A stretch of 32,000 nt of DNA from Candidatus Methylomirabilis limnetica (lineage in GTDB: Bacteria > Methylomirabilota > Methylomirabilia > Methylomirabilales > Methylomirabilaceae). The stretch is taken from positions 61,957 through 93,956 of the forward strand of contig NZ_NVQC01000030.1 in the NCBI RefSeq assembly GCF_003044035.1. Direction: 5' to 3'. Under the pieces are notes generated by a model. The model was not told the origin of the DNA. It ran no database searches and worked only from the letters and a program-made list of their open reading frames with translations. The translations under genes and the position numbers were made by a program. The stretch's first letter is position 1; every line of letters begins with the position of its first letter. Positions 1-32,000 of this stretch are shown here, piece by piece.

Positions 1-1
1 G

Positions 2-349
2 ATCGCCCGCATGGTCGCTGGGCGCGACATCGGACGATTGTTGTACTATCAGGTCGGCTGGCTCAAGAATCAAGGGACGAGGTGCACGCGCGAGGTCAGC
101 CTGGCCAAGTGGATGAACTGCGACAACGCCTTCCGGGCCGCAGATGATGCGGTTCAGATTCATGGGGCGTATGGCTACAGTGACGAGTTCCCGGTTGAAC
201 GCTACTTCCGCAACGCCCGTGGGTCGTTGATCTACGAGGGCACGCAGGAGATCCACCAGTTGATTCAGGCGGAGTATGCGCTGGGCTACCGTACCAACAA
301 GCCGCTTTCACGACCGCTGCCACCCTATCCGTTTGAGGGGGACGCGTAA
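2..349 (+). CDS. acyl-CoA dehydrogenase, C-terminal fragment (5' end outside window)
   Basis: ORF is open to the window edge. AVQIHGAYGYSDEFPVERYFRNARGSLIYEGTQEIH matches the conserved C-terminal helical-domain signature of the ACAD family. The stop overlaps the next start (TAATG at 347-351). Confidence 0.85.
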   Translation: MARMVAGRDIGRLLYYQVGWLKNQGTRCTREVSLAKWMNCDNAFRAADDAVQIHGAYGYSDEFPVERYFRNARGSLIYEGTQEIHQLIQAEYALGYRTNKPLSRPLPPYPFEGDA

Positions 350-1539
350 TGGCCGGCGCACTGGACGGTGTGCGGGTCCTGGACCTGTCGCGGCATCTGG
401 CAGGACCTTACTGCGCGATGATGTTGGGCGACCTGGGTGCTGATGTCATCAAGATCGAACGCCCAGGCGTTGGCGACGAGTCACGCCACTGGGGGCCGCC
501 GTTTTTTAGCGGGGAGTCGGCCTATTACCTGTGCTGCAACCGGAATAAGCAGAGCCTCACACTCAACTTCAAACACGAACGCGGCCTTGCCCTTGCCCGT
601 GAACTTGCGCGAGGCAGCGATGTGGTCATCGAGAACTTTCGTGTCGGCGTCCTGGACAAACTCGGTCTGGGTTACGCGGAGCTGAAAGCCATCAACCCGC
701 GCCTAGTGTACTGCTCTATCAGCGGGTTCGGGCATACCGGCCCCGACCGCGAGTTAGGGAGCTACGACTTTCTGATTCAGGGTCGCAGCGGCCTGATGTC
801 GATCACCGGCGAGCCCGACGGCCCGCCCATGAAGGTCGGGGTGGCGATCGCGGACGTGGCCGCCGGCCTGTTCGCGTGCAGCGCTGTCCTTTCGGCTCTT
901 TTTGCTCGGGAGCGAACCGGCGCTGGACAGCATCTTGACATCGCGCTCTACGATTCGCAGATCGCGGTACTGGCAAACGTGGCAAGCAACTATCTCTGCT
1001 CTGGCGAGATACCCGGGCGTTGGGGCAACGCGCACAAGAGCATCGTACCGTACGAAGCGTTTCAAGCAGCGGATGACTACCTGATCCTGGCCATCGGCAA
1101 CGATGAGCAGTGGCAGCGGTTCTGTGTCGCGGCGGGTGTCGCCGCATGGGCACAAGATGCGCGCTTTGCGACTAATCCGCAACGCGTCGCGAACCGCGAG
1201 GCGTTGATCCCCCTACTGAATAGCCTGCTCAGCGGTAAGACGGTTGCCGAGTGGCTGCGGCTCTGCGCCGAGGCTGATGTTCCAGCTGGACCGGTGAACA
1301 CGTTCGACAAGGTCTTCGCCGACCCGCAGGCGGATGCGCGAGGGATGCTCGTCCAGATGCCGCACCCCACGTTAGGGACCGTACGGCTGGCCGGCACGCC
1401 CCTCAACCTCTCCGCGACGCCGGCCGAGATGCGCCTGCCACCCCCGCTCCTGGGCGAGCACACCGACGCGATCCTCAGAGAGGTCCTTGACCTGGGTGAT
1501 GATGCGATCTCCGAGCTACACCGCGATGGGGTCGTGTGA
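349..1539 (+). CDS. family III CoA-transferase (CaiB/BaiF/Frc-like)
   Basis: 396-aa ORF. N-terminus RVLDLSRHLAGPYCAMMLGDLGADVIKIERPGVGDESRHWGPP is typical of family-III CoA-transferases. Translationally coupled to the upstream ACAD gene. Confidence 0.9.
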   Translation: MAGALDGVRVLDLSRHLAGPYCAMMLGDLGADVIKIERPGVGDESRHWGPPFFSGESAYYLCCNRNKQSLTLNFKHERGLALARELARGSDVVIENFRVGVLDKLGLGYAELKAINPRLVYCSISGFGHTGPDRELGSYDFLIQGRSGLMSITGEPDGPPMKVGVAIADVAAGLFACSAVLSALFARERTGAGQHLDIALYDSQIAVLANVASNYLCSGEIPGRWGNAHKSIVPYEAFQAADDYLILAIGNDEQWQRFCVAAGVAAWAQDARFATNPQRVANREALIPLLNSLLSGKTVAEWLRLCAEADVPAGPVNTFDKVFADPQADARGMLVQMPHPTLGTVRLAGTPLNLSATPAEMRLPPPLLGEHTDAILREVLDLGDDAISELHRDGVV

Positions 1540-1566
1540 AAATGAGCAGTAGAACCTTTCAAGGTG

Positions 1567-1584
1567 CCCCGCTGGCCAGCGGGG
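1567..1584. other. perfect 18-nt palindrome CCCCGCTGG/CCAGCGGGG downstream of the CoA-transferase
   Basis: Read directly, 28 nt after the stop. No U-tract follows, so it is not a canonical intrinsic terminator. Confidence 0.3.
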
Positions 1585-1802
1585 ATCTGGGTTGAAGGGG
1601 GCTACATGCCCGCGCCTGAGTTGTTGGTTATCATCCATAGCTAACGACAAGGATATCCAACAGTTGGTTCCTGTGCAGGCGTTGCTGTCAAAGGTATTCC
1701 AAGGGGTGTGTCATGGATATCGTGTCGCATGTCACGCACCAATATCGTAGAGTCCCTCCAGGAAATGTCGGCTAATATCTGTTAGCAGTATTGGAGATAT
1801 GA

Positions 1803-2021
1803 ATGGAAGTTGCTTATTCGGTAAATGGTGTGCCGATACGACTAACTTATGAAAGATGGTACCATATTGTCGAAAATCACGATGATTTGGCAAGCTGCTT
1901 CTATGAGGTACTTGATACTGTAGAGAAGCCGGATATTGTTGTTCGTGGAAACAAGGGGACTCTGAAGGCTGCGAGAAACATCGGAAGGAGAAAGTGGCTG
2001 GTAATAGTATGGCGACAGTAA
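1803..2021 (+). CDS. small hypothetical protein, putative toxin-like partner of the DUF2283 gene (possibly truncated)
   Basis: 72-aa ORF in a markedly AT-rich patch. The pattern (I)RLTYERWYHIVENHDDL...VLDTVEKPDIV...WLVIVWR resembles small proteins I remember encoded upstream of DUF2283 genes; those are usually ~100 aa. It overlaps the next ORF. Confidence 0.4.
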   Translation: MEVAYSVNGVPIRLTYERWYHIVENHDDLASCFYEVLDTVEKPDIVVRGNKGTLKAARNIGRRKWLVIVWRQ

Positions 2022-2260
2022 CAACCAAGAGAACGGTGGATTTCATCAGTAACTGTGTTGCAGTAGCGACCGACATGCTGAAATTACCAACGCAACATGT
2101 GTGGTTGGACTACGACAAGGAGGCAGATGTGCTCTATATGAGTTTCCGCAAACCTCAGCGAGCTACCACAACGATTGAAACGGACGATGATATATTGATA
2201 CGGAAAGATGGGAAGAATATCGTTGGTCTGACGATATTGAATGCGAGCACTAGACAATAA
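1994..2260 (+). CDS. DUF2283 domain protein (putative antitoxin-like)
   Basis: C-terminal 60 aa VWLDYDKEADVLYMSFRKPQRATTTIETDDDILIRKDGKNIVGLTILNAS fits the DUF2283 pattern (YD.E.D.LY..., G.IVG.EIL.AS). The start is uncertain: GTG 1994 after GGAAGGAG, ATG 2009 or ATG 2075. Confidence 0.65.
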   Translation: MAGNSMATVTTKRTVDFISNCVAVATDMLKLPTQHVWLDYDKEADVLYMSFRKPQRATTTIETDDDILIRKDGKNIVGLTILNASTRQ

Positions 2261-2327
2261 TAAGAATTCCGCTAACCAATCGTTCCAGCGGATGCGGATA
2301 AAGCCCCGCACCGCTGAACTCTGCGTT

Positions 2328-2545
2328 GAGGCTGTAGAAAAACCTCCTCGCGAAGAGCACTCGCCATAGGACGCGATATGAGCGACGATCGTCCGAAATC
2401 TGACGCTTTGCCCAACATCGGCGGGATCGTGGCCTCTCGCGGCTCAGAGAGAGCCGCAGGCTCGGCACCATTGGGCAGCAAGGAAAATCATGATCTGTTG
2501 CTGAGGCCTCGAAAGACGGGGTTTTCAGAGTTTTTCTACAGCCTC
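2328..2545. repeat. 218-bp segment bounded by a perfect 16-nt inverted repeat (GAGGCTGTAGAAAAAC / GTTTTTCTACAGCCTC)
   Basis: Arms at 2328-2343 and 2530-2545, read directly. The 186-nt interior has no convincing ORF. Confidence 0.4.
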
Positions 2546-2576
2546 GTTATGTGACCGGAGATTGTCTTGGGCTTGG

Positions 2577-2924
2577 CTATGGCAGATCCTGCGCAATTCT
2601 TAAACCGTCACCGACTTGGGCGAGAAGTTCGGGTGGAAGTATCCCGGCAAGCGAGGTCAACTTACTTCGATCAAGCGTCGTCACTTGGTGGCAGAGCGCG
2701 ACACTGTCTTTCTTCAGGCCGCCTGCTCCTGCCGGGAGCAGCACGGTGGTCGGTCCACGTCGCGCCTGGGAGCCGGATGTGGAAATGGGGACCACAATGA
2801 CGGATCGCCACCCTGGGGTCTGGTTAAACGCATCGTGCGACACAACAATGACCGGCCGGGTGCCTTGTTGTTCGGATCCGGATCGTGGGGAAAGGCTGGC
2901 CCAATACACCTCGCCTCGCTTCAC
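2577..2924 (-). CDS. mazF: MazF/PemK-family endoribonuclease toxin
   Basis: MKRGEVYWASLSPRSGSEQQGTRPVIVVSHDAFN...VIVVPISTS...LCHQVTTLDRSKL matches the PemK/MazF fold signature. There is a 4-nt overlap with the upstream antitoxin ORF. Confidence 0.85.
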   Translation of the reverse strand: MKRGEVYWASLSPRSGSEQQGTRPVIVVSHDAFNQTPGWRSVIVVPISTSGSQARRGPTTVLLPAGAGGLKKDSVALCHQVTTLDRSKLTSLAGILPPELLAQVGDGLRIAQDLP

Positions 2925-3208
2925 GGGTCGGACACTCGCTCGGAGTTCTCCCAGGCATCCACCACGTGCTCAACGCTTGCTGCTTCCAAGTCCGGATCGA
3001 GATCGTCGGAGGTCCCCGCGACTTTTCGTGCGTAGCACGCAATCTCGTCATGCACGGAGGCCCGATACTGCTCGGCAAGCCAGAGATCGATCGCCTCACG
3101 GACCAAGACTGTGGCCGGTCGGTTCTCGCGTTTGGCTTCTGCGCGGAGGCGCTGATACAGCGGTTGTGGCAAGGGTACGTGCAGGTTCTTCATATCCGTC
3201 TTTGGCAT
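2921..3208 (-). CDS. ribbon-helix-helix (CopG-like) antitoxin partnered with MazF
   Basis: 95-aa ORF. N-terminal NLHVPLPQPLYQRLRAEAKRENRPATVLVREAIDLWL is a typical RHH segment, and the tail is acidic. AGGAGG lies 7 nt upstream of the ATG. The stop overlaps the mazF start. Confidence 0.7.
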   Translation of the reverse strand: MPKTDMKNLHVPLPQPLYQRLRAEAKRENRPATVLVREAIDLWLAEQYRASVHDEIACYARKVAGTSDDLDPDLEAASVEHVVDAWENSERVSDP

Positions 3209-3231
3209 GGTCTATCCTCCTGACAGTAATT

Positions 3232-3250
3232 ATGGCAGAAAAGATGCCAT
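3232..3250. promoter_or_regulatory. candidate operator palindrome ATGGCA-N7-TGCCAT upstream of the RHH-mazF operon
   Basis: Inverted repeat ~25 nt upstream of the antitoxin start. TA operons are classically autoregulated at such palindromes. Confidence 0.25.
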
Positions 3251-3446
3251 GCGTAAAGTTCAGTTGTGGGAAATCATGTAGCCGTAGTAAATTTAGTGAG
3301 TTAGAATTTGGGCATAGTGGGGTCGGTCACATAACCAGCGATTCGACCGGGCGTACGGAACGCACCGGTTAATAGCGTCCCGTTAGGAGCACCAGGGTGG
3401 TGGCCGCGACTATCGGAAACGCGGTAGTCTTGAACGACTGGATCTC

Positions 3447-3596
3447 ATGAAGGCTCGAAGGATCAACTCGAACAAGCCGCACTTGTGGAAGGCCGACATT
3501 GCGGCCCCTGTTGACCAATTCAACTCGTGGTTGCGCCTATCCGAATCGACCCGAGGACAGCAATCTCAGATCGAACAGGGCGAGCTATTCACATGA
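3447..3596 (+). pseudogene. possible 5' relic of a XamI-like type II restriction endonuclease gene
   Basis: 49-codon ORF, too short for the track. MKARRINSNKPHLWKADIAAPVDQFNSWL resembles, from memory, the conserved N-terminus (..DKP.RWKADIAQSVD.YN.WF) of XamI-family REases. Similarity then stops and a stop codon follows. Confidence 0.25.
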
Positions 3597-3732
3597 GGCC
3601 ATGGTGGCCACGCTACAGGGCCGGATCCGTCTGACGGTGGCCTCGGTGGAAGGCCATCTGTCCGCGAATTTCGCCTTCCCGTAGGGCGAATAGTCCTATA
3701 TATTATCCCTCGGAAAAGGAGAATATGCCCCG

Positions 3733-5079
3733 ATGACCCGAGCGATCCCCCGGGAGCTGAAGGAAGCCCTGACCGAGAAGCTGGCGGAGTCGCTCGCCGG
3801 GCCGCTGCCAGAGGCGACACCGCGGCGGGTGTACGGTACGGTGGCCCTGCCCGGCAAGGTGAGCGCCGTGATCGGCATGCGGCGCGCGGGCAAGACCACG
3901 TTCCTCCACCAGTTGCGTCGCGAGCGCCTGGAACGGGGCACGCCCCGGGAACACCTGCCCTACGTGAACTTCGAGGACGAGCGGTTCGCGGGCCTCGAAG
4001 CGGGCCAGCTCGGTTTTCTGGTAGAGGAGCACGGCCGCCGGTTCCCCGAGGCACGCGCGCGGGCGACCGTCACCTGGTGCTTCGACGAGATCCAGGTCGT
4101 TCCTGGCTGGGAGCGGTTCGTCCGCCGGTTGCTGGATGCGGGCGGCTGCGAAGTGATCGTGACCGGATCCTCGGCGGCGCTCCTGTCGCGCGAGATCGCG
4201 ACGGCGCTGCGCGGGCGCGCATGGGAAGTGCCGCTCTACCCATTCAGCTTCGCCGAGGCACTGCGCCACCGCGGACAGGCCCTCCCCGCCGATTCCGCCT
4301 TTCTCACCGGGGAGGAGCGCGCTCGAATCGAGCGGGCCTTCGCAGACTGGCTCGTCACCGGCGGCTTCCCCGAGGCCCAGGGTCTCGACGGCGCCGCGCG
4401 GCGCCAGTTGCTGCGCGACTACGTGGATGTGGCCATGCTGCGCGATGTGGTGGAACGCCACGGGGTGAGCAACGTGACGGGGCTGCGCTGGCTGGTGCGC
4501 CACCTGCTCGGCAACGCGGCCGCGCACTTCAGCGTGGAGAAGTTCTACGCGGCGCTGAAGAGCCAGGGCATGGCCATCTCCAAGGACACAGTACACCAGT
4601 TGCTGGCTCATCTCGACGACTGTTTCCTGGTGCGGCTGGTCTGGATGGAGTCGGCCTCGGAGCGCCAGCGGATGGTCAATCCGCGCAAGGCCTACCCGGT
4701 GGACTCGGCGCTGATCGCGGTATTCGATCGCAGCGGACGCGCCAACAGCGGGCACGCCCTCGAGACGGCGGTAATGATCGAGCTCGAGCGGCGACGCTGC
4801 GCCGTGACCTATGTGCGCACGCCGGCCGGCTACGAAGTGGATTTCCTCGTACGCGGGGCGGAAGGCGAGATGGATCTGATCCAGGTGTGCGCCGACGCCA
4901 GCGATCCGGCGACGGCCGAGCGGGAGTTGCGGGCACTCGCCGAGGCCGGTCAGATCTACCCGGGTGCGCGGCTGCGGCTGCTGACGCTGACCCGCGACGG
5001 GGCACCTGCCGAGGTGCCTTCCGGCATCCTCGTGCAGCCCGCGTACGAATGGCTGCTCGAGATTGTGAAAATCGACTAA
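3733..5079 (+). CDS. AAA+ ATPase with C-terminal DUF4143 domain (COG1373-type)
   Basis: Walker A GMRRAGKTT and Walker B-like VTWCFDEIQVVPGWE. Length and layout are typical of AAA_14+DUF4143 proteins. AAGGAG lies 11 nt upstream of the ATG. Visibly higher GC than its neighbours. Confidence 0.8.
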   Translation: MTRAIPRELKEALTEKLAESLAGPLPEATPRRVYGTVALPGKVSAVIGMRRAGKTTFLHQLRRERLERGTPREHLPYVNFEDERFAGLEAGQLGFLVEEHGRRFPEARARATVTWCFDEIQVVPGWERFVRRLLDAGGCEVIVTGSSAALLSREIATALRGRAWEVPLYPFSFAEALRHRGQALPADSAFLTGEERARIERAFADWLVTGGFPEAQGLDGAARRQLLRDYVDVAMLRDVVERHGVSNVTGLRWLVRHLLGNAAAHFSVEKFYAALKSQGMAISKDTVHQLLAHLDDCFLVRLVWMESASERQRMVNPRKAYPVDSALIAVFDRSGRANSGHALETAVMIELERRRCAVTYVRTPAGYEVDFLVRGAEGEMDLIQVCADASDPATAERELRALAEAGQIYPGARLRLLTLTRDGAPAEVPSGILVQPAYEWLLEIVKID

Positions 5080-5092
5080 AGGGAATTTGCAG

Positions 5093-8000
5093 ATGATCGT
5101 TGTGCATTCCGGAGTCTATGATGGCCGAGTGCTTCTCTGGGGCGAAACGTCTGCACAATCGGATGCTGTTCTTCCCACTAGGCGGCGCGGCCGAAAGCCG
5201 GAGGTCTCCCACCCCCCATCTCTTCCCTATGATCCCGAGGCCAAGGGGCTATCGGCGGCTCTGATGGAAGCGGGATTCAGCTTCGCAGCCGACAAAAAAC
5301 GGATCGAGACCGTGATCGCCTGGATGCCCACCATGGACAAACAGCCGGTTGCATCCAGCCCCTTGATCGCTGAGCCGCCGAAGTCCCGCGCCAAACCCAT
5401 CCTGACACCCTGGACGGTGACGACGCTTCCCCTTTCTCCCGAACAAGCAGTCGAGGTTCTATGCGCCTGCGTGGGCAAGCAGACGTTGGCGCCGGGCGTA
5501 GTCGTCGGAAGCGATCTGGCGTTTTGGGCGACGGCCATGCGCTTCGCCGCAGCGCTCGTGGCCCGGCAGCAATTTCTTCCCGGAGTGACCGACGACACTG
5601 GAACCTATCGCGCCCGCTGGGGGCCGGTCTTTGCCGGACCAGATGCCGACCGACTGGCCACGCTCGCCAAGGCCATGCCTCACATCTGTCGGGCGTTGAC
5701 TCGTGAGAGCGTCTTGCCGCCGGAGACGCCGTCACGATCTGTGCTCTGCGACTTCATCGATGGGATTGTTGATTACCTCGTCCGCTCCCCGCTTCAAGCA
5801 TGCGGGGACAAGCCTGCGCTCCTGACGCAGCCCTCACCGATCAAGTCAGGACTTGGGCGCAAGAAGCAGACGTCCACCCCTTCGGCTAGGCTCAGAGCCT
5901 GCCCCGGACTCGATCCGGGGACAGGCTTCGACAGCGTTCACGACCAGTGGCTGTACGCCCTGCGGTCCCCTCATGGGATTATGGAGGGCGACGCGGCGGC
6001 GCTGGCGCAGTTTGCCGTTCAGGTTCGCGAATGGCAACACCCGATCGCCGTCTCTACGGCCACCCCATTCCGGCTCTGCTTCCGCCTGGAGGAGCCCGAA
6101 GGCAACGGAGATGATAGTGGTGCGTGGTATGTCCGTTATCTGCTGCAGGCTGCTGACGATCCCAGCCTGCTCATCCCGGCGAAAGACGCCTGGAACGCCA
6201 AGGGGCCTCAGGCGTCGATTCTAAGAAGCGGCGGGTTCAAAGCTCGGGAATATCTGCTGTCGTCCCTGGGCCAGGTTTCGGGGATCTCCTCACACATCGA
6301 GGCCAGCCTGAAGACAGCCGCCCCGGGCGGTTACGAACTGGATTCAACCGGCGCCCATGGATTCCTTATCAACTCAGCAGCGGTGCTGGAACAGGCGGGT
6401 GTTGGGGTCCTGCTGCCGGCATGGTGGACGCGTAAGGGAACAAAGCTGCGCCTGACCGCCCGCGCTCATGTGAAGAGCCCCAAGATGCAAGGAGGCGGTG
6501 GGCTGTCCCTTGATTCGATTGTCCAGTTCGACTGGCAAATAGCCCTCGGTGGCGAGCGGCTCTCCCTCGAAGAACTCAAGGTCCTGGCGCGCCTCAAGCA
6601 GCCCCTGGTCAAGGTGCGCGGCCAGTGGGTACAGATGAACGCCGAGGAGATCCGTACAGCGCTTGATTTCTGGAAGAAGGCCGCAGGTCACGCTACCGCA
6701 CGCGAGATTGTCCGGATGGCCTTGGGTGCGGGGAAGGCGCCGGACGGCATCGCTTTCGAGGGCGTCACCGCCACAGGCTGGATCGCCGACCTGCTGTCCT
6801 CATTGGACGGGCGCGCCGCGTTTGAGTCTCTGCCCGCGCCGGACGGATTCCAGGGAACGCTGCGTCCGTACCAGATGCGTGGCTATTCATGGCTGGCCTT
6901 CCTGCGGCGCTGGGGGCTGGGAGCGTGTCTGGCGGACGATATGGGACTCGGCAAAACCATTATGGCGCTGGCACTGATTCAACGGGACTGGGAAGCAGAC
7001 GACAAACGGCCGGTGCTGCTGGTCTGCCCGACGTCTGTTGTCGGCAACTGGCAGAAAGAAGCCGCCGGCTTCACGCCCGATCTGCCCGTCATGGTCCACC
7101 ACGGCATTGCCAGAACGAAAGGCGCTGAGTTGAAGACGAAGGCGCAAAAGCAGGCCCTGGTCATCTCCAGCTACGCACTCCTGCACCGGGATTTCGAGAC
7201 CCTGAAAGAGGTGCCTTGGTCCGGCGTGATCCTCGACGAGGCGCAAAACATCAAGAACCCGGAGACCAAACAGGCGAAGGCCGCGCGGGCGCTAAAGGCA
7301 GGCTATCGCATTGCGCTCACCGGCACCCCTGTAGAGAACAACATCGGCGATCTATGGTCCATCATCGAGTTCCTCAACCCAGGCTTCCTCGGCACGCAGA
7401 GCGAGTTCAAGCGGACGTTCTTCGTCCCCATCCAGGCCAACCGCGACCAGGAGGCGGTGAAGCATCTGAAAGGCCTGACCGGGCCGTTCATCCTGCGGCG
7501 GCTCAAGACTGATAAGTCCATCATCACCGATTTGCCAGAGAAGATGGAGATGAAGGTTTTCTGCACGCTGACCAGGGAGCAGGCGTCGCTCTACGCCGCC
7601 GTGGTCAAAGACGCCACCTCCAAGCTGAACTCTTCCAAGGGCATCCAGCGCAAGGGTGTGGTGTTGGCGACGCTGTCGAAGCTCAAGCAGGTCTGCAACC
7701 ACCCGGCGCAGTTGCTGGGTGACAACTCCGCGATCCCCGGACGCTCGGGTAAGTTAGCCCGTTTAACCGAAATGCTGGAGGAGATTATCCAGGTCGGGGA
7801 CCGTGCGCTGGTCTTCTCGCAGTTCGCCGAGATGGGCGACATCCTCCGACGGCACCTGCAAGAGGTGTTCGGACGCGAGGTGCTCTTCCTGCATGGAGGG
7901 GTCTCACAGCCGCAGCGAAACCGCATGGTCGAGCGCTTCCAGGCCGGCGGTGACGGCCCGCAGATCTTTCTCCTGTCCCTCAAGGCCGGCGGCGTCGGCT

Positions 8001-8287
8001 TGAACCTGACACGCGCCAACCACGTCTTCCACTTCGACCGCTGGTGGAACCCGGCGGTGGAGAACCAGGCAACCGACCGCGTCTTTCGCATCGGCCAGAC
8101 CAAAAACGTTCAGGTCCACAAGTTCCTCTGTGTGGGAACCCTGGAAGAGAAGATCGACGAGATGATCGAGCGCAAGCAGGAGATCGCTGAGGGGGTAGTT
8201 GGGACGGGAGAGGGCTGGCTGACCGAACTTTCAACTACTGCACTCAAGGACCTCTTCACGCTACGAAAAGAAGCGATAGGGGAATAG
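5093..8287 (+). CDS. SNF2-family helicase/translocase with long N-terminal region and SNF2-associated domain
   Basis: Motifs LRPYQ, DDMGLGKT (I), DEAQNIKN (II), LTGTPVENN (III), SLKAGGVGLNLT (V) and DRWWNPAVENQATDRVFRIGQ (VI). ATG 5093 lies 8 nt after AAGGGA. Confidence 0.9.
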   Translation: MIVVHSGVYDGRVLLWGETSAQSDAVLPTRRRGRKPEVSHPPSLPYDPEAKGLSAALMEAGFSFAADKKRIETVIAWMPTMDKQPVASSPLIAEPPKSRAKPILTPWTVTTLPLSPEQAVEVLCACVGKQTLAPGVVVGSDLAFWATAMRFAAALVARQQFLPGVTDDTGTYRARWGPVFAGPDADRLATLAKAMPHICRALTRESVLPPETPSRSVLCDFIDGIVDYLVRSPLQACGDKPALLTQPSPIKSGLGRKKQTSTPSARLRACPGLDPGTGFDSVHDQWLYALRSPHGIMEGDAAALAQFAVQVREWQHPIAVSTATPFRLCFRLEEPEGNGDDSGAWYVRYLLQAADDPSLLIPAKDAWNAKGPQASILRSGGFKAREYLLSSLGQVSGISSHIEASLKTAAPGGYELDSTGAHGFLINSAAVLEQAGVGVLLPAWWTRKGTKLRLTARAHVKSPKMQGGGGLSLDSIVQFDWQIALGGERLSLEELKVLARLKQPLVKVRGQWVQMNAEEIRTALDFWKKAAGHATAREIVRMALGAGKAPDGIAFEGVTATGWIADLLSSLDGRAAFESLPAPDGFQGTLRPYQMRGYSWLAFLRRWGLGACLADDMGLGKTIMALALIQRDWEADDKRPVLLVCPTSVVGNWQKEAAGFTPDLPVMVHHGIARTKGAELKTKAQKQALVISSYALLHRDFETLKEVPWSGVILDEAQNIKNPETKQAKAARALKAGYRIALTGTPVENNIGDLWSIIEFLNPGFLGTQSEFKRTFFVPIQANRDQEAVKHLKGLTGPFILRRLKTDKSIITDLPEKMEMKVFCTLTREQASLYAAVVKDATSKLNSSKGIQRKGVVLATLSKLKQVCNHPAQLLGDNSAIPGRSGKLARLTEMLEEIIQVGDRALVFSQFAEMGDILRRHLQEVFGREVLFLHGGVSQPQRNRMVERFQAGGDGPQIFLLSLKAGGVGLNLTRANHVFHFDRWWNPAVENQATDRVFRIGQTKNVQVHKFLCVGTLEEKIDEMIERKQEIAEGVVGTGEGWLTELSTTALKDLFTLRKEAIGE
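5786..5813 (+). repeat. palindromic unit TCCCCGC-N9-GCGGGGACAAGC inside the SNF2 CDS
   Basis: 7-bp stem. 26/28 identical to 16568-16595 in hemH, and 30/33 if extended to 5781/16563. Same strand and same codon phase (RSPLQACGDK). Confidence 0.7.
5902..5920 (+). repeat. second related hairpin CCCCGGA-N5-TCCGGGG followed by ACAGGC inside the SNF2 CDS
   Basis: Read directly. The CGGGGACAGGC tail mirrors that of the 5786 unit. Confidence 0.5.
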
Positions 8288-8289
8288 AT

Positions 8290-9186
8290 ATGGCTTGGCG
8301 ACGGTATCATGACTATGGATACTTCCCGCCTTCGCGCCCGCGGGAGGCCAAGGGCGGGATCAAGGCTCACTCCCAACGCGGTACGTTTGGGGAAAGCTGG
8401 TGGGCCAAGCGATGGATTGCTGTGCTGGAGGGCTTCCAGATCGGCGCTCGGTTGGGCCGGGGCCGCTCCTACGCCCGCCAGGGCCAGGTCCTCTCCATCG
8501 ATATCGACAAGGGGACGGTCAAGGCGAAGGTGCAGGGATCCCGGTCCACGCCTTACGACATCACGATCCAGGTCAAGGCGCTATCGGCCGCCAACTGGCA
8601 GAAGTTGATCGGGGCGCTGTCTCAGCAGGCCATCTTTGCGGCCAAGCTTATGGCCGGAGAGATGCCACAAGAGATCGAGCAGGCGTTCAAGGGCGTGGGG
8701 CTGTCGCTCTTCCCTGAACAGCTTCAAGACCTTGGTACGGACTGCTCCTGCCCGGACTGGTCGAATCCCTGCAAACATATCGCGGCGGTCTATTATCTGT
8801 TGGGTGAGGAGTTCCACCGCGACCCGTTTGTCATCTTCAAGCTGCGCGGGAAGAGCCGAGAGGAGCTGATCGGGCTCTTAGGCGCTACCGGTGGAAAAAC
8901 CACCAAAATAGACACCCGGAGAAAGTCCACCCCCACCGTGACGGGAGCAAAGGTCCCCCTGCCACCAGAGCCACTTGCTGCAGACATCTCCAGCTTTTGG
9001 AACGGTAGCAGCCTGCCTGAGGAGCTGTTTGGCGAGGTCCGGGTGCCGTCTGTGCCTGCGGCGTTGCTCAAGCGGCTGGGCGGCTTCCCTTTTTGGCGGG
9101 GTGAAGAACGATTCCAGGGGGCCGTCGAGCCGATCTACACCCAGGCGTCACCACGCGGCCTGGAGATCTTTCTCACGTGGAGATGA
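8290..9186 (+). CDS. SWIM zinc-finger protein
   Basis: CxCx6CxH motif CSCPDWSNPCKH, followed by IAAVYYLL. Starts 2 nt after the SNF2 stop, so it is operonic. Confidence 0.85.
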   Translation: MAWRRYHDYGYFPPSRPREAKGGIKAHSQRGTFGESWWAKRWIAVLEGFQIGARLGRGRSYARQGQVLSIDIDKGTVKAKVQGSRSTPYDITIQVKALSAANWQKLIGALSQQAIFAAKLMAGEMPQEIEQAFKGVGLSLFPEQLQDLGTDCSCPDWSNPCKHIAAVYYLLGEEFHRDPFVIFKLRGKSREELIGLLGATGGKTTKIDTRRKSTPTVTGAKVPLPPEPLAADISSFWNGSSLPEELFGEVRVPSVPAALLKRLGGFPFWRGEERFQGAVEPIYTQASPRGLEIFLTWR

Positions 9187-9196
9187 TCCGGCAATC

Positions 9197-9375
9197 GTAA
9201 CTACTCAGGTAGATAGACTGTAGGCTTTTAGACTGTAGGAACGTGCACAGACGAGCCAAGCATTTCCGAATGCGACGCGAAAATTATGGAGACCGAAAAG
9301 GTTCTGGGTGCCTTGATTAGGTCGATGCGCAACGACTAACAGCCTTCAGCCTACAGCCTAAACACCTGAGTAGTT
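9197..9375 (+). mobile_element. IVS-like inverted-repeat cassette, copy a (short subfamily), with 10-bp target-site duplication
   Basis: Ends are GTAACTACTCAGGTAGATAGACTGTAGG... and ...CAGCCTAAACACCTGAGTAGTT. The interior keeps only the C-terminal codons (METEKVLGALIRSMRND*) of a four-helix-bundle protein gene. TCCGGCAATC abuts both ends (9187-9196 and 9376-9385). Confidence 0.75.
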
Positions 9376-9432
9376 TCCGGCAATCTTGTTGAAGCCGGCG
9401 TTCAAGGCCCGGATGTTCGCGGAGGTGCAACC

Positions 9433-9735
9433 ATGAGCGTGAAAATTGATATTCCCAAAAAGAAGATTGCCGAGTTTTGCCGGCGCAACCGGATTCGCCG
9501 GCTGGCGTTTTTCGGGTCGGTGCTGCGCGACGATTTCGGGCCCGACAGCGACGTGGACGTCCTGGTCGAATTCGAATCCAGCGCGCGGGTGGGCCTGATT
9601 ACGCTGTCGGGAATGGAGATCGATTTGAGCCGGCTGCTGGAACGCAAGGTGGAAATACACACGGTCAAGGGCTTGAACCCGTACTTCCGGGATGAAGTAT
9701 TGCAGGCGGCGGAGGCGCAATATGAGCAAGCATGA
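9433..9735 (+). CDS. mntA: MNT-type nucleotidyltransferase antitoxin
   Basis: FFGSVLRDDFGPDSDVDVLVEF is the minimal NTase GS...DxD motif. GGAGG lies upstream. Overlaps the HEPN gene. Confidence 0.85.
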   Translation: MSVKIDIPKKKIAEFCRRNRIRRLAFFGSVLRDDFGPDSDVDVLVEFESSARVGLITLSGMEIDLSRLLERKVEIHTVKGLNPYFRDEVLQAAEAQYEQA

Positions 9736-10063
9736 CGATCAGGTGAGCCTCAAGGATATGCTCAGTCACGCTCGCGAAGCCGTCGACTTGCTGGGCGGCT
9801 CGATTCGGGAGGAATTGGCTGCCAATCGTGTGCTGCAACTGGCGCTGACGCAGTTGGTGGAGATCATCGGCGAGGCTGCCAATCGCATGTCTCAACCGAC
9901 ACAATCGCGTCACCCGGAGATACCGTGGCTCCAGATTATTGGCATGCGTAACCGGCTTGTTCATGGGTACGATGTCATCGACTTCGATTTGCTCTGGGAC
10001 ACCATCACCACTGATCTGCCCCCGCTCATCGACGCGTTGCAAGAGATCGTGGAGGATGCCTGA
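9722..10063 (+). CDS. hepT: HEPN (DUF86) toxin
   Basis: R-x4-H motif RNRLVHGYD. ATG 9722 lies 6 nt after GGAGG and overlaps the mntA stop. Confidence 0.85.
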   Translation: MSKHDDQVSLKDMLSHAREAVDLLGGSIREELAANRVLQLALTQLVEIIGEAANRMSQPTQSRHPEIPWLQIIGMRNRLVHGYDVIDFDLLWDTITTDLPPLIDALQEIVEDA

Positions 10064-10071
10064 GACATGGC

Positions 10072-10157
10072 CCGAGCGCACCGACGCGATCCTCGCTCGT
10101 CTGCTTGCGTTAGATGATAGCGCTATTGCAGAGCTGCTCCGCGATGGTGTGGTATAA
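10072..10157 (+). pseudogene. orphan 3' relic of a family-III CoA-transferase gene
   Basis: Reads ERTDAILARLLALDDSAIAELLRDGVV*, versus EHTDAILREVLDLGDDAISELHRDGVV* at 1456-1539. The 21-nt DNA core is 20/21 identical. No gene body lies upstream of it. Confidence 0.6.
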
Positions 10158-10317
10158 AAAGTACGGGGGAGGCAACTCCGATGTGCGTGTGGATGCCGTT
10201 GATCACGGCCGTGATCGCATGATCGGGAGAGGCTCACCAGCGACTGAAACAGGCTGGGGTCAAAGGTAACGTTAGACGCGCGAGCGATTGGCCACAGTCT
10301 CTCGGGTTCAAAGGGTG

Positions 10318-11166
10318 ATGACGATGACTCCTGAAGATGTCTACCGCAGTATCGATCGGCTTGTAGGTTTCATCCTGCGCTATGCCATCACGCTGGCAGC
10401 GATCAGCGCACTTTCAATGGCTTTGATCGAGACGTTCAAGGCGCTATTCAGTTGGCGAGATCGGTTTCACAAGCGGCGGGTCCGCGACTGGATCCAGAGC
10501 GTGGAGATCCCTCCAGAGGCCTTCATAGAGATCGGCCGCCCACCCCTCGTCAACCATTCCGATTTTCGTGAGCGTGTGTACTCCCAGTTGATCCGGCTTA
10601 CGACAGGAGAGACGGTCGACCCATCGGCCATGGGCAAGAGTATTGAGTGGACGCCCTGGGTTATTTCCCCTGATAACGCGCTGTTTGCCCTTGAGTTGGA
10701 GAAGATGATGGGGCAGATTCAGGACGCGGCCGACGCCGCGCTGGAGCATCCGAATATCAACCCTGAGCTTTACCTGTTCTTCAGCGCAGCAGCCCATCCC
10801 GATAATGACGACCACATTCGTTGGTTCATCTGGGCGCAACAGCCTCCGGCCTCGACGGCGGACGATCCAGCGCGCGCCAAGAGTCAGGCCGACACCTACG
10901 TGCGCCTGCGCCGGTTCATTCGGCGGCGGCTTGACGCGTTCCAACTTACGATGAGCTACCGGTGGCAGACGGGCAATCAGGTGGCTTCGGTGCTCCTTGG
11001 GGCAGTGGCGTTGTTCGGGTGCCTCGTGTACCTCGCTTGGACCAACCCTCCCCAAAACCCGCTTGATTGGGTTATGCTTGTCGTCGTATCGCTGGCAGGT
11101 GGAATCATGGCGCCGGCAGCTAAGGATTTGGTGATGGCCCTCAAGCGGGTGCGGAGCGGTGGCTAG
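10318..11166 (+). CDS. hypothetical membrane protein (1 N-terminal + 2 C-terminal TM segments), no recognised family
   Basis: Long ORF with coding-like composition. Hydrophobic stretches are ITLAAISALSMALI, VASVLLGAVALFGCLVYLAW and WVMLVVVSLAGGIMAPA. ATG 10318 follows AAGGG; the track starts at TTG 10288. Confidence 0.55.
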   Translation: MTMTPEDVYRSIDRLVGFILRYAITLAAISALSMALIETFKALFSWRDRFHKRRVRDWIQSVEIPPEAFIEIGRPPLVNHSDFRERVYSQLIRLTTGETVDPSAMGKSIEWTPWVISPDNALFALELEKMMGQIQDAADAALEHPNINPELYLFFSAAAHPDNDDHIRWFIWAQQPPASTADDPARAKSQADTYVRLRRFIRRRLDAFQLTMSYRWQTGNQVASVLLGAVALFGCLVYLAWTNPPQNPLDWVMLVVVSLAGGIMAPAAKDLVMALKRVRSGG

Positions 11167-11367
11167 GTATTTCGATCCACCCGAGGACTACAGACCCGGA
11201 CTCGCTTTCCAGCTTCGCGAGCGGAAAGAGGGTGGAGACCTGCAGCCTGAGGTTCGTCAGTCGCCGCCGCTCGCCACGCGCACGCCGGGCGCCGCTCCTC
11301 GGACAAGTACGGCCGAGACGCGCGAGTTGGGCCACGCCCGAGTAATTCGGTAAGCTCGAATCTGTGC

Positions 11368-12684
11368 TTATCTCTCCGTACCCCGGTACGACCAGTCCAA
11401 CAGCTCGACGGGGTGCAGAACCCGGATCTGAAGTCCACGCTCCCTGAGGCCCTTCTCGATCTGGAGGGAGCAGCCGGGGTTGCCGCTCAGCACTACGTCA
11501 GCCCCCGTCTCCCTGATCCGCTCGACCTTGCGATCGAGCAACTGCTGAGCCACGTCGGGATGAAGGAGATTGTAGATCCCGGCGCTGCCGCAGCAGAAGT
11601 CGGATTCTCTCAGCTCGACCAACCGGAGGCCCGGGATCGTATTCAGCAGTCGCCTCGGCTCCTGCCGAATCTTCTGGCCGTGCACCAGATGACCGGCGTC
11701 ATGATAGGTAACCGTCAGGTTCAGCGGCTGGAGCTTACCGCATAACGGGAGCCCAGCCAGAAGCTCTGAGACATCCCGCACCTTCCTACTGAAGGCCTCA
11801 GCCCGCTTGGCGTAGTCTGGGTCAGCTTGGAACAGCTCCCAATACTCCTTCATCACCGAGCCGCACCCCGCCGCGTTCACAGCGATAACATCGACGTTCG
11901 CCAGCTCGAAGCACTCGATTGTCCGCCGCGCCAGCAGCTTCCCTCGTTCCCGCTCCCCCTCGTGAACCAGGAGCGAACCGCAGCACTCTTGGTTCCTTGG
12001 CACCACCACCTCGTAGCCATTCTCGCTCAGAACCCGGACCGTGGCAGCATTCACGTGGGCGAAGAAGAACCGTTGGACGCAGCCGAGCAGGAGCCCAACC
12101 CGCCCACGCCTCTGACCTTTGGCTGGTGTGACCTCGGGGAGCTCGCCCAGGCAAGGGGCCGCGATCTCGGGAAGAAGGGCCTCCATCTGGCCAAGACGGC
12201 CAAAGAAGCTCAAGAGCCCTGAAGCCCTAATGAGCCGCTGCAGGCCCAACCTCTGATACAACCGAAGGAGGCTGGTAAGCGTCCGCAGGCGACCGAGATC
12301 GGTGAAAGTGTGCAGAATGAAATCGCGGAAACGCCGCTCGGCAGGGGGGTACTGATAGCGCCGCGCGATCTGGCCTCTGGCCGCCTCCATCAGGAAGCCA
12401 AACTTCACGCCCGAAGGGCAGGCCGTCTCGCAGGCCCGGCAGAGGAGGCAGAGGTCCATGTGCTTGACGAAGCTGTCAGAGGCGCCGATCTTCCCTTCTG
12501 AAGCGGTCCGAATGAGGTAGAGCCGTCCGCGCGGGCTATCCATCTCGTTGCCGAGAACAAGGTAGGTGGGACAGGTCGGCAGGCAGAACCCGCAGTGGAT
12601 GCAGTCGAGATAGAGTTCCGGATCAGGTGGGTCGAGTTGGTCAAAGGCGCCGGCGCCGATCGTTTCTGCTGACTGGCTCACCAT
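11368..12684 (-). CDS. (Fe-S)-binding oxidoreductase, GlcF / heterodisulfide-reductase-like
   Basis: Two ferredoxin motifs, CIHCGFCLPTCP and CLLCRACETACP, plus two CCG cysteine-rich domains (QECCGSLLVH, DFCCGSAGIYN). Confidence 0.85.
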   Translation of the reverse strand: MVSQSAETIGAGAFDQLDPPDPELYLDCIHCGFCLPTCPTYLVLGNEMDSPRGRLYLIRTASEGKIGASDSFVKHMDLCLLCRACETACPSGVKFGFLMEAARGQIARRYQYPPAERRFRDFILHTFTDLGRLRTLTSLLRLYQRLGLQRLIRASGLLSFFGRLGQMEALLPEIAAPCLGELPEVTPAKGQRRGRVGLLLGCVQRFFFAHVNAATVRVLSENGYEVVVPRNQECCGSLLVHEGERERGKLLARRTIECFELANVDVIAVNAAGCGSVMKEYWELFQADPDYAKRAEAFSRKVRDVSELLAGLPLCGKLQPLNLTVTYHDAGHLVHGQKIRQEPRRLLNTIPGLRLVELRESDFCCGSAGIYNLLHPDVAQQLLDRKVERIRETGADVVLSGNPGCSLQIEKGLRERGLQIRVLHPVELLDWSYRGTER

Positions 12685-12687
12685 CTG

Positions 12688-12916
12688 GTAACTACTCAGG
12701 TAGATAGACTGAAGGCTGAAGGCTGTTAGGGATAATCATGCGTGATCACACAAAACTTCAGGCATTTGAGCTGGCTGATGAAGTAGCAATGTTGGTTTAT
12801 TGGGTTGAACCAAAAGTCATAGAAACCGAGAAGGTCTTGAACGGCTTGATTCGCGTCTTGCGAGATAATTCAGAGCCTTCAGCCTTCAGCCTTCAGCCTA
12901 AACACCTTGTAGTTAC
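12688..12916 (+). mobile_element. IVS-like inverted-repeat cassette, copy b (long subfamily)
   Basis: Left arm GTAACTACTCAGGTAGATAGACTGAAGGCTGAAGGCTG, right arm CAGCCTTCAGCCTTCAGCCTAAACACCTTGTAGTTAC. The interior ORF 12738-12932 joins the N-terminus MRDHTKLQAFELADEVAMLVY to the C-terminus ETEKVLNGLIRVLRDN of a four-helix-bundle (23S IVS-type) protein, with the middle deleted. Confidence 0.75.
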
Positions 12917-12969
12917 ACCCTCTGTTCAATAGAGCGTCCCTCTTGCGGTATATTGACAGCGCCGTCCAA

Positions 12970-13722
12970 TCAGTTATCTGCCTCGTCGACGTATGCTTCG
13001 TGCAGCTTCACCGGCTCGGCGCGAACCTTTCTCAGCCGTAGGTTGAACAGTTCTACAACGATCGAGAACGCCATCGCAAAGTAGATGTAACCTTTGGGGA
13101 TATGCTGATGCAGGCCCTCGACGATGAGGGTAAAGCCGATGAGCAGGAGAAAACTCAACGCCAGCATTTTGATGGTAGGATGGCGATCCACAAAACCGCT
13201 GATCTGACGGGCGGAAACAATCATCACTCCTGCCGCGATAATCACGGCGGCGATCATGATCGCCAGTTGGTCAACCATGCCTACGGCGGTGATCACCGAA
13301 TCGAGCGAGAAGATGACATCCAGCAGGAGTATCTGCACAATGACGCTGGCGAACGAGGGGCCGACATGGGCTGAGGCGTGCCCCTCTACACCCTCCAGTT
13401 TTTGATGAATCTCATGGGTGCTCTTCCCCAGCAAAAACAGGCCGCCGAGAATGAGGATGATGTCGCGCCCGGCTATCTCATACTTGAACACCGAGAATAG
13501 CGGTTCGGTGAGGCTGATGACCCATGAGAGCGAGAGCAGAAGCAGAACGCGCGAGACGATTGCCAGTCCCAGGCCGATGGTGCGTGCCCGGTCTTGCTGA
13601 TGGGTAGGAAGTTTTCCGGCCAGAATCGAAATGAAGATAACGTTGTCAACGCCGAGAACGAGTTCAAGCACGACGAGCGTGATAAATGCGATCCATGTTT
13701 GGGGGTCAGCCAACCAATCCAT
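12970..13722 (-). CDS. TerC-family integral membrane protein
   Basis: MDWLADPQTWIAFITLVVLELVLGVDNVIFISILAGKLP is a typical TerC N-terminus. Multi-TM protein. GGAG lies 9 nt upstream of the ATG. Confidence 0.9.
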   Translation of the reverse strand: MDWLADPQTWIAFITLVVLELVLGVDNVIFISILAGKLPTHQQDRARTIGLGLAIVSRVLLLLSLSWVISLTEPLFSVFKYEIAGRDIILILGGLFLLGKSTHEIHQKLEGVEGHASAHVGPSFASVIVQILLLDVIFSLDSVITAVGMVDQLAIMIAAVIIAAGVMIVSARQISGFVDRHPTIKMLALSFLLLIGFTLIVEGLHQHIPKGYIYFAMAFSIVVELFNLRLRKVRAEPVKLHEAYVDEADN

Positions 13723-13735
13723 ATGTGAATTCTCC

Positions 13736-13910
13736 GTAACTACTCAGGTAGATAGACTGTAGTCTTTTAGACTGTAGGAACGCGCACAGATGAACCAGGC
13801 GTTTTCTGAATGCAACGCAAACATGATGGAGACCGAAAAGGTTCTGGGCGCCTTGATTCGGTCCATGCGCAGAGAGTAACAGCCTTCAGCCTAAACACCT
13901 GAGTAGTCAC
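13736..13910 (+). mobile_element. IVS-like inverted-repeat cassette, copy c (short subfamily)
   Basis: By eye about 85% identical to copy a. Ends are GTAACTACTCAGGTAGATAGACTGTAG... and ...CAGCCTAAACACCTGAGTAGTCAC. The relic reads METEKVLGALIRSMRRE*. Confidence 0.75.
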
Positions 13911-14008
13911 TATAATCCTACCCTCTGATCGGGTCAAGGACTCATCTGGCATCTCTTTTGCTCTGGCGCTTTTGAGCCGCCGACCGTATACTACAGGTTC
14001 ATTCTATG

Positions 14009-14033
14009 GTAACTAAAAGGCAGATAGACTGAA
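14009..14033 (+). repeat. solo degenerate left-arm-like sequence GTAACTAAAAGGCAGATAGACTGAA
   Basis: Resembles the GTAACTACTCAGGTAGATAGACTGAA arm of the cassettes. No partner arm is seen. Confidence 0.3.
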
Positions 14034-14070
14034 ACCCTTCGTCTCGGCGCCCCCGAAGAGGCTTTGAGCC

Positions 14071-16044
14071 ATGAACCAGATTGCTGCTTCCCAGCTTAGC
14101 GGCTTGACCGGCCTCAAAGTGGTCTCCTTTGAAAGTCGCCTGGCTGGTGCCATGGCTGACCTGATCAGCCGCCAAGGCGGGACTCCTATCTCCGCGCCGG
14201 CTGTCCGAGAGGTTCCGCTCGCGGAAAACCCGGAAGCGTTAAAATTCGCGAGAGAGTTATTGGCCGGTCGGATCGACATGATCGTGCTGTTGACCGGCGT
14301 TGGCATCCGCGCCCTACTTACCGCAATTGAAGGCGCCTACCCACGCGCAGAGATCCTTGCCGCGTTGAGCCGAATCCCGACCATTGTCCGCGGTTCAAAA
14401 TCGCAGACGGTGCTGCGCGATCTGGGCGTCCCGATTACGGTGGCTGTCCCGGAACCGAACACCTGGCGTGAAATTCTGAGCGCTATCGACGACGCAGCGA
14501 TCCCCCTGCAAGGTCGGCGGGTGGCGGTACAGGAGTACGGACGGAGCAACCCGGAGCTGGTTGCCGGGCTCGCGGCGCGAGGGGCCTCCGTGATGCGGGT
14601 CTCCGTCTACCGATGGGCATTGCCAGAGGACTGTGGCCCTCTTCGGCGCGCAATCAAGGCCATCACCGAGCGGGAGGTCGATCTGGTCCTCTTTACCACC
14701 GCAGTGCAGGTGGATCATCTGCTGCAGGTCGCAGCGGAATCCGGGTTGGAGGAGTCGCTGCGGGCAGGACTCCAGGACGCGGTCGTCGCGTCAATTGGCC
14801 CCACCTGCAGCAGAGCCATGCGCGAGCATGGCCTGGTTGTGGACCTGGAGCCGGAGCATCCGAAGATGGGGCCCCTGATCCTCACTGTCGCACGCCATGC
14901 ACACGTACTGCGACGGATCAAGCGAGCAAGGGTGGTGCGGGGTACGGGGTGCCTGCCTGCGCCGTGCGAAGTGCGGCAGGCAGGCGAGGTGCGGGAGGAC
15001 CGATCTGCGGAACTGCTGCAAGAGAGTGCCTTCCTGAAAGCCTGCCGCCTGGAGCCAACGCCCTATACGCCGATCTGGATCATGCGGCAGGCCGGGCGCT
15101 ACCTGCCGGAGTACCGTGAGATCCGCGGCAAGCTCTCGTTTCTGGAGCTGTGTCACCGGCCGGATCTGGCGGCTGAGGTCGCGGTGACGGCCGTTGAACG
15201 CCTTGGGGTGGATGCCGCGATCATCTTCGGGGACATCTTGCTGGTGGTGGAACCGATGGGGGTCGGCCTCGAGTTTACGAAGGGCGATGGCCCGGTCATC
15301 CACGACCCGGTGAGATCCGGGGCTGACCTGAAAAGACTACAGCCGGTCGATGTGCAGGAATCGCTGTCGTTCCTCTTCGAAGCGGTGCGCCTGGCGCGGG
15401 CGGCCCTTCCGCCTAATATTCCCCTCATCGGGTTCGCCGGGGCGCCGTTTACCCTGGCCTCGTACCTGGTTGAGGGTCGCGGGTCGCGTCAGTATCAACA
15501 CACCAAATCACTCATGTACCGCGACCCGGGGGCTTGGCATGCTCTGATGGAACGGCTGTCGGATGTCGTATCCGGCTACCTGAACGGCCAGATCGCCGCG
15601 GGGGCCCAGGTGGCGCAATTGTTCGATAGCTGGGTCGGCTGTCTCAGCCCGGATGACTACCGCGAGTTTGTCCTGCCCCACACGAAACGCGTCATCGCGA
15701 ATCTGACGCCGGGCGTACCGGTCATTCACTTTGGGACCGATACGGCCACGCTGCTCCCACTGATACGGGAGGCGGGCGGGAATGTTATCGGGCTGGATTG
15801 GCGCGTTGATCTGGACGAGGCGTGGGCGCGTCTCGGGCATGAGGTCGGGGTGCAAGGCAACCTGGACCCGATGGTGCTCCTTGCCGAGCCCGATGAGATT
15901 CGCCGCCAGGCCGGACGGATTCTTGAGCGTGCCGCGAAACGTCCGGGCCATATCTTCAACCTCGGTCATGGGGTGTTGCCACAAACCCCCGTGGACCACT
16001 TGCGCGCGCTCATCGACTATGTTCACGAAGAGACGGCGAGATGA
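14071..16044 (+). CDS. hemE: fused uroporphyrinogen-III synthase (HemD-like, N-terminal ~270 aa) / uroporphyrinogen decarboxylase (HemE, C-terminal ~345 aa)
   Basis: Single uninterrupted 657-aa ORF. The C-terminal part has the HemE signature TPIWIMRQAGRYLPEYREIR and ends in GHIFNLGHGV. The N-terminal part (LKVVSFESRLAGAMADLISRQGGTPISAPAVREVPL...) looks HemD-like. Confidence 0.8.
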   Translation: MNQIAASQLSGLTGLKVVSFESRLAGAMADLISRQGGTPISAPAVREVPLAENPEALKFARELLAGRIDMIVLLTGVGIRALLTAIEGAYPRAEILAALSRIPTIVRGSKSQTVLRDLGVPITVAVPEPNTWREILSAIDDAAIPLQGRRVAVQEYGRSNPELVAGLAARGASVMRVSVYRWALPEDCGPLRRAIKAITEREVDLVLFTTAVQVDHLLQVAAESGLEESLRAGLQDAVVASIGPTCSRAMREHGLVVDLEPEHPKMGPLILTVARHAHVLRRIKRARVVRGTGCLPAPCEVRQAGEVREDRSAELLQESAFLKACRLEPTPYTPIWIMRQAGRYLPEYREIRGKLSFLELCHRPDLAAEVAVTAVERLGVDAAIIFGDILLVVEPMGVGLEFTKGDGPVIHDPVRSGADLKRLQPVDVQESLSFLFEAVRLARAALPPNIPLIGFAGAPFTLASYLVEGRGSRQYQHTKSLMYRDPGAWHALMERLSDVVSGYLNGQIAAGAQVAQLFDSWVGCLSPDDYREFVLPHTKRVIANLTPGVPVIHFGTDTATLLPLIREAGGNVIGLDWRVDLDEAWARLGHEVGVQGNLDPMVLLAEPDEIRRQAGRILERAAKRPGHIFNLGHGVLPQTPVDHLRALIDYVHEETAR

Positions 16045-17008
16045 CGTGGCTCCACCATTCGACGCCGTCCTGATGATCGCCTTTGGAGGCCCTACAAAGC
16101 CTGATGAGGTCCGTCCATTTCTGAGCAATGTACTTCGGGGCGTACCGGTGCCACCGGGACGCCTGGAAGAGGTCGCTCGGCACTACGACCAGCTTGGCGG
16201 TAGGTCGCCGATAACCGATCTGACCTTCCAGCAGGCAAAGAGCCTGGCGGCTCTGCTAGAGCGGGAGGGGCCGAGACTTCCCGTGTACGTCGGGATGCGA
16301 TACTGGCACCCCATGACCAGCGAGACGGTCGAACAGATGGTCCACGATAACGTGAAGCGCGCTGTCGGGCTCATCATGGCCCCGCACGATTCCGGGGCAG
16401 CGAGCTGGGAGAAATCGGTGGGGACGGTCACCGACGCACTGATAGCTGCAGGGCCCAGGGCGCCACACGTAGACTTCGCCCAGCCCTGCTACAATCACCC
16501 GGATTTTATCGCGGCCGTGGCCGAGCAGATCCGCCTGCAACTGCAAGAGACTCCGCCCGATCTCCGTTCCCCGCTTAAAGCATGCGGGGACAGGCGCAGC
16601 ACATGGCTGCTCTTCACGGCCCATAGTATTCCAACCTCCATGGCCGCATCATCGCCATACGTTCAGCAGTTACATGAATCGTGCCGACTCGTGGCGGCAG
16701 CCTTGGGGCACCCGGACTGGTCACTCGCCTACCAGAGCCGCAGCGGCGATCCACGGCAGCCGTGGCTTACGCCTGATGTGAGCGATGTCCTGCGGAAGCT
16801 CAAGGCCGAAGGGTGCAGATCGGTGGTACTGGCCCCCATAGGATTTGTGTGCGATAACGTCGAGGTGCTGTTCGATCTGGACGTAGAAGCGAAGGCGGAG
16901 GCTGATGTGCTGGGGCTCGATCTCAAGCGGGCCAACGCGGTGAACGATCATCCGCTCTACATCCGGGCGCTGGCAGATCTGGTACGGCGGCGCGTGAACC
17001 AGAGCTAG
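16019..17008 (+). CDS. hemH: ferrochelatase (possibly coproporphyrin ferrochelatase)
   Basis: DAVLMIAFGGPTKPDEVRPFLSNV, LLFTAHSIP and PIGFVCDNVEVLFDLD are present. Start is ATG 16019, or GTG 16046 immediately after the hemE stop. The longer track ORF from 15782 overlaps hemE out of frame. Confidence 0.85.
   Translation: MFTKRRRDDVAPPFDAVLMIAFGGPTKPDEVRPFLSNVLRGVPVPPGRLEEVARHYDQLGGRSPITDLTFQQAKSLAALLEREGPRLPVYVGMRYWHPMTSETVEQMVHDNVKRAVGLIMAPHDSGAASWEKSVGTVTDALIAAGPRAPHVDFAQPCYNHPDFIAAVAEQIRLQLQETPPDLRSPLKACGDRRSTWLLFTAHSIPTSMAASSPYVQQLHESCRLVAAALGHPDWSLAYQSRSGDPRQPWLTPDVSDVLRKLKAEGCRSVVLAPIGFVCDNVEVLFDLDVEAKAEADVLGLDLKRANAVNDHPLYIRALADLVRRRVNQS
16568..16595 (+). repeat. palindromic unit TCCCCGC-N9-GCGGGGACAGGC inside the hemH CDS
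   Basis: Near-identical to 5786-5813. Encodes SPLKACGDR in frame just before the conserved FTAHSIP strand. Confidence 0.7.
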
Positions 17009-17052
17009 ATGACCCTTTTCGAGTACGGATCATACGTTTTGGACAGCAGGGG

Positions 17053-18573
17053 GTGGGAATAGAGCCGGGTAACAACCTAAAGCGTATCGTCGTGGTCGGG
17101 GGCGGCATCGCGGGCCTCGCCGCTGCATACCGGCTACAGGAGCGGCACAGCAGCGAACTGGCGCCCTGCGAGGTGATGCTCCTCGAGGCAGGCTCGCGCC
17201 CCGGTGGCGTGATCGGCACAACGTGTCGGGACGGCTTCATCCTTGAATCGGGACCGGATACCTTATTCACTGACAAGCCGTGGGCGGTAGACCTCATCAG
17301 GCGCCTCGACCTGAGCGATCGGATCATCGGGACCAGCGAGATCCATCGCCGGACGTTCGTCGCCATGGGCAAAACGCTTCATCCTCTGCCTGAAGGGTTC
17401 ACCTTGCTGGCGCCAACGCGAATCTGGCCGTTTTTGCGATCGGGGCTGCTCACCTGGCGCGGCAAAGCGAGAATGGCCTTAGACCTGGTCTTACCCCGTG
17501 GGCAGCCAAGTCCCGATGAAAGTCTTGCGTCGTTCGTTCGACGTCGTCTGGGAGCGGAAGCGCTCGAACGGCTGGCTCAGCCGATGATTGGAGGCATCTA
17601 CTCGGCAGACCCGGAACGGTTGAGTCTACAGGCCACCTTCCCGCAGTTTCTGCAAATGGAAGCACAGCATCGCAGCCTCATCCTTGCCCTGCGACGGAAA
17701 CGGTTGAGCGCCTCTGGCAAAACTCGCACCAAATCCGACAGCGGCCCGCGGTATAGTCTGTTTGCCACGCTGGACAATGGGCTGCAAGCGCTTGTCGATG
17801 CCTTGGTGAGGCGGTTACCGGCAGGCACGGTACGGCTTGGCTGCCCGGTCGCCGGGATCGCGCGGAGGGAGAAAGGCTGGACCATACGGCTGAAGGACGG
17901 CACTAACATCGAGGCTGATGGGGTCATTCTCGCCGTCCCCGCCTTCCAGACCGCCGTACTAACGCATGACCTTGACGGCGACCTCGCTCGAGAGCTGGAG
18001 GCCATCCCCTACGCCTCCTCGGTCACGATCAGCCTCGCCTATCGGAAGGATGCGATTCCCCATCCGCTCGATGGTTTTGGATTTGTTGTGCCGGCCTGCG
18101 AGGGGCGCACCATCATCGCCTGCTCTTTTAGTAGCGTGAAGTTCGCCAATCGCGCGCCTGCCGGCCACGCCCTGCTGCGCACCTTCGCGGGCGGGGCACT
18201 CCAGCCCGAACCATTCGAATGGGATGATGAGCGGCTGCTTACTGCGGTTCGCCACGACCTGAAGGAGCTCCTGGGGATTGAAACTGCTCCGTTGTGGAGT
18301 CATCTGGTACGGCACCCTCAGTCGATGCCACAGTACCATGTGGGGCACCTGGCTCGGCTGGCAACGCTCGAACGCCAGCTTCGCCGGTGGCCAACCCTCA
18401 AACTGGCCGGCAACGCGTACCGCGGCGTCGGCGTCCCCGACGCGATTCGTAGCGGCGAAGCGGCTGCTGATGCCCTGCTGGCAGAGTTGACCCCGGCGCA
18501 GGGAGAAGGATATGCCGGGACGATGCTGACCGAGCCATCCGGTGCTTGTGCCGCAGGAGATTCTCTCCTATAA
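17053..18573 (+). CDS. hemY: FAD-dependent protoporphyrinogen/coproporphyrinogen oxidase (HemY-type)
   Basis: N-terminal dinucleotide fold IVVVGGGIAGLAAAYRL. Length and C-terminal GNAYRGVGVPDAIRSG are typical of HemY. GTG start. Confidence 0.85.
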   Translation: MGIEPGNNLKRIVVVGGGIAGLAAAYRLQERHSSELAPCEVMLLEAGSRPGGVIGTTCRDGFILESGPDTLFTDKPWAVDLIRRLDLSDRIIGTSEIHRRTFVAMGKTLHPLPEGFTLLAPTRIWPFLRSGLLTWRGKARMALDLVLPRGQPSPDESLASFVRRRLGAEALERLAQPMIGGIYSADPERLSLQATFPQFLQMEAQHRSLILALRRKRLSASGKTRTKSDSGPRYSLFATLDNGLQALVDALVRRLPAGTVRLGCPVAGIARREKGWTIRLKDGTNIEADGVILAVPAFQTAVLTHDLDGDLARELEAIPYASSVTISLAYRKDAIPHPLDGFGFVVPACEGRTIIACSFSSVKFANRAPAGHALLRTFAGGALQPEPFEWDDERLLTAVRHDLKELLGIETAPLWSHLVRHPQSMPQYHVGHLARLATLERQLRRWPTLKLAGNAYRGVGVPDAIRSGEAAADALLAELTPAQGEGYAGTMLTEPSGACAAGDSLL

Positions 18574-18654
18574 TCCTGTACCCGGAGGCTGAAACCGAAG
18601 ATGCTGATCGATCCAGTGTGTGATTCCGCCGCGAGCGCGAAAAGGAGATCGTCT

Positions 18655-19923
18655 ATGCAAGCAAGGAAGGTCGTTATCATGTGCGGGTTCATGGCCGCTC
18701 TAATCTTCAGTGCGGGTTGTGCGACCACGATGTCAAAGGTCGCCTACATTGTCTCAGAAGACCAGGGAACTAGCTCGGTCCTGGTTCAGAACGCAGATGG
18801 TAGCAGACCCGTACGCGTCCCGGGCTTGTCCGGGGCAATCTCGGAGATCGCCATGTCACCCAGCGGCCAGCGGCTGGCCTATGTGACTGGCGGGACCACC
18901 ACCGGCCTCGATCAGGTGTTCGTCGCCGATCTAGATGAAAACAATAACATCGTAGGGGTCAGGCGCAACTTCTCGGATGAACTGTCAACCGCGAGAAGCT
19001 TCTCGCCGAAGTTCCTCGACGACAATCGCCTCCTCTTTCTTTCGGAAAGCCAGGGTGACCGGATCCTGGTCCTGGTGGATTTGCTCACCGGAGGCAAGCA
19101 AAAGATCTCCGGAGTCAGCGGATCGATCGACACCGTGATCCGGTACAACATTAAGGGCAAAGACGCCCTCTTCTTTGGGCTGAACAAGGAGATGCGACGG
19201 TATGACCTCCCGGCCGGGCCGCTTCGGTCGGTTGTAGCTAACACGGGGAGCGTCTCCGAACTAGCCTACGAGAAGATGGGGATTTTTGAGAATACCCTCG
19301 TGTTTAGCACCCAGGTAACCCCTAAGGAACGAGCCTTCTCGCACATGCGTCTGGATGGAACAGGACTCAAGTCTGTGGCTGAGGCCCCCATTGAACTGAT
19401 CTTTCCGATCATCAGGCTGGTACTGGAACCGGCGTCGCGGGCCCAGCGGTTCAGTCTGTTTGACTTCACTATGGTCACAAGACCAGAGGACGAGACAGAC
19501 CTGATTACGCTGGAAGGCTACGAAATAACCGCGCAGAAGGTCACCGAACGGCATCTCTTCTGGGTCGTGCGAGATCTGCGGAATCCGGACATGGTCCGTG
19601 CGGTCTACGCGGCGAAGGGCTTAGAGGACCTCAGAACAGGCGCCCATGGGAGATCGGTCTACCTCGCATCGACAGGAGATCTGCTGGTCTGGTATGATCC
19701 TACCAACAAAAAGATATGGGGTGTGCCGCTCAATCAGATCGGTGGTAATCCGGTCGATCTCTCAGCCGGCGTGGCCCGGGTGGCGAACCGTCCTTTCTCG
19801 GTGTCAGCAAACAATATCGGCGTGGTCACTGAAGATGGGAAGCTATATCTGCTTTCAACTAACCGCACGTCGCCGCCCCGCTTGCTAGGGCAGGGAATTC
19901 ACGTGGGCATCACCCGCCCGTGA
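18655..19923 (+). CDS. putative lipoprotein, beta-propeller-like (TolB/PD40-like repeat hint)
   Basis: AAGGAG lies 7 nt before ATG 18655. Signal peptide [22 protein letters not shown] has a lipobox-like Cys. [11 protein letters not shown]-type repeat is present. Confidence 0.6.
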
Positions 19924-19963
19924 TTTGTTCCCGCGTAAGGACGCTGCACATGAGGAGGAATCG

Positions 19964-21637
19964 ATGACCTTCGATCCAAGACATAAAAGCCGCACCTTAC
20001 TCGATGGTCCGGACCGCGCGCCGGCAAGGGCGATGCTCAAGGCCATCGGTTTCAAGGATGAGGATCTAGCTCGACCGCTAGTCGGCGTGGCCCATTGCTG
20101 GATCGAGGTCATGCCTTGCAACTTCAACCACCGGACGCTGGCCGAGCGAGTCAAGGCGGGCATTCGGGCCGCCGGCGGGACACCGATCGAGTACAATACG
20201 ATTGCGATCTCCGATGGCGTCGCCATGGGGACCGAAGGGATGAAGACGTCCCTGGTGAGCCGGGAGGTCGTAGCCGACTCGATCGAGCTGGTCGCCAGAG
20301 GTCACCTCTTTGACGCCCTTGTCGCCATCTCCGGCTGCGATAAGACAATCCCTGGTACCGTCATGGCTCTGACCCGCCTCAACATCCCGGGACTCATGCT
20401 CTATAGCGGCTCCACCGAATTCGGCGAGTACGAGGGCCGCCACCTCACGATCCAGGATGTCTTTGAGGCTGTAGGCGCTTTCAATGCGAGCAAGATGTCG
20501 GCTGAGGAACTTTGCGCCATCGAGGGCCATGCCTGCCCGGGCGCCGGTGCCTGCGGCGGCCAGTTCACCGCCAACACCATGTCCACCGCCTTTGAGATGA
20601 TTGGCATCTCGCCGATGGGATGGAATGGTGTCCCGGCAGTAGATGCAGGGAAGGAGGACGTAGCGTTCGAGTGCGGGAGACTGGTGATGGAGGTGTTGCG
20701 ACGCGGCGTGACCCCGAAAGCGATCCTCACCCGCAAGGCCTTTCTGAACGCCATCGCCGGAGTGATGGCCACTGGGGGATCCACCAACGCCGTGCTCCAC
20801 CTACTCGCTGTGGCCAAGGCGGCCGGTGTCAAGCTGTCCCTGGGCGATTTCGATCGAATATCGAGAAAGATCCCGCTTCTGGCCGATCTGAAGCCGTGGG
20901 GACGCTTTACCGCTCCGGACATGCACCGGGCTGGCGGTATGACGGTGGTAGCCAAACGTCTCCTTGATGCGGGTCTCCTTCACGCTGACGAGCTGACGGT
21001 CACCGGCAAGACGATCGGCGAGGAAGCGCGGGGCGCCCGCGAAACCCCGCGGCAGGAGGTGATCCGACCGCTCAAGCGGCCGCTCAAGCCGACCGGGGGC
21101 ATGGTAATCCTCAAGGGTAATCTTGCGCCGGAAGGGTGTGTGGCGAAGGTTGCCGGTCACGAGCGGATGCTCCATCGTGGCCCGGCGCGGGTCTTTAACC
21201 GAGAAGAGGATACCTTCACCGCCGTCAAGTCCGGGAAGATCAAGGCGGGCGACGTGATCGTGATTCGCTACGAGGGGCCCAAGGGCGGGCCAGGAATGCG
21301 CGAGATGCTTGGCGTCACCGGGGCTCTTGCCGGCGCGGGACTCCTGGACTCAGTGGCGCTGATGACCGATGGGCGTTTTTCGGGTGCAACGCATGGCCTG
21401 ATGGTTGGCCACATTGCCCCGGAAGCGGCAGTGGGTGGACCGATCGCGGCGCTGCGTAACGGCGACATCGTGGTCTTGGACATCAAGAAGCGGCGGCTCG
21501 ACGTGGAGCTGTCAGCCGCCGAGTTCAAACGGCGACTCCGAAAGTGGAAGCCGCCAGCCCCCCGGTACAAGAGCGGCGTTATGGCCAAGTACGCCCGCAC
21601 GGTTTCGTCGGCGTCGGAAGGCGCTGTTACTGATTGA
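19964..21637 (+). CDS. ilvD: dihydroxy-acid dehydratase
   Basis: [28 protein letters not shown] and [14 protein letters not shown] are present. GAGGAGG lies upstream of ATG 19964. Confidence 0.95.
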
Positions 21638-21785
21638 GCAGCCATCAGCGGTCAGCTTTCAGCGGGGGACCAATGCGGAAAACGAGAGCGGTTACAGGCG
21701 AGTTCCGGTATTCGGCGGTGGGGCAGGTTTCGCATATCATTAGTTTTTGCTAAGGGCTGACGGCTGATGCCTGAGAGCTACTAAG

Positions 21786-22421
21786 ATGGAATGGCTGTGG
21801 GATCTCTTTCACAGAGTGTACGATGTGGAGGCCCTGGTACGTGTCGGCGGCCTCACGGTCCTGATCGCTATCGTCTTCGTGGAGACTGGTCTCTTTGTCG
21901 GCTTCTTCCTGCCAGGGGATTCCCTCCTTGTTACGGCAGGGCTGTTCGCCGCCAGCGGGCACCTGGAGTTGTGGAGCCTCTTTCTCTTCGTCAGCCTGGC
22001 CGCGATTATCGGGGATACGGTCGGCTACGCCATCGGGGCGAGTACCGGACCGAAAATTTTCAACCGCGAAAACTCGCTGTTTTTCCACAAGAAGCACCTC
22101 ACCACGACCAAAGAGTTTTACGATCGGTACGGCGGGATTACGATCATCATTGCCCGGTTCATGCCTATCGTCCGCACCTTTGCTCCCCTCGTAGCGGGTG
22201 TAGGGGGCATGCAATACAGTCGATTTGCCCTCTATAACGTGATGGGAGGGGTCGGCTGGGTCGTCAGCATGACGTCTATCGGCTACATCCTTGGTAGAAC
22301 AATCCCGGATATTGACAAGTACATCCAGGTCGTCATCGCCCTCGTCATTGGGCTTTCCCTACTCCCCGGGATTATTACTTTTGTGCGAAGCAGCCGGCGA
22401 GCCCGCAAGCCTTCCATGTAA
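21786..22421 (+). CDS. dedA: DedA-family membrane protein
   Basis: FFLPGDSLLVTAGLFAASG and ARFMPIVRTFAPLVAGV are typical DedA/SNARE-associated motifs. Confidence 0.85.
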   Translation: MEWLWDLFHRVYDVEALVRVGGLTVLIAIVFVETGLFVGFFLPGDSLLVTAGLFAASGHLELWSLFLFVSLAAIIGDTVGYAIGASTGPKIFNRENSLFFHKKHLTTTKEFYDRYGGITIIIARFMPIVRTFAPLVAGVGGMQYSRFALYNVMGGVGWVVSMTSIGYILGRTIPDIDKYIQVVIALVIGLSLLPGIITFVRSSRRARKPSM

Positions 22422-22429
22422 TCTCCCCC

Positions 22430-22548
22430 GTAGGGGCGCTGCTTGCTGCGCCCTTCTTGGGGTTAGACGCTGTTGGGCAGGGCAAGCCCTGCCCCTACAA
22501 CAAATGTGTCTGTCCAGATGGGGCGAACGCGCAGGTTCGCCCCTACAA
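22430..22548. repeat. cluster of three REP-like hairpins with GTAG/CTAC heads
   Basis: GTAGGGGCGC-N7/8-GCGCCC (inverted orientation), GGGCAGGGC-AA-GCCCTGCCCCTACAA, and GGGGCGAAC-N6-GTTCGCCCCTACAA. Confidence 0.65.
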
Positions 22549-22852
22549 TGGTGTATCTAAACGGATAATAATCGCAGTTTCTCGGGGGTTCCTCCAGTCT
22601 ATCCCCACATTGTTGACTGGGCGGAGTTGCCCTTTTTTTGGGCTTGCCTCCCTCCAATAGGCGAGTTATCCTTATTTTGTGCCTGGCAGGTCTGCTGGAT
22701 GATGAAGTTACCCTGGCGCGTCTAAGCTTATCACCTCCAGCGAGGGGCTTCAACCGGCCCCTCCTTCACGCCAGTCACGGTGCCTCATTATCATACTGCC
22801 CCATCGTAGTGAAGCCGAGCTTGCCCTTTTCAGATCGTACCGATGGTGATTG

Positions 22853-23389
22853 ATGGCGATGGAGCTATACCTTAGCGAGAATGCCTTTGTCGGACTGCTG
22901 GTCTCGACCATTGAAGTCTACCGCAAGGAGTGCTTCGGGGTTCTGCTTGGCCAGAGCATGTCCGAACGAATCCTCGTCGATTTCGTGGTTCCGTACCAGA
23001 CGGCGACCCGGAAGTTTCGCGAGGTACACGTTGATCTGATGCGGAGTCAACGGGTCGAGGAGGCTGTCAGGAGTACCTCGCGCTGGGAGTGCGTGGGCGA
23101 CTATCACTCGCACCCGATGTATGGCGCCGTCCGAGCGACCACGATACTGAGTGCGGCCGATAGGCATTTCTTCAAGGATGGAAACGTCGCCATTGTGGTC
23201 GCCATTAACGATTCGGCGAGGCAACAGCGATGGAACTATGTACAGGGTGGCGGTGTGTCCGGCAGTATTAACGGGTACAACATCCGGATTGCCGGATACT
23301 ACAAAGCCAACGGAACCATCGAGCGAGCGCCGATCCACTGCCCGTATGCCATCGGGTTTCAGGCCAAGGAGCTGAACACCAAGGAGTGA
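22853..23389 (+). CDS. JAB/MPN (JAMM) domain metalloprotease
   Basis: Conserved Glu in YRKECFGVLLG, and JAMM motif HSHPMYGAVRATTILSAAD (HxH...S..D). Start is ATG 22853 or 22859; the track starts at TTG 22850. Confidence 0.7.
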   Translation: MAMELYLSENAFVGLLVSTIEVYRKECFGVLLGQSMSERILVDFVVPYQTATRKFREVHVDLMRSQRVEEAVRSTSRWECVGDYHSHPMYGAVRATTILSAADRHFFKDGNVAIVVAINDSARQQRWNYVQGGGVSGSINGYNIRIAGYYKANGTIERAPIHCPYAIGFQAKELNTKE

Positions 23390-23397
23390 GTCGCGCT

Positions 23398-24228
23398 ATG
23401 GCCGTGCGCTCCAACGCGCAGCTCAAGCAGCTTCTGGATGAGCTCTATCACCGCTACAGTCGACCTGTCTTTCTCTCGACCAGCGCCCTCAGCATTCCCC
23501 ACCAGTATGCAAGCCCCGAGGACCGAGAGATCGCGGCCTTCGTAACCGCCTCCCTTGCCTATGGCAACGTCAAGCAGATCCACCGTAGCGCCAACACTGC
23601 GCTCGACGCGATGGGAGATAGCCCGGCCAGGTTCATTCGACGGTTCGATCCTACGCGCGATCCGGCCCGCTTTCAGCACTTTGTTCACCGCTTCAACTCC
23701 GGTGTCGACCTCGCGCTCCTCTGCCATCTGCTCCATCAGGCCATCGCGGCGGAGGGATCGCTTCAGGCCTTCTTCCTCAAGGGGTATGATCCCACTCACG
23801 ACGATATTGGACCTGCCCTGAACAGCTTTGTTGAGCGGATGCTGTCGCTTGACGTCTCTGCCTTCTACCCCTCCGGCACGCTCCCGGCAAAGACTGGCGT
23901 TCGCTTCTTTTTCCCCTCACCAGCCCAGGGGAGCGCCTGCAAGCGCCTCAACCTGTTCCTGCGCTGGATGGTGCGTCGCGGCGATGAGATCGACTTCGGC
24001 ATCTGGACGGCGGTGTCGCCTGCGAAGCTGATCGTGCCCCTCGACACGCATGTGGCTCGGATCTCGCAGCAACTCGGCCTAACCAGGGTGAAGCAGCCCA
24101 ACTGGCGGATGGCTAAAGAGGTAACACAGCGACTCCGTGCGTTCGATCCTGAGGATCCCGTGAAGTACGACTTTGCCCTGTGCCGCCTGGGGGTCCTGAA
24201 GCAGCCGATCCCAGGCTCTGAGCGGTAG
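23398..24228 (+). CDS. DUF2400 / TIGR02757-family protein (HhH-GPD-like fold)
   Basis: SACKRLNLFLRWMVRRGD..DFGIW......LIVPLDTHVARISQQLGL matches my memory of the DUF2400 signature. AAGGAG lies 11 nt upstream of ATG 23398; GTG 23386 is the alternative start. Confidence 0.65.
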   Translation: MAVRSNAQLKQLLDELYHRYSRPVFLSTSALSIPHQYASPEDREIAAFVTASLAYGNVKQIHRSANTALDAMGDSPARFIRRFDPTRDPARFQHFVHRFNSGVDLALLCHLLHQAIAAEGSLQAFFLKGYDPTHDDIGPALNSFVERMLSLDVSAFYPSGTLPAKTGVRFFFPSPAQGSACKRLNLFLRWMVRRGDEIDFGIWTAVSPAKLIVPLDTHVARISQQLGLTRVKQPNWRMAKEVTQRLRAFDPEDPVKYDFALCRLGVLKQPIPGSER

Positions 24229-24232
24229 AACC

Positions 24233-25015
24233 TCAATCTTCCATGGTCAGCACGCGCAGCATCTCGTCGTGGAGCAGGCCATTGTTGGCGAGGATCTGGG
24301 GGTTAGACAGGCGATGCGGCCCGCCGTGAAGATCGGTCACTCGGCCGCCCGCCTCGGTGACCATCAGCGAGCCGGCCGCCATGTCCCACGGGTGCAGCTT
24401 CAACTCCCAGAAGCCATCGAACCGACCGGCAGCTACATAGCACAGATCGAGGGCTGCGGAGCCGGGGCGGCGAACGCCCTGAGCTCGCTTCATGAACCTC
24501 ACAAAATAATCCAGGTTATTGTGCTTGGCGCCCGCGACGTCATTAGGAAAGCCTGTGGCCAGCAGTGCGTGCGACAAGCTGGCGATGGCCGAGACCTGTA
24601 ATCGCTTGCCGTTCAGAAATGCCCCTCCACCTCGCTCGGCCGTGAACAGCTCCTCCAGGCTCGGATCGTAGACCAACCCAAAGATCAGCTCACCGTCTTT
24701 TTCCACACCGATCGACACGGAGAAGCAGGGATAGCCGTGGGCGTAATTCGTGGTGCCATCCAACGGATCGATGAGCCAGCGGTATCCCGAGTCGCCCTGA
24801 AGTCTAGTCCCCTCCTCGCACACAACGCTGTGATGCGGCAACTCCCGTCGGACAATCTCGGCGATCGCCTTCTCTGAGCGGCGATCTATGTCGGTGACGA
24901 GGTTCTTCTCGCCCTTGAATTCGATGATCCGCTGCTGCTCCAGTCCCTGGCGAAGGATTGCCCCGGCTTCCTTCGCGGCCCGCAGCGCCACCTCGCGTAT
25001 CGCGTCGATTTCCAT
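24233..25015 (-). CDS. suhB: inositol monophosphatase family protein
   Basis: WLIDPLDGTTNYAHG, and WDMAAGSLMVTEAGG. Confidence 0.9.
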   Translation of the reverse strand: MEIDAIREVALRAAKEAGAILRQGLEQQRIIEFKGEKNLVTDIDRRSEKAIAEIVRRELPHHSVVCEEGTRLQGDSGYRWLIDPLDGTTNYAHGYPCFSVSIGVEKDGELIFGLVYDPSLEELFTAERGGGAFLNGKRLQVSAIASLSHALLATGFPNDVAGAKHNNLDYFVRFMKRAQGVRRPGSAALDLCYVAAGRFDGFWELKLHPWDMAAGSLMVTEAGGRVTDLHGGPHRLSNPQILANNGLLHDEMLRVLTMED

Positions 25016-25186
25016 CTGACCCCCTTGTGAAATTTATTGTCAGTTTACCACATCCGGTGGGCAGCGTCTAAGCCTCCTCGTCCTCGCCAACTGCGTTGCT
25101 CCAGGCAAAGGGTGGTGATAGTATGTGTGCGGCTCCTGGCATTCGGTATCGTACGCACATGAGACGTGTTCGCGGAGACCACGGTC

Positions 25187-25306
25187 ATGGCCATCGTCTG
25201 GAAGTGCCTCATCTGCGGCCACCATCAGCAGGGTGACCAGCCGCCAGACCACTGCCCAAACTGCGGCGCGCCCAGGGAAGAGTTCGTTCTCGTGGAGGAG
25301 GACTGA
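25187..25306 (+). CDS. 39-aa rubredoxin-like zinc-ribbon mini-protein (not in the ORF track)
   Basis: MAIVWKCLICGHHQQGDQPPDHCPNCGAPREEFVLVEED*. It has CxxC...CxxC knuckles, and GGAGA lies 9 nt upstream of the ATG. Confidence 0.45.
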   Translation: MAIVWKCLICGHHQQGDQPPDHCPNCGAPREEFVLVEED

Positions 25307-25386
25307 TCATTGTTGAAGACCTTTGAGAATCGGCAGAAGAGGAATGGCCCCCATCGATCCTGCTGCCAAGGCTCCCACCGTTTGAT

Positions 25387-26175
25387 ATGAGGCGTAGCAT
25401 GCTCGGAAAAGAGGAGCTTCAGAGGCTCCTGGACTTCGCAGTCGTGGCAGCCCAGGAGGCCGGGGCGATCGTCATGGACTATTTCCAGACCGCCCTTTCT
25501 CCGGAGCGAAAGCCGGACCGCACCTTCGTGACGGTGGCCGACCGCGAATCCGAGGAGAGGCTCCGGGCGCTAATCCGACAGGCCTACCCGGACCACGGCA
25601 TTCTTGGAGAGGAGTTCGGTGAGCAGCAGAGCAGCTCCGGTTGGACCTGGATCATCGACCCGCTTGATGGTACCGCATCTTTCCTCCACGGCGTTCCGCT
25701 CTTCGGTGTCTTGCTTGGATTAGAGGTCGAAGGAGAGGTCGTCCTTGGGGTGGCGAATTTCCCCGCGCTGGGCGAGCTGGTCTCTGCAGGCAGGGGAATA
25801 GGCTGCTTCTGGAATGGACGCCGCGCCGCTGTCTCCAGCGTGGGCGATCTAAAAGAGGCGTTGCTCCTCTACACGGACGGCGCCGGCTTTGAGCCCCATG
25901 GGCGGGAACCGGCATTCCGCCATCTGATCGCCGCCACCCGGATGCACCGGAGTTGGGGCGATTGCTATGGACACATTCTGGTCGCAACGGGACGTGCGGA
26001 GGTGATGCTCGATCCGGTGATGAACATCTGGGACTGCGCGGCCCTGCTGCCGATCCTACAGGAAGCAGGCGGAACCTTTACGGATTGGCAGGGACGGCCA
26101 ACCATCCGGGGGGGGAACGCTATCTCAACCAATGGCCGGCTGTTCGACCAGGTGATGCAGGTTGTCAGGGAGTAG
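25387..26175 (+). CDS. inositol monophosphatase family protein (HisN/histidinol-phosphatase-like paralogue)
   Basis: WIIDPLDGTASFLHG and WDCAALLPILQEAGG are present. The alternative start ATG 25399 has the better SD. Confidence 0.85.
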   Translation: MRRSMLGKEELQRLLDFAVVAAQEAGAIVMDYFQTALSPERKPDRTFVTVADRESEERLRALIRQAYPDHGILGEEFGEQQSSSGWTWIIDPLDGTASFLHGVPLFGVLLGLEVEGEVVLGVANFPALGELVSAGRGIGCFWNGRRAAVSSVGDLKEALLLYTDGAGFEPHGREPAFRHLIAATRMHRSWGDCYGHILVATGRAEVMLDPVMNIWDCAALLPILQEAGGTFTDWQGRPTIRGGNAISTNGRLFDQVMQVVRE

Positions 26176-26201
26176 GGGGGCTTAATGCCCTCCCGTGGGA
26201 C

Positions 26202-26227
26202 GGGCGGGGATGAACCCCGCCCCTACA
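26202..26227 (+). repeat. REP-like hairpin GGGCGGGG-N5-CCCCGCCCCTACA
   Basis: Same CCCCTACA tail as the units at 22475-22548 and 30283-30302. Confidence 0.55.
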
Positions 26228-26291
26228 CCGCACGAGACAGAAACGGGCGCCCCCAGAGTCAGGAACGCCCGTCACGATGCCGCAACGGCCG

Positions 26292-26606
26292 TTATCTCTC
26301 CTGTAGTAGCTTGCCTCGTTCTTTCTCCATCGCATCCTTGCCGGCCTGGTAGGCAGCAGTGAGAATTGCCTTTTTCTCTTCAAAGATCTCTTTGCCTACC
26401 ACGATCGCATCCTCAACCCGGTCTTTGACGTCATCAACGAGATCGGTGCTTCGATCCTTGGCGTCTGTCGCGAGATCGCGGAGACGAGTGCGGGTCTGTC
26501 GGCCTCCCTCTGGAGCGAATAGAAGCGCTAAACTCGCCCCAAGCGCACCGCCAACGATAAATGCGAGGGCCACAGAAGCAGGAGCACATCCTCGTTCTTC
26601 GCTCAT
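26292..26606 (-). CDS. YtxH domain protein
   Basis: N-terminal TM plus LLFAPEGGRQTRTRLRD, followed by a charged helical tail. AGGAGG lies 8 nt upstream. Confidence 0.75.
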   Translation of the reverse strand: MSEERGCAPASVALAFIVGGALGASLALLFAPEGGRQTRTRLRDLATDAKDRSTDLVDDVKDRVEDAIVVGKEIFEEKKAILTAAYQAGKDAMEKERGKLLQER

Positions 26607-26611
26607 GTCGA

Positions 26612-27001
26612 TTACCTCCTTCCCACAAGTCGTACAAGTAAGGTGCGTAGGCCAACCCGAAGGCCGGTCATAAGTGCAGCGCCAGTGATCAGCTTCGGAA
26701 AGACGATGCTCTGCACCAATTGATTTGCATCACGCACTGTCTGTCCCACTTCAGTAATCGTCTCAATCGTCCCGCCCATTTTCTCCATCCCGCCGGTAAC
26801 CTGGTCAGATGCACGATTGATGCTCCGAATGACCTCTTTCAGATCGATCAGCGTAGGCCGCAATTCAGGCTCAACCAGCCTGAGAAAATCCTCTGCCTGC
26901 CTGGCGGTCCGCCGAAGCTGCACGAGCACGGGGATCATGCCGCACACTAGGATAAAGAATAGGGCCACAATGGACCATAACGCGCACTCTGTCGTAAACA
27001 T
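26612..27001 (-). CDS. DUF948-like membrane-anchored coiled-coil protein
   Basis: N-terminal TM (WSIVALFFILVCGMIPVLVQL) followed by a helical region. GGAGG lies 5 nt upstream of ATG 27001; the track ORF extends to 27067. Confidence 0.6.
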   Translation of the reverse strand: MFTTECALWSIVALFFILVCGMIPVLVQLRRTARQAEDFLRLVEPELRPTLIDLKEVIRSINRASDQVTGGMEKMGGTIETITEVGQTVRDANQLVQSIVFPKLITGAALMTGLRVGLRTLLVRLVGRR

Positions 27002-27242
27002 CACACCTCCCCAGCAAACATCGAAAGAAGCCCTGATAACTTTACCAAAGCCGCCAGATGAGGTCAAGCCGTAAGATTACTGTCGAGATGTCCTGCAGCA
27101 GATTATACCTGCGTGGTAATTCTACGATCCACCGGCTTGGCGATCGCGTGAGAGCGAGGGCGGCCAGGAAGACTCGATGGTATGTTCGGGCTTTCGTGCG
27201 CTACGACTGCTTGACACCTCTCTTCCCCTCAGCTAAGGTCAG

Positions 27243-29390
27243 ATGAGAGGGAATGCAATGGGTGCAACTAATGTGGGGTCCCATGAAATGGGTTACGAGG
27301 CGCTGCCGCGGCACACTAATAGGCTGATCCACGAGACCAGCCCCTACCTGCTTCAGCATGCCCATAATCCGGTAGGCTGGTACCCCTGGGGGGAGGAGGC
27401 GCTCTGCAAGGCCAGGGAGGAGAATCGTCCGATCCTCCTCAGCATCGGCTATTCCGCCTGCCATTGGTGCCACGTGATGGCGCATGAGTCGTTTGAGGAC
27501 GAGCAGATCGCCAAGCTGATGAACGAGTCGTTCGTGTGCATCAAGGTTGATCGAGAGGAGCGACCCGACCTCGACGAGATTTACATGGCGGCGACCGTGG
27601 CCCTGAATCAGGGGCGGGGCGGGTGGCCGATGACGGTTTTCCTGACCCCCGATCAGCAGCCGTTTTTCGCGGGGACCTACTTCCCACCAACCGATAAGTA
27701 TGGCCGCCCCGGTTTCGCTACCGTCCTCAGACAGATCGCAGAGCTTTGGCAGAGCAATCCAGGCACCCTTCGGACCCAATCGGACGAGATCACCGAACGC
27801 TTGCGTGAGGCTTCTCGCCCGTCCATCCCCTTGCCGGTAGGGCAGACCGAGGTTGCTGCCGCCGTCGCCCACTTCGCTGGGAGCTTCGACCCGGTCCATG
27901 GCGGATTCGGTCCCGCCCCCAAGTTCCCTGCCGCGACGGGCCTGTCGCTCCTGCTGCGCCACCACCTTCGCACCGGCGATGCCCACGGCCTGCACATGGT
28001 GCGGATGACACTCGACGCCATGGCGCGTGGTGGGATCTACGACCAGATCGGTGGCGGATTTGCCCGGTACTCGACCGACGAGCGCTGGCTGGTCCCTCAC
28101 TTTGAGAAGATGCTCTACGACAACGCGCTCCTGACCAGGACCTATCTGGAGGCCTTTCAGGTGACCGGCGACCCGTCCTATCGGCGAATCGCGGCCGAAC
28201 TCCTCGACTACATCCTGCGCGAGATGACCGCGCCGGAGGGGGGCTTTTACTCCGCCACGGACGCCGACTCCGAGGGGGAGGAGGGGAAGTTCTACGTCTG
28301 GACGCCTGCTGAGATCGAGGCGATCCTGGGGGAGGAGGAGGCGCGTCGGTTCTGTACTTACTACGACATCACGGAGAGCGGTAACTGGGAGAGCAAGAAC
28401 ATCCCCAACGTCCGGCGCACGCTCGAACAGGTCGCGGTGAAGCTCGGGATCAGCGCCCCAGAGCTTCAGGCCTCCCTCGATCGGGCGCGCCCCAAGGTCT
28501 ATGAGGCTCGGCGGCAAAGGATTGCACCCGGCCTGGATGACAAGATCCTGACAGCTTGGAACGGGATGATGATCGGCTCGATGGCGGAGGGGTATCGCAT
28601 CCTCGGCGATCGGCGGTACCTCGACGCCGCAGTCCGCGCGGCCGACTTCCTGCTCACCACCTTGGTCCGACCGGATGGCCGGCTGCTCCGGACCTACCGG
28701 AGAGGGTCGGCGCATCTAGGCGCCTACCTAGAGGATTATGCCTACCTCTGCGAGGGGCTGATCGACCTCTATGAGGCAGGCGGGGCCGCGCGCTACATCT
28801 TTGAAGCCGTGAGAATGGCCGAGCGCCTGCTGGCCGATTTCGCGGATGAGCCGAGCGGCGCCTTCTTTACGACCGCGCGGGACCACGAATCGTTGATCCT
28901 GCGCCGGCAAGAGGGGACTGATGGCGCCTTACCGAGCGGCAATGCCGTGGCGGCCTCGGCGCTGGCCCGCCTCTCGTTTCACCTGGACCGAGAGGACCTG
29001 CGGAGCGCGGCTCATCGCGCCATCGTGGCCTTCGGCAAACAGATTGCCCTGTATCCGCACGCCTTCGCCAAGAGCCTTGCCGTAGTGGATCTCCTCCTGG
29101 AGGGGCCGATAGAGCTGGCCTTGATCGGCACCCTTGGAGAGGCGGGGTGTGAGGCGCTGCGCCAGGAGATCGGACGGCAGTATCTCCCAAACCGGATCGT
29201 GGCGTATCACGATCCGGCTGAAGGCGATCCACCCCCCTTCCCTCTGCTGTTGGGGAAGGGATTGGTCAATAGTCGCGCGGCGCTCTACGTCTGTCGCAAC
29301 TTCACCTGCCAGGCCCCGATCACCGATCCGGCTCAGGTAGCCGAGGCCCTCGGCGGTACCGCGCGACGCTCGGCTGGCGGCAAGCGCTGA
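27243..29390 (+). CDS. thioredoxin-domain protein, YyaL/DUF255 (SPATA20-like) family
   Basis: [29 protein letters not shown]...[18 protein letters not shown] is present, followed by a long alpha/alpha-toroid-like C-terminal part. Confidence 0.9.
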
Positions 29391-29445
29391 CTTGAGCCAG
29401 GTAAGCGGGTAGCTTGAATCTTAAACTGGCAAAGGGGGCTTCACG

Positions 29446-30249
29446 ATGGTGCCTGATGTGCTGACGAGACATGAGCATGCGCTTCCGGGGTACATGCCGC
29501 CGCATAAACGGGATAGGCGACGCGCGGACAGCTACCTGAAGACGCTCGAAGCGCGCGCAAAGGAGAAAGTCGCCCTCGAAGCCCAACTGGAGGCGAACCG
29601 GCTGAAGCGGGCGGAGTTCTGGAAACAGAACGGCTACGGGTGGCTACTTCGGCTTGACCGTTACCCAGCCTGGAAGGAGAAACATTCGGCCTATCAGGCG
29701 CTCGCGGAAGAGCGGGTGCAGCTCGTTGAGAAGATTCGGCAAAAGACCCTGGATCTGAACCGCAGCCCTGAGGATAAGGACGGCGATGGCCTAGTCGATA
29801 CCGATCAATACCCGGATAAGATCGGCCAGAAGAAGGCGAAGCCGGCCTGGATTGCGTTGGTGGACCCGGCCAATTGTTCCGGGTGTGGTGGGCACAACGT
29901 TAAGCATGGAGAGTGGGTGACGCCGTGTCAGTCGGTCTGTCCGGTGGATTGTATCTCACACCTGATGCCCGAGCAGGTCAAGATGCACGGATACGACCGC
30001 AGCGTCCATGACAATGTGCCGTCCGTTCAGATCCGGTTTGATGAATGTATCGGCTGCGACAAATGTGCACAGGCCTGCGCACGTGATGCGTGGAACGCCG
30101 TCACAATGGTTAAGACCGAGAAACTCGAGGAGTTTTTCGGGATCACGCTCACCAATAAATACCCAGGCCGCGCCTCGAACGATATTGACTTCTCCAGGCT
30201 TGACCAGCTCACCGACGAGGAGTTTTGCAGCCTGTACACCGCAGTGTAG
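29446..30249 (+). CDS. 4Fe-4S dicluster-type protein with N-terminal coiled-coil and DxDxDG segment
   Basis: CSGCGGHNVKHGEWVTPCQSVCPVDC is a split first motif, and CIGCDKCAQACARDAW is the second. DKDGDGLVDTD is also present. Confidence 0.6.
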   Translation: MVPDVLTRHEHALPGYMPPHKRDRRRADSYLKTLEARAKEKVALEAQLEANRLKRAEFWKQNGYGWLLRLDRYPAWKEKHSAYQALAEERVQLVEKIRQKTLDLNRSPEDKDGDGLVDTDQYPDKIGQKKAKPAWIALVDPANCSGCGGHNVKHGEWVTPCQSVCPVDCISHLMPEQVKMHGYDRSVHDNVPSVQIRFDECIGCDKCAQACARDAWNAVTMVKTEKLEEFFGITLTNKYPGRASNDIDFSRLDQLTDEEFCSLYTAV

Positions 30250-30302
30250 CCCTGGAACCCAGGGTATAGGGTTTAGCGTATAGGGTCTAAGAGACCCCTA
30301 CA
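30250..30302. terminator. two hairpins between convergent genes; the second is a REP-like unit with CCCCTACA tail
   Basis: CCCTGG-AAC-CCAGGG (30250-30264) and GGGTCT-AAG-AGACCC+CTACA (30283-30302). There are no U-tracts. Confidence 0.3.
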
Positions 30303-30335
30303 CGCTTGGACCGGCCGCCTGCACTGTGCAATCGG

Positions 30336-30641
30336 CTAATGTTGCACCCCGAACCCGTGCTCGCCCTTTGGCTCTTCCCATACCACCTCGACCGAACTGA
30401 CCCGCGCCGCCGGAGGGCCTGTCCGACACCAGGCGATCATCGCTTCCACGGCCGATCTCCCGCCTTCACACACCGCCTCCACCCGACCATCCGAACTGTT
30501 CCGCACCCAACCAGCGACTCCGTTGGCTGCCGCTTCATCCACCGTGGAGGCGCGGAAAAACACCCCTTGGACCCTTCCTGAGATCCAGACATGGGCTCTG
30601 ACGTGCTCTTGTCCTACCATCCGCCCTGAAGTCCCCCTCAC
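30336..30641 (-). CDS. acyP: acylphosphatase
   Basis: [16 protein letters not shown] and [14 protein letters not shown] are present. Start is GTG 30641 (GTGA overlap with the upstream stop) or ATG 30620. Confidence 0.85.
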
Positions 30642-31738
30642 CCGCCCCTCTCCCCCACTGGGGGAGAGGATACATGCAAGGGGGAGACCGGCACGCTGCG
30701 CCGCAGGCGCTGATAATACCGGTCCAGGGCTACGTCAGAGCCGATCATCGCCAATGAGCGCGCCATAATTCCATAGACGGCGCCACGCGGGGTCTTGATG
30801 GTGACGCCAGGATCAAGCAGATTGGGCGATCGATCGAGCAGTGCCAGTGTCTTGAGGCCTATGAACAGCGGCCAGATGCAGGCCAGACGCATTTGGACTT
30901 CGCGTCTCGGGATCTGGAGCGTATAGGCCCAGCCTTCCTGGTAATGATCGAGAGTGAGCGCTAGGAGGGAGCGTAACAACGGCTTAACCTTAACTACGGC
31001 GGTTGGGTCGAGCAGGTCGGCCGGCTGAAGGCCCAGCGCTTCCAGCTCCTGCCGCGGCAGGTAACAGCGTCCTATCCGGAGGTCCTTCGGGAGATCGCGC
31101 AGGACGTTCGTCATCTGGAGCCCCTTCCCAAATCGAACGCCGCGTCGCCTCATCGTCTCCCGGTCCCACCCGGCGAGGGACGGGCGATGTGCCATATGGA
31201 TCTCGGTCCAGAACTCCCCCACGCACCCTGCAACATAGTAGGTATAGCGGTCCAGATCGGCTCGCGTGTCCAGGGCGACGAGGCGACCCTCATTCTCTCC
31301 GGGGAAGGTGGCGAGATCCATGACCATCCCTTCCGTCAGGGTCAGGACCACGCCACGGATCATCGCCTGATCGGACGGACCGAGGGAATGAAGGATCGAA
31401 AACCCCTCGTCGAGGCGGGTGAGCAGTTCCCGCTCCGCCGCGACCTGCTGCCGTTCCGCGAGCACCTCTTTGATCGCCAGGAGATCGCCGGTCTTCCCTT
31501 CCCTGATCGCCTCGCGGAAGAGTTCGAGATACTTCAGGCGGTCTGCGCGGCCGATGAGAGTGGTGTCGGCGATGGTGTCTGCCGCCCTGGCGAAGAGGTA
31601 CGCCAGACCGATCGGCCGCCGCACATCGCTAGGAACGACCTTCAGGGTCAAATAGAATGAGCGACTGACTCGCTTGAGGAGTGAGCCAAGCAGGTCTTGA
31701 TTCTTCATCACGGCGGGCGGTTCGGCCAAGCTCACCAC
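30638..31738 (-). CDS. squalene/phytoene synthase family enzyme (HpnC/HpnD/squalene synthase-like)
   Basis: [45 protein letters not shown] and [22 protein letters not shown] are present. The start is uncertain: GTG 31738 or ATG 31708. Confidence 0.85.
30647..30669. other. perfect 10-bp stem / 3-nt loop hairpin CCTCTCCCCC-ACT-GGGGGAGAGG
   Basis: Read directly. It covers the last codons (SSPPVGERG) of the synthase gene and lies just upstream of the acyP GTG. Confidence 0.6.
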
Positions 31739-31756
31739 AGGTGGGGGCTAATCCAG

Positions 31757-31872
31757 GTAACTGCTCAGGTAGATAGGCTGAAGGCTGAAGGCTTTTAGGG
31801 GTAAGTCATGCGTGATCATACAAAACTCCGAAAAGGTCCAGAATAGCTCGATTCGTGCCTTGTGAGATAATT
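31757..31872 (+). mobile_element. IVS-like inverted-repeat cassette, copy d (long subfamily), right end truncated
   Basis: GTAACTGCTCAGGTAGATAGGCTGAAGGCTGAAGGCT...ATGCGTGATCATACAAAACT... is collinear with copy b up to GAGATAATT, then homology stops. Confidence 0.65.
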
Positions 31873-31874
31873 TA

Positions 31875-32000
31875 GGCTCTTCGCGTAATCGAGTGGGTGA
31901 ATTTCATGTTTTTCAGAGTGCCGGGAGCATGGACGTGAGTATTTTCAGCCTCAGATATTCTTCATCCCGCAGCCCATACGCACGGCGTTGGATAACCCGT
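31875..32000 (-). mobile_element. end of an ISL3-like insertion sequence (continues beyond window)
   Basis: The terminal sequence GGCTCTTCGCG... begins where copy d homology breaks. The transposase C-terminus follows 38 nt inside. Confidence 0.5.
31913..32000 (-). CDS. transposase, C-terminal 28 codons (ISL3-family-like)
   Basis: The minus-strand frame reads RVIQRRAYGLRDEEYLRLKILTSMLPAL*. The AYGFRD.EY..LKI pattern is what I associate with ISL3 transposase C-termini. Confidence 0.5.
   Translation of the reverse strand, partial: RVIQRRAYGLRDEEYLRLKILTSMLPAL

Follow-up and report, generated by a model that had tools for sequence, protein, structure and literature searches.

A strain-variable interval of the Methylomirabilis chromosome that holds a leftover CoA-transferase gene end

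Genes and features of the interval

The window, a stretch of 32,000 nucleotides from a Candidatus Methylomirabilis (NC10) contig, carries a functional CoA-transferase gene (CoAT) and, convergent with it, a GlcF-like gene; the features found within and between these two flanks are collected in Table 1. The swings in composition described in the initial annotation were recovered, with a GC content of 44.5–46% at 1601–2200 and of 70–72% at 3801–4400 as compared with approximately 62% in the flanks.

Table 1. Position and assignment of the features in and around the CoAT–GlcF interval
Feature	Position	Strand	Basis or remark
CoAT, functional family III CoA-transferase gene	349-1539	+	PF02515 full length, E 1.6e-140; left core flank of the variable region
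Conserved 22-nt stretch encoding (G)EHTDAIL, the earlier "core"	1455-1476	+	21/22 identical to 10073-10094
36-nt patch of B-type tail allele within a clade-A gene	1477-1512	+	allele identities
Non-coding stretch 3′ of CoAT	1540-1807		alignment with L087 and L080 continues through
72-aa small ORF (1803-2021) and DUF2283 protein (1994-2260), toxin-antitoxin-like module	1803-2260	+	PF10049, E 2.8e-11
MazF/PemK toxin (2577-2924) and ribbon-helix-helix (RHH) antitoxin (2921-3208)	2577-3208	-	PF02452, E 1.4e-29; PF01402 weak, E 0.0017
AAA_14/DUF4143 ATPase	3733-5079	+	PF13173, PF13635; PADLOC candidate PDC-S01, E 6.7e-93
SNF2-family helicase with DUF3670 N-terminal region	5087-8287	+	PF00176, PF12419, PF00271
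SWIM zinc-finger protein, conserved SNF2 partner	8290-9186	+	PF04434
MITE-like insertion with terminal inverted repeats, 179 nt	9197-9375		10-bp target duplication TCCGGCAATC
MNT (9433-9735) and HepT (9692-10063), nucleotidyltransferase/RNase toxin-antitoxin pair	9433-10063	+	PF01909, PF01934
CoAT relic, 3′ end of a second copy, A-type tail allele, stop codon included	10073-10157	+	82-89% match to relatives' CoAT tails
Membrane-protein gene	10288-11166 (gene caller start 10324)	+	first gene of an accessory two-gene cassette with the DUF900 gene
DUF900 gene remnant after ~730-nt internal deletion	11167-11367		alignment to L185
GlcF-like Fe-S/CCG-domain gene	11368-12684	-	PF02754 and Fer4 families; right core flank, convergent with CoAT

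Three gene pairs, MazF/RHH, MNT/HepT and the DUF2283 pair, resemble type II or type VII toxin-antitoxin (TA) modules in their domains and in their overlapping or adjacent two-gene layout, and would be such modules carried as hotspot cargo rather than the cause of the repeat described below. The 72-aa ORF matches no family; its module has a GC content of about 45% and is absent from L087 and L080, where ParE-type modules sit. The MazF/RHH pair occurs in no relative locus examined. MNT/HepT, for which the MntA/HepT matches in NCBIfam are weak, is absent from L087 and truncated in L173 and L186. The AAA_14/DUF4143 gene (GC 66–72%) is followed by the SNF2 gene, which resembles the SCO1167/SCO6262 helicase family with a score below the cut-off and is 91–93% identical at the nucleotide level in L087, L173 and L183. 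Its SWIM partner has more than 7,700 homologues at E ≤ 1e-40, the best matches (65–78% identity) coming from several phyla, and is also found paired with helicases on plasmids.

The element downstream of the SWIM gene has all the features of a MITE-like non-autonomous element. Its inverted-repeat arms measure 28 nt and are 86% complementary, the target sequence TCCGGCAATC is duplicated at 9187–9196 and 9376–9385, the family has four copies within the window, and neither the 98%-identical L165 nor L173 carries the insertion, the empty site showing a 10-nt overlap. At the right end of the interval, the membrane-protein gene gave no Pfam, NCBIfam or PADLOC match; its homologues in L185 and in other phyla are followed by a DUF900 hydrolase gene. 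In L185 the order is CoAT tail, spacer, membrane gene, DUF900 gene and GlcF; positions 10297–11273 and 11268–11412 of the window align to 118–1094 and 1824–1968 of that contig, the intervening 1095–1823, which lie inside its 309-aa DUF900 gene, being missing from the window.

Pfam searches, run on all ORFs and in six frames on the poorly coding 1540–3760, detected no integrase or transposase, and annotated genes other than recombinases occupy the remainder of the interval. The earlier statement that no integrase or recombinase lies between the two CoAT ends is thereby borne out. As for the accessory content then listed, the three TA-type modules, the AAA ATPase, the SNF2/SWIM genes and the repeat cassette, now recognised as the MITE, were all retrieved; the restriction-enzyme-like relic was left unconfirmed by the six-frame scan.

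The interval as a variable hotspot

The comparison set consisted of metagenome contigs from different samples and comprised approximately 20 Methylomirabilota loci; to our knowledge, Methylomirabilis is known only from enrichment cultures. CoAT shows 84–94% amino acid identity across these contigs and always has an acyl-CoA dehydrogenase (ACAD) gene upstream, and the GlcF-like gene is syntenic and 76–92% identical in L001, L002, L003, L081, L083, L084 and L087. The homology of the relatives ends at both stop codons, and the distance between these anchors varies from 46 bp to more than 9 kb, with unrelated genes as content. The interval is empty in two genomes, where GlcF follows CoAT after 46 bp (L001) or 77 bp (L081), in agreement with the view that the region is accessory. 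It amounts to 1.2 kb in the island-free L083, to 4.9 kb in L003 (NTP-transferase, USP, histidine kinase and response regulators), to 8.5 kb in L002 (type I restriction-modification (R-M) and a Schlafen/AlbA_2 protein) and to at least 9 kb in L082 (PLD-SNF2, an Eco57I-like methylase and AIPR), and it holds PNPOx-like and DUF4258 genes, an SNF2 fragment and FKBP in L084 and a ParE-like module with SNF2-SWIM in L087. The segment from stop codon to stop codon, 1540–11367, is a strain-variable recombination hotspot of the Methylomirabilis chromosome. Its cargo is enriched in defence, TA and mobile functions, namely type I R-M, the PLD-SNF2/Eco57I-like methylase/AIPR set, ParE, MazF, HepT, the candidates PDC-S01 and PDC-S09, and the MITE.

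Island modules have been gained and lost independently among strains 91–98% identical to one another. L087 (91% nucleotide identity) shares 1540–1807 and SNF2-SWIM with the window and lacks 1808–5048 and 9197–11380, and with them the AAA_14 gene, MNT/HepT, the relic and the membrane gene; L173 (92%) lacks 9588–10276, hence an intact HepT and the relic. Together with L165, L180 and L084, each of them carries a different subset of modules. Deletions are frequent, as seen in DUF900 of the window, in the SNF2 gene of L084, of which a 5′ fragment is left, in HepT and the relic of L173, and between AAA_14 and SWIM in L180, where the AAA_14 promoter region and the first ~55 nt remain, fused to SWIM-downstream sequence. 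The island has also been exchanged between lineages: L183 has an SNF2-SWIM pair 92–93% identical to that of the window, L087 and L173, together with a GlcF flank that shares 94.5% identity with L083 and 81% with the window. SNF2-SWIM and the flanks diverge to the same degree between the window and L087, at about 91% identity everywhere.

The CoAT tail and its second copy

The C-terminus of CoAT reads ...GEHTDAILREVLDLGDDAISELHRDGVV*, and its last 85 nt recur at 10073–10157, beginning 9 nt past the HepT stop codon, as (P)ERTDAILARLLALDDSAIAELLRDGVV*, in frame, ungapped and with no gene body ahead; the duplicated gene end reported earlier is thus real. Identity across the final 87 nt is 58/87. 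The relic is not a chance match, since it aligns by blastn with the CoAT tails of relatives at 82–89% and E values down to 1e-25; the window holds no further CoAT fragment. Its junctions are not assembly artefacts, because the HepT–relic–membrane gene junction is identical across several independent assemblies (L166–L171), as are the CoAT tail and the sequence downstream of it in L161–L163.

The repeat begins with CGAGCACACCGACGCGATCCTC at 1455–1476, which returns at 10073–10094 with a single mismatch; allowing ≤3 mismatches, the window contains no further match, 0 being expected in shuffled sequence. The same 22 nt are, however, 17–22/22 identical between any two Methylomirabilota CoAT alleles, so that they are uninformative on an att site, and their identity stems from coding conservation and not from a specific att core. 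The alleles are told apart by the 36 nt that follow. In this segment the functional gene matches L004 at 28/36 and L002 at 25/36, clade-A relatives at 14–19/36 and the relic at 16/36, and the relic matches L087 at 33/36, being A-type like all closest relatives. The functional CoAT differs from these relatives only in the patch, on either side of which the sequence aligns again with L087 and L080 (about 91% over 1–1784/1807, save for a 25-nt insertion in the downstream stretch of the window), and the patch was found only in strains 97–100% identical to the window (L178, L179, P0241 and P0248). Since the window shares the final 27 nt of CoAT and the 270 nt downstream (1540–1807) with L087 and L080, both of native tail type and without a relic, 1477–10072 is not one inserted unit.

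Elsewhere, too, tail allele and gene body are at odds. P0130 and P0137 have nearly the same CoAT bodies and different tails, and in L180 a clade-A body is followed by a B-type tail and by downstream sequence of L004 type; group-wide, the tail allele tends to be linked to the downstream content and not to the gene body. The second copy also varies in extent. In L186 it spans 270 nt (CoAT amino acids 307–396), 185 nt longer upstream than in the window, and is joined to codon 53 of a truncated HepT at an imperfect microhomology of 10 nt (8/10), GCGCTGACGC/GCGCCGAGGC; an orphan 3′ fragment of the anchor gene is thus accompanied by a microhomology junction. The derived ending GGTGTGGTATA(A/G) of the relic is common to the longer CoAT fragments ahead of the membrane gene in L186 and L187. 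In L183/L184 and L180, a CoAT-tail remnant, with recognisable similarity limited to about the last 40 nt in L180 and L183, immediately follows SWIM-downstream sequence and is itself followed by native CoAT-downstream sequence, that of the island-free L083 in L183/L184 and that of L011/L003 in L180.

Origin of the relic

The integration scar of the initial annotation, in the form considered here, would have a single element of approximately 8.6 kb (1477–10072) integrate site-specifically at a 21–22-nt att core in the CoAT 3′ end, supply the gene with a new 3′ end and later lose its integrase. As PMC13626634 describes it (Hill et al. 1989, as cited there), e14 or phage 21 in icd of Escherichia coli supplies the functional 3′ end and leaves a divergent icdC pseudogene fragment distally. 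The likeness lies in a functional CoAT tail, with the reading frame intact, and a homologous divergent 3′ fragment at the far end; the core forms a direct repeat after which the tails diverge, the distal relic has the native allele type, the functional tail is foreign in its informative segment, and empty sites exist, and to this extent the earlier claim stands. However, e14 has its own integrase and a fixed site, whereas neither a recombinase nor a relic of one is encoded here and the boundaries vary with the strain, the fragment starting at −85 in the window and at −270 in L186, and recognisable CoAT similarity being shorter still in L180 and L183. The core, conserved in all alleles, cannot serve as the att site proposed, and the L186 junction lies elsewhere. 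Nor is the DNA between the repeats present or absent as a whole: the foreign DNA in the tail is the 36-nt patch only, the remaining 27 nt and 1540–1807 belong to relic-free relatives as well, modules come and go independently, and SNF2-SWIM diverges from L087 in step with its flanks. The empty site that was predicted, CoAT followed directly by the membrane gene, occurs in no contig with a full-length CoAT, L185 and L187 beginning inside the CoAT tail, and the membrane gene is itself part of an accessory cassette. We consider a single integrated element very improbable.

The relic might instead be all that is left of another full-length CoAT, derived from intragenomic duplication or from import of a whole copy, once in tandem or nearby and later eroded by deletion. 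Deletions are indeed common in the interval, and the relic was longer in the past, as the 270 nt retained in L186 show. Yet tandem full-length CoAT genes, which had been named as the finding that would speak for a decayed paralogue, are absent from all of the ~20 Methylomirabilota loci, none of which has two full-length copies or a further CoAT fragment. The two copies, moreover, are different alleles (16/36 in the patch segment; 160/188 between the L186 fragment and the functional gene), which makes a recent intragenomic duplication unlikely. A decayed duplicate appears rather unlikely on the whole.

We favour, with a probability of about 0.6, a patchwork hotspot in which the relic stems from an illegitimate merger of two versions of the locus, followed by deletions, and in which host recombination spreads the island between lineages. 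The patchwork would consist of three TA-type pairs, the AAA_14 ATPase, the SNF2-SWIM pair, the MITE and the membrane/DUF900 cassette, and the 85-nt relic would be a residue of the 3′ part of another, allelic copy of CoAT. One version would have carried CoAT, the island and MNT/HepT, the other CoAT, the membrane gene, the DUF900 gene and GlcF, joined through a microhomology-type, illegitimate event; the second version is one that we infer, since the contigs L185 and L187 start within the CoAT tail. Homology-facilitated illegitimate recombination of another strain's DNA, in which a flanking core gene anchors one end and the other is joined illegitimately, would be the simplest account, later deletions having trimmed the join differently in each strain. 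The 36-nt foreign patch would represent a separate short recombination tract. The relic starts just 22 nt upstream of the patch, a coincidence of about 7% if the two are unrelated; this nearness may hint at a linked event and is unexplained by the favoured model.

Which of the merged versions was resident, like the order of events and the recombination mechanism, is something we infer. With the polarity reversed, the resident would have been CoAT, the island, MNT/HepT and GlcF, and the relic, rather than a displaced original, would be a passenger on imported DNA of another strain (CoAT 3′ end, membrane gene, DUF900 and GlcF), anchored in GlcF and joined illegitimately behind HepT. Within Methylomirabilis, a CoAT tail with the same derived ending precedes the membrane cassette wherever the upstream sequence is visible (window, L165, L185, L186 and L187), the exception being L173 with its deletion, and the membrane gene is 85.5% identical between the window and L186, more diverged than the flanking genes between the window and L087 (~91%). 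Structure alone cannot separate the two polarities, though, and the GlcF identities single out no donor lineage; such an import is conceivable but doubtful. As the contigs come from different samples, any order of gains and losses is tentative; for the window and L186, two independent insertions account for the data as well as a single insertion with two later deletions.

For the merger of two locus versions followed by deletions, precedents of 3′-end displacement by homology-facilitated illegitimate recombination have been published (PMC5361080). In Rhs, CDI and T6SS effector-immunity arrays, C-terminal displacement with orphan 3′ ends is attributed to this process, a constant 5′ part serving as anchor, a new 3′ end arriving with downstream genes and the old one being orphaned downstream (PMC5361080). 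The present gene, in contrast, encodes a metabolic CoA-transferase and not a polymorphic toxin, its alternative 3′ ends encode near-equivalent peptides with no coupled immunity gene, and the window has one orphan and no array. The locus also resembles defence islands and integration hotspots between core genes, in that two syntenic core genes surround an interval which is empty in some strains, holds unrelated cargo rich in R-M, abortive-infection-type, TA and candidate defence genes in others, and is exchanged between lineages. It differs from them in that the interval contains partial 3′ copies of its left flanking gene, whose 3′ end exists as two alleles segregating with downstream content. 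A variable gene island with a leftover gene end is an ordinary kind of feature, and in Methylomirabilis its spread and loss among lineages would be driven by host homologous recombination, with no dedicated recombinase, through homology arms provided by CoAT on the left and by GlcF or a CoAT-tail remnant on the right.

The duplicated CoA-transferase end and its surroundings

The gene order in the window was established from an ORF listing combined with Pfam, NCBIfam and PADLOC scans. The relic aligns with the end of the functional family III CoA-transferase gene (CoAT) in frame and without gaps, begins 9 nt past the HepT stop and has its own stop codon. The 22-mer CGAGCACACCGACGCGATCCTC is found in the window only at 1455 and, with one mismatch, at 10073, where none would be expected by chance, and the relic matches the CoAT tails of relatives; a chance repeat is therefore ruled out, and the duplicated CoAT 3' end reported in the initial annotation is real. 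It is reproduced at 99.97–100% identity in independent assemblies from other runs, retrieved through exact-protein look-ups, the CoAT tail with its downstream junction in L161–L163 and the HepT–relic–membrane gene junction in L166–L171 (L numbers denote loci or contigs of relatives); the look-ups also retrieved the 93-kb contig to which the window belongs (ENA ERZ4201065). Comparison of the CoAT protein with genome and metagenome collections assigns the window to Candidatus Methylomirabilis in the Methylomirabilota (NC10), with best matches of 84–96% amino acid identity. Apart from the relic, CoAT fragments in the window and in the relatives' intervals were confined to remnants in L165, L180, L183/L184 and L186/L187; relics were absent from L002, L003 and L011, and a tandem full-length CoAT paralogue was not seen among the relatives' loci.

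Features of the window from the acyl-CoA dehydrogenase gene onwards
Feature	Position	Strand
Acyl-CoA dehydrogenase 3' end	11–349	
Family III CoA-transferase (CoAT)	349–1539	
72-aa ORF and DUF2283 protein	1803–2260	
MazF/RHH	2577–3208	minus
AAA_14/DUF4143 ATPase	3733–5079	
SNF2 helicase with DUF3670	5087–8287	
SWIM protein	8290–9186	
179-nt repeat element (MITE-like)	9197–9375	
MNT/HepT	9433–10063	
CoAT-tail relic	10073–10157	
Membrane-protein gene	10288–11166	
DUF900 (alpha/beta-hydrolase-like) gene remnants	11167–11367	
GlcF-like Fe-S/CCG gene, convergent	11368–12684	minus
Second variable spot, GlcF-like gene to HemD/HemE fusion gene	12685–14070	
MITE-like repeat	12687–12907	
MITE-like repeat	13735–13900	
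HemD/HemE fusion gene	14071–16044	
MITE-like repeat	~31759	

Two further observations of the initial annotation held, namely a swing in composition (about 45% GC at 1600–2200, 70–72% at 3800–4400) and the absence of an integrase: neither Pfam on the ORFs nor a six-frame scan of 1540–3760 detected an integrase, a transposase or relics of them. A tRNA or other RNA gene was dismissed as the integration target since the window contains neither tRNA genes nor Rfam families. The only checkable observation that could not be confirmed was a "restriction-enzyme-like relic": no family match was obtained, and the most suggestive peptide remained without one up to E ≤ 10. A perfect 16-nt inverted repeat (GAGGCTGTAGAAAAAC at 2328–2343, GTTTTTCTACAGCCTC at 2530–2545) bounds a region just within which, at about 2353, three independent short-read assemblies (L161–L163) share an exact end; this end point probably reflects either a further repeat or heterogeneity between strains.

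The interval between CoAT and the GlcF-like gene in relatives

Homology between the window and each of the relatives ends at the CoAT stop codon and restarts at the stop codon of the GlcF-like gene, the convergent right core flank.

Content of the CoAT–GlcF interval in relatives of the window
Locus	Content
L001	46 bp
L081	77 bp
L002	Type I R-M and Schlafen/AlbA_2 protein
L082	PLD-SNF2 helicase, Eco57I-like methylase, AIPR protein
L003	NTP-transferase, USP, histidine kinase, response regulators
L011	NTP-transferase and FKBP
L083	1.2 kb of small ORFs, including a 410-aa minus-strand ORF (L183 counterpart: peptidase M48/PDZ gene)
L084	PNPOx-like and DUF4258 genes, SNF2 5' fragment, FKBP
L087	ParE-like pair and SNF2-SWIM
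L080	Unstab_antitox/ParE pair

Empty sites, which had been predicted, do exist (L001 and L081), but in them CoAT is followed directly by the GlcF-like gene and not by the membrane-protein gene. The latter was rejected as a general native neighbour of CoAT, being absent from all relatives in the genome collection and lying elsewhere in a membrane/DUF900 cassette. The window DUF900 gene lacks its middle ~730 nt; in L185, where the order is CoAT tail, spacer (82% to window 10121–10229), membrane gene, DUF900 gene and GlcF, and also in other, unrelated phyla, the DUF900 gene follows the membrane gene, often beside AAA_14 or DUF2283 genes, which suggests an uncharacterised accessory two-gene cassette.

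The DNA between the two CoAT ends is accessory, as the island interpretation of the initial annotation had it, but its modules vary separately and do not form a single unit. L087, which is about 91% identical to the window alike in CoAT, SNF2-SWIM, GlcF and the haem genes, carries window 1540–1807 and 5049–9196 and lacks 1808–5048 and 9197–11380, and with them the DUF2283 pair, MazF/RHH, the AAA_14 gene, MNT/HepT, the relic and the membrane gene. L173 (~92%) has kept SWIM, the 5' part of MNT and the membrane gene, with 9588–10276 (HepT and the relic) missing; L165 (98%) is complete from SWIM through TerC except for the 179-nt repeat element, showing an empty site with a 10-nt overlap. Only the AAA_14 promoter region and its first ~55 nt are found in L180, fused to SWIM-downstream sequence, and SNF2 is reduced to codons 36–102 in L084. 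Deletion is thus a dominant process at the locus, and the modules have separate histories, consistent with their differing GC contents.

The repeat element belongs to a MITE-like family of ~170–220 nt with terminal inverted repeats GTAACTACTCAGGTAGATAGACTG... and ...AACACCTGAGTAGTT. At 9197 the element is flanked by a duplicated 10-bp target (TCCGGCAATC) and is missing from the corresponding site of L165 (98% identical) and L173, suggesting that it transposed recently. A 64-aa ORF in the 12687 copy gave no family match; a resemblance of the element's small ORF to "four-helix-bundle / 23S rRNA intervening-sequence" proteins found no support in Pfam or NCBIfam. The second variable spot holds a TerC membrane-protein gene in the window, L083 and L165, the window copy being flanked by two MITE-like repeats in the same orientation; judging from ORF translations, L087 has a putative HigB/HigA-like pair instead, and the spot contains other ORFs in L081 and almost nothing in L001. 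Beyond it, HemD (uroporphyrinogen-III synthase) and HemE (uroporphyrinogen decarboxylase) are fused in one ORF, which is kept in relatives.

Tail alleles, junctions and exchange between lineages

The tails of Methylomirabilis CoAT genes fall into two allele types, A ([S/A]RLLALDD..) and B (R[T/K]VLGLD...), and type A is present in all closest relatives of the CoAT body of the window (clade A: L080, L081, L082, L087, L083, L001 and L084). The relic is of type A, matching L087 at 33/36 positions of the segment that separates the two types and differing by 1–2 aa from the L080 and L087 tails. Deviation of the functional tail from the clade-A relatives is confined to a 36-nt patch at 1477–1512, which is type-B-like (28/36 to the L004 locus versus 14–19/36 to clade A) and limited to strains 97–100% identical to the window; the last 27 nt of CoAT and the next 270 nt align with L087 and L080 again. 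These allele types fit the polarity proposed in the initial annotation, in which the distal copy is the displaced original: the relic is of the native type, and in the informative segment it is the functional tail that is foreign. What is foreign, however, amounts to a short tract and does not constitute the left end of an 8.6-kb element.

Two further CoAT-bearing relatives, P0130 and P0137, have near-identical CoAT bodies with different tails, and in L180 a clade-A body is joined to a B-type tail, with downstream sequence of the L004 type. The tail allele is thus incongruent with the gene body, which implies that crossovers occur at the CoAT 3' end; tail and downstream content tend to move together.

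The 22-nt stretch had been taken for a candidate att site. It encodes the conserved (G)EHTDAIL, and any two alleles of the phylum, A versus B included, share 17–22 of its 22 positions; identity followed by divergence is the pattern shown by any A/B allele pair. The "core" is accordingly no att site, simply the most conserved coding stretch. The sister strain L186 (a JGI contig) has its junction elsewhere. There, the 3' part of MNT and HepT codons 1–53 (95.7% to window 9574–9851) are followed by CoAT codons 307–396, the joint lying at HepT codon 53 across the imperfect microhomology GCGCTGACGC/GCGCCGAGGC, and after a further ~20 nt come the membrane gene and the DUF900 start. We regard this junction as decisive against an att core. 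The derived ending GGTGTGGTATA(A/G) is common to the window relic and the fragments of L186 and L187, in place of the GGGGTCGTGTGA of functional tails, so that the three are one and the same second copy, of which 85 nt remain in the window, 270 nt in L186 and no less than 181 nt in L187. These differing lengths imply that the 5' edge of the relic in the window is a secondary or event-specific breakpoint and no conserved recombination site.

SNF2-SWIM of L183 shares 92–93% identity with its counterparts in the window, L087 and L173, whereas the GlcF flank of L183 shares only 81% with the window and 94.5% with L083, a contrast indicating that the SNF2-SWIM block has passed from one lineage to another. 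A CoAT-tail remnant (...AITELRRDGVV*) begins ~45 nt after SWIM in L183, as it does in L184 from a different sample, and leads into the sequence found directly 3' of the CoAT stop in the island-free L083. The same SWIM-downstream sequence and remnant, with an in-frame stop, precede the native CoAT-downstream sequence of the island-free L011/L003 in L180. In these two other Methylomirabilis lineages the remnants lie at 7190–7230 (L180) and 1825–1909 (L183); the 5' half has the length of a CoAT tail and is without recognisable CoAT-tail similarity. Together with the window, these loci show that partial CoAT 3' ends recur at the distal accessory edge, at no fewer than two or three boundaries.

The SNF2-SWIM pair is very widespread and highly conserved (>7,700 homologues at E ≤ 1e-40) and also occurs on plasmids. 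PADLOC matches were to the generic helicase core only (DpdE, ZorD and DrmD models), and no known defence system could be called. In L181, a different lineage with SWIM 78% identical, the pair adjoins a serine recombinase (Resolvase), an HTH_17 protein and several PIN/antitoxin pairs (4951–10533), surroundings that look mobile and are separate from the CoAT locus.

Proposed mechanism and relation to known systems

The observation made in the initial annotation is thus confirmed, and its interpretation, site-specific integration of an ~8.6-kb island into the CoAT 3' end, is partly supported. The anatomy is similar to that of E. coli icd and its icdC pseudogene, the site used by e14/phage 21 (PMC13626634), but the CoAT locus lacks three defining features of that class, namely a recombinase, a fixed core and behaviour as a unit. 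A simple Campbell insertion of a circle (1477–10072) by crossover in the 22-nt stretch was dropped because of the alignment with L087 and L080 and the L186 junction. Alternatively, the AAA_14-SNF2-SWIM block could be an integrase-less mobile unit, either homing to the CoAT 3' end by its own proteins or using a built-in CoAT-tail copy as a portable homology arm through which host RecA could insert it into any strain, irrespective of the sequence downstream. Two hints favour such a unit: the block occupies the locus in lineages with ~19% divergence in the flanks against ~8% in the block itself, and in L180 and L183 the same SWIM-downstream sequence and remnant abut two different native CoAT-downstream sequences, no more than ~40 nt from the stop codon. 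We nevertheless consider it very improbable.

The reading preferred here is a strain-variable hotspot, whose content strains evidently exchange through homologous recombination in the core genes on either side. On at least one occasion, DNA of a different strain would have entered with homology at only one end and been joined illegitimately at the other; such homology-facilitated illegitimate recombination, proposed for displaced 3' ends at T6SS and Rhs loci (PMC5361080), may have merged a CoAT–island–MNT/HepT version with a CoAT–membrane/DUF900–GlcF version, either of which may have been the resident one, and left a partial second CoAT. Later deletions evidently shortened the join to different extents in the window and L186 and eliminated it in L173; the joins of the window and L186 may represent either one event and two deletions or two events. 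The 36-nt patch would stem from a short, separate recombination tract. CoAT and a distal tail remnant, as direct repeats, could provide homology arms for RecA-dependent transfer or for precise loss, which would account for the pairs L183/L083 and L180/L011 with no need of an integrase.

The locus fits well into the general class of variable hotspots and defence islands flanked by core genes, and also fits the "C-terminal displacement" of Rhs, CDI and T6SS loci, although, unlike these, it involves a metabolic-enzyme gene and a single orphan. As a recombination hotspot that varies between strains and bears the scar of a gene end, it adds a new example to a known kind of feature. Since the apparent core is the most conserved coding stretch and the junction of a sister strain differs, it also warns that a duplicated gene 3' end around an island is by itself no evidence of site-specific integration. 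Its practical value is modest and concerns the annotation of Methylomirabilis (the relic pseudogene, the MITE family, the truncated DUF900 gene and variable toxin-antitoxin/defence cargo) and the use of the CoAT/GlcF interval to mark diversity among strains. For NC10, an uncultivated lineage of nitrite-dependent methane oxidisers, the locus offers a worked example of the turnover of accessory and defence-type genes at one spot without a dedicated recombinase.

Follow-up and report, generated by a model that had tools for sequence, protein, structure and literature searches.

Inverted-repeat cassettes with relics of a four-helix-bundle gene in Candidatus Methylomirabilis limnetica are probably copies of a small non-autonomous transposon

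A contig of Candidatus Methylomirabilis limnetica, of which we analysed one stretch of 32,000 nucleotides (the window), contains inverted-repeat cassettes, here named copies a, b, c and d. All four lie between protein-coding genes and hold relics of a four-helix-bundle (4HB) gene of the PF05635/TIGR02436 family, the '23S rRNA IVS protein'. ORF-bearing intervening sequences (IVSs) of 23S rRNA have a gene-in-a-stem layout and are excised by RNase III; to our knowledge, neither what this gene does nor why its distribution is so scattered has been explained since the 1990s. What, then, are these cassettes, how did they reach their places, and how are they related to rRNA IVSs? Our answer, which we hold with considerable confidence, is that they are decayed copies of a small non-autonomous transposon with ISBst12-group ends, most likely moved in trans by the DDE transposase of that group.

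The cassettes share the ends GTAACTACTCAGGT...ACCTGAGTAGTTAC and inverted arrays of CTG(A/T)AGG heptamers. An earlier note had placed four of them in the window, and all four are there: the 20-nt left end is found without mismatches at 9197, 12688 and 13736 and with one mismatch at 31757, while no matches are expected from shuffled sequences. The right end is matched in copies a and c, is one nucleotide short in copy b, and is present only in decayed form in copy d (Table 1). The arms are, as had been proposed, able to pair in a long stem; folding gives -64.3 kcal/mol (z -4.5) for copy a and -83.6 kcal/mol (z -7.4) for copy b. A possible fifth copy falls below the nhmmer threshold and is not detected by it, and its status as a solo left-arm fragment of the family is uncertain.

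Table 1. Positions of the cassette copies and their parts in the window.
Feature	Position	Strand	Description
Copy a	9197..9377	+	181-bp ORF-less derivative, a/c subtype
Copy a, left target-site duplication	9189..9196		8 bp, CGGCAATC
Copy a, left end			GTAACTACTCAGGTAGATAG, then CTGTAGG heptamers
Copy a, C-terminal 4HB relic	9262-9339		..ISECDAKIMETEKVLGALIRSMRND and stop, then CCTTCAG/CCTACAG heptamers
Copy a, right end	9360-9377		AAACACCTGAGTAGTTtC
Copy a, right target-site duplication	9378..9385		8 bp, CGGCAATC
Copy b	12688..12916	+	229-bp derivative, CTGAAGG heptamers
Copy b, flanks	12680-12687; 12917-12924		ACCATCTG; ACCCTCTG; 7/8 target duplication
Copy b, internally deleted 4HB ORF	start 12738		MRDHTKLQAFELADEVAMLVYWV joined to EPKVIETEKVLNGLIRVLRDN
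Copy b, right end	12900-12916		AAACACCTtGTAGTTAC, 1-nt deletion
Copy c	13736..13910	+	175 bp, a/c subtype
Copy c, C-terminal relic ORF	13790-13879
Copy c, right end	13893-13910		non-canonical, GAGTAGTCAC
Copy d	31757..31900 (end ~31900)	+	decayed derivative
Copy d, left end			GTAACTGCTCAGGTAGATAGG, intact, then 8 N-terminal codons joined to C-terminal relic
Copy d, right arm	near 31884-31900		eroded, CGTAATC..GAGTGGGTGA
Possible fifth copy, solo left-arm fragment (uncertain)	14009..14033	+	GTAACTAAAAGGCAGATAGACTGAA; 37 nt upstream of hemDE

The left duplication of copy a lies just 3' of the TGA stop (9184-9186) of a SWIM gene (8290-9186), and the duplication of copy b includes the ATG start codon of a minus-strand HdrD-like gene (11368-12684). 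Copy c occupies the place of a leader of about 62 nt, between the minus-strand promoter of TerC (TTGACC-17-TATAGT) and the TerC Shine-Dalgarno sequence. It is a replacement of the ancestral TerC leader, not a clean insertion, and its whole length is predicted to serve, in the transcript, as the TerC 5' UTR. The replaced leader was considered as a yybP-ykoY riboswitch and this was rejected; Rfam finds nothing in the leaders of relatives. Copy d sits 19 nt ahead of the GTG start codon of a minus-strand squalene/phytoene synthase gene (30638-31738), and its deletion junction is also present in another locus (L074). The flanks of copies c and d have no target duplication, which is a point against the transposition reading.

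The interiors had been described as fragments of a single gene of the 23S rRNA IVS type, and this is borne out. The ORF of copy b is an internal deletion of an intact 118-aa gene in locus L032, which matches TIGR02436 (5.6e-34, 116.6 bits, cut-off 24) and PF05635 (1.8e-33, 115.3 bits, cut-off 33.8). In copies a and c only the last 25 codons or so are left, and they belong to a second sub-lineage resembling L093; copy d keeps both an N-terminal and a C-terminal piece. The window copies are pseudogene relics, below the family threshold of PF05635 and TIGR02436, and the 47-aa fusion peptide of copy b has no match to any Pfam or NCBIfam model. Intact copies elsewhere have dN/dS of 0.08-0.28, indicating purifying selection on the encoded protein, whose nearest PDB relative is 2GSC. 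The protein family comprises more than 6000 clusters (90% identity) at E<1e-20, the top 120 of them at 85-93% identity. Two full-length elements, L150 and L152, combine an intact ORF with both terminal inverted repeats (TIRs) and 8-bp duplications (CAGCTTGT; 7/8 for xTTTTTTC). An intact and strongly conserved passenger gene is a point against the transposon reading; the gene may have a role of its own in mobility or maintenance.

The family is not limited to this genome. A 22-nt pattern of the left arm is found in more than 120 places in metagenome-assembled genomes (MAGs) labelled as many phyla, and near-identical ends of 14-20 nt occur in MAGs labelled Nitrospirota, NC10, Desulfobacterota, anammox Planctomycetota, Elusimicrobia and others, although such phylum labels contain errors: a MAG filed under 'Patescibacteria' is plainly related to Methylomirabilis. 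Complete copies numbered 83, with lengths of 63-351 bp, and the 76 that are left after removing duplicates, relatives from other genomes, are used for counting duplications. Perfect 8-bp repeats exactly abutting GTAAC...GTTAC flank 19 of the 76 copies, while 0.05 would be expected from shuffled controls. A further 15 copies, against 0.7 expected, have near-perfect repeats, with one mismatch in nine (0.10 expected) and two mismatches in six (0.61 expected). The tabulation of flanking repeats that the earlier note had called for thus finds duplications well beyond copy a.

For copy a itself a duplication of 10 bp had been described. It is correct that TCCGGCAATC is present at both 9187-9196 and 9376-9385, but the real duplication is 8 bp, because the second of these takes in the final two bases of the cassette and because the 8-bp rule holds family-wide. 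The canonical right terminus is GTAGTTAC, and copy a reads GTAGTTtc there.

Close relatives, compared at orthologous loci as the earlier note had proposed, have empty sites for copies a and b. At the place orthologous to copy a, locus L136 has a single CGACAATC; a point against is that the downstream context diverges about 11 nt past the site. For copy b, L132 has TTGAACAGATGGTAATCC at the site that in the window is made up of CAGAGGGT, the cassette and CAGATGGT; the same position is unoccupied in the TerC-HdrD spacers of L129/L130 and L133. Further, identical deletion derivatives recur at different loci, and forms that have lost the ORF have multiplied. The claim of insertion by transposition of a non-autonomous element is well supported by the duplications, the empty sites and these recurring derivatives. 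Short-read contigs end inside the element.

In general the copies are intergenic (74 of 76). This agrees with the description of elements scattered in mRNA leaders and intergenic DNA, but no preference for leaders or for orientation is seen: the four classes of flanking-gene orientation are about equal among the 76 copies. A leader-specific device, hinted at by three of the four window copies, was dropped for this lack of any orientation or position preference. The full-length cassette has no blastn match among the PLSDB plasmids and INPHARED phages, and among viral contigs the arm pattern hit a single, degenerate copy. In the searchable literature we found no published description of the cassette family, using the arm sequences and PF05635, TIGR02436 or S23p together with repeats or heptamers.

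Which enzyme could move such an element? No match to an ISBst12-group transposase is found by tblastn in the window or in any cassette locus. A transposase gene with these exact termini was not found in the window or in the 8-kb loci around 120 copies, and these loci contain no longer element with the same ends that could be an autonomous partner, the only long pair being the one from copy b to copy c in the window. The earlier observation that no transposase is associated with the cassettes therefore stands in cis, but the termini point to ISBst12-group DDE transposases of the IS66 family as likely acting in trans.

The ends of ISBst12-group insertion sequences (ISs) are closely similar to those of the cassettes. 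For ISDge4 of Deinococcus geothermalis the published TIRs are GTGACTACTCAGCA / GTAACTGCTCAGCA, with a direct repeat of 8 bp (PMC12898284), and duplications of 8 bp flank the ISs in both PMC12898284 and PMC11946415. Reading other elements directly, we found the end GTAACTATTCAGCCC with the duplication AACTCGTC in an ISGka4-family IS of pHTA426, GTAACTACTCAGCTT at both ends of an IS of Bacillus thuringiensis p120510, GTAACTGCTCAGCA with TAAAAATC in Deinococcus wulumuqiensis, the left repeat GTAACTGCCCAGGTAGGAAAG with ATTTTACG in Nostoc UHCC 0870, and the right repeat GTAACTACTCAGGC in Pseudanabaena; the Nostoc and Pseudanabaena ISs, like that of B. thuringiensis, are on plasmids. Among 80 metagenome ISs examined, about 50 have both ends recovered, with lengths of ~1.5-2.0 kb, most of them ~1.5-1.6 kb. 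They encode PF03050 DDE_Tnp_IS66 with zf-IS66. The termini met most often are GTAACTGCCCAGGT and GTAACTCCCAAGC, and perfect duplications of 8 bp flank several of these ISs. Examples of similar ends are the IS of L163, starting GTAACTACTCAGGTG (14/14 with the cassette end), that of L228, with GTAACTACTCAGGTCC and the right repeat GTAACTACCCAGGTAGAT (17/18 with the cassette end), and that of L235, with the terminus GTAACTACTCAGGTACC. The matching ISs share the first 12-18 nt, and the full 20-nt left arm with heptamers is found in none of those recovered. Classical IS66, with GTAAGCG ends, was also considered as a parent and is a poorer fit than the ISBst12 subgroup.

Taken as miniature inverted-repeat transposable elements (MITEs) or mobile insertion cassettes (MICs), the cassettes have the expected features. 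Their terminal inverted repeat, GTAACT(A/G)CTCAGGT, resembles those of ISDge4, p120510, L163, L228 and L235; their target-site duplication has the 8 bp made by the transposase of that group; elements of 63-490 bp have no internal transposase and no ORF but the 4HB gene or its relics; and copies a and b are polymorphic for presence and absence. Since both the termini and the duplication match ISBst12-group ISs, the elements appear to be MITE or MIC derivatives.

The complete form is about 0.48 kb long and qualifies as a mobile insertion cassette. From the outside inwards it consists of the 14-bp terminal inverted repeat, an arm-specific block (AGATA left, TAAAC right), tandem heptamers (CTGAAGG or CTGTAGG) and the 4HB gene of 118-120 codons, followed by the complementary heptamers and the inverted terminus. 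A DDE transposase of the ISBst12 group, encoded elsewhere in the genome, would cut or copy the cassettes and insert them, and internal deletions give ORF-less derivatives of 63-350 bp that still transpose. In the window, copy a inserted just 3' of the SWIM gene and copy b exactly on the start codon of the HdrD-like gene, duplicating that codon; copy c took the place of the TerC leader, and copy d is eroding. The complementary arms would fold any transcript into a long hairpin, and this IVS-like layout may explain the tolerance of insertions inside operons and leaders.

Tandem heptamer arrays adjoin every 4HB gene examined, and their sequence varies: CTGAAGG in the window family, GACAGAG/GACGGAG in the 23S IVS of Azospirillum, GGGAAAA/TTTTCCC in Geminocystis, GGGAGTA/TACTCCC in Nostoc edaphicum and AAAAGCT in Pseudanabaena, while the Coxiella 23S rRNA IVS has GACAGAT (PMC4990558). 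A wider reading is conceivable, though we consider it rather doubtful: the 4HB gene in inverted heptamer arrays could be a selfish gene-in-a-hairpin module, widespread and carried by more than one kind of vehicle. With ISBst12-type ends it would transpose across phyla, once inserted in helix 45 or 25 of rrl it would become an ORF-bearing IVS, and in cyanobacteria it would seed or accompany STRR-like arrays, the 4HB protein, an Avd relative, acting on the heptamers or the stem. Such an action would account for a constant 7-nt period with variable heptamer sequences and arms that remain complementary. If this reading is right, ORF-containing rRNA IVSs would have a definite source, and PF05635 would gain its first function.

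It is improbable that the cassette is a fully self-sufficient selfish module, in which the 4HB protein acts on its own heptamers and stem for spread or retention and the ISBst12-like termini are just one vehicle or a coincidence. The great number of intact ORFs under strong purifying selection speaks for it, as do the heptamers beside every 4HB gene in spite of their different sequences, and a weak similarity to the Avd family. However, no catalysis of DNA breakage or joining is known for a helical bundle of 118 aa, the ORF is kept in only 2 of 136 scanned copies while ORF-less derivatives still multiplied, and a fixed 8-bp duplication with IS-type termini is the signature of a DDE transposase.

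We find it very hard to see the hairpins primarily as RNA elements selected by the host, that is RNase III-processed or stabilising stem-loops of REP/ERIC type kept for regulation and not mobile DNA. In its favour are the high stability of the folds, the position of three of the four window copies only 3-19 nt upstream of a gene start, with copy c as the whole predicted TerC 5' UTR, and a covariation of heptamer types between the left and right arms (A/A 51, T/T 9, T/A 3, A/T 0), but the last can be accounted for by shared ancestry of sub-lineages. At the one variable position of the stem we observe A-T 47, A-C 21, G-T 15 and G-C 0; with no G-C pair at all, the terminal stem lacks compensatory changes. 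Over 14 stem positions, top-strand A-C pairs number 48 and top-strand G-T pairs 32, an excess too small to assign a functional RNA strand. Judged by these pairings, the terminal stem is unlikely to be a selected RNA pair and fits a sequence recognised by a transposase. Further, the lack of orientation bias argues against host-selected RNA, the duplications and empty sites indicate recent insertion, and Rfam gives no match for the whole window at the gathering threshold or for 9100-14100 even at E<=1. REP/BIME-type and other host-selected palindromic RNAs were rejected on the duplications, the orientation data and the Rfam result.

That the cassettes are escaped 23S rRNA IVSs, at home in helix 45 or 25 of rrl and spread by recombination or retro-transfer of excised IVS RNA, would agree with the gene family and the layout of known IVSs (a stem, heptamers upstream of the ORF, the ORF in sense), but is most unlikely given that about 120 loci contain no rRNA, that the ORF and inverted heptamer arms of the one true 23S IVS read (Azospirillum lipoferum AZO_p2) are not accompanied by GTAACTACTCAG termini or by an evident 8-bp duplication, and that neither recombination nor RNA transfer is expected to give a fixed-length duplication with IS-type ends.

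MITEs and mobile insertion cassettes are in themselves ordinary. What is added here is a candidate mobilising enzyme, the ISBst12-group IS66 transposases, for a cassette with the '23S rRNA IVS protein' gene. An old idea, cited in PMC4990558, is that IVSs are remnants of transposition; with a candidate enzyme named, it becomes directly testable. The family is very successful, being present in MAGs labelled as many phyla, and its 119-aa protein, which is under purifying selection, forms thousands of clusters. It also matters for annotation and gene expression: assemblies from short reads are interrupted at the copies, and a copy can land on a start codon (b) or take the place of a native leader (c).

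Compared with ORF-bearing 23S IVSs (Coxiella burnetii, Leptospira; Azospirillum), the cassettes likewise have a sense PF05635 ORF in a long terminal stem with adjoining heptamers (PMC4990558), as seen in the folds of a and b and in the intact ORFs of L032, L150 and L152. In contrast, the window copies lie between protein-coding genes and not inside a 23S rRNA gene; they have IS-type termini and 8-bp duplications, which the Azospirillum IVS lacks; and their heptamer is CTGAAGG instead of GACAGAT/GACGGAG. No rRNA signatures are present in the approximately 120 related loci examined, and Rfam finds no rRNA in the window. On the sequences compared, the link to rRNA IVSs is architectural only: the proposal that the IVS cassette is a mobile element is retained for the dispersed cassettes, but rRNA IVSs are not tied to it.

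Heptanucleotide repeats of STRR type are a second comparison: on cyanobacterial plasmids tandem 7-nt arrays of varying sequence flank 4HB genes, often as inverted complements, and in the surroundings of these genes no GTAAC termini were seen. ISBst12-group ISs share with the cassettes the termini GTAACT(A/G)C(T/C)CAG(G/C), identical at 12-14 of 14 positions, the fixed duplication, and intergenic, AT-leaning insertions. They differ in being ~1.5-1.6 kb long with one PF03050 DDE gene, while the cassettes are 0.06-0.5 kb and have no transposase, and the subterminal heptamer arrays were not seen in the ISs read.

A further parallel is with mobile insertion cassettes and MITEs, such as MIC231 of Bacillus cereus, the Correia/NEMIS elements of Neisseria and Nezha of cyanobacteria; Correia elements are transcribed into stems that are cut by RNase III. 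These too have IS-type inverted ends and a target duplication, have no transposase and are mobilised in trans, and there are full-length forms with a passenger gene (MIC) and short forms that are hairpin MITEs. What sets the present cassettes apart is a parent in the ISBst12/IS66 group, a 4HB 'IVS protein' passenger inside heptamer arrays, and near-identical ends in many phyla.

The four cassettes lie where the earlier note had placed them (Table) and share their ends. The left-end 20-mer GTAACTACTCAGGTAGATAG is exact in copies a, b and c and has one mismatch in copy d; in shuffled sequence no occurrence is expected. The right end AAACACCTGAGTAGTTAC is found in copies a and c, in a version with a one-base deletion in copy b, and in a merely eroded form in copy d. 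A profile search with the arms of 83 relatives recovered copies a-d and no further copy in the window, and a 25-nt fragment resembling the left arm falls below its threshold. The arms can indeed form a long stem, with -64.3 kcal/mol (z -4.5) for copy a and -83.6 kcal/mol (z -7.4) for copy b on the reverse strand. Copies a and c form one sub-lineage, with CTGTAGG heptamers and the C-terminal ~25 codons alone, and copies b and d another, with CTGAAGG heptamers and both N-terminal and C-terminal pieces. The window belongs to a 93-kb metagenome contig, and its TerC has 100% identity with CLG94_11615 of Candidatus Methylomirabilis limnetica. Several short-read contigs terminate within copy a, as contigs are expected to do in a repeat with several copies.

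Positions of the cassettes and of other features, in the window and in the compared loci
Feature	Sequence	Position	Right end	Site
Copy a	window	9197-9377	9360-9377	spacer between SWIM and MNT/HepT
Copy a target duplication	window	9189-9196, 9378-9385
Copy b	window	12688-12916	12900-12916	HdrD-like ATG
Copy c	window	13736-13910	13893-13910	TerC leader
Copy d	window	31757-~31900	near 31884-31900	upstream of squalene/phytoene synthase gene
Left-arm-like fragment	window	14009-14033
Defence-island-like block	window	3733-10063		around copy a
33-nt palindrome	window	5781-5813, 16563-16595		SNF2 helicase, ferrochelatase
Region of replaced TerC leader	window	13723-14070
Conserved TerC leader	L132; L133	3766-4000; 3878-4000
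G/C-run palindromic repeat	L129/L130; L133	4754-4903; 4754-4957		TerC-HdrD spacer
Intact cassettes in long contigs	L138, L148, L149, L150, L152	~2420-2930 each		polysaccharide clusters
Second MITE-like family	L092	4938-5126
Solo end of that family	L092	~60-139
Degenerate cassette	L153	6953-7216
IVS with ORF	L249	4337-4805		23S rRNA gene

That these are mobile elements inserted by transposition is borne out by their flanks and by empty sites. We fixed the element boundaries at GTAAC...GTTAC and compared the 8 flanking bases in 76 non-redundant complete copies: they are identical in 19, and differ by one mismatch in nine and by two in six, while left flanks paired with the right flanks of other copies give 0.05, 0.10 and 0.61, respectively. 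No consensus is seen among the duplicated octamers, which lean towards AT. At copy a the duplication had been read as 10 bp, but its true length is 8 bp (CGGCAATC); the longer reading arose because the last two bases of the element (GTAGTTtC) chance to repeat the TC preceding the target. The empty site in L136, a contig with a 90% identical SWIM protein, has a single octamer and no element (...GGAGATGCTCCGACAATCTTGTCGG...). This contig diverges ~11 nt further on because its downstream gene differs. Copy b also has an empty site, TTGAACAGATGGTAATCC, in L132, the closest relative (TerC 96%), where the window reads TTGAACAGAGGGT, the 229-bp element and CAGATGGTGAGCC. Copy b is therefore inserted on the ATG of the HdrD-like gene, duplicating CAGATGGT, and in the distal duplicate the ATG is now AGG.

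Copy c, in contrast to these two, is not a clean insertion but a leader replacement: the TerC promoter (TTGACC-17 nt-TATAGT) and Shine-Dalgarno sequence (GGAGAA) are retained, and the intervening ~62 nt of the relatives are replaced by the element. Its flanks show no target duplication and its promoter-side end is non-canonical (GTGAC), as if a deletion had come after the insertion. In Methylomirabilis MAGs the a/c-type deletion is found again at further loci, and L074, a DATMXF01 locus, has the junction of copy d, so ORF-less forms multiply as such.

As to local effects, copy b appears to part the start codon of the HdrD-like gene from its earlier upstream sequence, transcripts started at the TerC promoter are predicted to contain copy c as a 175-nt hairpin-forming 5' UTR, and copy d seems to be decaying where it lies. 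Since 74 of the 76 copies are intergenic, with no orientation preference, we see in them tolerated insertions that may affect expression locally, rather than selected regulators.

Some other features of these neighbourhoods can be mentioned. The block around copy a, with an AAA_14/DUF4143 ATPase, an SNF2 helicase (DUF3670), a SWIM zinc-finger protein and an MNT/HepT toxin-antitoxin pair, resembles a defence island and is missing downstream of the SWIM gene in L136. The TerC leader replaced by copy c is conserved in relatives over ~62-75 nt from promoter to Shine-Dalgarno sequence (..GACGACCGGCGGAGACTAACGTCGGAAGGCGGTGCCGCTCTGAAAGCGGGTGCCAAATAGTAGGAGAA); it has no match in Rfam and may thus represent a TerC leader element not yet described. 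The TerC-HdrD spacer of M. oxyfera-like relatives has another, G/C-run palindromic repeat (..CCCCCTTTAAAAAGGGGGA..GGGGGTTTTCCC..AAAACCCCCC..) where the window has a cassette, so different repeats have entered this spacer in different lineages. An unrelated 33-nt palindrome, TCCG(C/T)TCCCCGCTT(C/A)AAGCATGCGGGGACA(A/G)GC, 30/33 identical between its two copies, lies in frame within two unrelated genes, as LVRSPLQACGDK in the SNF2 helicase and LRSPLKACGDR in the ferrochelatase. Nine ferrochelatase residues are missing exactly there in the M. oxyfera-like L129 and present in L132; the repeat resembles the palindromic inserts in coding regions known as Rickettsia RPE.

The interiors had been taken for relics of an IVS-type four-helix-bundle gene, and comparison with an intact relative agrees. 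Copy b translates as two pieces, MRDHTKLQAFELADEVAMLVYWV and EPKVIETEKVLNGLIRVLRDN, that closely match the first 22 residues and the stretch EPKIIETEKVLNGLIRAL of a 118-aa protein in a Nitrospira MAG (L032); copy b is thus an internal deletion of such a gene. The intact protein scores 5.6e-34 with TIGR02436 (four helix bundle protein) and 1.8e-33 with PF05635 (23S rRNA-intervening sequence protein), and weakly with DGR Avd; its nearest solved structure is 2GSC. The window fragments no longer score with any family model, and are pseudogenes.

Scanning 185,579 species-representative genomes with the pattern AACTRCTCAGGTAGATAGRCTG matched at least 120 stretches. The MAG labels among the matches listed include Nitrospira/Nitrospirota, Methylomirabilis, Desulfobacterota ('Deltaproteobacteria'), Brocadiaceae, Elusimicrobia, Desantisbacteria, Bacteroidales and Proteobacteria. 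Such labels need care: a 'Patescibacteria group bacterium SMAG_U13113' (DATMXF01; L062, L071, L074) has the cassette subtypes of the window and a TerC 91% identical to its TerC, and probably is a Methylomirabilis-like genome that has been mislabelled or contaminated. Together with the window, the matched loci give 136 left arms, only two of them with a full-length ORF, and 83 complete elements of 63-351 bp; the shortest consist of no more than a hairpin, with a terminus and heptamers on each side of a loop. The sole match in a viral-contig collection is a degenerate copy in L153 (IMGVR_UViG_3300032173_000143), with a GAGAGTGGA-type tandem repeat inside and many CCTACAG / AGGCTAAT repeats on its right side.

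At E<1e-20, more than 6000 database clusters match the intact protein, and the best 120 of these are 85-93% identical, mostly on short contigs. L150 and L152 each contain a complete element of ~0.48 kb with its two termini; their 8-bp duplications are CAGCTTGT, with an ambiguity of one base at the boundary, and GTTTTTTC/CTTTTTTC. When intact copies are compared in pairs, dN/dS is 0.08-0.28, and therefore the protein has some function where it is intact. All five independent long-contig contexts are polysaccharide, LPS or exopolysaccharide clusters, in which the gene shares its strand with its neighbours (glycosyltransferases, Wzy, Wzz, DegT, epimerases).

The cassettes encode no transposase, as the earlier note had observed, but their termini point to a mobiliser. 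GTAA-type ends with an 8-bp duplication suggest the IS66 family. ISDge4, of its ISBst12 group with a single 449-aa transposase, has the TIRs GTGACTACTCAGCA and GTAACTGCTCAGCA and the 8-bp direct repeat CCTCGATG (PMC12898284; 2026); classical IS66 elements have GTAAGCG ends and likewise 8-bp repeats (PMC11946415). An ISBst12-group IS on the Geobacillus plasmid pHTA426 has the ends GTAACTATTCAGCCC...GGGCTGAATAGATAC and the duplication AACTCGTC. Its transposase matched 122 plasmid records, and we read the ends of several: GTAACTACTCAGCTT at both ends in B. thuringiensis p120510, GTAACTCCCAAG with TGTTTTTA in Octadecabacter, GTAACTGCTCAGCA with TAAAAATC in Deinococcus wulumuqiensis, GTAACAATTCAGCC with TTCAATTT in Ca. 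Chlorohelix, GTAACTGCCCAGGTAGGAAAG (IRL) with ATTTTACG in Nostoc UHCC 0870, and the IRR GTAACTACTCAGGC in Pseudanabaena. Further, a profile of nine such transposases found 80 metagenome ISs, whose proteins are PF03050 DDE_Tnp_IS66 with the IS66 zinc finger. Two ends were recovered for ~50, which are ~1.5-2.0 kb long (most ~1.5-1.6 kb); GTAACTGCCCAGGT and GTAACTCCCAAGC are the commonest termini, and perfect 8-bp duplications surround L173, L175, L196, L199, L209, L221 and L223. One IS (L163) starts with GTAACTACTCAGGTG, equal to the cassette end over 14/14 terminal bases, and the IRR of another (L228), GTAACTACCCAGGTAGATTAAGG, matches the cassette left arm at 17/18 first bases.

The cassettes thus bear ISBst12-group ends and the duplication typical of this group, and an ISBst12-group enzyme within the same cell would move them. 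The only variable position of the terminal stem is A-T in 47 copies, A-C in 21, G-T in 15 and G-C in none, and the ends hardly vary while dS at synonymous sites of the cargo gene has reached ~0.5. This fits protein recognition rather than selection for pairing. Another MITE-like family, in L092, shares the cassette termini (GTAACTACTCAGCA...CTGAATAGTTAC) and is flanked by TATATATT, an 8-bp duplication without mismatch; its interior is different (GACGCAGAT and CACAAAG-type short repeats), so ISBst12-type ends are not confined to a single non-autonomous family. MITEs and mobile insertion cassettes are an already known kind; for an ISBst12-derived family with IVS-type cargo across phyla, we found no description in the literature accessible to search.

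The proposed link with rRNA IVSs holds for the layout, a gene within a stem, but not for membership: there is no rRNA in ~120 cassette loci, bearing in mind the poor assembly of rRNA operons in MAGs. A genuine helix-45 intervening sequence was found by a plasmid search with the protein, in Azospirillum lipoferum 4B AZO_p2 (NC_016586.1), within a 23S rRNA gene (Rfam LSU 2692.8 bits). Its ORF, 35% identical to L032, lies between 36-nt inverted arms of GACAGAG/GACGGAG heptamers; this IVS lacks GTAACTACTCAG ends, shows no evident 8-bp duplication and is not annotated in the PLSDB gene table. These heptamers resemble those of the Coxiella helix-45 IVS, which has a 28-bp terminal stem and tandem GACAGAT heptamers upstream of the S23p ORF and is excised by RNase III (PMC4990558).

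Diverged relatives on cyanobacterial plasmids, one between cas6 and cas4 and another between ribonucleotide reductase genes, have long tandem heptamer arrays alongside, of other sequences and usually complementary between the sides: AAAAGCT (~15 times) upstream and AAAAGCC downstream in Pseudanabaena pPg_01 (L243), GGGAAAA / TTTTCCC in Geminocystis (L246) and GGGAGTA / TACTCCC in Nostoc edaphicum pNe_5 (L247). These arrays resemble STRR repeats. In the cassettes, too, left and right heptamer types are associated. The common denominator of PF05635 genes appears to be an ORF between heptamer arrays. It is a speculative and rather unlikely idea that one module gave rise to, or services, both ORF-bearing rRNA IVSs and the cyanobacterial arrays, with the protein acting on heptamers. 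The cassette family is such an ORF-between-heptamer-arrays module, bounded by ISBst12 ends.
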